Shown here: one piece after another, positions 1 through 64,000 of the stretch
How the letters are laid out: the number at the start of each line of letters is the position of its first letter
Position numbering within the stretch: position 1 is the stretch's first letter
Origin: Candidatus Krumholzibacteriia bacterium
GTDB lineage: Bacteria > Krumholzibacteriota > Krumholzibacteriia > JAJRXK01
DNA length: 64,000 bases
Direction of reading: 5' to 3'
Assembly (NCBI GenBank): GCA_041484665.1
Contig: JBGPIA010000001.1
Coordinates: 416,001 to 480,000, forward strand
Notes under the pieces: model-generated
Seen by the model: the letters and a program-made list of their open reading frames with translations, nothing else
Database searches by the model: none
What the model was told of the DNA's origin: nothing
Program-made: the position numbers and the translations under genes

Positions 1-204
1 GTTTTCGCCACCCATGTCGATGGTCATCCGGTCGCGGTACCGGAGATTGTGGTGGGGGAAGATGTTGACGTCATCCGGGTCCGTGATCTGGAGGTTGCCT
101 GCAAGACCGGAGCGCCTTGCCGCCTGAGCATCCTCCAGCATCAGGGTCGGAATGAGAATGCTCAACGAGATGAGCGCTAGAGCGCGCCAAAGAGGAGACT
201 TCAT
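1..204 (-). CDS. Secreted protein, possibly an outer-membrane beta-barrel/porin; N-terminal part only, runs off the window edge
   Basis: Not in the ORF track. My translation from ATG at 204 is MKSPLWRALALISLSILIPTLMLEDAQAARRSGLAGNLQITDPDDVNIFPHHNLRYRDRMTIDMGGEN..., open to position 1. It has an AAAGGAG Shine-Dalgarno and a signal peptide with an AQA cleavage site. Confidence 0.75.
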   Translation of the reverse strand, partial: MKSPLWRALALISLSILIPTLMLEDAQAARRSGLAGNLQITDPDDVNIFPHHNLRYRDRMTIDMGGEN

Positions 205-354
205 TCTCCGACTCCTTTAAGTCTCGAGAGACTGACCGTGTGCCGGCGCCGCCTTCCCTCCGCAACGAAAGTGTGCGGCGAAGCAGCGACGCGGAGGACA
301 GCGTGCGTGACTGCGCGTGCGGGCGCTCGACGGCTGTCCGGCCGAACCGCGCAG

Positions 355-385
355 AAGTTAGTAGCCGGGGCATATGCCCTGTCAA
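355..385 (-). promoter_or_regulatory. Candidate sigma70 promoter for the gene starting at 204
   Basis: Perfect TTGACA at 385-380, then TACTAA (16-nt spacer) or TAACTT (19-nt spacer). A 12-bp palindrome GGGCATATGCCC lies in the spacer, and the surrounding patch is AT-rich. Confidence 0.45.
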
Positions 386-537
386 CGCAAAATGTGGATT
401 CTGCTTCAGATTTAGCTAAACTTTTCCGGTGAGGAATCCGGCGGGCCGCGGGAGCCAGCGCGCTTGAATCGCCGGCGGACACTGGCTAGCGTTGGCACAA
501 ACCGCGGGTGCCGCGCGCCCGATCGACGGGAGGATCC

Positions 538-1479
538 ATGACGTCGCTGAAGCTCGAGCCCCAAACGCTGAGCGCCTCACTGCTGGAGCTGATCCGACGC
601 ACCAGCAGCGATCTTCCGCCCGACATCGTGGCCGCGCTGCGCGCTGGCCGACAGGCCGAACAGAATGGCACGACGGCGGCGGGCGCTCTGGACACCATCG
701 CGTGCAACATCGACGCGGCCAGCGTCTTGTCGGCGCCACTGTGCCAGGACACGGGCATGTTGAAGTTCTACGTGCACTGCCCCGTCGGCTTCGACCAACT
801 CGCCTTCCGCGATGCCGCCGAGTGGGCCACGGCCGAGGCGACCAAGGCGGGCTTCCTGCGCCAGAATAGCGTCGACAGCCTCACCGGACGCAACACGGGG
901 ACCAACCTGGGCCCCGGCACGCCACAGTTCCACTTCGCGCAGTGGCGGCACGGCGAGGTGGACGTGCGGCTGATCCAGAAGGGCGGGGGCTGCGAGAACG
1001 TGGGCGCGCAGTACGCGCTGCCGCGCGCCTTCGAGGAGTTCGGCGGTGCCACGGCGGGCCGCGACCTGCAGGGCGCCCGACTCGCGATCCTGCACGCCGT
1101 CTGGTCGGCGCAGGGCAAGGGGTGCGCCCCGGGCTACATCGGCGTCTGCATCGGCAGCGACCGTGCGGCGGGTTACGACGTGGCCAAGGAGCAGCTCCTG
1201 CGCACGATCGGTGACCGTAACCCGGTGATCGAGCTCGACAGTCTCGAACGCGAGCTGGCCGACGTCTGCAACGGTCTGGGCATCGGCCCCATGGGTTTCG
1301 GCGGCAAGACGACCGTGTTGGGCGTCAAGATCGCCGCCCGCAACCGGCTGCCAGCGAGCTTCTTCGTGTCGGTGACCTACGGCTGTTGGGCGCACCGGCG
1401 GCGCGGCGTGGTACTGTCGCAGGACGGCGCGCCGCTACGCTGGCTCTACGAGACCGAGCACGAGGAGGTGCTGGAGTGA
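538..1479 (+). CDS. Fe-S hydro-lyase (class I fumarate hydratase / tartrate dehydratase), alpha subunit
   Basis: Motifs PLCQDTG, KGGGCEN, GLGIGPMGFGGKTT and CWAHRR. GGAGG precedes ATG 538. Confidence 0.93.
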   Translation: MTSLKLEPQTLSASLLELIRRTSSDLPPDIVAALRAGRQAEQNGTTAAGALDTIACNIDAASVLSAPLCQDTGMLKFYVHCPVGFDQLAFRDAAEWATAEATKAGFLRQNSVDSLTGRNTGTNLGPGTPQFHFAQWRHGEVDVRLIQKGGGCENVGAQYALPRAFEEFGGATAGRDLQGARLAILHAVWSAQGKGCAPGYIGVCIGSDRAAGYDVAKEQLLRTIGDRNPVIELDSLERELADVCNGLGIGPMGFGGKTTVLGVKIAARNRLPASFFVSVTYGCWAHRRRGVVLSQDGAPLRWLYETEHEEVLE

Positions 1480-2078
1480 GCCGCAGCGTGGAACTCACAC
1501 CGCCGCTGGACGAGGCCGCCGTGCGTGCGCTGCGCGCGGGCGACGAAGTGCGCATCACGGGCCTGCTCTATACGGGCCGCGACGCAGTGCACAAGTATCT
1601 CCACGACGGGGGCAAGGCCCCCTTCGATTTGCGCGGGGGCATCCTCTACCACTGCGGACCGGTGGTGCTGGAGCAGGACGGCGGGTACATCGTCAAAGCG
1701 GCGGGTCCCACGACCTCCATCCGCGAGGAGCCGTATCAGGGCGAGCTGATGGAGCGCCTGGGCATCCGCGCGGTGATCGGCAAGGGCGGCATGGGCGCGA
1801 AGACCCTGGCCGCCTGCCAGCGCGTTGGCGCCGTCTACCTGCACGCGATCGGCGGCGCCGCGCAGGTCTACGCCGCCAACGTCGTGCGTGTCGTCGACGT
1901 GGCGCTGCGTGAGTTCGGCTCGCCGGAGGCGATGTGGGTGCTGCAGGTGAAGGACTTCGCGGCGGTCGTTACCATGGATAGCCACGGCCGCAGCCTCCAC
2001 CAGGAGGTCTCGGCGGCGAGCCTCGCGGCGCTGCGGGCAACGCTGCAGACAGGCGGGACCACCCCGCGCCCCCGCTAG
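1476..2078 (+). CDS. Fe-S hydro-lyase (class I fumarate hydratase), beta subunit
   Basis: Motifs TGRDAVH, YHCGP, AAGPTTSIREE, IGKGGM and VTMDSHG. The GTG start overlaps the alpha-subunit stop (GTGA). Confidence 0.93.
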   Translation: MSRSVELTPPLDEAAVRALRAGDEVRITGLLYTGRDAVHKYLHDGGKAPFDLRGGILYHCGPVVLEQDGGYIVKAAGPTTSIREEPYQGELMERLGIRAVIGKGGMGAKTLAACQRVGAVYLHAIGGAAQVYAANVVRVVDVALREFGSPEAMWVLQVKDFAAVVTMDSHGRSLHQEVSAASLAALRATLQTGGTTPRPR

Positions 2079-2127
2079 CCGAGCGCCCCTGGTCCAAAGC
2101 GAGAAGAGCCACCCTCCGGAACCGTCC

Positions 2128-4416
2128 ATGCCCAAGGCCTCCCGCCGGTCCCCACAGACCAAGGCTCCCGTCGCCGTCAAGGGCGCCGCCCGTCCGGCGA
2201 TCGCGGCGGCACGGGCACAAGCGCCCGTGTCCGCCTCCCCGCCCGACTCACGGGGCCGCGCCGACGCGGCGCTCCTGTGCCTGCTCGCGCTCGCGGTGCG
2301 CCTGCCCAACCTGGGCTGGGGGCTGCCGAACGTGGAGGAGGAGGCCCTCCCCATGAAGAAGGCCTTCGAGATGTGGGGGTGGGACGCCGGGCGCGTGAAC
2401 TTCAATCCACAGACCGTCGGGTGGCCATCGCTGTCGTTCTACGTGCACCTGCTGCTGCAGAAGCTCTATTACCTCGCTGGCCGGATGTTCGGGACCTTCG
2501 AGAATCGCCTCGATTACTACGTCGAGTTCCTCGTGGACAACAGCCGGCTGGTGGTGATCTCGCGGCTGGTGGGGGTGTTGGCGGCGGTGGGGACCGTGTA
2601 CGTGGCCTGGCGCGTCGCCGCGCGCTTGACCGGACGATTCGGCGGGATCCTGGTCGGGCTGCTGCTGGCCCTCTCGCCCATGCTCGTGGAACACGCCCAG
2701 CAGATCACGCCGGACATTCTGCTGGTGTTCTTCTCGGCGGCGGCGGGCGGCCGGCTCGTGGACATCTACGAGCGTGGGCGCGTCCGCGACTACGTGTGGG
2801 CGGCGGTCTGGATCGCGCTGGGAGCCGCCAGCAAGTACACGCCGGTGTTGCTGACCGGTGTGCTCTACGCGACGCACCTGATGCGCAGACACGCGGAGGG
2901 ACGCTCGCTAAAACTGCTGGGGATCGAGGACCGGCGGCTGTGGCTCGCGGCGCTGTTCTGCGCGCTCGTCTTCTGCGCCACCAGTCCGTACCTCTTCACC
3001 GACATGTCGGTGCTCAAGCGCGATTTCGGCTACCAGGCGATGCACATGAAGCAGGGGCACTTCGGTCAGGACAGCCACGCCTCGGGTTATTGGTACTACG
3101 TCTCGAAGGTGCTGCCCCACGCGCTGGGGCTGCCGGCACTGGTGCTGGGCGTCGTCGGGCTGGGCTGGGCCGGGCTGCGGCTGCGCGGCCGCTGGACGGT
3201 GGTGCTGCTGAGCGGATTGGTCTTCTACGCCGTGCTCGGCGCGTTGAGCACCCGCTTCGACCGATACATGCTCCCCGTCCTGATGCCCCTCGCGCTGGGA
3301 GTGGCGGGGCTGTGGGCGGTGTTGCAGCCGCGGCTCGCGCGCGTTTCCGGGCGGGCTCGCCGCGCGACCGCGGCCGGGCTGGGCCTGATCACAGTGGGGC
3401 CGGCCACGTGGGGGACCCTCGAATACCACCGGGTGGAGAGCGCTCCCAGCACGCAGTGGCTCACCAAGCAGTACGTGACGCAGGAGCTGCCGCGCGATCG
3501 CAATTTCTTCGCCGCCGAGCTCTACACCATCGAGCTGCCGTCGACTGAGGTCCAGGAGCAGATCAAGAGCTCCATCGTCTACCTGCAGATGTCTGAACGG
3601 CAGCGCCACCGGCTGTTGGACATGCGGACCTACGAGTACACGTTCCTGCCCATGTACTCTACGCGCGTGCAGCTGAGCGCGTTCTACTACGACCTGCGCC
3701 ATTTCGAGGTCTACGACTACTTGCTCACCTCGGGCGCCGTGCGCCGCCGCTACGAGGCGAATCCCAGTCGGTTCCCCCAACAGGTGCAGTTCTACAAGGA
3801 CCTGGATACCTACGCCGAGCTGGTGAAGGACGTTGCTCCCCATGGGCGCAACCGCGGGCCCGAGATCCGCATCTACCGTCTCACCGACGTGGGCAAGCAG
3901 AGGCTGATCGCCGACCGCGGCCGCCTGGCCCCGAGATGGTACCTGCCTTACGTCGAGCGGCTCCACGCCCCCCATTTCACGGCGTTCCTCGAGTCGGTCG
4001 GGGGGCACTGTTACGCGCGCGGCCGCTTCGACCTGGCCGACCGCTTCTACGAGGCGCTGCTGGAGACCAGCACGCCCGCTGACCGCGCCCGCTGGCTCTT
4101 CCGACTGGGTTACGTGAAGATGCAGACCCATCAGATCGATGCGGCGGCTCCGCTGTTCGAGGAGTACCTCCGCAGCAGTCCCGACGATGGGTCCGCGCTG
4201 GCGAATCTGGGGCTGCTCTACGTGCGTCAGGGCAAGATCGAGCAGGGGCGCGGCCTGCTGCAGAAAGTGGCATCGCTGGATCCCGCCGGGCAGCTCGCGG
4301 GGTGGGCGCGCGAGCAGCTGGCCCGCCTGGACCGCGGCGCTGGCAGCGAGGACGCCAGCGCGCCTCCTGCGCCCCCTGGGAGTGGCGGCGGCGGTCCGCG
4401 GGAAGGCGGCGGCTAG
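2128..4416 (+). CDS. GT-C fold membrane glycosyltransferase (PMT/ArnT-like) with C-terminal TPR repeats
   Basis: About 10-11 TM segments, acidic first loop (WGLPNVEEE), SKYTP and RYMLP motifs. TPR-like helices at the C-terminus (WLFRLGYV, ALANLGLLYVRQG). Confidence 0.8.
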   Translation: MPKASRRSPQTKAPVAVKGAARPAIAAARAQAPVSASPPDSRGRADAALLCLLALAVRLPNLGWGLPNVEEEALPMKKAFEMWGWDAGRVNFNPQTVGWPSLSFYVHLLLQKLYYLAGRMFGTFENRLDYYVEFLVDNSRLVVISRLVGVLAAVGTVYVAWRVAARLTGRFGGILVGLLLALSPMLVEHAQQITPDILLVFFSAAAGGRLVDIYERGRVRDYVWAAVWIALGAASKYTPVLLTGVLYATHLMRRHAEGRSLKLLGIEDRRLWLAALFCALVFCATSPYLFTDMSVLKRDFGYQAMHMKQGHFGQDSHASGYWYYVSKVLPHALGLPALVLGVVGLGWAGLRLRGRWTVVLLSGLVFYAVLGALSTRFDRYMLPVLMPLALGVAGLWAVLQPRLARVSGRARRATAAGLGLITVGPATWGTLEYHRVESAPSTQWLTKQYVTQELPRDRNFFAAELYTIELPSTEVQEQIKSSIVYLQMSERQRHRLLDMRTYEYTFLPMYSTRVQLSAFYYDLRHFEVYDYLLTSGAVRRRYEANPSRFPQQVQFYKDLDTYAELVKDVAPHGRNRGPEIRIYRLTDVGKQRLIADRGRLAPRWYLPYVERLHAPHFTAFLESVGGHCYARGRFDLADRFYEALLETSTPADRARWLFRLGYVKMQTHQIDAAAPLFEEYLRSSPDDGSALANLGLLYVRQGKIEQGRGLLQKVASLDPAGQLAGWAREQLARLDRGAGSEDASAPPAPPGSGGGGPREGGG

Positions 4417-5192
4417 CGCGCCCCGGACGGATCGGTCGCGAAGCGAGACTTCATCGCGCCGAAGCTCACCGTCTCCACGGGCACTTGCTTCGACACGCTG
4501 GTCAGCCGGTAGTCGACCCAATCCCAGATGCTCGCCCCGAGCGCGGGCAGGGCCACCGATCCGATCACCAGCCGCCCCGCGTCGAGGTCACCCAAGGCCA
4601 TGGGCCGGGCTCGCAACACGGGCGCGCCGTCGATGGCAACGCTGATCGTCTCGGCGGGATCCTCGACGCTGCTGGCCTTGGTCAGCTCGATCTCGCGGAA
4701 GCCGGAGAGATCCACATCCACGGTCCCCATCCAGCGCCACTCGTTGGTGCCCGTGCGCTCCACCAATTCCACGTGCTCGGGATAGAGCCGCAGCACTGCC
4801 TGCAGGTGCGGCCGCGCAACCTCCATCACCGCGGCACGGCCCTCCAGGTTCGAGATGACCCGGACGCGCGCGGTGAGCGTGATCCGGTGCTCCGGCTGGG
4901 GAATCCCCAGCATCGTCTCATAGGCGATCCGGTCGTCGCTCGTGTTGTCGTTGAGCAAGAGCGTCTGATCCGCCAGCAGGATCACCGGCGCCGTGCCCAA
5001 CTTGGTCCAGGGAGCGAGATCGTTCTCCGGAAGGATCCCCATGTCGTAGCGCTGCTCGGCGAAGGTGAGCTCCGCCGCGCTGGCGGGGAGCGCGACGGCA
5101 CATGCGGTCAGGGCGCCCAGCGCAGACAGCGCGCAACGCGACGGGAATCCTGGCCTGCGGGGCGCAACAGTGCCGGCGTTGGCTGGGCGCAC
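4413..5192 (-). CDS. Secreted beta-sandwich protein with a C-terminal 'VPVETVSFGAMKSRF' sorting-like tail
   Basis: GGAGG precedes GTG 5192. Signal peptide ends ALPASA. The mature region is beta-rich. The longer ORF-track start is low-complexity and unlikely. Confidence 0.7.
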   Translation of the reverse strand: MRPANAGTVAPRRPGFPSRCALSALGALTACAVALPASAAELTFAEQRYDMGILPENDLAPWTKLGTAPVILLADQTLLLNDNTSDDRIAYETMLGIPQPEHRITLTARVRVISNLEGRAAVMEVARPHLQAVLRLYPEHVELVERTGTNEWRWMGTVDVDLSGFREIELTKASSVEDPAETISVAIDGAPVLRARPMALGDLDAGRLVIGSVALPALGASIWDWVDYRLTSVSKQVPVETVSFGAMKSRFATDPSGAR

Positions 5193-5563
5193 CGATACCT
5201 CCAAGGACCACCAGGCCGCCATGGCGGGCAGCCGGCGTGGGCGAGACCCGCAGCGGTGCGTGCGGGCTTTGAGTCTAACATCCAGCGATGGAACAGGGGG
5301 GCATTTCGGCCCCTGCGGCCCGGGGGAGACGGCCGGGGAGAGGGGGGCCGGCCAGCGAGGCTCCAGTCGCCGGCCGGGCCACACCGCTCTCCCCAAGCCA
5401 GTCGGAGGGGCCGCACCGGGGAACGGCAGGTCGGCCAAGGCCCTGCGTCTTCTCAAGAAGACGCAGAATGCCGGGAATCTCCCCCTGCGATCCCAGGGCC
5501 CCGATCGGGGCCCGGCGCCGGTCGACGCACGGGCCAGGTACGCTTTGTGCAGCCCGGCCAAGC

Positions 5564-6274
5564 GTGAACGAGGCGTCCAGGGTCAAAGGGCCGCATCAGC
5601 GGGCGGCCCGAGCGCGCCGGCGAGGCCGCCCTGCGGCGGTGCGCCCACACGCGGCTGCCGCGCTGTGCGCACTGCTGGGTGCCGCGATCCTCACGGGCGG
5701 CTGCGCCACCCCGCCGCGCGGCGTGTCCCCGGACGACGACCCCATGGACGCAGCTCCGGTGCCGGCCGCGGCCACGAACTCCCTGCCGCCCGCGCCAGCG
5801 TCCGGGGCAGCCACGGACCCGGCGCCGTCCTCAGGTGGCCAACCCTCGCCAGGGGGCAGCAGTTTCCGAGCGCCAGCTCTGCAGCTCCGGGCCAGCTCCG
5901 GCGGGCTCGCGCGCGCGGTGGTCCAGACGGCTCACGGTTACGTTGGCGTCCCCTACCGGCGCGGCGGCATCGACCAGCGGGGCATCGATTGCTCGGGGCT
6001 GGTCTGCGCGGTCTTCTCCGCCGTTCGCATCGAGCTTCCCCGTACCTGCGTCGAGCAGGCCGAGATGGGCCGTCGGGTGCCGCTGCGCGAGATCCGCCCA
6101 GGCGACCTGCTGTTCTTCGGCCACAAGGACGGTCGTGTGACGCACGTCGGCATCTACGCCGGCGAGGGCGCCTTCATCCATGCCAGCGGCAGCGAGGGCC
6201 GCGTGCGCGTGGACGACCTGGGCAGCAGCTACTTCGCCGCTCGCCTGACGGGCGCTCGGCGCGTCCTCCCTTGA
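5564..6274 (+). CDS. NlpC/P60 (C40) peptidoglycan endopeptidase lipoprotein
   Basis: Lipobox-like ILTGGC, Pro/Ala linker, then GVPYRRGG..GIDCSG, PGDLLFF, HVGIY and FIHAS. Start uncertain (5564 or 5639). Confidence 0.9.
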   Translation: MNEASRVKGPHQRAARARRRGRPAAVRPHAAAALCALLGAAILTGGCATPPRGVSPDDDPMDAAPVPAAATNSLPPAPASGAATDPAPSSGGQPSPGGSSFRAPALQLRASSGGLARAVVQTAHGYVGVPYRRGGIDQRGIDCSGLVCAVFSAVRIELPRTCVEQAEMGRRVPLREIRPGDLLFFGHKDGRVTHVGIYAGEGAFIHASGSEGRVRVDDLGSSYFAARLTGARRVLP

Positions 6275-8430
6275 GTCCCACCCTGCCGCCCGCACCGGTT
6301 GAGAGCGCCCCACCCACGAGCGAGCATCTCGCCGGCCGCGCGGCGCGGGCGTATCGCGTGGGTGAGGCGGAGGCTGCGGCGGACGCACTCGCAGGCCTGC
6401 TGCGCGCTGTTCCCGACCCGCCACCCCAGGGGCTGCACGAGCCGCTGCGCGAGCTGCTCGCTGCCGTGCAGCGGCAGGATCCGCTGGCCTGCGCCGACCT
6501 GCTGGAGGATGCGTTCGCAACCGCCCTCGGTTGGCGTGCTCCGATGGCCGAGCGGGACGCGCTCCCCATCGATCCCGCGCGGCTGGGCGCGAGTTTGCGC
6601 CTGCGCCACGAAGCGGGGGCCGGGCGCCGTCTTCCGATCCTCGAGCGGCGGGGGGACGATGGGCAGTGGCGGCGTGCGGTCAGCGCAGTCGCGCCGCGCC
6701 GCGAGGCAAAGCTGCAGGCGCAGTGCATCGACGCGCAACGCGGCGCCGATGCGATCCTCTTGCTGGGCGTGACGGAGGGGCCGCTATTGTCCGCCCTGCG
6801 GCGGTGTCCGGGGCCGGCCATCGTCGCCTGGGACCCGTTGGGCGTGCCAGGGGCTGCGGAGGGTGACGACAGCGGTGAGCGTGACAGCCACCGCGATCGC
6901 GCGGGCAACATCCATGGGAACGCCGGCACTGCTGCCGGCGGCGATGAGATTGAGGGTGGTGACGCCGACCCCGGCGGCCGCGCTACGGCCGCCGGGCGGC
7001 GACTGATCACCATGGATCCGGCGACTCCGGTCGATCCCGCCGCACTGCGCTCGCTGCTCCTTGCGGCGGGCATCGCCGGTTCGCGGGTGGCCTGCTGGAT
7101 CCATCCTGCGCTGGCGGGCAGCGAGCGCGCGCGGGCCTTCGCCTGGGCAGCATGTGCCACCGCACTGGAGTCGAAGGCGGCGCCCCGCGAGAGTTCGACG
7201 CGCGGTCGCGGCGTCCCGGCTCCAACGCCCTGCGCTCGCACACGCCAATTCTCCCGACTGCGCGTTTGCTTGCTCACGCGAGGGCGGCCTTTCCACGGGG
7301 AGCGCGGGCTTGCCTCTGCCTTGCGCGCCTTGGGTCACGACGTGCACGAGGAAGCGATCGGCTCCGCGCCGGAGGATGCTCGCGCCGCGCACGAGATCGC
7401 CCGGCGCGCTCCGGATCTGATCGTCTGCATCAACGGCGCCGCGCTGGCGCGCGGCCCGATCAGCGCCGAGCTCCTGCGGCAACGGCAGCTGCCAACCGTG
7501 CTCTGGTTCGTGGACGACCCCGAGCCGGCGCTGCGCGACCCCTCGCGCTTCGTGCATTCCAGCGTGCTGGCGCTGGCGTGGGAACGCGAAGCCGTGGCAC
7601 GGCTGCGGCGCTGGGGCTTCGCGGGGGCGGCCTACCTACCGCTGGCGGCGGCCCCGCGGATGCTCCTGCCCGGGACGCCGCGGGCGAGTCGTCCGCCGGG
7701 GCAAGCAGCAGTGCCTCCGCTGGCCATGGTGGGCAGTAGCTATGCGGGTCCGGATCGGCGACGACTGCACGCCGCGGCCCCCGCCGCACCGCGCGCCGTA
7801 CTGCTGGAGGAGCGCCTCGTCGCGCTGCTGCTCGCCGACGCGCGCCTGGCTCCCTGCTCGGCTCTGGAGGGCCTGCTCCGCACGCAGCCGGTGGATGCGC
7901 GCCCGAGCGCGGACGATGCGCTGTTCATGCGCGTGAAGGCGGCCGACCGCGTAGCCGCTGCGCGCCGCGCCGGGCTGGCGCGCGCGCTGCTGCCACTGGG
8001 CCTGCGGATCTACGGCGACCGAGCGGGCTGGCGAACGCTGCTGGGAGACAGTGCTGCGCTCCATGGCGATCTCGCCTACGACGACGAGGTGCCCGCGCTG
8101 TACGGCAGCGCCGGGCTGGTCGTGGATCTCGCCCATCCGCAGATGCCCACTGCGGTCACGCAGCGCGTCTTCGACGTCCCGGCGTGCTGCGGCGCCATCC
8201 TCGCCGACGACCGCCCCGATCTGCGGGAGCAACTCGAGGTCGGCAAGGAGGCTCTGGCCTTCACCGAGCCGCAACAGGCCGCCGAGCTTGCGGCGTGGTG
8301 GCTGCGCCACGATCTGCAGCGAGCGCGCCTGGCCGAGGCCGGCCGCCGCCGCGTGCTCGCAGAGCATACGTGGGCACACCGCGCGGCGCGGTTGCTGTCT
8401 CTGGCCGGCGAGGCCTTCGGCCGCTGGTGA
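6271..8430 (+). CDS. Multidomain glycosyltransferase, CgeB/DUF3880 plus Glyco_trans_1_2 type
   Basis: C-terminal motifs LWFVDDP, YLPLAA, LRIYGD..GW, TQRVFDVPACCG and VLAEHTWAHRA. The TTG start overlaps the NlpC stop. The ORF-track extension back to 5065 overlaps other genes and is rejected. Confidence 0.8.
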   Translation: MSPTLPPAPVESAPPTSEHLAGRAARAYRVGEAEAAADALAGLLRAVPDPPPQGLHEPLRELLAAVQRQDPLACADLLEDAFATALGWRAPMAERDALPIDPARLGASLRLRHEAGAGRRLPILERRGDDGQWRRAVSAVAPRREAKLQAQCIDAQRGADAILLLGVTEGPLLSALRRCPGPAIVAWDPLGVPGAAEGDDSGERDSHRDRAGNIHGNAGTAAGGDEIEGGDADPGGRATAAGRRLITMDPATPVDPAALRSLLLAAGIAGSRVACWIHPALAGSERARAFAWAACATALESKAAPRESSTRGRGVPAPTPCARTRQFSRLRVCLLTRGRPFHGERGLASALRALGHDVHEEAIGSAPEDARAAHEIARRAPDLIVCINGAALARGPISAELLRQRQLPTVLWFVDDPEPALRDPSRFVHSSVLALAWEREAVARLRRWGFAGAAYLPLAAAPRMLLPGTPRASRPPGQAAVPPLAMVGSSYAGPDRRRLHAAAPAAPRAVLLEERLVALLLADARLAPCSALEGLLRTQPVDARPSADDALFMRVKAADRVAAARRAGLARALLPLGLRIYGDRAGWRTLLGDSAALHGDLAYDDEVPALYGSAGLVVDLAHPQMPTAVTQRVFDVPACCGAILADDRPDLREQLEVGKEALAFTEPQQAAELAAWWLRHDLQRARLAEAGRRRVLAEHTWAHRAARLLSLAGEAFGRW

Positions 8431-8594
8431 GGCGGGCCGCAGGGGCGTCCCGCGTGGCGCGGAGCGATCGGCCGCGCTCGAGCACGCGGGACATCGCAGT
8501 GGGCTGCTGCGGGCCGGTGTCGCCATGCACGCCGCCGACCGCGCGGACGAGCGCGTTGGGCGGGCGAGCAGCAGAACGCGACCAACGAGGGGCG

Positions 8595-8645
8595 AACAAC
8601 AGAAATGGGGAGTGGGCCGTCCCTCTAGGGCCTGGCCCACTCCCC
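8595..8645 (-). terminator. Rho-independent terminator
   Basis: 12-bp perfect stem GGGGAGTGGGCC/GGCCCACTCCCC followed by ATTTCTGTTGTT on the minus strand. Confidence 0.7.
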
Positions 8646-8660
8646 CACCTGTCCTTCCGA
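8595..8660 (-). ncRNA. Candidate sigma54-dependent small RNA, about 65 nt
   Basis: Lies between a -24/-12 promoter (8686-8671) and an intrinsic terminator, in the gap between convergent genes. No credible protein gene follows. Confidence 0.5.
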
Positions 8661-8670
8661 TCCGCTGCCC

Positions 8671-8686
8671 AGCAGAGCGCGTGCCA
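8671..8686 (-). promoter_or_regulatory. Sigma54 (-24/-12) promoter
   Basis: TGGCACGCGCTCTGCT versus consensus TGGCACGnnnnTTGCw, with correct GG-N10-GC spacing. Confidence 0.6.
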
Positions 8687-8738
8687 GGACGCGATTCGTT
8701 GTCCTGCCGCCACTTAGAGCGGCCCTGGGGCGCGGCTC

Positions 8739-8779
8739 TGTCCCGACAGGTCCACCGCTTGTCCCAGCAGGGACAAGCG
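8739..8779. promoter_or_regulatory. Tandem palindromic sites, candidate enhancer-binding-protein UAS; the larger palindrome could also act as a hairpin terminator
   Basis: TGTCCCAGCAGGGACA (8760-8775, TGT-N10-ACA, inside the inverted repeat 8756-8779) and TGTCCCGACAGGTCCA (8739-8754). The two sites are 21 bp apart. Confidence 0.5.
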
Positions 8780-8816
8780 CCCGCGCGAGCCCGCGCCGGC
8801 CGCCCTCGGCGTGCGT

Positions 8817-11000
8817 CTACGTGCCACCGTCCACGCGCGCGCCCAGGACCTTCACCAAGAACGACCAGACGTCGGTTTGCTCCTCGATCTGCATCGCAGT
8901 CGGCTTGCCCGCGCCGTGCCCGGCGCGCGTCTGGATGCGGATCAAGACGGGCGAGCTCCCCGACTGCGCCGCCTGCAGGCGCGCCGCGTACTTGAAGCTG
9001 TGTCCGGGAACCACGCGGTCGTCGTGATCGGCCGTCGTGATGAGCTCGGCCGGATAGGAAGCGCCGGGCTTGATGTTGTGGTAGGGCGAGTATGCGTAGA
9101 GCGTCTTGAATTGCTGGGGATCCTCCGACGAGCCGTAGTCAGAGGTCCACGCCCACCCGATCGTGAACTTGTGGAAGCGGAGCATGTCCATCACGCCGAC
9201 CGCGGGCACCGCAGCGCCAAACAGATCGGGCCGCTGATTGACGCACGCTCCGACCAGCAGCCCGCCATTGGAGCCACCGCCGATGGCGAGCTTCGGGGTG
9301 GACGTCCACCCCTCCTTGATCAGGTACTCGGCCGCAGCGATGAAGTCATCGAACACGTTCTGCTTGTTCTGCAGCATCCCGGCCTGGTGCCACTCCTCGC
9401 CGTACTCGTTGCCACCGCGCAGGCTGGCCTGGGCATAGACGCCCCCGATCTCGAGCCACGCCAGCCGGCTGACGGAGAAGCCCGGCGTCATTGCGATGTC
9501 GAAGCCGCCATAGCCGTACAGGTACGTGGGATTGGAGTGATCGCGCAGTAGCCCCTTCTTGTAGACCAGGAACAGCGGGACGCGCGTGCCGTCCTTGCTG
9601 TTGAAGAAGACCTGCTGGGTCTCATAGGGCGAAGCGTCGAACTTGATCTCCGGCTTGCGGAAGAGCGTGCTCTTGCCGAGGGCGAAGTCGTACCGGTAGA
9701 TCGTCGCCGGGTAGACGAACGACGTGAACGAGTAGAAGACCTCGCTGTCCTTGCGCATGCCCTCCAGCCCACCCACGCTGCCCAGGGTGGGCAGCTCGAG
9801 CTGGCCGAGCGCCTTGCCATCCAGCGCGAAGATCCGCACCTGGTCGGCGGCGTCGTGGAGGTAGGAGGCCACGAACGAGTCGTGGATCATCCCGACGCCC
9901 CCCAGGACATCCTGCCCCTGCGCGATGATCGTGCGCCAGCTCCCGCGTTGCGGGTGGTCGCTGTCGATGGCAATCACGCGGCCGCGCGGGGCCTCGAGGT
10001 CGGTCCGGAAGTACATCACCGCACCGTCGTTGCCCAGGAAGCTGTAGCTGGCGTCGAAGTCGTCGAGCAGCTTGGTGACGGTCGAGCCCGGCTGGGACAG
10101 GTCCTGGCAGTAGATCCGATTGCGCCGGTCCGTCCCCTGCGAGATCGAGATGATCAGCCAGCGGCCGTCCTCGCTCACCGCGCCGCCGAACCCCCACTCC
10201 TTCTGGTCGGGCCGCTCGTAGGCCAGCCGGTCCTCCTTCTGCGACGTGCCCAGCATGTGGAAGAAGAGCTTCTGGAAGTAGTTGGCTTGCTGCAGCTCCT
10301 GCCCCGGCGCCGGTGGGTCGTAGGCGCTGTAGTAGAAGCCCGACCCATCGTGCGCCCATGCAGCGTCGGAGAACTTGCTCCAATGGATCTCGTCGGGCAG
10401 GTCCTTGCCCGTGCCGACATCACGTACGCGCCAGACGACCCAGTCCGAGCCGCCGTCGGCGGTCGCCCAAGCCAGCAGTCTGCCGTCCTCGCTGATCGAG
10501 AGCCCCGCCAGCGCCACCGTGCCATCGGCGGAGAGCGTGTTGGGATCCAGCAGCACGCGCGCCGCGCCCTGCAGGCCATCCTGCACGAACAGCACGTTCT
10601 GATTCTGCAGCCCGCTGTTGTTGAAGTAGAAGTAGCGCTCGCCCCGCTTGAACGGGGGGGTGAACTTCGGGAAGTTCCACAGCTCGGTGAGCCGGGCGCG
10701 GATCCGCTCTCGCGCCGGGATGCCGTCGAGGAACGAGCGCGTGAGCTGGTTCTCCGCGGCGATCCACGCCTGCGAAGCGGGCGAGTCGGAGTCCTCCAGC
10801 CAGCGGTACGGATCGGCGACCTTCGTACCATGGTAGTCATCGACCTGGTCCACGGTGCGGGCCGGCGGGTAGTGCAAGCGCTGCTCGACCGCGGTCGCAG
10901 CGCCGGCGTGGAGCGTGGGCGTGCCGAGCGTGGCGAGCAACGCGAACAGAGCGGCCACGCGCAGCGCGAGGGGCAGCGAGCGGCGCAGAGATCGGGTCAT
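8817..11000 (-). CDS. Prolyl oligopeptidase (S9A), secreted
   Basis: Motifs [22 protein letters not shown] (catalytic Ser), DHDDRVVP and AGHGAGK. Signal peptide. AGGAG precedes ATG 11000. Confidence 0.95.
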
Positions 11001-11230
11001 GATGGGCTCCTGCGGAAGGAGGTGAGCACGCGGGGGATGGACCGAGCAGCGGGTGCCGAGCAGGGGCGCCGGACCGCCGCGGCGCGGCACCGTCGGGTTG
11101 TCGGGCGCTCGCGCGCGGCGTATCCTGCAGCGTTACGGCCGGCATCGGTACCGGTCGCTCGCCGGCAGCCCTAGCCCGGCGGGGATCGGTCAGCCGTCGG
11201 GGACCCAACGTAGGCCAAATCGGTGGGCGC

Positions 11231-13096
11231 GTGCAAGGAAGCCAGTCCCCTCAACGTCTCGGCCTGCCGCCGGCGCTGCTGTGGGCACTCGCCTTCGGGG
11301 CGGTGATCGCCCACCTGCCCGCCCTGTCGGGTTTCTTCGCCCAGGACGACTGGACGCACCTGGCCCGCGGGGCTGGCCTGGTGTCGACGGCCGCGCTGCC
11401 CGCGCGGCCCGTGAGCAGTGTCCTGTATTGGAAGCTGCTCTGGCCGCTCTTGCACCTCTCCTCGCCCGCCTACCACGGGCTTTCACTGCTCTTGTGGATG
11501 ACGTGTGTGCTCCTGGCGGCGCGCGTCGGCGTCCGCCTGGGGCTGCGCGCCAGCGGCGCAGCCATCGCGGGGCTAGTGGTGGCGGGCACGCCGGTGGCGA
11601 TCCTGCCCCTCTTCTGGGTGAGCGCTTCCTCTGAGATCCTGGCCTGCGGGCTCGCGCTGGCGGCTGTGGACCGCTGGCTGGCGGGAGGCCGGCGCAACGG
11701 GATCGCCGCGGCGGTGCTGGCCGGGCTCGCGGCGCTGAGCAAGGAGAGCGCCCTCGGGCTACCCCTGCTGCTCGGCGCACTGGCGCTGCGGGGGGAAGCC
11801 GGCGTGCGCGCAGGGCGGACCCGCCGCCTCCTGGTGGCGTGCGTGGCCGCGCCGGCTGCCGTGGCGTGCGCCGCGGGGCTGCTGGTGGCCCACGCGCTCC
11901 CGCACGGTCTCCACGATGCATACGCGCTCGGCGGGCCTGCGACCGTGCTGCGCAATCTGGGGGTGTTCGGCGGCTGGCTGGTCAGCCCGTGGCGCTTCGC
12001 CTTGTTCTATAGCCCCCTGCTGCCATGGGTCGGAGCGCTGGTCTGGGGTCTTTGGTCATTCGCGGCCCTGCGTGCGTGGCGCGCCGGGGAGAGGCTGGGA
12101 GGGCTGGCGCTCTGGTGGGCGCTGCTGGTCGTGGCGCCGACGTTGGGCCTGCTGTCGCACGTCTACCCCTACTACCTGCTGCTCGCCGTTCCCGCGTGGG
12201 GCTGGATGCTGGGGTTGCTGTTGCAGGGGCCGGCCGAGCAGCTGCTCGCCGCGCTGGCGACGCCCGCCGCGCCCAAGGCAGCGACGCCCGCCGCGCCCAA
12301 AGCTTCGCCGACCACGCTCGCAGCGCAGGCCGTGGCCTTGGTCGCGCTGCTCGTCGCGGCGGGGGCGACCGCTAGCCTGGGCTGGAGCGCCACGCAGGCC
12401 ACGCTCACCACCCGCACCAGCGAGGGGCTCCAAGCAGAGCCGATTGCGGCGCGCGCTTCCATCGCCGCGGGCGTCGCGCGCCAGGTACGCGGTCTGCGTC
12501 TGTTGGGCACCTCCAGGCTGGCGATCCTGCAGGCCACCACGGTCGAGGTCCCCGATACGCTGCGCTTGCGCGACCGGGGCGTCGTGATCGCGGGGAGTCT
12601 GGTCTACGGGGCGATGGATGGCGCCGTGGGATTCTCGCTGCTGGTCCCGCGTGGCGCGAAGGTGCAGTGGACGAGCCATCTCGACGACCTGCCCGGCGAC
12701 ACGGTGGTCCTCTTGGACGCGGGAGACGCGTTCCTCCGCATGCTGGGCGACGTCACCAACGCGCGCCTCTACTCGGCGCTGATCGCGGTGGCGGCGGGTC
12801 AGTTCACGCGTGCTCGCCATGACCTGTGGACGGTCAGCGAGCTCGGCGGCGGGCCGGTCACCTTCGCCTACAACGCGCAGAAGCTGCCAATCCCGCTGCA
12901 GCATCTCGACGACGCCGCGCCCGCGTTCGAGGCGATGCTTCGCCAGGAAGGCTCGCCGGCGTCGTACCGCGTCCTCAATCTGTTTCAGCAGCTGGCTCGC
13001 GCCGTGCGCGGGCGGCCGGCTCCGGCTGCGGGGGACTCGCTGTCTCCTTCGGCCACCCCAGCCACGGGAGCTGCAGCGCCAGCCGGCGGCGGGTGA
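11231..13096 (+). CDS. Polytopic membrane protein, GT-C-like
   Basis: First TM followed by FFAQDDW (DD motif), RPVS and LSKESA, many TM segments and a soluble C-terminal domain. Confidence 0.65.
   Translation: MQGSQSPQRLGLPPALLWALAFGAVIAHLPALSGFFAQDDWTHLARGAGLVSTAALPARPVSSVLYWKLLWPLLHLSSPAYHGLSLLLWMTCVLLAARVGVRLGLRASGAAIAGLVVAGTPVAILPLFWVSASSEILACGLALAAVDRWLAGGRRNGIAAAVLAGLAALSKESALGLPLLLGALALRGEAGVRAGRTRRLLVACVAAPAAVACAAGLLVAHALPHGLHDAYALGGPATVLRNLGVFGGWLVSPWRFALFYSPLLPWVGALVWGLWSFAALRAWRAGERLGGLALWWALLVVAPTLGLLSHVYPYYLLLAVPAWGWMLGLLLQGPAEQLLAALATPAAPKAATPAAPKASPTTLAAQAVALVALLVAAGATASLGWSATQATLTTRTSEGLQAEPIAARASIAAGVARQVRGLRLLGTSRLAILQATTVEVPDTLRLRDRGVVIAGSLVYGAMDGAVGFSLLVPRGAKVQWTSHLDDLPGDTVVLLDAGDAFLRMLGDVTNARLYSALIAVAAGQFTRARHDLWTVSELGGGPVTFAYNAQKLPIPLQHLDDAAPAFEAMLRQEGSPASYRVLNLFQQLARAVRGRPAPAAGDSLSPSATPATGAAAPAGGG
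12257..12300 (+). repeat. 24-bp in-frame tandem duplication (ATPAAPKA x2)
   Basis: GCGACGCCCGCCGCGCCCAA occurs at 12257 and again at 12281. Confidence 0.8.
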
Positions 13097-13982
13097 CCAA
13101 CAACGGCAGTGCGCCGTGCTGGATGGTCACGTCGAACTCGGTATGGTCGCCCAGGTCCTCCCCGTCGAGCTGCAATGGAAGTGGGCGCTCGCAGCGCACG
13201 CTCACCGTGCTGGCGCGGAAGAGCCGAACGCCCGGGTGGCGCTTGCGACCGGGGCGCAGCGGCGAGGTGACCACGCCGATGACGTGGCGCAGGGAGGCCA
13301 TGCGGATCAGCGCCACGTCCAGCTGGCCGTCCTCCCCCTGCGCGTCGGGCGGGAACACCCACGGGCCGACCTGCGTGCCGAAGTTTGCGATCACCACCGA
13401 AGCCACGTTCGCCGACTCGCGCTTGCCGTCGATGGTCAGCTCGAAGCGGTGATGCCGGCTGGGAAAATTCCGAAGCGCGAACCAGAGGTAGGCGAGCTTG
13501 CCCAGCTTGTTCTTGGCCTGGCGGTCGGCCTGGCGCATGAGCCGGCCGTCCATACCGATGCCCATGGCCAGCAGGAAGGGCTGATCGCGGCAGAGGCCGA
13601 GGTCGACCCGGCGCACGACGCCGTCCTTCACGGCGGAGAGCGCCGCATCGACCTGGAACGGCAGAGCCAGGCGCAACGCCACCACGTTGCCGCTGCCCAC
13701 CGGCACGATCACCATCGGCCGATCGCCACCGGCCAGGGCGCGCGCGGCGGCCTGCACCGTGCCGTCGCCACCCATCACGATCACCGGGCCGCGACCGGGG
13801 GAGCGGCGGATGAGCTCGTCGGCGTCGCAGTCCTGGGTCGTCTCGACCCAGCGGTCCGGGAGGCCAGCACGCCGCAAGGCGCGCCGCAGCTTGTCCGGAT
13901 CGGGTCCACGCTGACCGAACCCGGCAGCGGGATTCAGCACGATGAGCGGCTCGTCGCTTCCCAAGAGCGTGCTCCCCACCAA
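12975..13982 (-). CDS. Diacylglycerol/lipid kinase family protein (YegS/DAGK-like)
   Basis: Motifs VLNPAAG, MGGDGTV, PVGSGN, GIGMD, DGQLDV and QLDGE. Confidence 0.88.
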   Translation of the reverse strand: MVGSTLLGSDEPLIVLNPAAGFGQRGPDPDKLRRALRRAGLPDRWVETTQDCDADELIRRSPGRGPVIVMGGDGTVQAAARALAGGDRPMVIVPVGSGNVVALRLALPFQVDAALSAVKDGVVRRVDLGLCRDQPFLLAMGIGMDGRLMRQADRQAKNKLGKLAYLWFALRNFPSRHHRFELTIDGKRESANVASVVIANFGTQVGPWVFPPDAQGEDGQLDVALIRMASLRHVIGVVTSPLRPGRKRHPGVRLFRASTVSVRCERPLPLQLDGEDLGDHTEFDVTIQHGALPLLVTRRRLALQLPWLGWPKETASPPQPEPAARARREPAAETD

Positions 13983-14035
13983 GGCGTAGCCCCCGATGCC
14001 CGCGCGCGGCGCGCTAAGCGGACGCCGGCCGGCGC

Positions 14036-14554
14036 TCAGCCGACGAGCCGCTTCACGACCGCGAGCGCCCCGTCGTAGTCGGGCTCCTCGGTGACCTCCG
14101 GGACGTATTGCACCCAGCGCACGACGTCCTCCTTGTCGACCACGAACACAGCGCGAGCGAGCAGCTTGAGGTCCTTCAACAGCGTACCCCAGTGCAGCCC
14201 GAAGCTACGGTCCTGGTAGTCGCTGACGACCTTGACGGCCGTGGCGTCGTGCGCCCCGCACCAGCGCTTCTGGGCGAACGGCAGGTCGACGCTGACCGTG
14301 TAGATGTCCACGCTGGACAGCTTGATCGCGCTCTCGTTGAACTTGGCGGTCTGGATGCTGCAGACGGACGTGTCGAGGGAGGGAACGACGCTGAACACCC
14401 GGACCCGGCCCTGGGTGTCCGCAAGGGTCACGGGCTTGAGGTCGCCGTCCACCACGCGGAAGTCGGGCGCCTTGCTTCCGACCTTGATTTCCGGTCCCAA
14501 CAGGGCCACGGGATTGCCCTTGAACTTCACGGCTCCGGCGCGCTCCTGCGTCAT
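14036..14554 (-). CDS. tpx: Thiol peroxidase (atypical 2-Cys peroxiredoxin)
   Basis: Motifs SVVPSLDTSVC, DLPFAQKRWCG, LLARAVFV and EEPDYD. AAAGGAGAG precedes ATG 14554. Confidence 0.95.
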   Translation of the reverse strand: MTQERAGAVKFKGNPVALLGPEIKVGSKAPDFRVVDGDLKPVTLADTQGRVRVFSVVPSLDTSVCSIQTAKFNESAIKLSSVDIYTVSVDLPFAQKRWCGAHDATAVKVVSDYQDRSFGLHWGTLLKDLKLLARAVFVVDKEDVVRWVQYVPEVTEEPDYDGALAVVKRLVG

Positions 14555-14735
14555 CGCTGCTCTCCTTTCGTGCTGCGGATGGCTGGCTGCTCGCTGCGGT
14601 CCGCTGGGGGAGGCTCGCGCGCTTGCGGCGGGTCCCCGCGCGGGCGGGATGGCCGCCGGAAGGGTACCCGGTTTGGGCGCAGACGCAAGTTGCGGCCGGG
14701 GCTGCGGCGCTGCGAGCGGGCGGTCTCCCCCGCCG

Positions 14736-15290
14736 TCAGCGCCCACCCGCACCCTCGCTCTGCAGCCGCCGATGCGCGAGGAAGAGCGCGCACACGGACT
14801 TGGCGTCGCGCAGGCGGCCGTCCTGGCACATGGCCAGCGCCTCGGCCAGCGGCACGCGCTCCACGCTGAGCACCTCGTCGTCCTCGAGTTGCTGCTGTGC
14901 GGCGGTCAACTCGCGCGCCAGGAAGAGGTGGATCACTTCATCCGTGAAGCCGGGGGTGGTCAGGATGCTGCCGAGCAGCTCGATCCGGCGCGCGCCGACG
15001 CCCGCCTCCTCTGCCAACTCGCGCGCGGCGCACGCCGCGGGCGCTTCGCCTGAGTCGAGCTTTCCGGCGGGCACCTCGTAGATGAAGCCGCCAGCCGCGT
15101 GGCGGTATTGCCGGATGAGCAGCACGCAGCCGCTGTCGTCCAGCGGCACGATGGCGGACGCGCCTGGATGCCGAACGACCTCCAGCTCGAGTGTCTGCCC
15201 GCCGGGCAACTCGACGCGCTCCACGCGCAGGTGGACGACGCGGCCGCGGTACACGTCGCGGCCCTCGGGCAATCGGCGCTCAGGCGGCAT
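14736..15290 (-). CDS. NUDIX hydrolase, ADP-ribose pyrophosphatase-like
   Basis: Motifs VRHPGAS, IRQYRH, the Nudix box PAGKLDSGE...AARELAEEAG, and TPGFTDE. Confidence 0.92.
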   Translation of the reverse strand: MPPERRLPEGRDVYRGRVVHLRVERVELPGGQTLELEVVRHPGASAIVPLDDSGCVLLIRQYRHAAGGFIYEVPAGKLDSGEAPAACAARELAEEAGVGARRIELLGSILTTPGFTDEVIHLFLARELTAAQQQLEDDEVLSVERVPLAEALAMCQDGRLRDAKSVCALFLAHRRLQSEGAGGR

Positions 15291-15313
15291 GGCGCTCCCC
15301 GGAAGGTGCGCGC

Positions 15314-15523
15314 TCAGTGCGGATCGCGCCGGCGCGAGCGGCCCTGCCGCTGACCGCCGGTCCCGCCCGCGGCCGACACTCCGCGTCGCGCGGGCATGAT
15401 GGCGGCGACCGGGGGCGGCCCGATCATGCCGCACGCGGCGCCGCACTGACAAGCGCCGTAGCACCGGCAGACGCGCCGCCGCGCCGCGCGCGCAGTGGGC
15501 GGCACGGGCGTGCTACGATCCAT
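15314..15523 (-). CDS. Possible small Cys-rich protein (69 aa)
   Basis: MDRSTPVPPTARAARRRVCRCYGACQCGAACGMIG... fills the gap upstream of the NUDIX gene. Weak SD; may be spurious. Confidence 0.3.
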   Translation of the reverse strand: MDRSTPVPPTARAARRRVCRCYGACQCGAACGMIGPPPVAAIMPARRGVSAAGGTGGQRQGRSRRRDPH

Positions 15524-15587
15524 TGTCCGTATCCCGAAAGCTCGCGCCCTGCGTGGATCGCCCACCGCCGCAGCGAGAAGGAGTGCA

Positions 15588-16682
15588 GTGAGAGCCATCG
15601 TCCTGCGGGCGCATGGAGGCCCCGAGCAACTGCGCCTCGAAGCCTATCCGGATCCTGTTGCGCAGCCCGGCGACGTGCTCGTGCGCGTGCGCGCCTGCGG
15701 GCTGAACAACCTCGACACCCAGATCCGCCGCGGGATCCCCGGTGTGGCGATCGCCATGCCGCACGTCCTGGGTTGCGACATCGCGGGGGAGGTCGTGGCG
15801 TTGGGTCCGCAGCCGGGCTTGCCGGCGGCCGGTGCCCTGGGCGCGGCCGTCGCAGTGTCGGCCGCGCTGGCTCCCGCCGCACGCCCACTGCAGACAGGCG
15901 ACCGGGTGATCGTCTGTCCCGGCTCGGCGTGCGGGCGCTGCCGCGCGTGCCTGACCGGCAACGACAGCGCCTGCCCCCAGTACGTCATGCTCGGCTACCA
16001 GCGCCACGGCGGCTACGCGGAGCTCGTGCGCGTGCCGGCGCGCAGCGTCCTGCGCGTGAGCGATCGGTGGTCGTGGGAAGAGTGGGCGTCGGTGCCGTTG
16101 GTGTTCCTGACGGCGTGGCACATGCTCATCGGACGCGCGCGCCTGCAGCCGGGCGAGACCGTGCTGGTGCACGCGGCCGGCAGCGGCGTCGGCATCGCGG
16201 CGATCCAGATCGCGCAGGTGGCGGGTGCGCGGGTGATCGCCACCGCGGGCAGCGATGCCAAGCTCGAGCGCGCGCGGCAGCTCGGCGCCCACGCGGTCGT
16301 GAGCTACGCGCGTCCTGACTGGCATAAGGATGTGCGGCGCCACTGCGGCGGGGAAGGCGTAGATGTGGTGCTCGAGCATGTCGGGGCGGACACGTGGAGC
16401 GGGAGCCTGGCGTCTTTGGCGCGCGGCGGACGGCTGGTGACCTGCGGGGCGACCAGCGGGCCGCACGTGGGCATCGATCTGCGGCATCTGTTCGTTAAGC
16501 AGCTCACGCTGCTGGGCAGCTACATGGGCGCGCAGCACGAGCTGCTGCGTGTGGTGGAGCTCCTGGAGCGCTCACAGCTGCGGCCGGTGGTGGATGGGGT
16601 GTTCCCGCTGGAGGAGGCCGCCCAGGCGCACGAGCGGGTGGGGCGCCGCGAGCACTTCGGGAAGGTCGTGCTCCGCGTGTGA
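15588..16682 (+). CDS. Zinc-binding dehydrogenase / NADPH:quinone oxidoreductase (MDR family)
   Basis: Motifs GLNNLD, PHVLGCDIAG, structural CGRCRAC...C, AAGSGVG, CGATSG and HFGKVVL. AAGGAG precedes GTG. Confidence 0.92.
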   Translation: MRAIVLRAHGGPEQLRLEAYPDPVAQPGDVLVRVRACGLNNLDTQIRRGIPGVAIAMPHVLGCDIAGEVVALGPQPGLPAAGALGAAVAVSAALAPAARPLQTGDRVIVCPGSACGRCRACLTGNDSACPQYVMLGYQRHGGYAELVRVPARSVLRVSDRWSWEEWASVPLVFLTAWHMLIGRARLQPGETVLVHAAGSGVGIAAIQIAQVAGARVIATAGSDAKLERARQLGAHAVVSYARPDWHKDVRRHCGGEGVDVVLEHVGADTWSGSLASLARGGRLVTCGATSGPHVGIDLRHLFVKQLTLLGSYMGAQHELLRVVELLERSQLRPVVDGVFPLEEAAQAHERVGRREHFGKVVLRV

Positions 16683-16865
16683 CCCGCCGGATCACCGGCG
16701 AACCCCCCTCCGGAGCGCGGCATGTCCTCGTACTGGAGGCGGTCGCGTGGAACGAACCGGCCGCCGCGACGGTATGCGGGTCCTACGCGTTTGGGTCGGG
16801 CGCCGCGGGCCGGCCAACGGCCGCCCGCGCGGACGAGCGGCCCGCTGGCCAGAGCCGTCCGCCGC

Positions 16866-17378
16866 TCAGTTGGAGAGCGCCGGCTCCGCGGAGGCATGCC
16901 GGCCTGCCGTGGCGCGGCCCTCGGGTGCAAGCCCGGCCGTGCCGTAGCGCTGCTGGAGGGCGCCGGCGAGGTTATTGATCTCCTGCGCCACGTCGAAGAG
17001 CGCGTCGTCGGCCCGGAACTCGAGCTGCTGCGAGAAGTCACCGTTGGCCATGGCGCGCAGGGCCTGGTTGAGGCGCGGAATCGGCCCGACGATCTGGTTG
17101 GAGAAACGCAGGCCGAGGAAGTAGACCACGACTCCCATGCCGAGCGCGATGAGCAGCACCGTGGGCAGGCAGGCGATCCACAGGTCGACATCGAGGAAGC
17201 GCTGCAGGCTGCCCGCCTCCTCCGCCAGAACGTGGATGCGGTACTGGGTGATGGCTTGATAGACCAGGCCGACATCGATCTGCAGGAACACCAGCATCGC
17301 GGCGAAATAGACCTGGTAGCGTGGCTTGACCACCCACCGCCGCCGCCGGACGGGCCGTTCCTGGTTGTTTTTGGCCAT
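16866..17378 (-). CDS. Small two-TM HAMP-domain protein
   Basis: Basic N-terminus (RRRRWVVKPRYQ), two TM helices, then the HAMP-like FSNQIVGPIPRL...MANGDFS...FRADD...INNL. Confidence 0.8.
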   Translation of the reverse strand: MAKNNQERPVRRRRWVVKPRYQVYFAAMLVFLQIDVGLVYQAITQYRIHVLAEEAGSLQRFLDVDLWIACLPTVLLIALGMGVVVYFLGLRFSNQIVGPIPRLNQALRAMANGDFSQQLEFRADDALFDVAQEINNLAGALQQRYGTAGLAPEGRATAGRHASAEPALSN

Positions 17379-17457
17379 GCGCGCCACCTCGCACGTCAAG
17401 GGTCCACCGTGTCAGTCCCGGGCAACAGTTGCCGCTCGGGCTCCGGGGACCCTGTCG

Positions 17458-17473
17458 AGCAACATTCCTGCCA
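17458..17473 (-). promoter_or_regulatory. Sigma54 (-24/-12) promoter for the HAMP protein gene
   Basis: TGGCAGGAATGTTGCT with exact GG-N10-GC spacing, 80 nt upstream of the ATG. Confidence 0.6.
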
Positions 17474-17530
17474 GCAGTGGCCCGCCGTGCCGCGCACGCC
17501 AGCTCGCGCGGCTGCGGGCGTGAGCACACC

Positions 17531-19087
17531 TCACGGGTTCCCCGCTGGGGAGGATACGATCGCAGTGGGAACCGGCGGCGGTCCGTCGGAGAGGTAGCCC
17601 TTGTAGGTCATTCCCTTAGTTTTCTCCGCGAACTCTGCGCGGATCTGCTCGCGCACGTGCGCGTCTTCGAACAGATCGACTATCGTCACCGCGAGGGCCT
17701 TCGCCGCATATAGCATTCCGGCGTGGCCGATCGACATGCCGCCGCAGGCCACGACCGGCCAGGCATGCCACGGCGCCTCCTTGGCGGCTGTCGTCACCGA
17801 GAGGTGGAGCGTCGGCACGTTCCAGCTCACGTCTCCAACGTCCGTGGACCCACCCTCCGGCTCGCCCGGCGCCAGGTCGAGCGGCTCGATGACGCAGCTG
17901 AGCCCCGACGGCTCGACCCCCGTGGCGCGCTGGATCTCCTTGGCGAACTCCTGTTCCTGCGGCGTCCACTGCACCGGGCCCAGCCACGCGAGGTTGGCGT
18001 GGATCAGCTTGGCGCCCGTCAGGTTCACCAGCATCTCGTAATCGCCGCCTTGGACCTTGAGCTCGGACTGCACGCCCGCGGCCAGGGCTGCTCCGCGCGC
18101 GATGTCGCGCATGCGCCCCATGACGTCCTCGACGCCCTCACGGGTGGAGTCGCGCACCCAGACCCAGAGCTTCGCGTAGTCGGGCACGACGTTGGGCACC
18201 CTGGCGCCTTCGAGCATGACGTAGTGCATGCGCACGGTGGGCTTGACGTGCTCGCGGAGCATGTTGAGGGAGAAGGTGAAGATCTCCAGCCCGTCCTGCG
18301 CGCTGCGCCCGTTCCAAGGGTCGAACGCGGCGTGGGCGGCGCGCCCGTGGAACTCCACGACGAAGTCCACCAGCGCCTGGCTGCTGCGCGTGTCGGCCTT
18401 GGTTTCGCTGTCGGGATGCCACGCCAGGCAGACGTCGAGATCGCTGAACAGCCCGGCGCGCAGCATGTAGAGTTTGCCGCCGATCTGCTCCTCCGCGGGA
18501 GTGCCGTAGAAACGGATCGTGCCCTTGAGCTTGCCCGCCGCCATCAGCTCCTTGACCGCCAGCGCGGCCCCCAGGCTGCCGGCGCCGAAGAGGTTGTGGC
18601 CGCAGCCGTGTCCAGCAGCGTTGGGCTCCAGCGCCTCCTGATGGGAGACCGCTTTCTGGGAGATGCCGGGCAGCGCGTCAAACTCTCCGAGGATCCCGAT
18701 GATGGGAAGGCCGAGGCCGTACTCAGCGGTGAACGCAGTGGGCATGTCGGCGACGCCGCGCATCACGGTGAAGCCCTGCTGCTGCGCGTAGTCTGCGAGG
18801 GCGGCGCTGCTGCGGGTCTCGCGCAGCGCGGTCTCGGCGTAGCTCCAGATGCGGTCGCTGAGGTCGGTGAGCTCGGCGCGGTGGCGCTCGATCGCCGCCA
18901 CGGCCTGGTCCTTCTTCTGGCGGGCGGCCGCGGCGGCGCCCGATGCCGGGGCGGCGAGCAGGGCGGCTGCAACGAGCAACGCGAGCGCGGTGAGCGGGAA
19001 ACGTCCGGTACCGCGCGTGGTGCGGTAAGAGCCGTTGGAGCACGTGAGGCCGGCGCAGCGGGCAAGACGACTTTGGCGTAGGGTCAT
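17531..19087 (-). CDS. M20D amidohydrolase (AbgB-like), secreted
   Basis: Motifs GEFDALPG, GHGCGHN, TPAEE, WHP, GGSTDVGDVSW and PWHAW. Signal peptide. Confidence 0.9.
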   Translation of the reverse strand: MTLRQSRLARCAGLTCSNGSYRTTRGTGRFPLTALALLVAAALLAAPASGAAAAARQKKDQAVAAIERHRAELTDLSDRIWSYAETALRETRSSAALADYAQQQGFTVMRGVADMPTAFTAEYGLGLPIIGILGEFDALPGISQKAVSHQEALEPNAAGHGCGHNLFGAGSLGAALAVKELMAAGKLKGTIRFYGTPAEEQIGGKLYMLRAGLFSDLDVCLAWHPDSETKADTRSSQALVDFVVEFHGRAAHAAFDPWNGRSAQDGLEIFTFSLNMLREHVKPTVRMHYVMLEGARVPNVVPDYAKLWVWVRDSTREGVEDVMGRMRDIARGAALAAGVQSELKVQGGDYEMLVNLTGAKLIHANLAWLGPVQWTPQEQEFAKEIQRATGVEPSGLSCVIEPLDLAPGEPEGGSTDVGDVSWNVPTLHLSVTTAAKEAPWHAWPVVACGGMSIGHAGMLYAAKALAVTIVDLFEDAHVREQIRAEFAEKTKGMTYKGYLSDGPPPVPTAIVSSPAGNP

Positions 19088-19270
19088 GCTCTTGATCTCC
19101 CGGGATCGGTGTGACGAGCGGAGCAGCGCAGGACACGGCGGCAAGCAGCGTAGCGTCCCGCCCATGACGGCGGCAAGCCCGCCGGGAGCCGGCAGGAGCA
19201 GGGAGCTCCCGGCGAGCGAACCGCGACAGCCGGCGTGCCCAGAGCCAAAGGCGAACGCAGACGTTTGCCG

Positions 19271-19299
19271 TTGTTCGCGACCGCTGCGGCGATTAGATT
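19271..19299 (+). promoter_or_regulatory. Candidate sigma70 promoter for the M20 and S9 peptidase genes
   Basis: TTGTTC-N17-TAGATT. Confidence 0.4.
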
Positions 19300-19413
19300 C
19301 GTGCGGTCCCTCCACGAGCCAAAAGCAGCGCAGGCGCCGCGGACGTCCGTCCCGGGACCCGCTGCTCCCGTCGTGCACAGCGCCGCGCCCGCATTCAGGA
19401 GGAGAGGCTGGTC

Positions 19414-20832
19414 ATGGACAGCAAGCGTACCGGATCGTTTATCGAGGGAGTGTGGGACAAGTCCATCGTCCCGAAGCTCTGCGACTACATCAAGATCCCC
19501 AACCTCTCGCCCATGTTCGACCCGAGCTGGGAGCGCGCCGGCCACATGGACAGGGCCGTCGAGCTCATCGCCGACTGGTGCAAGGGGCAGGGCATCAAGG
19601 GGCTCACGCTCGAGGTGATCCGCGAAAAGGGGCGTACGCCCTTGATCTTCATGGACGTGCCCGGCGACGCCGGGGACACCGTCATGCTCTACGGGCACCT
19701 CGACAAGCAGCCGCCCATGACCGGATGGAGCGAAGGGCTGGGCCCGTTCACGCCAGTGATCCGCGATGGCCGACTCTACGGGCGCGGCGGCGCCGACGAC
19801 GGCTACGCGGCATTCTGCGCCGTCACCGCGCTGAAGGCGCTGCAGGAGCAAGGTGTACGGCGCGCGCGGTGCGTAATCCTGATCGAGGCCTGTGAGGAGA
19901 GCGGCAGCGATGACCTTCCGTACTACGTCGACGCACTGGCCGCCCGCATCGGGACCCCCAGCCTGGTGGTCTGCCTCGACTCGGGGTGCGGCGACTACGA
20001 GCGGCTGTGGTGCACGACGTCGCTGCGTGGCTTGGTGATCGGCAAGCTCCAGGTCGAGCTGCTCCACGAGGGCGTACACTCCGGCGAGGGCAGCGGGGTG
20101 GTCGCCTCGAGCTTCCGCGTAGCCCGCTCGCTGCTCAGCAGGCTGGAGGACGAGCAGACCGGCGAGATCCGGCCGCGGGAGTTCCACGCTGAGATCTCAG
20201 CGCAGCGCCGCAAGCAGACGGCAGCCGTCACCAGCGTGCTGGGCCAAGATCTCGTCGACAAGCTGCCGCTGCACCCGGGCGTCAAGCCGGTCACGTCCGA
20301 TCTGACGGAGCTGCAGCTCAACCGCACGTGGCGGCCGGCGCTCTCCATCACGGGCCAGGACGGGATCCCGCCCTACCAAAGCGGCGGCAACGTGCTGCGC
20401 CCGCTGACCGCGCTCAAGCTCTCGCTGCGCCTGCCGCCCTCCGTTGACGCCGATGCGGCGTCGGCGCGCCTCAAGCAGCTGCTGGAGAAGGACCCGCCGT
20501 ACGGCGCCAAGGTGACGTTCGAGCCCGAGAGCCCCGGCAGCGGATGGGCCGCGCCCGATCTTGCGCCGTGGCTGGAGCAGTCCGTCGACAGCGCCTCGGA
20601 GCGCTATTTCGGCAAGTCAGCCTGCTACATGGGCGAGGGTGGCTCGATCCCCTTCATGGGGATGCTCGGCCTCAAGTTCCCCAAGGCGCAGTTCCTGGTG
20701 ACCGGCGTACTGGGCCCTCAGAGCAATGCGCATGGGCCCAACGAGTTCCTCGACATCCCAACCGGCAAGCGCCTGACCTCCTGCGTCGCGCAGGTGCTCG
20801 CCGACCATGCAGCGCAGCTGAAAGGGCGCTGA
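19414..20832 (+). CDS. M20/M25/M40 metallopeptidase (dipeptidase-like)
   Basis: Motifs YGHLDKQP, GRGGADDGY, CEESGS, TSLRG, HSG, GGSIP and NAHGPNE. Confidence 0.93.
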   Translation: MDSKRTGSFIEGVWDKSIVPKLCDYIKIPNLSPMFDPSWERAGHMDRAVELIADWCKGQGIKGLTLEVIREKGRTPLIFMDVPGDAGDTVMLYGHLDKQPPMTGWSEGLGPFTPVIRDGRLYGRGGADDGYAAFCAVTALKALQEQGVRRARCVILIEACEESGSDDLPYYVDALAARIGTPSLVVCLDSGCGDYERLWCTTSLRGLVIGKLQVELLHEGVHSGEGSGVVASSFRVARSLLSRLEDEQTGEIRPREFHAEISAQRRKQTAAVTSVLGQDLVDKLPLHPGVKPVTSDLTELQLNRTWRPALSITGQDGIPPYQSGGNVLRPLTALKLSLRLPPSVDADAASARLKQLLEKDPPYGAKVTFEPESPGSGWAAPDLAPWLEQSVDSASERYFGKSACYMGEGGSIPFMGMLGLKFPKAQFLVTGVLGPQSNAHGPNEFLDIPTGKRLTSCVAQVLADHAAQLKGR

Positions 20833-20857
20833 GCGAGCGCCCGGGAGGATCCCTGCC

Positions 20858-22888
20858 ATGACCCCCGGCTCTGGCCCGCTGATGCGGGCCGATCACAGCC
20901 TGCGGCAACGCTTGCGCGACCGGCCGCTCGTGGCACTCGGCCTGGCCGCACTCGCCGCCCTGGCGATTGTGATGCTAGCACGCACCGCCCCGCTCGCCGC
21001 CGACGCCGCACCCGGGCGCGCTGCGGCCGCGCCCGCACGCGACGGCCGGACCGCGTCGCCCGCGCCGCGCGCCGTTGCCCAGTACACGATCGAGGAGTTC
21101 CTCGCCACGACCAACCTGCAGGGCGCGTCGTTCTCCCCGGACCACGACAAGATCCTGCTCAGCAGCGATCAGACCGGCGTGTTCAACGCTTTCGCCGTGC
21201 CGTTGGCCGGTGGCGAGCCCGTGCAGCTCACCAACAGCACCACCAACTCGATCTTCGCCGAGTCGTACTTCCCCCATGACGAGCGCTTGCTCTACTCGAG
21301 CGATCAGGGGGGCAACGAGCTGGACCATCTCTACGTGCGCGAGCTCGACTCGAGCGTGAAGGACCTCACGCCCGGGGAGAAGCTCAAGGCCGAATTCGTG
21401 GGCTGGGCGCACGACGATAGCTCGTTCTTCATCAGGACCAACGAGCGTGACGCACGCTACTTCGACCTCTACGAGATCGCGGTCAACGGCTATGCCCGCA
21501 CCCTGGTCTACCAGGACGACACGGGCTACGAGCAAGCGACCGTGTCGCCCGACAAGCACTGGATCGCCTTCCAGAAGGTCAGCACCACCACCGACAGCGA
21601 CATCCATCTGTACGACCGGCAGAGCAAGCAGCTGCGCCCGCTCACCCCCCATCAGGGGGACGTGGTGAACCAGCCGGTGGGGTTCAGCAGCGATGGGAAG
21701 AGCCTGTACCTCATCACCGACGCCGGCAGCGAGTTCAGCTATCTGGCGAAGATGGATCTCGCCTCCGCCAACAGTGAAGTCGTGGAGAAGCCCGACTGGG
21801 ACGTCCCCTTCGTGGAGTTCAGCAAGGGGGGGCGCTACTGCGCCGTGGGCATCAACAGCGACGCGAAGACACAGATCCGGCTCTACGCCGTGGACGGTTG
21901 GAAGCCGGTGACGCTGCCGCAGCTTCCAGACGCCGAGATCTCGGCCGTGAGTATCTCGGGCGACGAGTCGACGTTTGCGTTCTACGCCAGCGCAAGCCGC
22001 CTGCCTCGCGACCTGTTCGCCTGCGCGATCGGCGGCCAGAGCGCCCGCCAGCTCACCCACTCGCTGACCCACAAGATCGATCCACAGGATCTGGCCGAGC
22101 CTAAAGTCGTGCGCTTCTCGAGCTACGACGGCGTAGAGGTCCCCGGGATCCTGTACAAGCCGTACGGCGCCAGCCCCCAGTCCAAGGTGCCCGCGCTGGT
22201 CTGGGTGCACGGTGGCCCCGGCGGCCAGGCCCGCGTGGGCTACCTAGCGCTGATCCAGTACCTCGTCAATCACGGCTACGTCGTGTACTCGATCAACAAC
22301 CGTGGCAGCTCGGGTTACGGGAAGACATTCTTCAAGATGGACGACCGCAAGCACGGCGAGGCCGACCTGGGCGACTGCATCGCCAGCAAGACGATGCTGA
22401 TCGACACCGGGTACGTGGACCCGGCGCGCATCGGGATCCTGGGCGGCAGCTACGGCGGATTCATGACGCTGGCGGCGCTGGCTTTCCACCCCGACGAGTT
22501 CGCCGCAGGCGTGGATCTCTTCGGCGTGGCCAACTGGGTCCGCACCTTGCAGAGCATGCCCGCGTGGTGGGAGTCCATCCGCAAGGCGCTCTACGTCGAG
22601 CTGGGCGACCCCGTCACGGACGGCGAGCGGCTGCACCGCATCTCACCCTTGTTCTCGGCGGGCAACATCAAGAAGCCGCTGCTGGTGCTCCAAGGCAAGA
22701 ACGATCCGCGCGTGCTCAAGCAGGAATCCGACGACATGGTGGCCGCTGCGCGCGGCAATGGCGCCACCGTCGAGTACCTCGTCTTCGATGACGAGGGGCA
22801 CGGCTTCGTCAAGAAGGAGAACCAGGTGCGCGGCTACAAGGCCGTGCTGGACTTCCTGGACAAGTACCTCAAGGGATCGGCGATGTAG
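20858..22888 (+). CDS. S9C peptidase (dipeptidyl aminopeptidase / acylaminoacyl peptidase), secreted
   Basis: Beta-propeller N-terminus, then HGGPG, RGSSGYG, GGSYGG (Ser), NDPRV (Asp) and DEGHGF (His). Confidence 0.93.
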   Translation: MTPGSGPLMRADHSLRQRLRDRPLVALGLAALAALAIVMLARTAPLAADAAPGRAAAAPARDGRTASPAPRAVAQYTIEEFLATTNLQGASFSPDHDKILLSSDQTGVFNAFAVPLAGGEPVQLTNSTTNSIFAESYFPHDERLLYSSDQGGNELDHLYVRELDSSVKDLTPGEKLKAEFVGWAHDDSSFFIRTNERDARYFDLYEIAVNGYARTLVYQDDTGYEQATVSPDKHWIAFQKVSTTTDSDIHLYDRQSKQLRPLTPHQGDVVNQPVGFSSDGKSLYLITDAGSEFSYLAKMDLASANSEVVEKPDWDVPFVEFSKGGRYCAVGINSDAKTQIRLYAVDGWKPVTLPQLPDAEISAVSISGDESTFAFYASASRLPRDLFACAIGGQSARQLTHSLTHKIDPQDLAEPKVVRFSSYDGVEVPGILYKPYGASPQSKVPALVWVHGGPGGQARVGYLALIQYLVNHGYVVYSINNRGSSGYGKTFFKMDDRKHGEADLGDCIASKTMLIDTGYVDPARIGILGGSYGGFMTLAALAFHPDEFAAGVDLFGVANWVRTLQSMPAWWESIRKALYVELGDPVTDGERLHRISPLFSAGNIKKPLLVLQGKNDPRVLKQESDDMVAAARGNGATVEYLVFDDEGHGFVKKENQVRGYKAVLDFLDKYLKGSAM

Positions 22889-22942
22889 CGATCTGCCCGC
22901 TCCCGCCTCGCTGTCGGCGCGCTGCCCGAGCTCTGCAGCGCA

Positions 22943-23722
22943 TCAGGCGGGCGCTCCAGCGCCGTCAGCCCCCGGTGCGAATCGCTCCGCCAGGCGGAAG
23001 AAGTTCCCGAACACCGTTCGCGCCAGCGCGCTGCTGTCCACCGCCTCGCGCAGCAGGGCCTGTGGATCGAGCTTCAGCTCGGGATGACGCTGCGCGCGGG
23101 AGTGGCAGAGCTCGCTGGTGTCCTGCGCCGGCAGCTCGGCATGGAATTGCACGCCCCACACGGGCTGGCCCGGCACGCGCAACGACTGCACGGCGCACTG
23201 CTGCGACCGCGCGAGCACGGTCAATCCCGCACCGCGCACCGCGCCGTCGACCACCTCATCCTCGTGCGACAGGAACGTCGTGAAGCGCGGCCCGGCCCCG
23301 GCCAGCAACGGATCGTCGTGCAGCACCTCGATCTGCTTCCACCCGATCTCGGGCTGGCGCGCCTTGCGTACGGCGGCCGGGCCGGCCAGCGCGTACGCGA
23401 TCGCCTGGTGCCCGAAGCACACGCCAAACATCGGCACACGTGCCGTAGCCGCCGCGCGGATCGCTGCCAGCACGCGCTCCACCCACGGGATGCCGGCAAG
23501 TACCGACGCCGCCGAGCCCGTGAGCACCAGCCCCGCGTAGCGGTCGACGCCCGCCGGCAGCCCACCGGGCAGCCGGTCGTGCGCGGCGCGGACGACCTCC
23601 GCGCGGCGTCCCTGGAACAATGGCAGGAATGCCGGAGCGGCGCCCGCTTCATCCACGTAGCAGTCCACCAGCAGGTATGGCTTGTCCGTCCCGGGCGCCC
23701 TTGCGCCCGGCGCTCCGCTCAC
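22943..23722 (-). CDS. Stand-alone type 1 glutamine amidotransferase (GMP-synthase-like GATase domain)
   Basis: Motifs LTGS, GVCFGHQ (Cys), EIGW, SHEDEV and GVQFHAE (His-x-Glu). The GTG start overlaps the HtrA stop. Confidence 0.88.
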   Translation of the reverse strand: MSGAPGARAPGTDKPYLLVDCYVDEAGAAPAFLPLFQGRRAEVVRAAHDRLPGGLPAGVDRYAGLVLTGSAASVLAGIPWVERVLAAIRAAATARVPMFGVCFGHQAIAYALAGPAAVRKARQPEIGWKQIEVLHDDPLLAGAGPRFTTFLSHEDEVVDGAVRGAGLTVLARSQQCAVQSLRVPGQPVWGVQFHAELPAQDTSELCHSRAQRHPELKLDPQALLREAVDSSALARTVFGNFFRLAERFAPGADGAGAPA

Positions 23723-24786
23723 GCCTCCACTGGCACGCACTCGAGCTCCATCAACTCCCCATGGCGCAGGATCGACAGGCGTACCGGCTGTGGCGGCCCG
23801 TCATTGCGTAGCAGCCCGGTCAGGATGCGATGGATCCCGTCGACGTCGGCCACGTTCCGGCCGTCCAGGGCGTAGATCAGGTCCCCGCCGCGGATCCCGG
23901 CGCGCTGGGCGGGCCCGTCCGCCTCGACCGCCATCACCTGCACCGCGGCCGCCGCATCGAGCTCGAGATGCCGCTGGATGCGGCGGTTGATCGGACGGCT
24001 CTGGGCGCTGATCCCCAGGTAGGCGCGGCGTACCTTGCCGCGGGTCACGAGCTCACTGACCACCCAACGCGCCGTGTTCACCGGGATCGCGAACGAGATC
24101 CCCTGCGCCATGAAGATCATTGCCGTATTGATCCCGACCACGCGCCCGCGGCTGTCCACGAGCGGCCCGCCGGAGTTGCCGGGGTTGAGCGCCACGTCGG
24201 TCTGGATCACGTTGTCGATGAGGCGCCCGGACGTGCTGCGCAGGCCACGGCCCAAGGCGGAGATGACGCCGGTGGACACGGTGCTCTGGAATCCCAGCGG
24301 GTTGCCAATGGCGATCACCAGCTGCCCCACGCGCAGCTGGCCGGAGTCACCCAGCGTGGCGCTGGGGAGGCTGGCCTCATTGGCGCGGACGATCGCCAGA
24401 TCGCTGGCCGGGTCGCTGCCCACCACCTGCGCGCCGCAGACGCGCCCGTCGGTGAGGCTCACCTCCACGGACTGCGCGCCGTCGACCACGTGGTGATTGG
24501 TCAGGACGAATCCATCGGGGGCGATGATCACGCCCGAGCCAGCGCCCCCGCCTTCGCCGCTACGGCCCTGCCCCGGGCTGCGCCGGCGCACTGCGATGCC
24601 CACCACCGCTGGGCCGACCGCTTCGACGACGCGCACCACGGCGCGCGAATAGGCGTCCAGCAGCTCGTCGTCGGTGTCCGCGTGCAAGCGGTGCAGGGGC
24701 TTCGGTTGGGGTGCGGGCTGGGGGCGGGCAGGCGAGGCCGGCCCGGATGGCTCGCCGCCTTGCAGTGCGGTCGCACGATCGCGCAT
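23719..24786 (-). CDS. HtrA/DegP-like trypsin serine protease with one PDZ domain, no signal peptide
   Basis: Motifs GSGVII, LTNHHVV, DLA, AIGNPLG and QTDVALNPGNSGGPL, then a C-terminal PDZ. AGGAGG precedes ATG 24786. Confidence 0.93.
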   Translation of the reverse strand: MRDRATALQGGEPSGPASPARPQPAPQPKPLHRLHADTDDELLDAYSRAVVRVVEAVGPAVVGIAVRRRSPGQGRSGEGGGAGSGVIIAPDGFVLTNHHVVDGAQSVEVSLTDGRVCGAQVVGSDPASDLAIVRANEASLPSATLGDSGQLRVGQLVIAIGNPLGFQSTVSTGVISALGRGLRSTSGRLIDNVIQTDVALNPGNSGGPLVDSRGRVVGINTAMIFMAQGISFAIPVNTARWVVSELVTRGKVRRAYLGISAQSRPINRRIQRHLELDAAAAVQVMAVEADGPAQRAGIRGGDLIYALDGRNVADVDGIHRILTGLLRNDGPPQPVRLSILRHGELMELECVPVEA

Positions 24787-24866
24787 GGCTGTCCTCCTGG
24801 CAGGGGGGTCGGGTCCCCGGGCTCGGAGCACAAGCTAATGCGGGCGGCGCGCTCCGCCCGGCGCCG

Positions 24867-25949
24867 TCAGCGCATGCCCGCAAACTGGAGGTGCGTCTCG
24901 AGGGCCCGCAGCCGGTTGTAGAAGACGTCGACGTCGCGCCCCCGTGCCACCTTCGCCTCCGCTTCGAGCCCGCGCAGCGCCTCGGCCGCACGGCGGCCGG
25001 CCTGGCCGTGGTGCTCGAAGAAGCGCTCGCGGTAGTGTGCGCGCTGCTGGGCGAACCGCTCGGGGTGCGCCAGCGCGCCCTCCACGGCGGCGCACAGCTC
25101 CTGCGGTTGCACCACGCGCGGCGCAAAGTCGCGGTAGAGGCGCTCCACGTCCTCCGTCGCGTCAAGGTCCGGATTGTCGAGCAGGACGACGGGCCGGTCG
25201 ATGGCGCAGGCCTCGAAGGCCACGCCGCTGTAGTCCGTGACGACGGCGTCGGCCGCCACCACGGTGGCGATGGAGGCATCCGCTTCGTCGATCCAGCGGA
25301 AGCGCAGCGGGAGCGTCGTGAAGCGCTCGCGCTCGGCGACATACGACACGGGGTGCAGCTGCAGCAGCAGGTCGATACTTCCCGACAGCCCGGCGAAGGC
25401 CGCAGCGACGCGCTCGACGGCGCAGTCGCTCCCAAAGGTCGGAGCGTAGAGCACGACGGTCCGGTCGGGGGGGATTCCCAGCTGGGTGCGGGCCCGCGCC
25501 CGCGTCAGGACGCCGTTGAATACGTCGTCGAGCTTGGGATACCCGACCACCTCCGTGCGCACGCCGTGGCGCGCCAGCAGGTCACGCCCGAAGCGCGAGG
25601 CCACCAGTACGCAGTCGTACTCGGCGTTCTTGGCCGAGTACGTGTACTGCTTGCTGATCACCGCGTACTGCATCCGCACGAGACGGCAGTACCGCGCCGA
25701 TACCGGCCGCGGCTTGATGATCGGCAGCGTGGCCAGCAGATGGGGCTCCAGGATGAGCTCGCCGTGGGCGGCCTTGATCCCCCGCGCCTGCAGCCAGCCT
25801 AGGGTGCGGCGCACCCCCGCAGCGCCCTCCCCACGCTCGGCGCGCGTCCAGAACGGTACGACGTGCACCTGGGCGTCCTGCAAGTGCCGCAACACGGGCT
25901 CCCAGTTGTGGTAATCCCACGGCTCACTGACGTAGAAAGTCATGGACAT
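24867..25949 (-). CDS. CDP-glycerol:glycerophosphotransferase (TagB/TagF) family protein
   Basis: Motifs VGYPKLD, VLYAPTF, QLHP, ADAVVTDYSGVAFE and RPVVLL. Confidence 0.85.
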   Translation of the reverse strand: MSMTFYVSEPWDYHNWEPVLRHLQDAQVHVVPFWTRAERGEGAAGVRRTLGWLQARGIKAAHGELILEPHLLATLPIIKPRPVSARYCRLVRMQYAVISKQYTYSAKNAEYDCVLVASRFGRDLLARHGVRTEVVGYPKLDDVFNGVLTRARARTQLGIPPDRTVVLYAPTFGSDCAVERVAAAFAGLSGSIDLLLQLHPVSYVAERERFTTLPLRFRWIDEADASIATVVAADAVVTDYSGVAFEACAIDRPVVLLDNPDLDATEDVERLYRDFAPRVVQPQELCAAVEGALAHPERFAQQRAHYRERFFEHHGQAGRRAAEALRGLEAEAKVARGRDVDVFYNRLRALETHLQFAGMR

Positions 25950-26734
25950 GGAGCGGACTCCTCGGCGGGCCTGGGTTCAATCCCCGCCGCCCGGACGCGG
26001 GGGAGCCGCGCCACGGCCAGGTGCTTGAGCACGGGATGGATGACCGTGAACGTCCGCCCCGCGCCTTGATCCTGCGCGGCGGGCGCGTGGCCGCCGGCCG
26101 CGCCAAGCTGCTGCAGCGCCTCCACCAGCACGACCGCGCGGATCCACGCATCGTAGACGAAGTCGAGATCGCGGGGGTCGATCCCGCACGGCGCCGCAAA
26201 CCTGCGCCTGACCAGGATCGGCCCACTGTCCAGCTGTGGCTGCATGAAGAACGCCGTCGCCCCCAGCGCCCCCGTGAGCAGCAAGCTGTAGAAGATGCAG
26301 GTGCTACCCCGCAATTGGGGCAGCGGCCCGGGGTGGACGTGAAGCCAGCGCCGCGCCGCGGCGAGCGCCTCCGCGCGCAAGACACCGCCCCCGCTGAACA
26401 CGGCGACGTCGGCGCGGCGGCGCGCCACGGCCGTGACGACCGCAGGGTCGTTCACATCGGCCGCTGCGATCTCCGAGCTGGCCAGCCCCGCGCGTGCCAG
26501 CGTCGCGCGCAACGAGAGCGCGGGATCGAACGCGTCCGCCGGCGCGCGCCCCCAGCGCGGATCCGTCACGTCTGCCGCCTGCCGACCCAGCAGCAGCACG
26601 TGGTCGGGCGCCACGCCCGCTGCCAGCATCATCTGGAGGTAGCCGCGCGCCCGCAGTCCTGGATACGCCACCAGGAGCACCCGGTCGCCAGGGCCGTGCT
26701 TTGCGCCCTCGCGCTGCTGCCGCGCGCCGGTCAT
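25940..26734 (-). CDS. Formyltransferase-fold protein (Formyl_trans_N only)
   Basis: Motifs DVND, FSGGG, LHVHPGPLPQLRGS and LDSGPIL. No Fmt C-terminal domain. ATGA coupling to the upstream gene. Confidence 0.78.
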   Translation of the reverse strand: MTGARQQREGAKHGPGDRVLLVAYPGLRARGYLQMMLAAGVAPDHVLLLGRQAADVTDPRWGRAPADAFDPALSLRATLARAGLASSEIAAADVNDPAVVTAVARRRADVAVFSGGGVLRAEALAAARRWLHVHPGPLPQLRGSTCIFYSLLLTGALGATAFFMQPQLDSGPILVRRRFAAPCGIDPRDLDFVYDAWIRAVVLVEALQQLGAAGGHAPAAQDQGAGRTFTVIHPVLKHLAVARLPRVRAAGIEPRPAEESAPCP

Positions 26735-27489
26735 ACGTTCTCCTCGCGCGGCCACGCAGCAACGGCGTCGATCAGCGTGCGCTCGAGAACCAGGCCTGCC
26801 TGCCCGGCGAGCGCGTCGAGGGGTGCGAGCTCCCAGAGCCCCGCCTCCACCCGCGCGCCAATGAGGTCGACCAGCTGGAGCAGCGCGTTGGCGGCCACCA
26901 GCGCGGCGGGGCGGTCGTGCTGCACGCAGGAGTGGCCGCGCCAGCCGGCGGCCAGCGCGAGCCAGGCGTAGACGGCAGGGGCGTCGCTGCGGTCCCCGAC
27001 CCGCCGCAGCTGCGCGTCGTAGCGGTCGAAAACGCGGCGACGGACCTCGAATCTGCGCAACAGCCGCTCGACCATGGTGACCGTCCAGATGACGTGCGCT
27101 CCCCCACCGGCCAGGCTCCTCCCGCGTGGCAAGCAGGCCGTTAGGATGTCCTGCAGCAGCGTGACGGTGACTGCCGAGCCGTCTGCGGCGAGCGCGCCGT
27201 CCCAGGCTGCCCGCGCGCGCGCCAGGTCGTGCTCGAGGGCGGGCTCGGGCCCGTCCGCCGCCGGGCGCGCCTGGTTGGAGGTCAAGGGCTGCAGCGTCGC
27301 GCGCCAAGCATTGGGGATGTGCGCGGCAGTGCTCGCCGCCGCGGACACGGACGCGCGCAGGCGCGCCTCGAGCGCGCGGCGTGCCCGCAGCCAGCGCGCC
27401 AGGAAGCTGCCGTCCTCCACCGGCGCGTAGCTGTAGGGCGAGGGCTGTCGCAGCCCGGCCGCGGTCTGGTAGACGTACTCAGAGGGCAC
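26731..27489 (-). CDS. Hypothetical protein (252 aa, predicted helical) in the phosphoramidate operon
   Basis: Overlaps both neighbours (11 nt and 4 nt). GAGG SD. Segments YSYAPVEDGSFLARW and LLRRFEVRRRVFDRYD. Confidence 0.75.
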   Translation of the reverse strand: MPSEYVYQTAAGLRQPSPYSYAPVEDGSFLARWLRARRALEARLRASVSAAASTAAHIPNAWRATLQPLTSNQARPAADGPEPALEHDLARARAAWDGALAADGSAVTVTLLQDILTACLPRGRSLAGGGAHVIWTVTMVERLLRRFEVRRRVFDRYDAQLRRVGDRSDAPAVYAWLALAAGWRGHSCVQHDRPAALVAANALLQLVDLIGARVEAGLWELAPLDALAGQAGLVLERTLIDAVAAWPREENV

Positions 27490-30400
27490 GGACCACCTCG
27501 GCGCCGCAATCGAGCTCGATGCCGCGCGCCCGCACCAGGCGCGCGTAGTGCGCCTCGCCGCAGCCGATGGCTGCGGGCAGGCCCAGCTCCGCGCAACGCA
27601 CGGTCATGTGGGAGTTGGCGCCGCCGTAGCACGTCACCAGTCCCGCGATGCCGCGACCGAAGATCCAGTCGTAGCCCGGGTCCGCGCCTTCGATCACTGC
27701 GATCTTGCCGCGCAAGTCTAGGCCCGGGTCACCACCATGGGGATCGAGCGCGACGGCCGCGGCCTGCACGCGCTCCCCGGTGACGAAGTTGGGCCGGCCC
27801 GCGGGCAGCACAACGACCTCCAGGTCGTCCTCGCCTGTGATCAGCGGCGGCAGCAGGACACGCGAGGTCACCGCACGGTGCAGCCGCGCGTCCGCGATAC
27901 GCCGGGCAAGGTGGTCGGCGCCGTGCGCCGGCGCAGAGCGCTGCGCCACAGCGAGAATGTCGTCCACCTCCAGCAGTGCGACGTCCTCGCGCGAGAAGCC
28001 CAGCCGCTCGCCCCATTGGGCGATCAGCTCCAGCGCCCAGCTCAGGTTGCGCGTGAACGCGAACTTGGCGTGCTCGCGCGCACCGAGACTCGCCCGCGCG
28101 AAGTCCAGGAGCTCTGTGGCGGGTACGTCCAGCTCCAGCTCGGCGAGCACGCGGTCGATCTCCGCCAGCGTGCGCGCGGGCAGGGCCAGCGCGTCTTGGC
28201 CCAAGCGCGCGGCCGAGCTCGCCCGCCCGTCGGCGGCGCCGCCCGCGTGGGCGGTCGGCGCATCGCCGGGTGATGCGGAGGCGGGCGACCCATCACCCTG
28301 CGACGGCACCTCCAGCCCCGGAAAGTAGGTGTCGAACGCCTGGTCGTAACGCGGCGATAGGATGTCATAGGAGCCCGGACGCAGGTGGCCGTAGCGCGCC
28401 AGGAACGCCCCCCGCTCGACCCGGCCCGCGCGCAGCGCGTCCAGATCGTCCAGCAATTGCGCGCTTACCGTGTGGATACCCCCCAGATACAGGTCGAGCT
28501 GCTGCGCTGGGAGCGCCCCGCGGTCGCGCAGCGAGCGCAGCAGCGCCGTGGCGATGAACGCGTAGCGGGCGAGCGCCGCGAACGGGATCGTCCCGTCGCG
28601 CACGGTGGATTCCAGCAGCGTGGCCAGCGCCATGGGGTGATCCAGCGGGTCGCGGGCGTGTCGCAGCAGATCGTCGCAGCGGGGGGCGAGTCGCTCGACG
28701 GCCGCCAGCAGCGCGGCCACGCGCTCGCGCCACGAGTGCAGGAGATCCGCGGTGAGCGTACGCAGCGCCGCGCGCAGCGGCGCTACGTCGGACTCGAGCA
28801 GGCCGTGCTCCCGCAACCGGACCGCCGACGCCCCGTAGCCCGCGTCCAGGCAGGTCGGGAACACCTCGAACTCGATCTTGTCGTGCAACTGCGGGCGAGC
28901 GCGCAGCAGCGCGAGTCCCGCGTCGATCACCCGCGTGCCGCACGCGGGGTCGAGGCCGGCCGGCAGCAGCGTGTTCGCGCTGCAGCGCACGTCGACGTAC
29001 GGGCGATCGGCCAGTGTGACCATCAGGCGGTGCCCGACGGCGTCGCGGTAGCCCAGCGCCGTGCGCGCGACGCGCCACGCCCGGTCGGTGATGAGCGCCT
29101 CGTAGAGCGACCGGGCCAGGGGCGCGGGGAACGCCCCGATCACCTCGGCCGGGTTCCAGTCGGGCATCTGTCCGAACACCGTGCTGCCGCCCAGCAGGCC
29201 CGGCCTCGGCCGCATGCGGCGACGCACCAGATCGCGCACGGCCGCGAGCTCGGCGCCGTGCGCCTGGCGGTCCACGGGCGCCCAGCGGGCGCTGGCAGCG
29301 ATGGGACGTACCTGCAGCACGTGCAGCGTGCCGTCGGCGGTGAAGGCGAATTCCACGTCCAGGGCGTCGGAGCCGGTGATCGACTCCAGCTCGCCCGCCG
29401 CGCGCAGCAGACAACCCACGCGCGCGTCTACGCGGGGGCGCACTGCGCCACGGTAGACGAGCACGGTGCGCGTCACGGCCGCTACGCCGGAAGTAACGGC
29501 GTCGGTGCGACCGCTGCCCTCGTCGTAGTGCACAACCGTGTAGTCGGCGCCGGTGTCCAGGTCGCGCGTCATCATGACGCCGCCCATCACGACATCCTGC
29601 AGGCATGGTTGCACGAGGATCTGGTCGGCTTCGCCGCCACCGTCGCGATCCAAGCTGGCCACCACCGTCTCCACCGCGTCGCGGATCGCGTCCGCATCGT
29701 CGGCCGCCACACCCAGGACGGTGCGATAGTGACCGGCGTGGCTGGCCTGGGCAGCGTCCTCGCGCAGCGCGCTGCTGCGTACGGCCAGTGCCCCCTCGCC
29801 GAAGCGCTCCGTCAGCGCGCGGGTGACTCCCGCCGGATCCGCCTGCCATTGGCCGACGCGCACGACCATCCCATCGCCGACGCGCGCCTCCTGCAGCAGC
29901 GGGCGCAGCCGTTGCAACGTCTCGCCCTTGGTGCCGAACACGAAGCGCGCCAGGTCGCCCGGCGCGTCCACCTCGGCCCAGTCCCCACCGATCTCCACCA
30001 GGTCGATGCGGCTGCCCTGCTCGATCAGCTCCTGCAGCAGGTCGCTGAGGCAGGCGTTGTCGAGATTGCTGGCTTTGCGGTAGGGCCGGTCGCGGTACAC
30101 CGAGCGCAACGCGTCATAGGCGCTGCGCACCGCCGCCGCCCCGTCGGCGCTCAAGCGCGCCAGCCCGATGAACTCGCCGGTGATCTCGCCGTCGACGGGG
30201 AGGTCCTTGCCGATGCGCGCCACGCGCCCGCCGCGCACGAGCACCTTCTCCGCATTGCGCAGGCGGTCTTGCCCGCGGCGCTCATTGCGGCGGCGCCAGG
30301 TGGTGTCCACGGCCAGCACGATATCGCCCGCAGCCGCCCGCAGCGCGGCGGCGACCGCCGGCCGGTAGACGATGTCGCCGTAGGACAGGATCAAAGGCCC

Positions 30401-30679
30401 GTCGAGCTCCTGCTTTGCGCAGAAGAGCGAGCCGAGCACGTGCTGCTGCGCCCAGCGCGGATTCTCGACGATGCGCAGCGTTGGGTAGGCCTGGCGGATG
30501 CGCTCGATGGCGTCGCCGCCGACCAGCACGAAGTCGGTCACGCCCGCGCCCTCGCGCAGCGCGTTGAGCACCCAATCCAGAGCGCGCCAGCCGGCCAGCC
30601 CCTCGAGCAGGCACTTCGGAGTGGCCCCACCCGGTTCCAGGTCTACGCCGCGGCCCGCGCCCAGCACGATCGCTTTCAA
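27479..30679 (-). CDS. Fusion of a LicC-type cytidylyltransferase and a PEP-utilizer-family L-glutamine kinase (Cj1416-like + Cj1418-like)
   Basis: N-terminal AIVLGAGRG..PKCL..SYGDIV..WAEVDAPGDL. Then GTKGETL, ATP-grasp AVRSSALRED...AGHY, QP, TSG, LDVEFA, LQVRPI, central MPDWNPAEVIG and YGHLRPGSYDI, and phospho-His domain ADPGYDWIF..GGANSHMTVRCAELGLPAAIGCGE. Start is TTG 30679 (TTGA overlap) or ATG 30697. Confidence 0.88.
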   Translation of the reverse strand: MKAIVLGAGRGVDLEPGGATPKCLLEGLAGWRALDWVLNALREGAGVTDFVLVGGDAIERIRQAYPTLRIVENPRWAQQHVLGSLFCAKQELDGPLILSYGDIVYRPAVAAALRAAAGDIVLAVDTTWRRRNERRGQDRLRNAEKVLVRGGRVARIGKDLPVDGEITGEFIGLARLSADGAAAVRSAYDALRSVYRDRPYRKASNLDNACLSDLLQELIEQGSRIDLVEIGGDWAEVDAPGDLARFVFGTKGETLQRLRPLLQEARVGDGMVVRVGQWQADPAGVTRALTERFGEGALAVRSSALREDAAQASHAGHYRTVLGVAADDADAIRDAVETVVASLDRDGGGEADQILVQPCLQDVVMGGVMMTRDLDTGADYTVVHYDEGSGRTDAVTSGVAAVTRTVLVYRGAVRPRVDARVGCLLRAAGELESITGSDALDVEFAFTADGTLHVLQVRPIAASARWAPVDRQAHGAELAAVRDLVRRRMRPRPGLLGGSTVFGQMPDWNPAEVIGAFPAPLARSLYEALITDRAWRVARTALGYRDAVGHRLMVTLADRPYVDVRCSANTLLPAGLDPACGTRVIDAGLALLRARPQLHDKIEFEVFPTCLDAGYGASAVRLREHGLLESDVAPLRAALRTLTADLLHSWRERVAALLAAVERLAPRCDDLLRHARDPLDHPMALATLLESTVRDGTIPFAALARYAFIATALLRSLRDRGALPAQQLDLYLGGIHTVSAQLLDDLDALRAGRVERGAFLARYGHLRPGSYDILSPRYDQAFDTYFPGLEVPSQGDGSPASASPGDAPTAHAGGAADGRASSAARLGQDALALPARTLAEIDRVLAELELDVPATELLDFARASLGAREHAKFAFTRNLSWALELIAQWGERLGFSREDVALLEVDDILAVAQRSAPAHGADHLARRIADARLHRAVTSRVLLPPLITGEDDLEVVVLPAGRPNFVTGERVQAAAVALDPHGGDPGLDLRGKIAVIEGADPGYDWIFGRGIAGLVTCYGGANSHMTVRCAELGLPAAIGCGEAHYARLVRARGIELDCGAEVVRAL

Positions 30680-31578
30680 CGCGGTACCCCGCCGCATCCG
30701 CGACCGTGGGCCGACCTCGTGGGAGGAGTCGCCCCAGGCCCCGTATCAGGGACCGTGCCCGGCGCCAAGGCGGACGTCGGGACCGGCCAGCCCCGCCCAC
30801 CAACCAGACCCTCGGCCACCAGCGCCTCGGCAACCTGCAGGTCGGCGCGGGTGTCGATCTCGGTGCAGCCACCGTCAATGGGAATCGACTGCACGCACTC
30901 GCCGCGTCGGATCAGGCCCATGAGTAGGTCGGTGATGTGCGCCGCCGCGAGGGGGCGTTCACTGCCGAAGGCACGCGGAGCCGGATGGGTGCCGAGCGCG
31001 GCCGCGGCGGCCTCCAGCAGCGCCCGGCGCACGATCTCGCTGCCGGAGCCCGACAGCCGCACCATCCCGACATACTGGCCTTGGATCTCCGCGAGCGAGC
31101 GCGGGCGCCCGCCGATCTCCACGATCCGCCCGCCCTCCCCCAGCCGCAGCGTCTCGGCGTCGGCCAGCGGGTCCGCCATGCGCCGCTGCCACAGCGCGCG
31201 CCACTGCCGGTCGATCACCACGCCAATCTCCGCGCGCGAGGTCAGCGCCTCGTGCACGACCGCGGGCCCGAAGAGCAGATCGGTGTAGGTGATGAGGACA
31301 TCGCCGCGCAGCTCGCTCTGCGCGCAGAGCAGGCTGGCGACCATGCTCGTAGAGGACCAGCGCGGATTGTCGAGAGTCCGGACGTGGGGATCCTGCAACA
31401 GCGCGCGCTTGTAGCCGCGCACCATGACGATGTCGCCAACGCCGCACGCACGCAGCGCGTCGAGCTGCCACGACAACAGCGGCTGCCCGGCGACCTCCAC
31501 CAGGCACTTGGGCCGATCGGCGGTGAGCGGCATGAGCCGCGCGCCGCGCCCGGCCGCCAGCAAGATGGCTCGCACCAC
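30676..31578 (-). CDS. Phosphocholine cytidylyltransferase (LicC/Cj1416) family NTP transferase
   Basis: Motifs AILLAAGRGARL..PKCL, SMVASL, YTDL, GQYVGM and EIDTRADL. Confidence 0.9.
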   Translation of the reverse strand: MVRAILLAAGRGARLMPLTADRPKCLVEVAGQPLLSWQLDALRACGVGDIVMVRGYKRALLQDPHVRTLDNPRWSSTSMVASLLCAQSELRGDVLITYTDLLFGPAVVHEALTSRAEIGVVIDRQWRALWQRRMADPLADAETLRLGEGGRIVEIGGRPRSLAEIQGQYVGMVRLSGSGSEIVRRALLEAAAAALGTHPAPRAFGSERPLAAAHITDLLMGLIRRGECVQSIPIDGGCTEIDTRADLQVAEALVAEGLVGGRGWPVPTSALAPGTVPDTGPGATPPTRSAHGRGCGGVPR

Positions 31579-31655
31579 GACCGCAACCTTCCGCCAGGAC
31601 GGCGCCCACCCGAACCGGCGGTTGCCGGCACGGGCCCTCGCATCGGAAGGGTCGG

Positions 31656-31671
31656 GGCAAGGGGGGTGCCA
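31656..31671 (-). promoter_or_regulatory. Sigma54 (-24/-12) promoter upstream of the phosphoramidate operon
   Basis: TGGCACCCCCCTTGCC, i.e. TGGCAC-N5-TTGC with exact spacing, about 80 nt upstream of the first start codon. Confidence 0.65.
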
Positions 31672-31938
31672 CGCCTTGGACGCTGCAACTGTTTCGCGGC
31701 AGTCAGGTTGCGCGCGCGCAGCTCGGGCGGTCGCGGCTGCCTGGCAGGCTTGTCCGGGCCACAGCGGAAGGAGTTGCCGCGTGCACCGCCCCCTGCGCGC
31801 GGCCGGCGCCGTGCGCCCGCGGCGATCGGGTCTTGGACAGGCTCAGCACGAGCCCGGGTGGCACCTGCGGGGTACGCGGCGCCCCGCCGGGCGCCTGCCG
31901 GATTGACCGCACCAGCCGCGGCGCGTCAGGATCGCGGC

Positions 31939-32982
31939 GTGAGCCTTCCCACCATCGTCGTCCGCGTGCGCGCCGGCGTACTGCTGCTGTGGGCCGCCTC
32001 GGCTTGCACCGGTTGCACCGCGCTACCGGCCGGGCCCGCGCCACCGTCGCGCGCGCCGCTGCGGGGCGTGACGCTGGTCGACTGGACCGCGGAGGGCTAT
32101 GCGAGCCCGGACGCGGCGGCTTCGATCGATGCGCTGGCCGCCACGGGCGCCAGTACGATGGTGCTCGTGGTCACTGCCTACCAGGCATCCGCAGCCAGCG
32201 CCACAGTCCGCGCCGATGACCCGCGCACCCCATCCTCCGCCGCGGTCGCGACGGCGCTGGCCCGCGCGCGGGGGCTGGGCCTGTCGATCATGCTCAAAGT
32301 CCACGTCGACCTCGACGACGGGAGCTGGCGCGGCACGATCACGCCCAGCGATGCCGCAGCTTGGTTCGCCTCGTACCGCGCGTTCCTGAGTCCGTGGGCG
32401 CAGCTCGCCGCCCAGCAGGGAGTGGCATGGCTGGTGGTCGGCACCGAGCTCGCCGGTACGCTTGCGCATGCCGCGCAGTGGCGTCAGACCATTGTCGCCG
32501 CGCGTGCGGCGTTCCCGGGCGCGCTCACCTACGCAGCCTCGTGGGACGAGGCCGCGCTCGTGCCATTCTGGAGGGACCTCGACGCCGTGGGCGTCGACGC
32601 CTACTTTCCGCTCGCCGCGCGCGGTGCTCCGTCGCGGCTGGAGATCCTGGGCAACTGGCAGCCCTGGCTCGCTCGACTGCTGCTGCTGTACCGCCAGACC
32701 GGGCGCCCGGTCCTGCTGACGGAGATCGGGTATCGCAGCGTCGACGGGGCCGCCCAGGCGCCATTCGCCACCGCCGGCAACGCTCCCGCCGACCTTCAGG
32801 AGCAGGCCGACCTGTACTGGGCGGCGCTGGCCGCCACCTCCGATCTCGACGGGCTGGAGGGCCTCTGTTGGTGGGACTGGCCGGCGCGCGCGGACCCCGC
32901 GGCGTCGGCCCGGGACTACACGCCGCGCGGCAAGCCCGCCGAGAACGAGCTGCGCGCCGCGTGGAGACCGGTTACGCCGTGA
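31939..32982 (+). CDS. Glycoside hydrolase, GH113-like TIM barrel, probable lipoprotein
   Basis: Motifs MLKVHV, WRG, VGTEL, TYAASWDE, GVDAYFPL, LLTEIGY and YTPRGKPAE. Hydrophobic N-terminus with Cys. Confidence 0.82.
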   Translation: MSLPTIVVRVRAGVLLLWAASACTGCTALPAGPAPPSRAPLRGVTLVDWTAEGYASPDAAASIDALAATGASTMVLVVTAYQASAASATVRADDPRTPSSAAVATALARARGLGLSIMLKVHVDLDDGSWRGTITPSDAAAWFASYRAFLSPWAQLAAQQGVAWLVVGTELAGTLAHAAQWRQTIVAARAAFPGALTYAASWDEAALVPFWRDLDAVGVDAYFPLAARGAPSRLEILGNWQPWLARLLLLYRQTGRPVLLTEIGYRSVDGAAQAPFATAGNAPADLQEQADLYWAALAATSDLDGLEGLCWWDWPARADPAASARDYTPRGKPAENELRAAWRPVTP

Positions 32983-33632
32983 GCGTCGCCCCGCGGCAAG
33001 GGCAGAGGCTTCGCCTGCGCGCTGCGGCGTGCGCGGTGGGCGTGCTGCTGCATGCTGGGCCCCTTCCCGGCGTCGCGGCGGCAGCGGTCGGCGCCCCCAC
33101 GGCGGCGCGCGCGCCCGGTCTCGCCGCGTCGGCGCCCGCAGGCGCGCGGCGGGTCTTAAGCAGCAGCGCCGTCCCGGTCCTGTTGCGCCCGGGCGCCATC
33201 GAGCTGGGGCTGGCCGGCGCGGTCACTTCTGCCGCGGGGATCACCCGCACGCGGACCGCGCTGGGGGTGGGGACGTTCCGCGCAGCCGGTGCCGGCCTGG
33301 CCAGTGCGGAGCTGGAGCTGGGGTACGCGCACCTGCTCGCGCAGGACGTGTTCGACGCCGGCGCGTCGATCGCCTGGACGTGGCCCATCGGCAACCCGCC
33401 TCTCTATCCGTACGTCGCCGCGGGCGGCGGACTGCGCCAGGAGTGGCTGGGCAGCTTCAGCGCGGCGCGCTATCCGGTGGGCGCGGCGATGGGCTTGCGC
33501 GTCCTGGCCGGCCCGCGCGCCGACGTGCGCGTGGAGTATCGCTATCGCCGCGTACTGCACGATCCGGCCGCGGACTACGACGAGCACGAGCTGTGGTTCG
33601 GGATCGGGCTCCTTCTGCACAACGCTCGCTGA
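32979..33632 (+). CDS. Small outer-membrane beta-barrel protein
   Basis: Signal peptide and amphipathic strands (LYPYVAAGGG, VRVEYRY, LWFGIGLLL). GTGA coupling to the hydrolase gene. Confidence 0.7.
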   Translation: MSVAPRQGQRLRLRAAACAVGVLLHAGPLPGVAAAAVGAPTAARAPGLAASAPAGARRVLSSSAVPVLLRPGAIELGLAGAVTSAAGITRTRTALGVGTFRAAGAGLASAELELGYAHLLAQDVFDAGASIAWTWPIGNPPLYPYVAAGGGLRQEWLGSFSAARYPVGAAMGLRVLAGPRADVRVEYRYRRVLHDPAADYDEHELWFGIGLLLHNAR

Positions 33633-33654
33633 GCGGGGCAGCGCGCTTGCGCGC

Positions 33655-34770
33655 TCAGACGCCGGACCGCGCCGCCAGCACCTGCGCGTAGACCGCCGCG
33701 GTGGCCGCAGCCATGCGCTCGGAGCGGTACACCTGCGCGCGCGCCACGCGCTGCAGGGCGCTGGCGCGGGCAGCGGGCAGCGCCTGCAGCAGGGTCGCGA
33801 TGCGCTGCGCCCACGCCGGCGCGTCGCCGGCCGGCGCCAGGCAGTCCGGGAGCAGCCCCAGCTCTCGGCAGGCCGGCAGATCGCTGCACAGGAGAGGAAC
33901 CCCCAGCAGCATGGCTTCCTTGGGCACGGCGGGGGATCCTTCGCCGCTGATGGATGGGAACAGCAGCAGATCGATCGCGCCCAGTAGATCCGGGACGTCC
34001 TCGCGCGGCCCCAGCCAGCGGATCTGCTCTGCGATGCCCTCGCGCCGCGCCAGCGAGTCCAGGGCCGCGCGCAGTGGCCCTTCTCCCGCGATCAGCCACG
34101 AGGGGCGGGCCCCCTCGCGGCGCAGCGCGCCGAGCGCGCGCACCAAGACCGCGTGCCCCTTGTGCGCCACGAGCTGCCCGACGCTCAGCAGCACCGCTTC
34201 GTCGTCGCGCAGCCCCAACGCGGCGCGGACCTCCCCCCGCGGGCGCGACGCGGCGGCGCGCGCGGCGTCGATGGCGCTGGGCACCACGAAGATGCGCCAC
34301 GGAGCGATTCCGTCCCGCACGAGCTGCTCGCGCACGCTGTGCGCCACGGCAATCCAGGCGTCCGGCCAGCGCCGCTTGCGCCGTGCCAGCAGGTTGCGCG
34401 CGAGCGGGAAGTCCACGCGGCGGTGTGCCAAGAGCGGCGGGCGCTGCCCACGCCCTGCGCGCGGCGCCAACAGCCGCGCCAGGTGCCCGAGCGTGACCGC
34501 ATGGGCGGTGTGGGCGTGGACGAGGGCGATGTCGCTGCCGCGCAGCAGCCGCGCGAGCGCCGGCAGCGCGGCCGGTGAGATCTCGCCCTGCAACGGCAGC
34601 TCCACGACCGACACGCCCGCGACGCCGCGCAGCCGTGCGGCGAGCGGTGCGCCGCACGGCACGGCCACCGTGGCGGGATGCCCCGCGCGCGCAAGGTCGC
34701 GCGTCAGCAGCGCGACCTGCCGCTGCCCGCCGCGATCCTCTCGTCCGGTGTCCAAGTGCAGCACGTGCAT
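33655..34770 (-). CDS. Glycosyltransferase family 4 (GT-B)
   Basis: Motifs RGGQRQ, VHAHTAHA, HRRVDF, HKGH, AGEGPLR and EGSPAVPKEAM. Confidence 0.9.
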   Translation of the reverse strand: MHVLHLDTGREDRGGQRQVALLTRDLARAGHPATVAVPCGAPLAARLRGVAGVSVVELPLQGEISPAALPALARLLRGSDIALVHAHTAHAVTLGHLARLLAPRAGRGQRPPLLAHRRVDFPLARNLLARRKRRWPDAWIAVAHSVREQLVRDGIAPWRIFVVPSAIDAARAAASRPRGEVRAALGLRDDEAVLLSVGQLVAHKGHAVLVRALGALRREGARPSWLIAGEGPLRAALDSLARREGIAEQIRWLGPREDVPDLLGAIDLLLFPSISGEGSPAVPKEAMLLGVPLLCSDLPACRELGLLPDCLAPAGDAPAWAQRIATLLQALPAARASALQRVARAQVYRSERMAAATAAVYAQVLAARSGV

Positions 34771-34830
34771 CGAGCCGCCCACGATACACGCGAGGGCGAC
34801 GCGAGGGCCATCTCGCGCTATGCTGCGGCC

Positions 34831-35937
34831 ATGCGCACGCGCGCCATCTTGATCGAGCGCCTCGGTCCGCCCGGTGTGCTGGCCGAGCGCGAGGTGCCGC
34901 TGCCCGACCCCGGTCCGGGTCAAGTCCACGTGACCGTGGAGGCCGCGGGCGTCAACTTCGCCGACCTCATGATGCGTGAGGGGCTCTACTCCACGGTCCC
35001 GCCCCGGCCCTTCAGCCCAGGCTTCGAGATCGCCGGGCGCGTGGCGCGCGTCGGCCCCCCGGCGTGCGATGCGGCAGGACCCGGCCCAGCGCCGGGGACT
35101 CCGTTCAGCCAGCCGGAGGTATTCAAGGAAGGCGACCGCGTCGTGGCGCTCCTGCGCTACGGCGGCTATGCCCACGACGTGATCGTCCCCGCGGACCATT
35201 TGTTTCCGTGCCCCGACGCCTTCTCCGCCATCGAGGCCGCCGCCGTCCCCGTGGTGTTCCTGACGGCATGGGTGTGCCTGTTCGAGGCCGCCCGCGTCCG
35301 TCCGCAGGAGACCGTGCTCGTGCTGGGAGCCGGGGGCGGAGTGGGGACCGCAGCCGTCCAGCTCGCGGCACAGCACGGCCTGCGCGTCGTGGCCACTGCC
35401 GGCGATCCGCGCAAGCGCGAGTTCGTCTGCAAGGAGCTGGGCGCGGCCGCCTGTTTCGACTCGCGCGGGGACTGGGAGCAAGACGTACGCGCGCTGCTGG
35501 GCGAGCGAGGCCTCGATGTAGCGCTGGACCCCGTCGGCGGCCGGGCGACGGCTGCCTGCCGCCGGCTGCTGGGCCCGTTGGGCCGGCTGGTGTTCTACGG
35601 CCTCAGTGCGGCGGCGCCCGGCCAGCGCCGCAACTGGGCGCGCGTTGCGTGGACGCTGCTGCACACGCCCTGGTTCCATCCCCTGGGGCTCATCGAGCCC
35701 AACCTCGGCATCCTCGGCGTGCACCTGCTGCACCTGGGCCGCCGCGAGCCGCTGCTCCGCGAGGCCTTCGCGCAGCTGGCGCCCCGCCTGGTCGCGCGCC
35801 GGCTGCGGCCGGTGATCGACAGCGTGTTCCCCCTGACGCGCGCGGGCGCGGTCCAGGCTCACGCACATCTGCACGCGCGCCGCAACCTGGGCAAGGTGGT
35901 GCTCGCGGTGGACGCACCGGCCGCGGGTACGCGGTGA
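34831..35937 (+). CDS. Zn-independent MDR oxidoreductase (VAT-1/quinone oxidoreductase-like)
   Basis: Motifs AGVNFADL, PGFEIAG, GGYA, AGGGVG and NLGKVVL. Confidence 0.9.
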   Translation: MRTRAILIERLGPPGVLAEREVPLPDPGPGQVHVTVEAAGVNFADLMMREGLYSTVPPRPFSPGFEIAGRVARVGPPACDAAGPGPAPGTPFSQPEVFKEGDRVVALLRYGGYAHDVIVPADHLFPCPDAFSAIEAAAVPVVFLTAWVCLFEAARVRPQETVLVLGAGGGVGTAAVQLAAQHGLRVVATAGDPRKREFVCKELGAAACFDSRGDWEQDVRALLGERGLDVALDPVGGRATAACRRLLGPLGRLVFYGLSAAAPGQRRNWARVAWTLLHTPWFHPLGLIEPNLGILGVHLLHLGRREPLLREAFAQLAPRLVARRLRPVIDSVFPLTRAGAVQAHAHLHARRNLGKVVLAVDAPAAGTR

Positions 35938-35944
35938 TCCGACT

Positions 35945-38056
35945 TTGAACGGCACCGCTCCACCGCCGCGCAGGGCGCGGGCGCGCCTGGCGCTCGCAGT
36001 CGCTCTGGCCGGCCTGGGTCCGCTGCTGCTCGGGCTGGTCGTGTTCCGGCAGGGCATTCAGCTGCGCGACGACGGGCTCTGGTTGCTGGGCGCCCAGCTG
36101 CTCGGTCAGGGCGGTGTGCTCTATCGCGACCTGTTCGTCGCCGACGGCCCAGCGCGCTACGTGATGTTGGGGCCATTCCTCGCCGCCGCCGGGGGCAGCG
36201 CTCTGGGGCTCGTGTGGCTGAAGAGCGTCTGCAGCGCAGCGGCAGCGGCAGCGGGCTTCTGGGCGGCGCAGCGCACGGGCGCGGGCGCGCGCGCGTGGCT
36301 GGTGCCGCTGGGCGTCGTTGCGTTGGGGCCCCCACCGCCGTGGATCGTCACGCTGGGCGTGCTGGCGGTGCTCTTTGGCCATGCGCTCGACTGTGCGCGC
36401 GATCGGTGGCTCCCCCCGCGCTCGGCGCTGCTGTGGGGCTGCGCGTTCGGCACGCTGGGCTGGTTCGGCGCCGGCGCCGGGGTGGCGGGGGCGTTCGTGC
36501 TGCTGGCGAGCGCAGCCATCGCGCGCGCGGGCATCCTGCGGTCGCGCGCTCTCGCGGCGCGGCTGGCCGTGGGGCTGCTCGCGGTCGTCGCGCTTCCGCT
36601 GGCGCTGGCGGCGCTCTCGGGTGCGCTCGATACCGCGCTCTGGGACACGGTGGTGCACCCGCTGCGACAGTGGCAGCAGCAGATGGCGCACGGCGGCCTG
36701 CTCGCGTGGCTGCGCACGCTGCGCTCTGGCGCATGGCTCGACCTCCCCTTCGCCGAGCTCGCGACGGGCGAGCGGCTGGGCGCCGCCTGGCCCGCCCACG
36801 CTGCCCTGCGCTCGCTGGCCTTGCGGCTGCTGCTGCTGGCGATCTGGGTGGTGCCGCCGCTGGCGTTGAGTCTGCGGCGCCGCGGCGCGCAGGCCGGGAT
36901 CGAGGCGGGGTTGTGCGCATTCGCGCTGGCCGGATGGGGCGTGCTGGTACCCGCCGGCGGCCTCAATCACCTGCGCGCCGGCTGGCTGGGCTCGCTGTGG
37001 GTGCTCCCGGCCGTGCTGGCGCCGTCACGCCTGCCACCGCGCGCGCAGCCCGTGGGGCGCGCCGCAGCGTGGGTGCTCGCGCTGGGCGCGCTCGGTCCGC
37101 TAGCCGCCGAGCCGCTCTGGCTCGGGCTGCACGCGCGGCGCGCAACGCTGCAGACGTGGGAGCGCCCGCGGGCGGGCGTCCAGCTCTCCCCGGCGCGGGC
37201 GGAGGGCCTCGACGGCGTGCTCGCCGACATCGTCGCGCGGACGGGCGGCAACAACGGCACGCCCGCCGCGCCCGTGCTCATCTGGCCCGCGCAACCGGGG
37301 CTGCAGTTCCTGCTGGACGCGCCGCTGGCCACCGCGCAGGCGACCGTCGGGCCCGGAGAGGTGCGCGACCCAGCCAGCGTGATCGCCTCGTTGGACGCCT
37401 CGGCCCCGCCGGTCGCGCTGCTGAGTCCGGTGTTGAGCCACTCGCGCGACCAGCTGCGGGCTGACGCCCCGCAGCTGTGGAGTTATCTGCGTCGCAACTA
37501 CTCCCTGGTCGGGAACGTCGTCGACCGCCCCGACGAGTTCCGCGTGCTCGCGCGCGTGCCGGGCGGGCTGAAGGAGATGCTCGCCCTGCCGCTGCCGGCG
37601 CGGCTGCCCGACCTGGAGCAAGCGGTGGGAAATGACGCGAGCCCTGCCTTGGTCAAGGACGCCACCGTGGGGCAGAGCTTTCCCGTCGGCGACCTCGACC
37701 TGGCGGGGATCGCCGTACGCTGGCGCACGCGGCGGCCGGACGTGCACGCGCGCGTGCGCGTCGCGGTCTGGCTGCAGCGTGGCGGGAAGTTCGACACGCT
37801 GCTGGACTTCTTCGACGTCGACGTCACGATCGCGCGCGATCTCGACCGCAGCTTCCTGCGCTTCGGGCCGATCACCGGCACGGCCAACGGTACCGTCGCC
37901 GTGACCTTCGAGCTGCGCGACACCACGCCGCAGGAGATCCGTCTGCTGTGGCACCGCCATGACGCGACGCAGCACGTGGCCGACTTCCTCCCTGACGGAT
38001 CGGCGCTGGTGAACATGCAGCCGGTGGCGGCCGACCTCTACTTCTTCTCGTACTGA
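35945..38056 (+). CDS. Polytopic membrane protein, GT-C-like, with a C-terminal beta-rich extracytoplasmic domain
   Basis: After TM1, RDDG...GGVLYRDLF..GP. Multiple TM segments and a soluble C-terminus. Confidence 0.65.
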   Translation: MNGTAPPPRRARARLALAVALAGLGPLLLGLVVFRQGIQLRDDGLWLLGAQLLGQGGVLYRDLFVADGPARYVMLGPFLAAAGGSALGLVWLKSVCSAAAAAAGFWAAQRTGAGARAWLVPLGVVALGPPPPWIVTLGVLAVLFGHALDCARDRWLPPRSALLWGCAFGTLGWFGAGAGVAGAFVLLASAAIARAGILRSRALAARLAVGLLAVVALPLALAALSGALDTALWDTVVHPLRQWQQQMAHGGLLAWLRTLRSGAWLDLPFAELATGERLGAAWPAHAALRSLALRLLLLAIWVVPPLALSLRRRGAQAGIEAGLCAFALAGWGVLVPAGGLNHLRAGWLGSLWVLPAVLAPSRLPPRAQPVGRAAAWVLALGALGPLAAEPLWLGLHARRATLQTWERPRAGVQLSPARAEGLDGVLADIVARTGGNNGTPAAPVLIWPAQPGLQFLLDAPLATAQATVGPGEVRDPASVIASLDASAPPVALLSPVLSHSRDQLRADAPQLWSYLRRNYSLVGNVVDRPDEFRVLARVPGGLKEMLALPLPARLPDLEQAVGNDASPALVKDATVGQSFPVGDLDLAGIAVRWRTRRPDVHARVRVAVWLQRGGKFDTLLDFFDVDVTIARDLDRSFLRFGPITGTANGTVAVTFELRDTTPQEIRLLWHRHDATQHVADFLPDGSALVNMQPVAADLYFFSY

Positions 38057-38226
38057 TCGCGCGGTATTCGTGCGAAACGCCCGCGCCGCGAGCGGACACG
38101 CTCGATGGGCGCGCGGCGAGTGCGCACCAGATTCTGCTCCGCTCGCCCGCGTCGCGCCAGCGCAGGACTCTCCGCGGCAGGATCGACCTGGCCGGGTGCG
38201 CGGCGCGGCGGTAGACTCCGCGCGCC

Positions 38227-39375
38227 ATGACCGAGGCGGCTCCTTCCTCCCGCGATCCCGCGCCCGGCTCCCCCGTCTCCCCCGTCGCCGAGCTGCGCCG
38301 CCGCGCGCTGGCCGTTGGGTTCGGGATCATCGCCCTCGTGCTGTTCACCCTGCTGGTGGTGATCTATGCGCCGGTGGCGCGGCCGATCCTGTGGGCCGCA
38401 GCGCTTGCAACCCTCTTCTTCCCGCTGCACCGGCGAATCCTGGCCCTGGTGGGCGGGCGCGCGCGGTTGGCCGCGACCATCTCCACGGTGCTGACGCTGG
38501 CGATCTTCGCCGTACCAGCCTGGCTGTTCGTGACCCGCTTCATTACCGAGGTGCGCGACCTGTGGCCGGCGATTCGCGCCTCCATGGGCTCGGAAGCATT
38601 CCAGCGCATCGCAACTTGGATCGACCATTCGCGACTGCGCCCGGCGCTCGTGTGGGTGCTCCCCGAGCAGGCGCGCCTGGGACCGCAGGGGATCGAGGAG
38701 AGCCTGCGGCAGGTCGTCTCGGGCTTCTCCGAGCTGGCCGTCAGTCATGTGCGCGAAATCGGCCGCAACGTGCCCGGCACTGCCGTCGGCGCTGGCATGA
38801 CGGTGGTCACCTACTTCTTCTTCTTGCGTCATGGCCCGGGCTGGCTGGCGCAGTTGCAGCGCGGGCTCCCCTTGGAGCCCGAGCTGGCCGCGCACCTGCT
38901 GCGCCTGGCCGGCCAGACGATCAATGCGGTGTTCCGCGGTGTGGTCATCACGGCAGTCGTGCAGGCGTTCCTGGCCGGCGTGGGCTACGCCGTGGCGGGA
39001 GCTCCGGTCCCCGTCGTGATGGGCACCATCACGCTGATCGCGGCGCTGATCCCGTTCGTGGGCCCGGTGGTGATCTGGCTCCCGATTGCCGTGGGTCTCA
39101 TGTTGACCGGGCACATGGCCGCCGGCGTCGGCCTGTTCCTGTGGGGCACGCTGGTGGTGAGCCTGGTGGACAACACGTTGCGTCCTTGGCTGATCGGACG
39201 TGAGACCAAGCTGCCGATCCTGTGGCTGTTCCTGGCCATCCTGGGCGGCCTGCGCGCGTTCGGGTTCCTGGGGCTGCTGCTGGGGCCGGCAGTGCTGGCG
39301 CTGTTCTTGGCCTGCTACCGCGTCTACAGCGAGTCCCGGCGGCCCGAGGTGGCTGGCCCCCCGGGCTCCCCATGA
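38227..39375 (+). CDS. AI-2E family transporter
   Basis: Motifs PILWAAALA, FFFLRHG, LIPFVG, VDNTLRP and GFLGLLLGP. Confidence 0.92.
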   Translation: MTEAAPSSRDPAPGSPVSPVAELRRRALAVGFGIIALVLFTLLVVIYAPVARPILWAAALATLFFPLHRRILALVGGRARLAATISTVLTLAIFAVPAWLFVTRFITEVRDLWPAIRASMGSEAFQRIATWIDHSRLRPALVWVLPEQARLGPQGIEESLRQVVSGFSELAVSHVREIGRNVPGTAVGAGMTVVTYFFFLRHGPGWLAQLQRGLPLEPELAAHLLRLAGQTINAVFRGVVITAVVQAFLAGVGYAVAGAPVPVVMGTITLIAALIPFVGPVVIWLPIAVGLMLTGHMAAGVGLFLWGTLVVSLVDNTLRPWLIGRETKLPILWLFLAILGGLRAFGFLGLLLGPAVLALFLACYRVYSESRRPEVAGPPGSP

Positions 39376-39420
39376 CCGTTTCCCCGGCGACGCCGGGCTT
39401 GCGACCGAATGGTGAGCACG

Positions 39421-40221
39421 ATGAGCACGACGCGGGACCTGGACGGACGGATCGAGACCCGCCACATCGCCGTCACCGGCGCCGGCACGGGAATCGGCCG
39501 GGCCATCGCCCTGCGCCTGGCGCGCGAGGGCCCACGCCTGAGCTTGATGGCACGCGACGTGGCGCGGCTGCAGGAGGCGGGCGAGGAGGCACGGCGCGCG
39601 GGGGCCGCCGGCGTAGCCTGGTGGCGTTGCGACATCCGCGCGCAGGCGCAGGTGGATGAAGCGTTCGCCGCCGCGGCGCGCGAGCACGGGCCGCTCCACG
39701 CGCTGATCGCCAACAGCGGCATCGGCGGCGCCAACGCGCCGGGCCCAGGCGACCGCTTCGACGAGCTCGTCTCCACCAACCTCAGCGGCACGTACTACTG
39801 CCTGCGCGCAGCGCAGCGGCAGCTCGCGCCCGGCCCGGGCGTGCGCCATCTGGTGGCAATCAGCTCCGTGCTGGCGCGCTTCGGCGTGCCTGGCCACACG
39901 GGCTATTGTGCAGCCAAGGCCGGCGTGTTGGGGCTGGTGCGCGCGCTGGCCCACGAGCTGGCGCAGGACAACGTGCAGGTTAACGCTCTCTGTCCGGGGT
40001 GGGTCGATACCGCGATGGCTGCCCGCGGCATCCGGGAGATCGCGGAGGGTCTGAAGACCAGCTACGACGTCGCCCGGCGCCGTGCTGTCGGCGCCGTGCC
40101 GCTGCGACGCATGAGCGAGCCGAAGGACGTGGCCGGCGTGGTGGCCTGGCTCCTGTCCGAGGACGCGCGCGGCATCACCGGGCAGGCGATCGACGTCAAC
40201 AACGGCGCCTGGATGGGCTGA
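39421..40221 (+). CDS. SDR family oxidoreductase
   Basis: Motifs TGAGTGIG, NSG, SS, YCAAK and CPGWVDT. Start is 39409 or 39421. Confidence 0.92.
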   Translation: MSTTRDLDGRIETRHIAVTGAGTGIGRAIALRLAREGPRLSLMARDVARLQEAGEEARRAGAAGVAWWRCDIRAQAQVDEAFAAAAREHGPLHALIANSGIGGANAPGPGDRFDELVSTNLSGTYYCLRAAQRQLAPGPGVRHLVAISSVLARFGVPGHTGYCAAKAGVLGLVRALAHELAQDNVQVNALCPGWVDTAMAARGIREIAEGLKTSYDVARRRAVGAVPLRRMSEPKDVAGVVAWLLSEDARGITGQAIDVNNGAWMG

Positions 40222-40316
40222 GCGGCGCCGCGCCGCCCGTCCTGCCCGCGGCTGGCGGGCTCGCCGCGAGTTTTCCTGCGAGCAGCCTGCGCGCTCGCCT
40301 GCTATCTTGGTCCGCC

Positions 40317-41600
40317 ATGGATGCTTCAACGACCCCCAGCAAAGGCGCGGCTCGCGGCCCCCTGCTGGTTGTCTTCCTCACGGTCTTCATCGACCTGCTG
40401 GGATTCGGCATCGTCATCCCGCTGTTGCCGATCTACTCGAAGGCGTACGGGGCCAGCGAGCTGCAGCTCGGCCTGCTCTTCTCCTCGTTCTCGGCGATGC
40501 AGCTGTTGTTCGCGCCGATGTGGGGACGTGTCTCCGATCGCTGGGGCCGGCGGCCCGTCATGATCGGCGGGCTGTTGGGAACGGCCGCATCGTACTTCGT
40601 GTTCGGCCTGGCGCGCTCGCTGCCGCTCTTGTTCGCCTCGCGCATGCTGGCGGGCTTCTTCGGCGCCAACGTTTCGACGGCGCAGGCCTACATCGCCGAC
40701 GTCACGCAGGCCAAGGACCGCGCCAAGGGCATGGGGCTGGTGGGCGCGGCCTTCGGGCTGGGGTTCACCTTCGGGCCGCTGCTGGGCGGCGAGCTGGTGC
40801 GTGTGTCGCTCAGCATGCCCGGGTTCGTGGCCGCGGCGCTGTCGCTGACCGCAGCGACAGTGGGTTTCTTCCGGCTCACCGAGCCGCCGGGGCGCCGCGG
40901 CGGCTCCTCGCGCATCTTCTCGCTGGACACCTTGGGCGTGGCGCTGCGTGACGGGCGCATCGGCATGATCCTGCTGCTCTATTTCCTGGCGATCCTGGCC
41001 TTCTCCGCCTTCGAGTCCATGTTCATCCGGTTCGGGCTGGCGCGCTTCCCGGACGTGTTCCGGGTCGCCGGTTCGCTCACGGGGTCCACCACCGAGCAGG
41101 TGATGGCCGCCGCGCCCATCGCTGGACGCTACATGTTCTTCATCGGGCTCGTGTCGGCGGTGATCCAGGGCGGGTTGATCCGGCGCCTCGTGCCGCGCTT
41201 CGGGGAGAGCGGATTGATCGTCGCCGGTCCCTTCCTGCTGGCAGCGTCTCTGCTGACCATCGCGGCGGCGCCCACCTGGCCGATCGTCATCGTCGGCTGC
41301 GCCTTGATGCCGTTGGGCTTCGGGATCAATAACCCCTCACTCAACGGGCTGCTCTCCCGCGCCGCGCCGCAGGACGAGCAGGGGGCGTTCTTAGGCCTGA
41401 ACCAGTCGCTGGCGAGCCTGGCCCGCGTGGTGGGGCCGGTGATGGCCGCGACGGCGTTCCAGCTGCGCGGGCCTCGCAGCCCGTTCTTCATCTCGTCGGG
41501 GATCCTGTTGGTAGCCACCGCGCTGGCCGCCGACTTCCGCCGGCGCTTCGGGCGCCAGATCGAGCAGCAGATCCACGAGCCGGTCGTGACCGAGTTCTGA
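40317..41600 (+). CDS. MFS transporter (DHA1/TetA-like)
   Basis: Motifs DLLGFGIVIP, GRVSDRWGRRPV, AYIADVT and GFTFGP; 12 TM segments. Confidence 0.92.
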   Translation: MDASTTPSKGAARGPLLVVFLTVFIDLLGFGIVIPLLPIYSKAYGASELQLGLLFSSFSAMQLLFAPMWGRVSDRWGRRPVMIGGLLGTAASYFVFGLARSLPLLFASRMLAGFFGANVSTAQAYIADVTQAKDRAKGMGLVGAAFGLGFTFGPLLGGELVRVSLSMPGFVAAALSLTAATVGFFRLTEPPGRRGGSSRIFSLDTLGVALRDGRIGMILLLYFLAILAFSAFESMFIRFGLARFPDVFRVAGSLTGSTTEQVMAAAPIAGRYMFFIGLVSAVIQGGLIRRLVPRFGESGLIVAGPFLLAASLLTIAAAPTWPIVIVGCALMPLGFGINNPSLNGLLSRAAPQDEQGAFLGLNQSLASLARVVGPVMAATAFQLRGPRSPFFISSGILLVATALAADFRRRFGRQIEQQIHEPVVTEF

Positions 41601-41706
41601 GGGCGGTAGCACGCGGCGGCCGGCACCGGACGCTTGCGCGGCGCGCGTGCCCTGCGCGCCAGCGCGGGGACTCAGCACGCAACGACGGCGGAGCGGGCGC
41701 TGCGGC

Positions 41707-43362
41707 TCAGCTCGCCTGCGCCGCTCCCAGCTTCACCTGGCGGCAGTCCGCGATCTCCTCGATCGCGCGCAGCTCGCCCAGTACTGCCGGCGGGACCGGC
41801 TCGTCCACTTGCCAGAGGCTGATGGCGTGCTGCGGCTGGTCGCCGCGCCCCAGGCGCATCTCGCCGATATTGATGCCGCGCTCGCCCAGCAGCGTCCCCA
41901 CCTTGCCCATGACGCCCGGCACGTCGGCGTTGGTCATCACCAGCAGATTGCCGATGGCTTGCACGTCCATCCAATAGCTGTCCACGCGCACGATGCGCGG
42001 GCTGCGCGGCGCCAGTACGCCCCCATCGACCTGGTGCCAGCGTGCGCCGTCGTGCACCCGGGTGCACACCAGCAGCGGGTAGATCGGGTGCGCCGGCCCG
42101 CGGCCCTCGGTGACGGCCAGCCCGCGGTCGTTGGCCTTGAGCCGCGCGTTGACCGCGTTGACCTCCTCGCCGCACGCCTGGCGCAGCAGGCCGGACAGGA
42201 AGGCCTGCGTCAGCGGCGCGACGTCGACGGGCTCATCGCCGGCTGCCTCGACCTCCACGCGGGTGGGGGCTCCGTCGAGCAGCCCTGCCTGGAACCGGCC
42301 CAGACGCTCGGCCAGGTCCATCAGCGGGGCGAGCGCGCGCAGATTGGCCGCTGCGTACGGCAGGTTGACCGCGTGGGAGAGGTCGCCGTCACGCAGGAAG
42401 GCAGTCAGCGCCTCGGCGATCGTGACGCTGACGTTCTCGGTGGCCTCCCGCGTGGAGGCCCCCAGGTGCGGTGTATGGACCACGTTGCGCAGCCCCACCA
42501 GCGGGCTACCGGCGGGCGGCTCCTGGGCGAACACGTCCAGCGCCGCGCCGGCCAGCCGGCCGCCGCGCAGCGCGTCGGCGAGGGCCTGCTCGTCGATCAG
42601 CCCTCCGCGCGCGCAGTTGACCACCAGGGCGGTGGGCTTGAGGCGCGCGAGTCGCGCTGCCGACAGGATCTCGCGCGTGCTCTCCGTCAGCGGCACGTGT
42701 AGCGTCACGACGTCGGCCGTGGCCAGCAGCAGGTCGAGCTCGATCTTCTCCACGCCCAGCGTCCGCGCGCGCTCGTCGGAGAGGTACGGGTCGTAGCAGA
42801 GCACGTGCATGTCGAAGGCGCGGGCGCGCACGGCCACAAGGCTGCCGATCTTGCCCAGGCCGATGATCCCCAGGCGCTTGCCCGCCAGCTCGGTGCCGAC
42901 GAACTCGTGGCGTTTCCACTCCCCGCGCGCCAGCGACGCATGGGCGGCGGCCACGTGCCGAGCCAGCGAGAGCAGCAGCGCGAAGCTGTGCTCGGCGGCG
43001 GCCAGGGCGTTGCCTCCCGGGGTGTTCATCACTGCTATGCCCCGGCGCGTCGCCGCCTCGACGTCCACATTATCCAGGCCCACACCCGCCCGGGCGATCG
43101 CGCGCAGGCAGGGTGCCGCGTCGATCAGCGCGCGGTCGACCTTGGTGCCGCTGCGCACCAGGATGGCATCGGCGATGGCGAGCTGACGCTGCAGCGCGTC
43201 GCCCTCCAGCCGGTCGCCGCGCACGACGCTGAGTCCGGCCTGCGCGAGCAGCGCCAGACCGCGGTCGGCCACCGGCTCGAGCACCAGGACGATGGGCCCC
43301 TCGCCAGCGGGAAGGTCGCCGCCGACCGGACGGTCCGCGGGCTGCGAGCGCGCTGCGCTCAT
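41707..43362 (-). CDS. serA: D-3-phosphoglycerate dehydrogenase (long form, ASB + ACT)
   Basis: Motifs VRSGTKV, RAGVGLDNVD, AAEH, GLGKIG, NCARGG, TPHLGAST and the ACT-domain NADVPG. Confidence 0.93.
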   Translation of the reverse strand: MSAARSQPADRPVGGDLPAGEGPIVLVLEPVADRGLALLAQAGLSVVRGDRLEGDALQRQLAIADAILVRSGTKVDRALIDAAPCLRAIARAGVGLDNVDVEAATRRGIAVMNTPGGNALAAAEHSFALLLSLARHVAAAHASLARGEWKRHEFVGTELAGKRLGIIGLGKIGSLVAVRARAFDMHVLCYDPYLSDERARTLGVEKIELDLLLATADVVTLHVPLTESTREILSAARLARLKPTALVVNCARGGLIDEQALADALRGGRLAGAALDVFAQEPPAGSPLVGLRNVVHTPHLGASTREATENVSVTIAEALTAFLRDGDLSHAVNLPYAAANLRALAPLMDLAERLGRFQAGLLDGAPTRVEVEAAGDEPVDVAPLTQAFLSGLLRQACGEEVNAVNARLKANDRGLAVTEGRGPAHPIYPLLVCTRVHDGARWHQVDGGVLAPRSPRIVRVDSYWMDVQAIGNLLVMTNADVPGVMGKVGTLLGERGINIGEMRLGRGDQPQHAISLWQVDEPVPPAVLGELRAIEEIADCRQVKLGAAQAS

Positions 43363-44459
43363 GAGCGCGGCCCACCCAGGGTGGCAAGCTCCTCGTCGAA
43401 GACCGCGAGCATCTCGCGCAGGAGCGAGGGGGTGATCTCGCCCATGTGGCCCACGCGGAAGACCTCCCCCTTGGTCTTGCCGTACCCACCGCCCACCACG
43501 TAGCCGCGCTTGCGCACGGCCGACAGGACGGCGCCCAGGTCTACGCCATTGCCGCGCAGAGTCGTGAGCGTGACGCTGCGGAAGCCCTCCTGGGCGAAGG
43601 GCGGGAAGCGCCCCTGTGCCCAGGTCAGCACCTGGTCGCGCATGGCGCGGTGACGCGCGTAGCGTGAGGGCAGCCCTTCGGACTCGATGCGGTCCAGGGC
43701 GGCCTCCAGCTGGTAGAGCAGGCTGATGGCCGGTGTGGCGGGGGTCTGCGCCTTGTCGAGGTACTTCTGGTGCTCGACCCAGTCGAAGTAGTAGCCCTTG
43801 CCTGGCGCCTGCGCGCTGCGCCGGAGCGCCGCCGGTGAGACCGCGCACAGCGTCATGCCCGGGGGGAGCCCCCACGCCTTCTGCGTCCCGGCGAAACACA
43901 CGTCCACACCCCATTCATCCAGGCGCAGCTCGACGGCGGCCATGGAGCTGACCGTGTCCACCAGCAGCAGCACGTCGTCCTGCTCCTTCACGGCGAGCGC
44001 GAGCTCGGGCAGCGGATTCATCACGCCCGTGGAGGTCTCGTTGTGCACGAGCGTGACCGCGTGGTAGCGCTTGGCCCGCAGCGCGCGTCGCACCTCGCCC
44101 GGATCGTGCACCTGGCCCCACGGTACTTCCAGCACGTCGCCGTCCAGGGCGCAGGCCTGGCGGATGCTAGCCCACCGCTCGCTGAAGGCCCCGCACACCA
44201 GGTGCAGGAACCGGCCGGGCGCCGCGTTGCGCACCGCCCCCTCCATGGCGCCGGTGGCCGAGCACGCCAGCGGGAATACGCTGACGCTCGTTCCCATCAC
44301 GGGCGCGACGCGCGCGAGCGTGCGGCGCAAGAGCTCACCGATCTCCGGGCCGCGATGGCCGATCATCGGACGCGCTCCCGCGCGCGCCACATCGGGGTGC
44401 ACCTCGGTGGGGCCCGGGATGAACAGGATCGGGTGGTCCGGGGCGGATGGCTTGGACAC
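43359..44459 (-). CDS. Class V PLP aminotransferase (alanine-glyoxylate/serine-pyruvate family), probable phosphoserine aminotransferase role
   Basis: Motifs FIPGPT, HR, SATGAME, HNETSTG, VDTVSS, GTQKAWGLPPG and FRVGHMG. ATGA-coupled to serA. Confidence 0.9.
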   Translation of the reverse strand: MSKPSAPDHPILFIPGPTEVHPDVARAGARPMIGHRGPEIGELLRRTLARVAPVMGTSVSVFPLACSATGAMEGAVRNAAPGRFLHLVCGAFSERWASIRQACALDGDVLEVPWGQVHDPGEVRRALRAKRYHAVTLVHNETSTGVMNPLPELALAVKEQDDVLLLVDTVSSMAAVELRLDEWGVDVCFAGTQKAWGLPPGMTLCAVSPAALRRSAQAPGKGYYFDWVEHQKYLDKAQTPATPAISLLYQLEAALDRIESEGLPSRYARHRAMRDQVLTWAQGRFPPFAQEGFRSVTLTTLRGNGVDLGAVLSAVRKRGYVVGGGYGKTKGEVFRVGHMGEITPSLLREMLAVFDEELATLGGPRS

Positions 44460-44468
44460 TCTGCCTCG

Positions 44469-45215
44469 CTACTTCTTGCGCAGCGCGGCCAGCGCCGCGG
44501 CGATGCGGGCCTGGGCCTCGTCGCTGAACCACAGGTCCAGCCAGGCCTCCTCGTCCGCCCGCGCCTCATCCATGGCGGCCAGCGTGGGCGCGTGGAGGCG
44601 GCCCTTGATGTCGGAGAACGCGCGCACCGAGGGTGTGAATTTCACGATCAGGTCGCAAGCGGTGGGCCCCAGCTCCGACTCGTCGGGAACGAGGTCGAGC
44701 ACCCCCATGTCGTAGGCCTTGTAGCCGGGGTAGAGGCGCCCTGAATAGAGCACCCGCTCCAGTACGGGGCGCGGGAGCGCGTAGCGCGCCACCTCCACCG
44801 CCCAGCCAGGCACCGAGAGCCCCAGGGCGATCTCGCTGAGGCCCCAGCGGCCTTCGCCACCGCACATCATGCGCACGTCGCAGCACAGCGAGAGCACCGC
44901 GCCCCCGGCGATGGTGTGCCCATTGAGGGCAGCGACCACCGGGCGCGGGAAGCTGAACAGTCCACGGCCCACCGCGTAGAGCGCCTCGAGCAGGTCGCGC
45001 ATACCGGCGCGGTCCAGGGCGAGAGCCACCTGCAGGTCCAGCCCGGCGCAGAAGGTCTTGCCTGCGGAGGTCAGCACCAGGCCGCGCGGCAGCGCCCGCC
45101 GCGCGTCCGCCAGCGTGGTGGCGATCGCCCGCAGAAACTCCGTGGACAACGAGTTGCCCTTCCCGCGGGTCAGGACGAGGGTGAGGATGTCATCGTGGGT
45201 CTGCGTCTGGATCAT
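44469..45215 (-). CDS. Enoyl-CoA hydratase/isomerase family (delta-isomerase-like)
   Basis: Motifs FCAGLDL, PVVAALNGHTIAGG and GLSEIALG. Confidence 0.88.
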   Translation of the reverse strand: MIQTQTHDDILTLVLTRGKGNSLSTEFLRAIATTLADARRALPRGLVLTSAGKTFCAGLDLQVALALDRAGMRDLLEALYAVGRGLFSFPRPVVAALNGHTIAGGAVLSLCCDVRMMCGGEGRWGLSEIALGLSVPGWAVEVARYALPRPVLERVLYSGRLYPGYKAYDMGVLDLVPDESELGPTACDLIVKFTPSVRAFSDIKGRLHAPTLAAMDEARADEEAWLDLWFSDEAQARIAAALAALRKK

Positions 45216-46110
45216 GCGGCCCCTCCGGGCCTCGCGGGTTGCAGGGCACTAGTTTCGCGCCGCGGCGGTCCTGGCGCCAGCCCACAGCGTCTGCGCTCAT
45301 CGCCGCATCCCCGGGCGGCAGACCCGGCGGACGCCGGCGCAAGCCCGCCCGCGCCTCGCGCAGCAGCGCCTGGGTCGCCGGGTCGAACCACACGTCCAGC
45401 CAGGCGCGCGCACCGGGCGCCTGCGATCCCTCCGCCGCCAGTGTCTCCAGCCGCTCGATGGCGGCGCCACGCACGCGTACCTTGGCAGCGGCGTAGGCGG
45501 AGCCAGGCCCCGCCCCCAGCTCGCGCGCCTTCTGCCGCGCGCGCTCCGCCAGACAGTCGGCGGGAACCGGCTCCTCCACCAACTCCAACTGGGCCGCCTC
45601 GACGGGATCGAGACGCCGGCCGCGGTAGAGCAGGCGCTCGACGTGACAGGGAGCCAGCGCCGCGCGCAGCACCTCCACCGCGACGTCGGGGTAGGCCACG
45701 CCCAGTCGGATCCCGTGGATCCCGAAGGAGATGGGCGCGTCTGCGATCAGGCGCGCGTCGCAGGCCAACGCCAACAGCGCGCCCCCCGCCAGGGCGTGGC
45801 CCCCGATTTCCGCCACCACAGGACCTGGATACGCGAAGCAGGCCAGTAGGGCGTGATGGAAATCGAGCATCAGCTCTCCCATCTCCGCGCGATCGAGCCG
45901 GGCGGCCTGGTGGAGGTCCAACCCGGTGCAGAACGCTGCCCCGAGGGCCCCAAGCACCACGGGCGGTGCGCCCGCACCACGGGCCTGCGCGAAGGCGCGG
46001 GCCAGGGCCTGCAGGGTCTCGCGGTCCAGCGCGTTGCCGCGCCCGCGGCACAGCGCAAGCGTAACGAGGCCATCCTCGCGCTCGACCCGGAGGCGTTCCT
46101 GGGCAACCAT
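45190..46110 (-). CDS. Enoyl-CoA hydratase/isomerase family paralog, catalytic Glu apparently absent
   Basis: Motifs FCTGLDL, PVVAEIGGHALAGG and ACD; FGIHGIRLG occupies the position of the neighbour's WGLSEIALG. Confidence 0.82.
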   Translation of the reverse strand: MVAQERLRVEREDGLVTLALCRGRGNALDRETLQALARAFAQARGAGAPPVVLGALGAAFCTGLDLHQAARLDRAEMGELMLDFHHALLACFAYPGPVVAEIGGHALAGGALLALACDARLIADAPISFGIHGIRLGVAYPDVAVEVLRAALAPCHVERLLYRGRRLDPVEAAQLELVEEPVPADCLAERARQKARELGAGPGSAYAAAKVRVRGAAIERLETLAAEGSQAPGARAWLDVWFDPATQALLREARAGLRRRPPGLPPGDAAMSADAVGWRQDRRGAKLVPCNPRGPEGPHDPDADPR

Positions 46111-46121
46111 GGCCTCGTGAG

Positions 46122-46187
46122 GGAACCTGCGGCGCGCGCCGACGTCAAGGGCCGCGTCGTGCAACCCAGCGGCCCGCGCGCGCGTCT
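46122..46187 (+). promoter_or_regulatory. Two tandem candidate ECF-sigma promoters upstream of the DUF4097 genes
   Basis: GGAACC-N15-CGTC (46122-46146) and TGCAAC-N17-CGTC (46160-46186). Confidence 0.4.
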
Positions 46188-46315
46188 CATGCAACGTGAC
46201 GGCCGCGCCCCGCACCGCCAGCGCTGGAGGGGGACCGGCGTACTGCCCGCGCCGCCAGCGCGATCCGCGCGACGCGCACCGCAGCGACATCCCCGCGCCA
46301 GCAGGAGGAATCGCC

Positions 46316-47530
46316 ATGTCCAACCGAGCCGGCGCTCGCCGGGGTTCCGCGCGCGCGCACCGCCTGCGCCACGGGCCAGCCGCCGCGCTGCTGCTGCTGG
46401 CCGCGGCCCTGGGCACCACTGCTCGCGCTCTTGCCGCGGATCGCTCCCAGAGCTTCACGTTCCACGGCGAGGAGCTGGTGATCGCCGACCTGATCGGGCG
46501 GGTGGAGGTGACGGGCAACAAGGGAGACGCCTTCGAGGTCGAAGTGCAGGTGCATGGCCGCGACGCCAGCGACGCCCAGCCACGCATCGAGACCACCGAA
46601 GGAAGCCACGCACAGCTCTCGGTGCGCTTTCCGCTCGAGCAAGAGCGCGCCTTCATCTACCCGGAGCTCGGACCGGACTCGCAGTGCAACTTCCGCATCC
46701 GCGACGCCAAGGATCGGGAGGGGGAGCATCGCCGCTGGCTCGATGCGCTCTTGGCGGGCTTCGCCGGCCGCAAGGTCGAGGTCAAGGGTAGCGGCTTTGG
46801 ACTGGAGATGTGGGCCGACGTGCACGTCAAGGTGCCCAGCGGCGCGCGCCTGGAGGTGGATCTGGGCGTTGGGCGGATCGACGCCCGGGGCGTCGGCGCG
46901 AACCTGCGCCTGGCCCTCAAGAGCGGCCCGCTGCGCACTGCGAACGTGGACGGCGACGTGTGGCTGGACACGGGAGCGGGCGACGTCCAGGTGGACGGCG
47001 TGCATGGCCGGCTGGACGTCGACACCGGCTCCGGACAGGTCGACGTCTCCGACGTAGAAGGCGATCTGCACGTGGACACCGGCAGCGGCAATGTGAGCGC
47101 GCGCGGGTGCCGTGGGGAGAAGTTCGCGGTCGACACCGGCAGTGGCGACGTGCAGCTCGATCGCGTGCAGTGCCGCGACTTCGAAGTGGACACCGGCAGT
47201 GGCGGCGTCGAGGCGGGCGCCGTGAGTGCCGAGCGCCTCACGATCGACACCGGCAGCGGCGCCGTCTCGCTGCAGCTGGACGCGCTGCAGCGCGGCGCCT
47301 TCAAGGTGGATACCGGGGCGGGGACCATCACGCTTGACCTGCCCGACCACGCCTCGGCGCGGATCAAGGCGAGCACGGGCAGCGGCGAGGTACGCGTAGA
47401 CGTGAAGGAGGCCCGCACACAGCATCTGGCCCGCGATGAGGTGGAGCTGGTGGTGGGCGGCGGAGAGGCGCAGGTGGTGCTCGACACCTCCAGCGGAGGC
47501 GTGCGAATCCGGCAGCGCGGCCGCGGCTGA
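46316..47530 (+). CDS. DUF4097 / putative-adhesin beta-strand repeat protein, secreted
   Basis: AGGAGG SD, signal peptide, and about nine repeats with core (V/I/L)DTGSG at roughly 19-21 aa spacing. Confidence 0.88.
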   Translation: MSNRAGARRGSARAHRLRHGPAAALLLLAAALGTTARALAADRSQSFTFHGEELVIADLIGRVEVTGNKGDAFEVEVQVHGRDASDAQPRIETTEGSHAQLSVRFPLEQERAFIYPELGPDSQCNFRIRDAKDREGEHRRWLDALLAGFAGRKVEVKGSGFGLEMWADVHVKVPSGARLEVDLGVGRIDARGVGANLRLALKSGPLRTANVDGDVWLDTGAGDVQVDGVHGRLDVDTGSGQVDVSDVEGDLHVDTGSGNVSARGCRGEKFAVDTGSGDVQLDRVQCRDFEVDTGSGGVEAGAVSAERLTIDTGSGAVSLQLDALQRGAFKVDTGAGTITLDLPDHASARIKASTGSGEVRVDVKEARTQHLARDEVELVVGGGEAQVVLDTSSGGVRIRQRGRG

Positions 47531-47584
47531 CGCCGCGATCGCCGCTCGAACGACCCACGAATGACCGAACGACGAGGAGGAGCC

Positions 47585-48694
47585 ATGCAGGAGACGAGCA
47601 GCACGCGCGGCCAGCGGGTGCCGCCGCGCGCGAGCCGCCCACGGTGCGCGCGGCCAGGCTGCGGCGCGCGATCCAGGCGGACAGTGCGAGCAGCGTGGAC
47701 AGCGCGAGCAGCGCGGACAGCGACCGATCTGACTGCGATCGTCGCGCTGAGCGGGCTGGCGGGGCTCGCGCTGCCGCCGGTTCCCGCGCGCGCCGACTAC
47801 GACCAGCACGTCAGCCTCAAAGGAGAGTCGCTGCTGCTGGTCAATCTGGCCGGCAGTGTTACGATCCTCCCCAACGACGGCCCAGCGTTCGAGGTGGACG
47901 TGGCAGTGCGCGGCAAGGACGGGACGCGCGAGACGGTGCGGATCGAGACCTCCGACGGGCCACAGGCGAAGCTGGTGCTGCGGTATCCCCTCGACAAGGA
48001 AGACCGCTTCGTCTACCCGCCCATGGGGCACGGGTCGACCACCGTCTTCGAGCACTCGCGTGGCGACCATGAGAAGCAGGAGTGGGTGCGCGAGCTGTTC
48101 GGCGGCGAACGCGGCCACCGCGTCCGTGTCACGGGCAGGGGCGCGGGTACGGAGGCGTACGCGGACCTGACCGTGCGGGTGCCGCGGGGGAGCAAGCTCC
48201 AGACGGGGCTGGCCGTCGGTGGCTATCAGGTCGACGGCGTGGAGGCGGATCTGACCCTCTTCAGCATGAGCGGCGACGCCACCTTGCGGCGCGTGCGAGG
48301 CGGCGTGCGCGTGGACACCGGCAGCGGCGACGTGGAGCTGTCCGACGTTACGGGCGACATCTCCGTCGATACCGGCAGCGGCGACGTGGAGATCGCCAAG
48401 GTGAGCGGATCGCTCAGCGTGGACACCGGGAGCGGCGATCTGGAGCTGGCGCTCACGCGCATGGGCGACGGTCGTTACGAGCTGGACACCGGCAGTGGCG
48501 AGATCCTGCTGCGCGTGCCCTCCGACGCGTCGGCCCGCGTGGAAGCGTCCACCGGCAGCGGGAGCATCCACCTCGACGTGAACGATGCCGTGGTGGAGCG
48601 CCTGAAGGAAGACGAGGCGACGTTCCAGCTCGGCGACGGTCGCGCACAGGTGCGGCTGCAGACGGGCAGCGGCTCGATCCGCATCGCGCGCTGA
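47585..48694 (+). CDS. DUF4097 / putative-adhesin beta-strand repeat protein, second paralog
   Basis: GAGGAGGAG SD, signal peptide ending PARA, about six DTGSG/xTGSG repeats, and an N-domain colinear with the upstream paralog. Confidence 0.88.
   Translation: MQETSSTRGQRVPPRASRPRCARPGCGARSRRTVRAAWTARAARTATDLTAIVALSGLAGLALPPVPARADYDQHVSLKGESLLLVNLAGSVTILPNDGPAFEVDVAVRGKDGTRETVRIETSDGPQAKLVLRYPLDKEDRFVYPPMGHGSTTVFEHSRGDHEKQEWVRELFGGERGHRVRVTGRGAGTEAYADLTVRVPRGSKLQTGLAVGGYQVDGVEADLTLFSMSGDATLRRVRGGVRVDTGSGDVELSDVTGDISVDTGSGDVEIAKVSGSLSVDTGSGDLELALTRMGDGRYELDTGSGEILLRVPSDASARVEASTGSGSIHLDVNDAVVERLKEDEATFQLGDGRAQVRLQTGSGSIRIAR
47679..47722 (+). repeat. 18-bp tandem repeat, about 2.4 copies, in the signal-peptide N-region
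   Basis: GGACAGTGCGAGCAGCGT GGACAGCGCGAGCAGCGC GGACAGCG. Confidence 0.7.
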
Positions 48695-48723
48695 GGGGTT
48701 GGACGGCGGAGCGGACGCGTTGG

Positions 48724-49725
48724 CTAGCGGCCCAGTTTGAGCAGGATCAGCCACTGGCGGCTGTCCGCCGCCTTGGCGTAGGCCTCGACCGCATCGTCGA
48801 ACGTGAAGACGCGGGTGACCACCTCGGTGGGATCGAGCAGCTTGGCGGCGAGGATGCCCATCACGGCCTCGAGCGGTCCCTCCCGCAGCCCGAGCACCCG
48901 CACGTTCTTGTCCTGGATGTAGCTCAATGCGCGTGGCTGGGCGTCATTGCCGCTACTGAGCATGAACAGCACGCCGCCGCGCGAGACCAGCCGCGCGGCG
49001 GCCAGCCAGCCCGAGGGCTGTCCGCTGGCCTCCACCACGTAGGGATAGCTGGCGAGCGCCGGCCCGAAGCGCCCCGGGCGCAGCCCCATGACCTCCGCCT
49101 CGTCGCCGGCCAGATTGAAGTGGATTCCGTGGCGGCGCAGCAGGTCGAAACAATGCCCGTGCTTGCCGCGCACGGTGACGGTGTAGCCGGCGCCGGACAT
49201 GGCGAGCGCCGCCAGCAGCCCGATGGCGCCGTCGCCGATCACCAGCACGTTGGTCCAGGTGGGCATGGCGCCGCGGGCGATCGCGCTGTAGACGCCGGCG
49301 ACCAACGGCGCGATCGCCGCGGCTTCCTCGCTCACCTCGGGGGGCACCAGACAGACGGCTCGCACGGGCAGCGTCACCAGCTCCGCGTGGCCGCCGTGCG
49401 CCAGGCGGTAGCCGGGGCGCACGCGGTCGCGGCAGCGCCACTCGGTGCCGGCCCGGCAGGTATCGCACGCGCCGCAGCCGTAGAGCCCGCGCCCCACAAC
49501 GCGCCGACCCACCAGCTTGCGCGCCGCGGTGCCGCGGGCGTCCTCCACAATCCCGGTGAAACAGCTGCCCGGGATGCCCCGGAACGGCACCAGGCGCTGG
49601 GCGACCTCCACATCGAGGGAGGTCACGACGCTCATGCGCACGCGCACGCGCAGCTCCCCCTCGCGCAGCTCGGGATCCGGGACGGTCGCGAGCGTGAGCC
49701 CTTCGTCGACCTGCAGCGCCCTCAC
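48724..49725 (-). CDS. Zn-ADH/threonine-dehydrogenase-like MDR protein, catalytic Zn ligands absent
   Basis: Structural CGACDTC...C and Rossmann GDGAIG are present. VVTSLD and GSC replace the canonical ICGSD and GHE. GTGA-coupled. Confidence 0.85.
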   Translation of the reverse strand: MRALQVDEGLTLATVPDPELREGELRVRVRMSVVTSLDVEVAQRLVPFRGIPGSCFTGIVEDARGTAARKLVGRRVVGRGLYGCGACDTCRAGTEWRCRDRVRPGYRLAHGGHAELVTLPVRAVCLVPPEVSEEAAAIAPLVAGVYSAIARGAMPTWTNVLVIGDGAIGLLAALAMSGAGYTVTVRGKHGHCFDLLRRHGIHFNLAGDEAEVMGLRPGRFGPALASYPYVVEASGQPSGWLAAARLVSRGGVLFMLSSGNDAQPRALSYIQDKNVRVLGLREGPLEAVMGILAAKLLDPTEVVTRVFTFDDAVEAYAKAADSRQWLILLKLGR

Positions 49726-50759
49726 TTGCCCAGCCTCGCGGTGTTCCCGGCGTCGCTGCGCAGGATGACTTTCAGCGCCCCGCGCTGCCCCGCCTTCTCG
49801 AACGCGGCAACGCCTTCCTGCAATGGCAGCGTGGCGTGCACCAACGGCAGGATGTCGATGCGCTTGCGCGCCAGGTAGTCCAGCCCTCCCTCCAGGGACC
49901 CGCCGCTGACCCCGATCACCTCGATCTCCCGGTCCACCAGCAGCCGCAGGTCGAATCCATCCTGCGGCCCGTAACGGCTGAGCACGACGAGCCGCCCGCG
50001 CGGCCGCAGCGCGGTGGCGGCGAGCTCGAAGCCCGAAGGCCGCCCCGAGCACTCGAAGACCGTACCGTAGGATTCGGGGGCGAACGGGCCGTCGGTCATG
50101 TTCCGGCCGAGCGCCGCATCCTCGTGGACCCCGGTAAAGCTGATCCCGTTGCGCCAGAGCAGATCCCGGCGGGACGGGTGACGGCCCAGGACGCTCACCG
50201 TGTGGCCTTCGGCGTGCAGCACCAGCGTCACGAGCAGCCCGAGGTTGCCATCGCCCACCACCAGCACCCGCTGCGGCGGTATCCCATCGATCCACGCCAC
50301 CGCGGCGAGAGCGGCCGAGAGCGGGTGAGCGAACACCGCCTCGTCATCGTCGACGGTTGGTGGGACGTCCACCAGGCAACGCTCCGGCAGAGCGATCCAC
50401 TCGGCAAAGGCCCCATCCAGCGAACCGGTGCCGATGGGCCTGGGCAGCTCACTCTCGCAGAGGCCCGGGTGCCGGGTCCGGCACGCGCCGCAGCGACCGC
50501 AGCCGCGATGGGATTGTGCGATCACCCGGCGCCCCACCCAGCGCTCCGGCGCGGGGGGGGCCACTTCCGTCACCTCGCCGACGAACTGGTGGCCCAGCAC
50601 GGTGGGCCGGACTTCGGGCAGACGCACCCCCCGTACGATATCCAGGTCCGGCCGGGAGATGGCGCAGGCCCGGATGCGGATGAGCGCGTCGCCGTCCTGG
50701 GGCTGGCCGCGCGGGAGCATGCCGAGGCGCAGCGCGCCGTCGTAGATCAGCGCGCGCAT
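49722..50759 (-). CDS. Zn-ADH/threonine-dehydrogenase-like MDR protein, degenerate catalytic site
   Basis: CGRCGAC...C, DGAFAEW, GDGNLG and ECSG are present. ISRPD and GHQ replace ICGSD and GHE. Start uncertain (50759, 50795 or 50894). Confidence 0.85.
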   Translation of the reverse strand: MRALIYDGALRLGMLPRGQPQDGDALIRIRACAISRPDLDIVRGVRLPEVRPTVLGHQFVGEVTEVAPPAPERWVGRRVIAQSHRGCGRCGACRTRHPGLCESELPRPIGTGSLDGAFAEWIALPERCLVDVPPTVDDDEAVFAHPLSAALAAVAWIDGIPPQRVLVVGDGNLGLLVTLVLHAEGHTVSVLGRHPSRRDLLWRNGISFTGVHEDAALGRNMTDGPFAPESYGTVFECSGRPSGFELAATALRPRGRLVVLSRYGPQDGFDLRLLVDREIEVIGVSGGSLEGGLDYLARKRIDILPLVHATLPLQEGVAAFEKAGQRGALKVILRSDAGNTARLGK

Positions 50760-50916
50760 GTTGCGGGGACGCTGGCCCTGGGCCACCTGCCGCATGAGCA
50801 CGAGGTCCCTCTGGGGGGCGGGCGGAGCCGGTGCTGCGGGCACCTTCCGGGCTCCCGGGGGAGCCACACCGTCGACGGAGCGGTCGTCTCGCAAGGCAAT
50901 CCCCGTGCCGCGGCAG

Positions 50917-52083
50917 CTAGCGTGGAGGCGGATCGGCCCAGTCGCCGATCACGACGTCGGTGTCCCGAGGCCTGTCGGGCACATAGTTACCACACCAGAC
51001 CAGCCGACGGCCATCGGGCGAGAACATCGGGAACCCGTCGAAGGCGGGATTCCAGGTCAGACGCCGGCTGCTGCCGTCCGCCAGGTCGAGCAGGTAAAGC
51101 TCGAAATTGAAGCCGTAGCGCCCCTTGAGGGTTCCATCGAAGTCGTCGCGGTTGCTGGCGTAGACGATGCGGTGCCCATCCGGGTGCGGGTAGGGCGCCC
51201 AGCTGGTGACGCCCTTGTCCCCCTCGGCGGTGAGCTGCTTCGGGTTGCCCCCGTCAGCGTCCATCATGAACAGATCGAGCCTGGCCGGCCGGATCAGGTG
51301 CTGGGCCAGCAGGCGCCGGTAGTCCAGAAGCTCCTCGCCCTGCGGATGGCGCGCACGGAAGACGATCCGCTGGCCGTCGGCGGTGTAGCAGCCCCCGCCA
51401 TCGTAGCCCGGCGTCTGGGTGAGCCGGCGAACTTCATGTCCTTCGGGGTCCATGTCATAGAGCTCGAGGTCGCCGTCGCGATCGGAGGTGAACAGGACGC
51501 GCTTGCCGTCGGGGCGGAAGACGCACTCGGCATCGTAGCCCGGCGTATCGGTCAGGCGGATGGGCACTCCGCCCGACGTGGGCATCTTGAAGATGTCGTA
51601 CGTGGCGTAGACCGCCCAGGTGTAGCCCGCGGTCTGGTCTGGCGGCGGCGGGCATCCGTCACCCGCCGGATGGGTCGAGGCGTAGACGATCCAGCGTCCG
51701 TCCGGAGAGAAGAATCCGCAGGTGGTCCGTCCCTTCCCGCTGGAGACCTGCCGCAGCCCCGTCCCGTCCGGGGCCATGGCGTAGATGATATCGCAGCCGG
51801 CAGTGTCGCGCGTCGACTGGAAGACGAGCGTGCGCCCGTCCGGGGAGAAATACGCCTCGGCGTTATCCCACTTCTTGTGCCCACCCGGGTTGTCGGTGAG
51901 CCGGCGGACGTTGCGCAGCGCGGCATCGAAGTGGACGTCCTTGGGCAGCGTGGCGGCCGCCGCCAGCGAGAACTCCTGCGCCGGCCGCGGAGGCTGGGAC
52001 TTCTGACGGGCGGTGCTCCGCCACAGCAAGAGCGAGAGCAGGGCCAGCATCATGATGAAGACCAGGGGAACAGTCCTGCGCAT
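50917..52083 (-). CDS. TolB-like PD40 beta-propeller protein, exported
   Basis: Repeated FSPDG-type motifs, NAEAYFSPDG, GRTTCGFF, GYDAE, FTSDRDGDLELY and FDGFPMFSPDG. Confidence 0.88.
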   Translation of the reverse strand: MRRTVPLVFIMMLALLSLLLWRSTARQKSQPPRPAQEFSLAAAATLPKDVHFDAALRNVRRLTDNPGGHKKWDNAEAYFSPDGRTLVFQSTRDTAGCDIIYAMAPDGTGLRQVSSGKGRTTCGFFSPDGRWIVYASTHPAGDGCPPPPDQTAGYTWAVYATYDIFKMPTSGGVPIRLTDTPGYDAECVFRPDGKRVLFTSDRDGDLELYDMDPEGHEVRRLTQTPGYDGGGCYTADGQRIVFRARHPQGEELLDYRRLLAQHLIRPARLDLFMMDADGGNPKQLTAEGDKGVTSWAPYPHPDGHRIVYASNRDDFDGTLKGRYGFNFELYLLDLADGSSRRLTWNPAFDGFPMFSPDGRRLVWCGNYVPDRPRDTDVVIGDWADPPPR

Positions 52084-54188
52084 CAGACTCCACCCGTGGC
52101 TCGTGTCAGACCGAGGTCCTGCGCCATGGCCTGCGGGTCGTGGGCCGGGCGGCGGCAGACGAAGCCGCGGCAGACGTACGCCGCGGGCGCGCCGCCGGGC
52201 TGCGGATGCTTGCCCTGCACGGGCGACAGCAGAGCGGCCGCAGCATCCCCCACGTCCGCAGCTGGCGCAAGGGAGATCGTGAGCCCCGGGTGGAAGCCCG
52301 ACCGGGCGGCCGCCACCAGGGCCCCGGTGCGCGGGTCGAGAGCGTCGCCGGCCAGCACCAGCTGCACGCGCTCCGACAGCCACGCGTCCAGTGCGAGGAG
52401 CATTGTGGCCAGGCTCAACGGCTGCTCGCTCAGGACGGCGCTGAACGCGGAGAGGATCCGCTCCGCCTGGGCGGCATAGGCGTCCTCGCCGGTGAGCTCG
52501 AAGAGCGTGATGGAGTTGGCGGCCGCGAGCGAGTTCGCGGTGGGAGTCGCGCCGTCGTAGCCCGTCTTCACGCGCACGATCACGTCCGCCTGGCCCGTCG
52601 GCGTCGTGAACAGCGCCCCATCGGCGGGATCGGCGAAGCGCTCCATCATCTCGCGATGCAGCTCGATGGCAGCGCGCGCGTAGCGCAGATCGAAGCCAGC
52701 CTGGTAGAGCTCCAGCAGTCCGCGGACCAGGCAGGCGTACTCCTCGCTGGCAGCGGGGATGGCGGCTTCGCCGTCGCGGTACCGACGAAGCAGGCCACTG
52801 GGCGTGCGCAGCGTGCCCACCACGAAGTCGGCGGCGCGCGTCGCGGCGCTCAAGTAGCGCGCCTCCTCCAGCACGCTGGCGCCACGAGCGAGCGCGTGGA
52901 TCATCAGCCCGTTCCAGGCGGTCAGCACCTTGTCGTCGCGATGAGGGCGCACCCGACCGCTGCGGGCCGCCCTCAGGATCTCCCGGCCACGCTGCAGGCG
53001 TGCTTCCACATCGGCGACCGGCAGCCCGCGCGAGCCCGCCAGCTGCTCCGTCGTCGTGGCGCGATGCAGGATGTTGCGCCCCTCGAAATTGCCCTGCGCG
53101 GTGAGACCGTAGTGGTCGATGAGCAGCGGCGCGATGTCGGTCGGCAGCAGGCGCTCGACTTCAGCCAGGTCCCACAGGTAGAAGCGGCCCTCCTCCCCCT
53201 CGCTGTCGGCGTCCTGTGCGCTGTGGAAACCCCCCGTGGGATCGGTCATGTCGCGCAGCACGTAGTCCAGCGTCTCGCGCGCCACGCGGGCGTAGCGCGG
53301 CTGCCGCGTGAGCTGGTAGGCCTCCAGGTAATGGAAGGCGAGCTGAGCGTTGTCGTAGAGCATCTTCTCGAAGTGCGGCACGAGCCACTCGCCGTCGGTG
53401 GAGTAGCGCGCGAACCCGCCGCCGAGATGATCGTAGATCCCGCCGGCGGCCATTGCGTCCAGGGTGCGGCAGGCGATGGCCAGCGCCGTCGCGTCGCCCG
53501 TGCGGTGGAAGGTCCGCAGGCAAAGCGCGCCGAAATCCGCACGCGGAAACTTGGGCGCCCGCCCGAAGCCGCCGCGGCGGTCATCGTGCAGCCGGACGAG
53601 CTGGGCGTAGCCCGCGTCGAGGATCTCCGCGCCCAATGCCGCGCGCGCGCTGGGGAGAGTGGCGAGCTGCGTGAGCGCCGCGGCGTACTCGCCCGCCGCG
53701 TTCTGGATGTCGCTGCGGCGCTCGCGATACGCGGCGGCGATGGCGCCCAGCACCGCCGCGAATCCCGGACGGCCGTGGCGGTCGGCGGGCGGGAAGTACG
53801 TGCCCCCATAGAACGGCTTGCGCTCCGGCGTGAGCCAGACGTTCAGCGGCCAGCCGCCCTGCCCGGTCAGGCTCTGCACGAACGCCATGTAGATCTCATC
53901 GACGTCGGGGCGCTCCTCGCGGTCGACCTTCACCGGAACGAACTGCTCGTTCAAGAGCGCAGCGATGGCGGGATCCTCGAAGCTCTCACGCTCCATCACG
54001 TGGCACCAGTGGCACGTGGAGTATCCGATGGAGACGAACAGCGGCCGGTCCTCGCGGCGCGCCTTGGCGAACGCCTCCTCCCCCCACGCGTGCCAGTCCA
54101 CGGGGTTGTGTGCATGTTGCAAGAGGTAGGGGCTCTTTTCGCGCGCCAGCCGGTTGGCGGGTCGCTGGGGCAGGGCGTGCTGCTCCAC
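52083..54188 (-). CDS. Thioredoxin-domain protein YyaL/SSP411 (DUF255)
   Basis: Motifs [52 protein letters not shown] and [17 protein letters not shown] precedes GTG 54188. Confidence 0.95.
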
Positions 54189-54461
54189 GGGTGGCTCCTT
54201 GGCGTGGGAAAACACGGACGCGCAGGCCGATGCGGGGAGGAGCCGGGCGCCGGCCGCCATATCCCGCACGCACGGGAAGCCGCGGGGCCGGACGCGGCAA
54301 GATCCGTCGCCTTCGCCGGCCGGCCTCAAGGTAGAGGGGAGCTGCGGGTCCGTCCACGCCGCGCCCCTCAAGGGCGCGCGGGCGGGCGCCCGGGCCGGCC
54401 CTGCACCCTTGCCGGGCAATCTCTTCCCACGCGCGCACAGTCCTTGCAGGGACCCGCGCCA

Positions 54462-54594
54462 GAGATCCCCGGACCGATGAGGCTGCCCGGGCCCTGACGG
54501 GCGGCACCGCCACCGGTGGTGACCTTCGGCTTCCTCATCCCTGCGGGGGCGATGCCGCGCGAAGACCGCACGGGCAACCCCGGTCCGGGATCTC
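54462..54594. ncRNA. Putative structured non-coding element (long irregular hairpin, 133 nt)
   Basis: Nested inverted repeats GAGATCCC(C)GGACCG/CGGTCCGGGATCTC, AGGCTGCCCG/CGGGCAACCC and GCGGCACCGCC/GGCGATGCCGC. The mismatches become G-U pairs on the minus strand. Confidence 0.5.
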
Positions 54595-54640
54595 ACCTTC
54601 TGCTTTGCGCCCGCGCGCTGCCGTGACGCGTGAGCGCTCT

Positions 54641-54683
54641 ACGGCCCAGCCTTCCTCCCGAGGCTGGGCCGTTCCCTTTCCTT
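54641..54683 (+). terminator. Terminator-like hairpin upstream of the aldehyde dehydrogenase promoter
   Basis: 12-bp perfect stem ACGGCCCAGCCT/AGGCTGGGCCGT followed by TCCCTTTCCTT. An extended -10-like TGGTATCTT follows immediately. Confidence 0.55.
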
Positions 54684-54762
54684 GTGGTATCTTGCCCCGT
54701 CGCCGGCTCTGCCGGCCTCCGCGCGCACCTCCCGCGCAAGACGTCACGAGGAGCACTCCATC

Positions 54763-56280
<1,518 letters not shown>

Positions 56281-56337
56281 GTCCTGCGCGCTCCGTTGCG
56301 CAGGCGCACGCAGCAACGGCGGCCCGCTCGGCCGCGG

Positions 56338-56366
56338 TTGAGTTTTCCGGCCAGATGTGGTATAAA
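56338..56366 (+). promoter_or_regulatory. Sigma70 promoter for the S8 peptidase gene
   Basis: TTGAGT-N17-TATAAA with an extended -10 TG. Confidence 0.65.
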
Positions 56367-56506
56367 TACTTCTCCCTCAACGGTTTCACGGCTGGGACTG
56401 CCCGGACGGGACCGGGGGTTGCGTAGCCGACCCCAGGGCGCCCGGGACATTCCGAACGCTTCCTGCACCGAAGGCATCCCCCCATTCTGAAGGAGCCCGT
56501 CCACCC

Positions 56507-59500
56507 ATGGCACGTCGAGCTTTCTTCATTCTCCCGCTGCTGATCCTCGCGGCGGCCGGCTCCGCCCCGGGAGCGACCATCGACCCCGAGCTGCTGCAAA
56601 CGCTGAGCGCCAAGGGCCCCGGGGCCCAGGCTCCCGCGCTCATGCTGTTCGATGCCCCGGTCGATCTCGGGGCGCTGGACGCGTCGCTGCAGGGTGTGCC
56701 CTGGCGGGAGCGCCAGCTGCGCGTGATCGAGGTGCTGCAGGCCCACGCGGCCGCCACCCAGGCGGAGGCCATGGCGATCCTGCGCCAAGCTGAGAGCGCG
56801 GGACGCGTCTCGCAGTTGCGCTCGCTGTGGACCGTCAACGGCATCGCGTTCCGCGCCACGGCCGACGCAATCCAGAGCGTCGCACAAGCGAAAGCTCCGG
56901 CGGACATCGTCTACGACAAGCGCTATGACATGATCAGCGCGGTGACGGCGGCGCACCCGACGCCAGCGCAGGCGGCAGACCGCTCAGCGCCGGGCGCGCG
57001 CGTCCAGCCCCTGGTGCCAGTCACGGCGTGGAGCATCTCGTGGATCAGGGCGGATCAGGTCTGGCCGCTGGGCTACACCGGCGCGGGGGTGCTCGTCGCC
57101 GGAATGGACACCGGCGTCTGGCTGACGCATCCCGACATCGCAGGCCAGATCTTCACCAACCCGGGCGAGATTCCCGGCGACGGCATCGACAACGACAGCA
57201 ACGGCTACATCGATGACGTGCACGGCTACGACTTCGGCGATCGTGACTCCGACCCCAACGACGATGTGACCGGCGGGGGCTCCAACCACGGGACCCACAC
57301 CGCGGGCACCGTAGCGGGGAACGGGACCAACGGCACCTCCACCGGTGTCGCGCCGGGCTGCCGCTTCCTGCCGTGCAAGGTGTTCCCCAGCGCGGGCGGC
57401 GGCGCGGCGCTCAGCGACATCTGGGAAGCCCATGGCTACGCCATCCGGATGGGCGCGCGCGTCTTCACCGAGTCGCTCGGCGTGACCGGGATCCTGCCGC
57501 CCTCCCTGATGCGCAGCGCGCGCGTGGATGCCGACGCGATCCGCGTGGCGGGCGTGGCCTACTTCAATTCGGCGGGTAACGACGGTGGGACGTCGAACCT
57601 CCCGCCCGACCAGTTGGGCCTCACCGCCCGCGTCCCGTCAGCGTGGAACGCCAACGCGGCCGTGCCCTGGAGCTCGCGCGGCGGCGTGAACGCGGTCGGC
57701 GGCACCGGCTACAAGAGCGATGCGGCGTATGCGGGCTCGTCGATGGGCCCGTCGAGCTGGGCGCTGGTCGCCCCGTGGAACGACTGGCCGCTGCCGGACG
57801 GGCTCACCAAGCCCGATGTCTGCGCCCCGGGCGTGCTGGTCAACTCGCTGCAGAAGCCGAACGGGTACTCCGGCGACAGCTGGACCGGCACCTCGATGTC
57901 GTGCCCGCACACCGCCGGCACGGCCGCGCTCATGTTGCAGAAGAACCCAGCGCTTACCCCAGTGGACATCGATCGCATCCTGGAGCAGACCTGCGTGGAC
58001 CTGGGGGTCGCGGGCAAGGACAACCAGTTCGGCGCTGGGCGCATCGACGCGCTGGCCGCGGTCAACGCCGTGCCTGCGGCGCAGCTGCCCTACGTCGTAC
58101 AGACCGCGCTGGGCTTCCACGAGCCCGGCGGGAACGGCTACATCGACCCGGGCGAGACCATCGACGTGATCATCCAGCTCACCAACAACAGCGCGGTGAT
58201 CAACGCGACCGCGGTGACCGGAGCGTTGTCCGTGGCCGCGAACCCCTACGTGACGGTCATCGACGGCGCGAGCGGCTATCCCAACCTCGCGGCCGGCGGC
58301 GGCTCCGCCGACAACTCCGCCGACGTTTTCACCGTGAGCGTCGCCCCCGGCACGCCACAGGGCTTTCTGATGACGCTGCTGCTCACCATCACGACGGCAG
58401 AGGGCTACACCGTCACCATCGACAGCCAGCTACAGGTCGGCCTGACTGACTTCCTGACGCACGACGTCGGGGCCGTGTACGGCACGGTGACCGATTCGGG
58501 GATCCTCGGGTATACCGACAGCGACCACGGCTTCGGCGAGGGCTTCGGCCCCACCGGCGAGGCCAGTGCGCTGTACGTGGGCTCGTTGTGGGGCGGACAG
58601 AACGCCGGCTACGTTTGCAATCACGATTACCCCGGTACGGGCGTGACGCTCGAGACCGCCGAGTGGCGGACCGTGACCAACCCCAACGGACGCGTGCTGA
58701 AAGTCACGCCGCCCAGGTCCAACCAGGACTTCCGGTCGCTGTTCGACGACAGCGGTGCTCTCACGCCCAAGAGCCTCCAGATCACCCAGGAGAGCTACGC
58801 GTTCAGCACTCCGGGCTACGACAAGTTCATCATCCTCACGTACCGGGTGAAGAACCTGGCTGCGACCACGCTCACGACCTATCACGCGGGAGTGTTCTGC
58901 GACTGGGACATCGCCGATGGCAACAACCTGGGCGGTGTGGACACCGCCCGGCGCATGACCTACATGAACGCGGGGCCCGGCGTGGCGGATGGGCCATTCT
59001 ACGGGATCCAGCTCATCTTCCCCGCGGCCTACCGCAACCTCGCCCTGATCAACAACGCCACGTTCGTGTACCCCGACGGCCGCATCAACGATACCAACAA
59101 GGCGCGCCTCCTGCGCGGGCTGATCACCAACACGGTCGCGTCGAGCCTGATCGACTGGTCGGCGCTGACTTCGACGGGGCCCTACGATATACCGGCGGGC
59201 GCCGAGCTGGAGTTCACCTTCGCGCTCGTGTATGGAACGACGCTCGCCGACCTGCTGGCCAACGCCGACGCGGCGCAGAACCGCTACGCGTGGCTGCAGG
59301 CGGCCGACGCGAGCGAGCGGCCGCAGCCGCTGCCGGCCGCGCTGTTCCAGAACGCGCCCAACCCGTTCAACCCGGCCACTACGATCCGCTTCGCGGTGCA
59401 GCGGGAGGGCCCGGTGAGTCTGGCCGTCTACGACCTGGCGGGACGCAAGGTGCGGATCCTGGAGGAGCGGACGTTCACGGCCGGCCAGTGGTCGGTGCGC

Positions 59501-59608
59501 TGGGACGGGACCAACGACCGCGGCGAGCCGATGCCGTCGGGGATGTACTTCTACCGGCTCGAGGCGGACGGCAAGCGCCTCGCCCGCAAGATGATGATGG
59601 TCAAATAG
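56507..59608 (+). CDS. S8 (subtilisin-like) serine peptidase with a C-terminal FlgD-Ig/T9SS-like sorting domain
   Basis: Triad motifs MDTG, HGTHTAG and GTSMSCPH; propeptide; GIDNDSNGYIDDVHGYDF insert. C-terminus QNAPNPFNPATTIRF...YDLAGRKVR...WDG...SGMYFYRL. Confidence 0.93.
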   Translation: MARRAFFILPLLILAAAGSAPGATIDPELLQTLSAKGPGAQAPALMLFDAPVDLGALDASLQGVPWRERQLRVIEVLQAHAAATQAEAMAILRQAESAGRVSQLRSLWTVNGIAFRATADAIQSVAQAKAPADIVYDKRYDMISAVTAAHPTPAQAADRSAPGARVQPLVPVTAWSISWIRADQVWPLGYTGAGVLVAGMDTGVWLTHPDIAGQIFTNPGEIPGDGIDNDSNGYIDDVHGYDFGDRDSDPNDDVTGGGSNHGTHTAGTVAGNGTNGTSTGVAPGCRFLPCKVFPSAGGGAALSDIWEAHGYAIRMGARVFTESLGVTGILPPSLMRSARVDADAIRVAGVAYFNSAGNDGGTSNLPPDQLGLTARVPSAWNANAAVPWSSRGGVNAVGGTGYKSDAAYAGSSMGPSSWALVAPWNDWPLPDGLTKPDVCAPGVLVNSLQKPNGYSGDSWTGTSMSCPHTAGTAALMLQKNPALTPVDIDRILEQTCVDLGVAGKDNQFGAGRIDALAAVNAVPAAQLPYVVQTALGFHEPGGNGYIDPGETIDVIIQLTNNSAVINATAVTGALSVAANPYVTVIDGASGYPNLAAGGGSADNSADVFTVSVAPGTPQGFLMTLLLTITTAEGYTVTIDSQLQVGLTDFLTHDVGAVYGTVTDSGILGYTDSDHGFGEGFGPTGEASALYVGSLWGGQNAGYVCNHDYPGTGVTLETAEWRTVTNPNGRVLKVTPPRSNQDFRSLFDDSGALTPKSLQITQESYAFSTPGYDKFIILTYRVKNLAATTLTTYHAGVFCDWDIADGNNLGGVDTARRMTYMNAGPGVADGPFYGIQLIFPAAYRNLALINNATFVYPDGRINDTNKARLLRGLITNTVASSLIDWSALTSTGPYDIPAGAELEFTFALVYGTTLADLLANADAAQNRYAWLQAADASERPQPLPAALFQNAPNPFNPATTIRFAVQREGPVSLAVYDLAGRKVRILEERTFTAGQWSVRWDGTNDRGEPMPSGMYFYRLEADGKRLARKMMMVK

Positions 59609-59618
59609 GCACGACTGC

Positions 59619-59649
59619 CCGGCCGGCGGGGTCGTCCCCCGCCGGCCGG
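59619..59649. terminator. GC-rich hairpin between convergent genes
   Basis: 13-bp stem CCGGCCGGCGGGG/CCCCGCCGGCCGG just after the S8 stop; no U tract. Confidence 0.45.
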
Positions 59650-59725
59650 CGCGATGGCACGCGGTCCGATCGCGCTTGCCCGGCGTGGCGCCCGGGGTCG
59701 GGCCGTTCGTGTTGCCGGTCCGGCC

Positions 59726-61579
59726 TCACGCCGCGCCCGGACGCTCGCGTTGCGCCAGCGGGACCGCCGCGGACGCGGCGGCGCCGGCGCGGGCGCCGAT
59801 GCGCGGCAGGGTCAGCCAGAAGACCGAGCCCCTGGGCTGCGCGGGCTCCACGCCGACGCTCCCCCCCATGGCCGTCACGAGGTGCTTGACGATGGCCAGT
59901 CCGAGCCCGGTCCCGCCCAGTGCGCGGGAGCGTCCCGGATCCACCCGGTAGAACCGCTCGAAGATCCGCTCGCGGTGCTCGGGGGCGATGCCCGGCCCGT
60001 CGTCGCGCACCTCGATGCGCGTCGCTCCTGCGGCGGGCAGCGCGCGCAGGAGCACGTGGCCGCCGTCGGGCGTGTACTTGACGGCGTTGTCCGCGAGGTT
60101 GAGCAGCACCTGATCGACGGCTTTTGCGTCGCCGAGCACGGCGATCTCCTCGTCGCACTCCACCTGGAAGTGCAGTCGCTTCGCAATGGCCGGCACTTGA
60201 ACCGCCTCCAAGCTGCGCCGCAGCGCCGGCGCGACGGCCAATGGCTGTAGCTCCAACGGGTGACGCCCTGCCTCCAGCCGCGAGATATCCAGCAGGTCGG
60301 CCACCAAGCGGGCCAGGCGCTCCGCATTGCGCCCCAACCCCTCGAGGAATTCCCGGGCGCGCGCCGGGTCGGACAGCCCTCCGGCCAGCAGTGTCTCGGC
60401 GTTGGCCAGGATCACGCTGACCGGAGTGCGCAGCTCATGGGAGACGTTGGCCACGAAGTCGCGCCGCACGGCCTCCAGCCGGCGCAGCTCCGTCACATCG
60501 CGCAGGACGAGAACGCTGCCCCCGGTGGCGCGCAGGGGCGCCGCCCGTACCAGCAGCTGTTTGCCTCCAGCCAGCTCGAGCTCGCCCACGGCCTCGCTTC
60601 CACCCACGGCCCGCGCGACAAGCTCGTGCACGGCGGGTGCGCGGGTCACTTCCACCAGGGCGCGCCCCACGGGCGGATCCGCGAGGCCCAGCAGCGCCAG
60701 GGCGGCCCGGTTGGCGAGCGTGACTCGCTGGGAGCTGTCGAGAGCCAGCACGGCTTCCTCCATGCCCTCGAGCACGGCTGCGAACCGGTCGCGCTCCTGC
60801 GCGAGATCGGCGACGCTGCGCTCCAGCTCGTCGGCCATCCGATTGAAGCTGCCGGCCAGGCCGGCCAGCTCGTCGTGCGAGCGCACGGCCAGGCGCCGGG
60901 GCGACGCTCCGCGCGCGATGGCGCCGGCGTGCCGGACGAGGCTGCGCAGCTCCCGCGCGGAGAACCACGAAGCGCCCGCGCTCATCAGGACCGCGGTCAC
61001 CAGCCCCAGCAGGCCTGCGACGAGGATGAGGAAGCGTAGCTCGTCCAGCGTGTGGTCGATCTGGTCGTGCGGGAGCATCGCGCGGATCATCCCGCGGCCT
61101 TCCGGACGGACCCACGGGACGCTCACCGCAATCATGTCCGGAGCGCCCGCGATGGGCACGCCGAGCGTGCGGGCGCCGCGCGCAGGGCCGCCGGAGGCTG
61201 GCCCGGCCGGCGCGCCCTGGGGCGCGTCGGGCGGCCCGGCCTGCGGCCCGCCCCCTAAGCCGCTCTGCGCGGCCAGGACGGTGGCGTCGAACTGCGAGTC
61301 GCCCAGCACGCGGCCGCCGTGGTCGACGATGGTGATGCGCGCGCCCGTGGCTTGCCCCAGGCGGTCGGCCAGCGGGTCCACCTGCTCCACGGTGGCCGCG
61401 CCGCGCGCGTCCTCGACCAACGCCCGGCCAGATTGCGCGTCGGCGAGCAACTCGCGCTCGATGCGCCGCTCCATCCAGCGCCGCAATTCGTGCCCCAGGT
61501 AGGCCCCGCTGGCGAGACCAACGGCGAGGATCGTAAGCAGCGAGAGGACGAAGAGCTTGCCGCGGACGCCCAGCTTCAA
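59726..61579 (-). CDS. phoR: Phosphate regulon sensor histidine kinase
   Basis: TM-sensor-TM-HAMP-PAS architecture, then RRDFVANVSHELRTP, NLADNAVKY, DDGPGI, FERFYRVD and GGTGLGL. Coupled to phoB. Confidence 0.9.
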   Translation of the reverse strand: MKLGVRGKLFVLSLLTILAVGLASGAYLGHELRRWMERRIERELLADAQSGRALVEDARGAATVEQVDPLADRLGQATGARITIVDHGGRVLGDSQFDATVLAAQSGLGGGPQAGPPDAPQGAPAGPASGGPARGARTLGVPIAGAPDMIAVSVPWVRPEGRGMIRAMLPHDQIDHTLDELRFLILVAGLLGLVTAVLMSAGASWFSARELRSLVRHAGAIARGASPRRLAVRSHDELAGLAGSFNRMADELERSVADLAQERDRFAAVLEGMEEAVLALDSSQRVTLANRAALALLGLADPPVGRALVEVTRAPAVHELVARAVGGSEAVGELELAGGKQLLVRAAPLRATGGSVLVLRDVTELRRLEAVRRDFVANVSHELRTPVSVILANAETLLAGGLSDPARAREFLEGLGRNAERLARLVADLLDISRLEAGRHPLELQPLAVAPALRRSLEAVQVPAIAKRLHFQVECDEEIAVLGDAKAVDQVLLNLADNAVKYTPDGGHVLLRALPAAGATRIEVRDDGPGIAPEHRERIFERFYRVDPGRSRALGGTGLGLAIVKHLVTAMGGSVGVEPAQPRGSVFWLTLPRIGARAGAAASAAVPLAQRERPGAA

Positions 61580-62283
61580 AGCGGCTCCTCATCGGGATGG
61601 GCGCGCAGGCGGTAGCCCACGCCGCGCAGCGTCTCCACCAGGACTCCGGCCGGCCCCAGCTTCTCGCGCAGGCGTTTGACGTGGGTGTCGACGGTGCGGG
61701 TCTCTACCTCGGCGTGGATCCCCCACACGTCGCTCAAGAGCTGGTCGCGGCTCTGGACGCGCCCGCGGCGCGACAGGAACGTGGCCAGCAACCGGAACTC
61801 GAGCGCGGTGAGCTTGACCTCCCGCTCCTCCACCCACACGCGGTGGCTGGCGTGGTCCACGCGGATCGAACCGAAAACCGTCAGCGGCTCCGCACCGCTT
61901 TGGGGGGCGTGGGCGCGACGCAGCAGCGACTTCACCCGCAGCAGCAGCTCCCGCACGCTGAATGGCTTCACGACGTAGTCGTCGGCTCCCACCTCGAAGC
62001 CGACCACGCGGTCGATCTCCTCACCTTTGGCCGTGAGCATGAGCACCGGCACCGCGCGCGTGCGCTCAGCCTGGCGCAGCGCCCGGCAGATCTCGGTCCC
62101 CGAGACGTCGGGGAGCATGAGGTCCAGCAGCACGAGCTCGGGCAGCGGATCATGCTCCAACGCCGCCAGGGCCGCGCGGCCGGTCAGTACCGCCTGCGTG
62201 CGAAAGCCCTCGCGTTGCAGGTTGTACTCCAGCACGCTCACCAGGTCCTGCTCGTCCTCGACGATGAGGATCCGCTGCGCCAT
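61576..62283 (-). CDS. phoB: Phosphate regulon response regulator (OmpR family)
   Basis: Motifs ILIVEDE, LLDLMLP, GADDYVVKPF, TRTVDTHVKRLR and TLRGVGY. Located in the pst/phoU operon. Confidence 0.92.
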   Translation of the reverse strand: MAQRILIVEDEQDLVSVLEYNLQREGFRTQAVLTGRAALAALEHDPLPELVLLDLMLPDVSGTEICRALRQAERTRAVPVLMLTAKGEEIDRVVGFEVGADDYVVKPFSVRELLLRVKSLLRRAHAPQSGAEPLTVFGSIRVDHASHRVWVEEREVKLTALEFRLLATFLSRRGRVQSRDQLLSDVWGIHAEVETRTVDTHVKRLREKLGPAGVLVETLRGVGYRLRAHPDEEPL

Positions 62284-62310
62284 TGCCGCGACGTCCCGCC
62301 CCCGGCCGCG

Positions 62311-63024
62311 TTACCCGCGCGGCTCGCCCGGCTGGGGCTTGTCCCCGCCGGCCGAGCCGCTGCGCAGGCGCTGGCCGTGCCGCTGGATGTCGCCGCGGGC
62401 CATGTAGAGGACGTCTTCGGCGATGTTCGTCGCGTGGTCGGCGATGCGCTCGAACTGCCGGGAGATCACCAGCAGGCTGATGTACTGCTCCGCGAGCTGC
62501 GAATTGGCCAGGATGCCGGCCTCGACGTGGTCATACATCCCGCGATGGATCGAGTCCACTTCATCGTCGGTCTTGAGCACCGACTCCGCGGCGTCGGCGT
62601 CGATCTTGACCAGCGAGTCCAGCGCGTGCTTGAGCATCACCTGGACCAGGGAGGCCATCCGGAAGATGTCCGGCGGGAGGCTAATCGTCCACGGACGGCC
62701 GATGCGCCGTGCGGACTGCTGTGCCAGGTTCACCGCCAGGTCGCCGATGCGCTCCAGATCGTTGTTGATCTTGAGCACCGCGACGATGTAGCGCAGGTCG
62801 AAGGCCACGGGCTGGTACAGCGCCAGCGCGTGGAGGCATTCCTCCTCCACCTCCACCTCCATCAGGTCGATCTCCAGATCGCTCTGGATCACCCGGTCCG
62901 CCAGGGCGACGTCCCGGGCCGAGATGGACCGGATGGCCCCCTCGACGGACTGCTCCACCAGGCCGCCCAGCGACAGGATCATGCGATTGATCTTGTCGAG
63001 GTGGTGCTGGAAGTGAAGGGTCAT
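62311..63024 (-). CDS. phoU: Phosphate signalling complex protein PhoU
   Basis: Motifs QPVAFDLR, DLERIGDLAVN, DDEVD and ERIADHATNIAE. Confidence 0.96.
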   Translation of the reverse strand: MTLHFQHHLDKINRMILSLGGLVEQSVEGAIRSISARDVALADRVIQSDLEIDLMEVEVEEECLHALALYQPVAFDLRYIVAVLKINNDLERIGDLAVNLAQQSARRIGRPWTISLPPDIFRMASLVQVMLKHALDSLVKIDADAAESVLKTDDEVDSIHRGMYDHVEAGILANSQLAEQYISLLVISRQFERIADHATNIAEDVLYMARGDIQRHGQRLRSGSAGGDKPQPGEPRG

Positions 63025-63040
63025 CGATCGCGCCTCCGTG

Positions 63041-64000
63041 CTAGCCGAAGCGGCCGGTGATGTAGTCTTCAGTTTCCTTCAGCCGGGGCTTGGTGAAGAT
63101 GTCCTCCGTGGGTCCATACTCGATCAGCCGACCCAGGTACATGAACGCAGTATAGTCGCTGGTGCGCGAGGCCTGCTGCATGTTGTGGGTCACGATCAGG
63201 ATCGAGTACTCGCCGCGCAGCTCCTGGATCAGGTCCTCGATTTTGCCGGTGGCGATGGGATCCAGGGCCGAGCACGGCTCGTCCATGAGCAGCACCTCGG
63301 GCTCGGCCGCGATTGCGCGGGCGATGCACAGGCGCTGTTGCTGCCCGCCCGAGAGGCTGAGGCCGCTCTCATGCAAGCGGTCTTTCACCTCGTCCCACAG
63401 GGCCGCGCCGCGCAGGCTGCGCTCGCACACCTCGTCCAGCATGCGACGGTTGCGCTCGCCGTCGATGCGCAGCGGGTAGACGACGTTTTCGTAGACGCTC
63501 ATGGGGAACGGGTTGCTCTTCTGGAAAACCATTCCCATGCGCTTGCGCAGCTCGATCACGTCCACCCCGGGACCGTAGATGGAGTCACCGTTGAGGCGCA
63601 TCTCCCCCTCGATGCGCACCGTCGGGATCAGGTCGTTCAGCCGGTTCACCGAGCGCAGCAGCGTCGACTTGCCGCAGCCCGACGGGCCGATCAGCGCCGT
63701 CACCTTGCCGCGCGGAATGGGCAGCGCGAGCCCGTAGAGCGCCTGCTTGCTCCCGTACCAGAGATTGAACGCGTCGACCTCCAGCACAGGGTCTTCGCGC
63801 AGCACGACCGGATGGATCTCGGCCGTCATGCTGCCGCCCTGGGCGATGGCCTGGAGCCCAGCGGCCAGCGGCCCCCCGCCCGTCCCCGCCGTCAGGTGCG
63901 CCGGCAGCGCGGGTGCTGGAGACGCGGGGTCGAGCGGCACCGCCGCCGCGGGCCCGGCGGGCACTGCCGCCGCGGGCTCGCCCGGCGCAAGCGGGACGGG
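63041..64000 (-). CDS. pstB: Phosphate ABC transporter ATP-binding protein
   Basis: Motifs [47 protein letters not shown] and YITGRFG. The frame is open to the window edge with a Pro/Ala-rich extension; alternative start is ATG 63829. Confidence 0.95.

Follow-up and report, generated by a model that had tools for sequence, protein, structure and literature searches.

Five open reading frames occupy the minus strand between positions 24867 and 31578 of the window, the 64,000-nucleotide stretch of DNA that was analysed, and each overlaps the next, at TTGA, GTGCCCTCTGA, ATGA and ATGTCCATGA (4, 11, 4 and 10 nt, respectively). Their GC3 values (0.88-0.91) are similar to those of adjoining genes, and a promoter scan gave no match. 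The coordinates, overlaps and alignments bear out the five overlapping genes and the kinase motifs reported in a preliminary description of this DNA. The genes are as follows.

30676..31578, minus strand: stand-alone LicC-like cytidylyltransferase (300 aa, GTG start; PF12804, 63 bits)
27479..30679, minus strand: fusion of an NTP-transferase with a PRK05849-family kinase (1066 aa, TTG start; NF004508, 776 bits)
26731..27489, minus strand: CUNK, an uncharacterised all-helical protein (252 aa; matching neither Pfam nor NCBIfam)
25940..26734, minus strand: FMT, a formyltransferase-fold protein (264 aa; PF00551, 27.6 bits)
24867..25949, minus strand: TagF/TarL-like CDP-donor phosphotransferase (360 aa; PF04464, 70.5 bits)

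Together with a sixth gene elsewhere in the genome, these coupled genes likely build a rare group with a P-N bond for the sugar coat.

The profile-search score of the 1066-aa protein on NF004508/PRK05849 lies well above the cut-off of 501 bits, and this model, on which membership here rests, is taken by us to represent the Cj1418 family. PEP synthase models give the protein no more than 47 bits and rifamycin phosphotransferase models no more than 36, and the possibility that the kinase clusters with PEP synthase or rifampicin phosphotransferase is rejected. The His of its GGANSHM motif (H1024) aligns with the mobile-domain His of PEP synthase, and the genome holds a single full copy of a PRK05849-family kinase. 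The family is thus observed, and the protein is likely an L-glutamine amide kinase. Its residues ~1-243 form a second NTP-transferase domain, in which the Arg of the GxGxRL motif is missing and which is degenerate in other lineages. Of the two cytidylyltransferases first described, therefore, one is a stand-alone gene and the second is a domain fused to the kinase rather than a separate gene. The best PDB match of the stand-alone protein is the CTP:phosphocholine cytidylyltransferase 1jyk (E 1e-12); it is 52-56% identical to its orthologues in the family, and NTP transferases of its family adjoin 57 of 78 kinases. It likely plays the role of Cj1416, converting Gln-P and CTP to CDP-Gln.

It is improbable, though conceivable, that the kinase or its fused domain uses another substrate and that the donor is not, or not only, CDP-phosphoramidate. 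This lineage retains both of its NTP-transferase domains, and the link between NF004508 and Cj1418 is presumed by us; the kinase nevertheless stands above the NF004508 cut-off and has a perfect co-occurrence profile with a hydrolase of the gamma-glutamyl-CDP-amidate type, considered below. A related type of kinase, TalE of the phosphoramidon pathway, is also a PEP-synthase-like P-N kinase and acts on the amine of a dipeptide, but it is less than 20% like Cj1418 and is accompanied by an ATP-grasp ligase and a rhamnosyltransferase, partners that are not found here (PMC6482885).

As first described, genes for Cj1417, Cj1415 and a methyltransferase are all missing from the operon itself. The genome nevertheless has a gene of the Cj1417 type, an intact orthologue on contig C4 (~196679-197440). 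Its best NCBIfam match is NF045546, gamma-glutamyl-CDP-amidate hydrolase, at 75.5 bits against a curated cut-off of 250, below which all non-Campylobacter-like homologues tested also fall (71-114 bits). The catalytic triad (C125/H218/E220) is intact, and the protein is 42-44% identical to the hydrolases encoded in the operons of the relatives G002, G003 and G005. In all three of these family relatives the hydrolase gene lies inside the operon, between kinase and CUNK, and the zincin-metG that follows the C4 gene follows the whole operon of G002 in exactly the same way. Kinase and hydrolase co-occur in the same 5 of 208 genomes of the phylum, 4 of which also have FMT. In light of the intact C4 hydrolase, its G002-like neighbours and a distribution that tracks the kinase, it was concluded that the pathway most likely loses its glutamine in the way known from Campylobacter.

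The wider survey points the same way. Among 24 long, independent FMT loci, 22 carry the kinase/hydrolase/cytidylyltransferase trio, so that FMT travels with the hydrolase, and the other 2 are without the trio on the contig. In 5 other genomes in which the hydrolase is missing from the CUNK-FMT locus, it was found elsewhere in all 5. No diagnostic column separates the hydrolases of FMT-bearing (21) from those of FMT-free (31) loci, so the hydrolase substrate looks unchanged. The preliminary description had proposed that glutamine may be retained and N-formylated, with transfer of N-formyl-glutaminyl-phosphate; a Cj1417 gene elsewhere in the genome, which it named as evidence to the contrary, is indeed present. 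In such a model the alpha-amine would receive its formyl group at the stage of Gln-P or CDP-Gln, and this might protect the glutamine from hydrolytic release. The model accommodates the absence of the hydrolase from the operon, the closest folds to FMT are the Met-tRNA formyltransferases, which act on alpha-amines, and an amino-acid CDP donor is described for C. difficile in the accessible part of a preprint (bioRxiv 10.64898/2026.02.12.704994). Set against the hydrolase found in this genome, in the operons of the relatives and in the surveyed loci, it is very improbable. What stands of that description is a P-N pathway of the Cj1418 family that includes both a formyltransferase-fold protein and a TagF-like transferase. 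The formyl acceptor is likely the phosphoramidate nitrogen left after release of glutamate, not the glutamine amine. A class I glutamine amidotransferase encoded at 22943-23740 was considered as a stand-in for Cj1417 and rejected: its best match is PRK09065, the family motifs are missing, it scores 26.5 bits on the local hydrolase profile, and it is absent from the relatives' loci.

CUNK and FMT form a tight pair. CUNK lies directly upstream of FMT in 63 of 63 loci with room to show it, and the neighbourhood survey proposed at the outset finds the pair recurring in 32 of 78 kinase loci and a single member in 2. Prediction of a CUNK-FMT complex scored 0.88 against 0.00 for the best control, with at least 94% of contacts shared between runs and partner pLDDT of at least 81; the mark applied is reached by 116 of 157 solved pairs and by 2 of 215 mismatched pairs. 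CUNK is therefore predicted, on the basis of the model, to be a partner subunit of FMT, onto which the C-terminal HPxLKH helix of FMT would dock. CUNK itself matches nothing in Pfam, NCBIfam, PDB sequences or the ESM Atlas, and its predicted structure (pLDDT 89) finds no Foldseek match at E 0.001. Its resemblance to a portion of the (alpha/alpha)6 barrel of glycoside hydrolases and epimerases is weak (Z 10.7, rmsd 4.0, 201 aligned residues, 8% identity), with values in a range common for helical proteins. The CUNK family comprises 2191 clusters at 50% identity, and the pair recurs across many phyla; one named homologue is from Ca. Nitrosopumilus sp. SW, 62% identical to marine copies.

FMT, which databases annotate as 'methionyl-tRNA formyltransferase', is matched by Foldseek to Fmt (E 2e-12, TM about 0.6) as well as to ArnA and WbkC, and is predicted from these resemblances to be an N-formyltransferase. 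It has in common with the 10-formyl-THF formyltransferases (Fmt, ArnA, WbkC, VioF, PurN and the HypX N-domain) the fold and the catalytic His and Asp, and it differs from them in its HPxLKH helix, in lacking the usual C-terminal domain and in carrying His rather than Asn at the second position ahead of the catalytic one. The catalytic His and Asp named for PurN and HypX in the accessible text of the relevant papers (PMC3261824, PMC6802093) are kept as H134 and D169. Residues H132, H134, D169, R199 and H233 are present in 116 of 117 family matches, with one gap, and it is in these 116 that His replaces the Asn of the N-x-H motif of Fmt and the sugar formyltransferases. The invariant residues R28, R199, S144, T145 and K237 would suit a phosphate-bearing acceptor. 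FolD is encoded in the genome.

Because His stands for the usual Asn, the FMT site may serve a different reaction. Metal can be bound by a His-x-His/Asp set, and the nitrogen of a phosphoramidate is a weak nucleophile, which counts against its formylation, as does the fact that the closest solved folds, Fmt and ArnA, formylate alkyl amines. One alternative therefore keeps the CDP-phosphoramidate route and makes CUNK-FMT folate-independent, with metal bound by H132/H134/D169 and the pair effecting some other P-N change, or hydrolysis or proofreading of the donor. The dedicated partner of no known family would suit this reading, and so would the co-occurrence of the pair with methyltransferase family MT10 in 14 of 33 loci; the whole fold, the G-x-x-L folate loop and the retained HypX/PurN core instead match formyltransferases, and the alternative is judged unlikely, although it keeps appreciable weight.

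Replacement of methyl by formyl is not supported as a rule. The pair never occurs with methyltransferase family MT19 (0 of 13 loci; FMT in 0 of 5 such whole genomes), but this avoidance falls short of significance when tested on the kinase tree (median p 0.25; FastTree on 77 rows, after removal of two duplicates and of rows with fewer than 600 residues aligned), and MT10 co-occurs. MT19 is presumably the family of Cj1419/Cj1420; among the best 120 of 3100 matches no Campylobacter protein is named. In this genome neither of these two kinase-linked families has an orthologue, the best scores being 47 and 70 bits against 340-440 for members. Likewise, the proposed genome search for Cj1415 found no 3'-kinase of this type (no PF01583 match; best local-profile score 17.8 bits; genome 93.65% complete).

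The 360-aa product of the last gene exceeds the PF04464 threshold of 22.1 bits and resembles TagF (3l7j, E 0.0015) and TarL (E 0.008), with the GT-B fold region, the GYPK-x-D, YAPT and TDYS motifs and the conserved HP (H199-P200, present in all 12 of the homologues aligned) in common with these polymerases. It differs from them in being a single 360-aa domain of weak likeness, at 26.5 bits on NCBIfam TarF against 550, in having no CDP-glycerol genes in its operon, and in its N-domain motif: at what we take to be the position of the TagF His motif, on the numbering that we assume, it reads Q-Y-A (Q/L-Y-A in the alignment). It is predicted from sequence to transfer phosphoramidate to a glycan hydroxyl. 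Lack of a 3'-kinase tends to go with the presence of TagF- or sulfatase-fold genes: those of TagF type occur in 7 of 13 loci without a 3'-kinase versus 4 of 39 with one, and in all 6 of the FMT loci that lack it. A partnership of sulfotransferase-fold genes with the 3'-kinase is unsupported (7/39 vs 1/13, p 0.66). GH113, outer-membrane barrel and GT4 neighbours, considered as an acceptor pathway, are not conserved in three family loci.

CUNK-FMT might instead formylate once transfer is complete, acting on phosphoramidate already attached to the glycan, or it might modify an amino sugar of that glycan, with the TagF-like enzyme moving plain phosphoramidate. The close folds include sugar N-formyltransferases, the loci sit in glycan islands with aminotransferases, and plain phosphoramidates are reported in the lipopolysaccharides of Xanthomonas and Shewanella in the accessible part of one paper (PMC3907429). 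This reading is nonetheless doubtful: CUNK-FMT accompanies the donor trio across loci that differ in their transferases and glycan genes, and CUNK is found elsewhere fused to donor enzymes (NTP-transferase and APS-kinase domains) as well as to formyltransferase domains.

The preferred reading is that the operon and the C4 hydrolase make CDP-phosphoramidate, which CUNK-FMT N-formylates and the TagF-like enzyme transfers to a surface glycan; its probability is put a little short of even. The kinase would phosphorylate L-glutamine on its amide nitrogen via H1024, and CDP-Gln would then be formed by the stand-alone cytidylyltransferase, perhaps aided by the fused domain. The C4 hydrolase, whose gene, triad and orthology are observed, would free glutamate to yield CMP-P-O-P-NH2. 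In the weakest step, for which gene coupling is observed and binding predicted, the CUNK-FMT heterodimer would move a formyl group from 10-formyl-THF to the NH2 of this intermediate. Finally, the TagF-like enzyme would release CMP, leaving sugar-O-PO2-NH-CHO. Neither 3'-phosphorylation nor O-methylation would be necessary in this route.

To our knowledge, few organisms are known to have natural phosphoramidate groups on their glycans, and the enzymes are known solely from Campylobacter. As far as the accessible accounts of the C. jejuni MeOPN pathway (Cj1415-Cj1422) go, the kinase, cytidylyltransferase and C26 hydrolase families serve the first three steps there and probably here; unlike that system, the present one has a displaced hydrolase gene, an extra NTP-transferase domain on the kinase and the CUNK-FMT pair, a TagF-like transferase in place of Cj1421/Cj1422, and no APS-kinase-family 3'-kinase or MT10/MT19 methyltransferase that could be found. 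A widespread two-protein enzyme, not known to have been described, is predicted to add a formyl cap rather than the methyl of Campylobacter. A parallel in logic is FtaABCD of C. difficile flagellin Type A, for which the accessible part of the preprint describes a small molecule that, once phosphorylated and cytidylylated, undergoes N-tailoring while on the CDP donor and is then moved to sugar by a TagF-like enzyme (FtaC/FtaD for these last two steps); there the bond is a P-O threonine ester with SAM methylation, whereas the scheme proposed here has a P-N bond, release of glutamate and tailoring by an enzyme of folate fold (bioRxiv 10.64898/2026.02.12.704994). A literature search, outside which most subscription papers lay, found no paper on N-formyl phosphoramidate in lipopolysaccharide with 31P, none joining MeOPN homologs to a formyltransferase and none on phosphoramidate in Nitrosopumilus. 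Among 31 candidates, no FMT relative lies on a viral contig.

More broadly, and tentatively, CUNK-FMT may be a new two-subunit P-N formyltransferase making CDP-N-formylphosphoramidate, N-formyl phosphoramidate may decorate, so far unrecognised, the cell surfaces of many bacterial phyla as well as those of abundant Nitrosopumilus-like archaea of the sea, and the TagF-fold or sulfatase-fold transferases that deliver it may replace the Campylobacter 3'-kinase/transferase module; this combined proposal is held with somewhat less than even confidence. A cultured type strain, Christiangramia gaetbulicola DSM 23082, carries this gene set in its minimal form at locus L020: kinase, hydrolase, cytidylyltransferase, CUNK, FMT and a TagF-like gene, with no 3'-kinase inside 8 kb. 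If the model holds, acylation of a phosphoramidate nitrogen would be a new enzyme reaction and its product a new glycan substituent, possibly constituting a common marine pool of organic P-N and probably of importance for recognition by phages.

The operon is real: five minus-strand open reading frames occupy 24867..31578, with the overlaps of 4, 11, 4 and 10 nt noted in the preliminary description and a GC3 of 0.88-0.91. The first gene is LicC-like, the second encodes a 1066-aa protein in which an NTP-transferase domain (aa 1-243) is fused to a kinase, the fourth (FMT; 25940..26734) has the formyltransferase fold, and the fifth belongs to PF04464 and is TagF-like; the all-helical product of the third (CUNK; 26731..27489) matched no family. 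The kinase, the sole full copy in the genome, scores 776 bits (cut-off 501) against NF004508/PRK05849, which we take to be the Cj1418 family. Assignment as a PEP synthase or a rifamycin phosphotransferase was rejected at no more than 47 bits and at 36 bits, respectively; in the alignment, H1024 (within GGANSHM) coincides with the His of the PEP synthase mobile domain. The named matches closest to the kinase among those listed (48-51%) carry the label Ca. Krumholzibacteriota. The second NTP-transferase domain, fused to the kinase, is complete in the window's family, where it lacks the usual Arg, and degenerate elsewhere.

The preliminary description saw no Cj1417 gene in the operon and proposed that glutamine may be kept, N-formylated and then transferred by the TagF-like enzyme. 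The genome does hold a hydrolase of this type: a C26 search returned a single strong match, a 253-aa ORF on contig C4:

G000:C4 ~196679-197440 (L013:9680-10438), + strand: lone orthologue of the Cj1417-type hydrolase, followed by zincin-metG, outside the window

C125, H218 and E220 are intact, and this gene is the best match in the genome for all 62 kinase-linked C26 sequences (C4 protein included); its score against a local C26 profile was set aside as circular. NF045546 (gamma-glutamyl-CDP-amidate hydrolase) is the NCBIfam model it matches best, at 75.5 bits, below the cut-off of 250, as are the 104-111 bits of two kinase-linked homologues. Of nine further genomes in the family, three have the kinase, all three with the order NTP transferase, fused kinase, C26 hydrolase, CUNK, FMT and TagF-like gene, and their in-operon hydrolases are 42-44% identical to the C4 protein. 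Because a zincin gene and then metG follow the operon in another genome (G002), and follow the lone hydrolase here, the hydrolase most likely stayed behind while the remaining operon genes moved. Among 208 genomes of the phylum, kinase and C4-type hydrolase co-occur in the same five, four of which have FMT. Nine CUNK loci lacked a local hydrolase, and in 5/5 genomes checked from these it was found elsewhere (101-114 bits). The C4 hydrolase is the sixth gene of the pathway, and we favour a reading in which glutamate is removed and the P-N nitrogen is formylated. Retention of glutamine, or an amino-sugar acceptor, has low odds; both stay alive because the nearest folds to FMT formylate alkyl amines.

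No column separates FMT-bearing from FMT-free loci in their hydrolases (21 vs 31), cytidylyltransferases or kinases, which suggests that CUNK-FMT would act after, or apart from, glutamate release. The pathway parallels the C. jejuni MeOPN route, outlined in PMC6429109, PMC10971088, PMC3907429 and the Borg preprint, over its first three steps. It falls outside full membership because the APS-type 3'-kinase (Cj1415-type), a MeOPN feature, was not found. The genome, 93.65% complete, yielded neither an APS-kinase-family gene nor orthologues of the two kinase-linked methyltransferase families (MT10 and MT19). The proposed order of steps has a precedent in C. difficile, where, according to bioRxiv 10.64898/2026.02.12.704994, tailoring on the CDP donor precedes a TagF-like transferase.

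Transferase type changes together with the 3'-kinase. In the 52 genome loci whose flanks extend 4.5 kb or more to either side, 7/13 lacking the 3'-kinase have TagF-like genes vs 4/39 possessing it (Fisher p 0.003, kinship ignored), and 6/6 FMT loci that lack it have them. Long metagenome loci without the 3'-kinase (21 of 24) carry sulfatase-fold genes in 20 cases and a TagF-like gene in the remaining one, and none of the three with it carries either. This pattern fits use of a CDP donor without 3'-phosphate, and the sulfatase fold may represent an unrecognised CDP-donor transferase. Homologous loci have glycan genes next to them (58/162 candidate ORFs scanned); the neighbours of the operon itself are not conserved in relatives. 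About 24 kb beyond the window, a candidate acceptor locus (L172; G000:C1:502070-505440) combines a gene resembling O-antigen ligase with a TagF-like ORF of very distant similarity.

CUNK and FMT travel as a pair. In 78 kinase loci, from the best 80 of 568 matches, both occur in 32, CUNK alone in one (at a contig end) and FMT alone in one, at the thresholds used; flank calls can overlook genes, FMT lying just beyond the flank in one of five 'FMT-free' genomes. The hydrolase lies in the flank of 24 of the 33 CUNK loci and the APS-type kinase in that of 27. From the FMT side (80 of 527 metagenome loci), CUNK is directly upstream in 63/63 where 700 bp or more are available, and 22/24 long loci carry kinase, hydrolase and cytidylyltransferase, with an APS-type kinase in only three; counts in the two surveys are non-independent, as family loci appear in both and many loci are kin. 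On the kinase tree (64 rows) the pair state changes at least 11 times. At 50% identity CUNK falls into 2191 clusters. Four of five long matches scanned are fusions of it with FMT, an NTP transferase or an APS-type kinase; in G002 the partner is FMT. Other loci carry an FMT-methyltransferase fusion (L083:13385-15253), a CUNK-FMT fusion of 565 aa that includes additional sequence (L076:12423-14117) and a second formyltransferase-like gene (L047:14080-14964). AT-rich marine contigs (L099, L115, L130, L135, L137, L138, L146, L147, L155 and others), likely Nitrosopumilus-like with one named homologue, hold kinase, hydrolase, cytidylyltransferase and CUNK-FMT, with one to three sulfatase-fold genes alongside, and some marine CUNK-FMT loci adjoin phosphonate genes (PEP mutase and decarboxylase).

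CUNK is predicted to bind FMT. The complex model of the window proteins scored 0.88 (best of three controls, 0.00), with contact agreement of at least 94% and partner pLDDT of at least 81; the score mark was reached by 116/157 solved vs 2/215 mismatched pairs, counts only roughly valid with the alignments used here. In the predicted interface the invariant HPxLKH helix of FMT (229-243) packs against the conserved 193-205 helix, E148, Y7 and Y19 of CUNK; a search for a resembling solved complex found none. The all-helical CUNK model (pLDDT 89) has a weak resemblance to a portion of an (alpha/alpha)6 barrel (201 aligned, Z 10.7, rmsd 4.0). In FMT, H132, H134, G136, G143, D169, R199, H233 and P234 are present in 116/117 family matches (one gap), and R28, Y32, N95, S144, T145, D191, D195 and K237 in 112-115 of 117. 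H134 and D169 correspond to the catalytic His and Asp named for PurN and HypX in PMC3261824 and PMC6802093, respectively. H132 occupies the position of Asn in Fmt and sugar formyltransferases, a change that may mark chemistry other than formyl transfer. The conserved basic and hydroxyl side chains would be compatible with an acceptor that carries phosphate. The host genome encodes FolD.

Formylation might also combine with methylation. The pair and MT19 are found together in 0/13 MT19 loci and 0/5 whole genomes, and G174 has MT19 and no FMT; this exclusion was lost after kinase-tree correction (median p 0.25). Given this, and the presence of MT10 in 14/33 CUNK loci, doubly modified products are possible. 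The G174 locus, from the same class (L173; G174:C19:4444-9462), has a Campylobacter-like set of APS-type kinase, MT19 methyltransferase, kinase, hydrolase and cytidylyltransferase.

A literature search, with subscription journals mostly outside it, found no description of a formyltransferase or N-formyl group in a phosphoramidate context. New here are the displaced hydrolase, the predicted CUNK-FMT heterodimer and the exchange between transferase type and 3'-kinase. Christiangramia gaetbulicola DSM 23082 (L020), which carries a TagF-like gene (HHalign probability 98.7), is added as a cultured model.

After a gap of 35 nt the operon is followed, in the same orientation, by genes for an HtrA protease and a glutamine amidotransferase resembling PRK09065 (22943-24831, -), which were not seen beside it in relatives. 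The segments ~31940-33632 (+), 33655-34641 (-) and 35945-38056 (+) hold a GH113-like hydrolase, what is likely a small barrel of the outer membrane, a GT4 glycosyltransferase and a membrane protein of 703 aa without a Pfam match, all possibly envelope genes. Further along, 56507-59608 (+) encodes a subtilase that carries a FlgD-Ig / secretion sorting domain at its C terminus.
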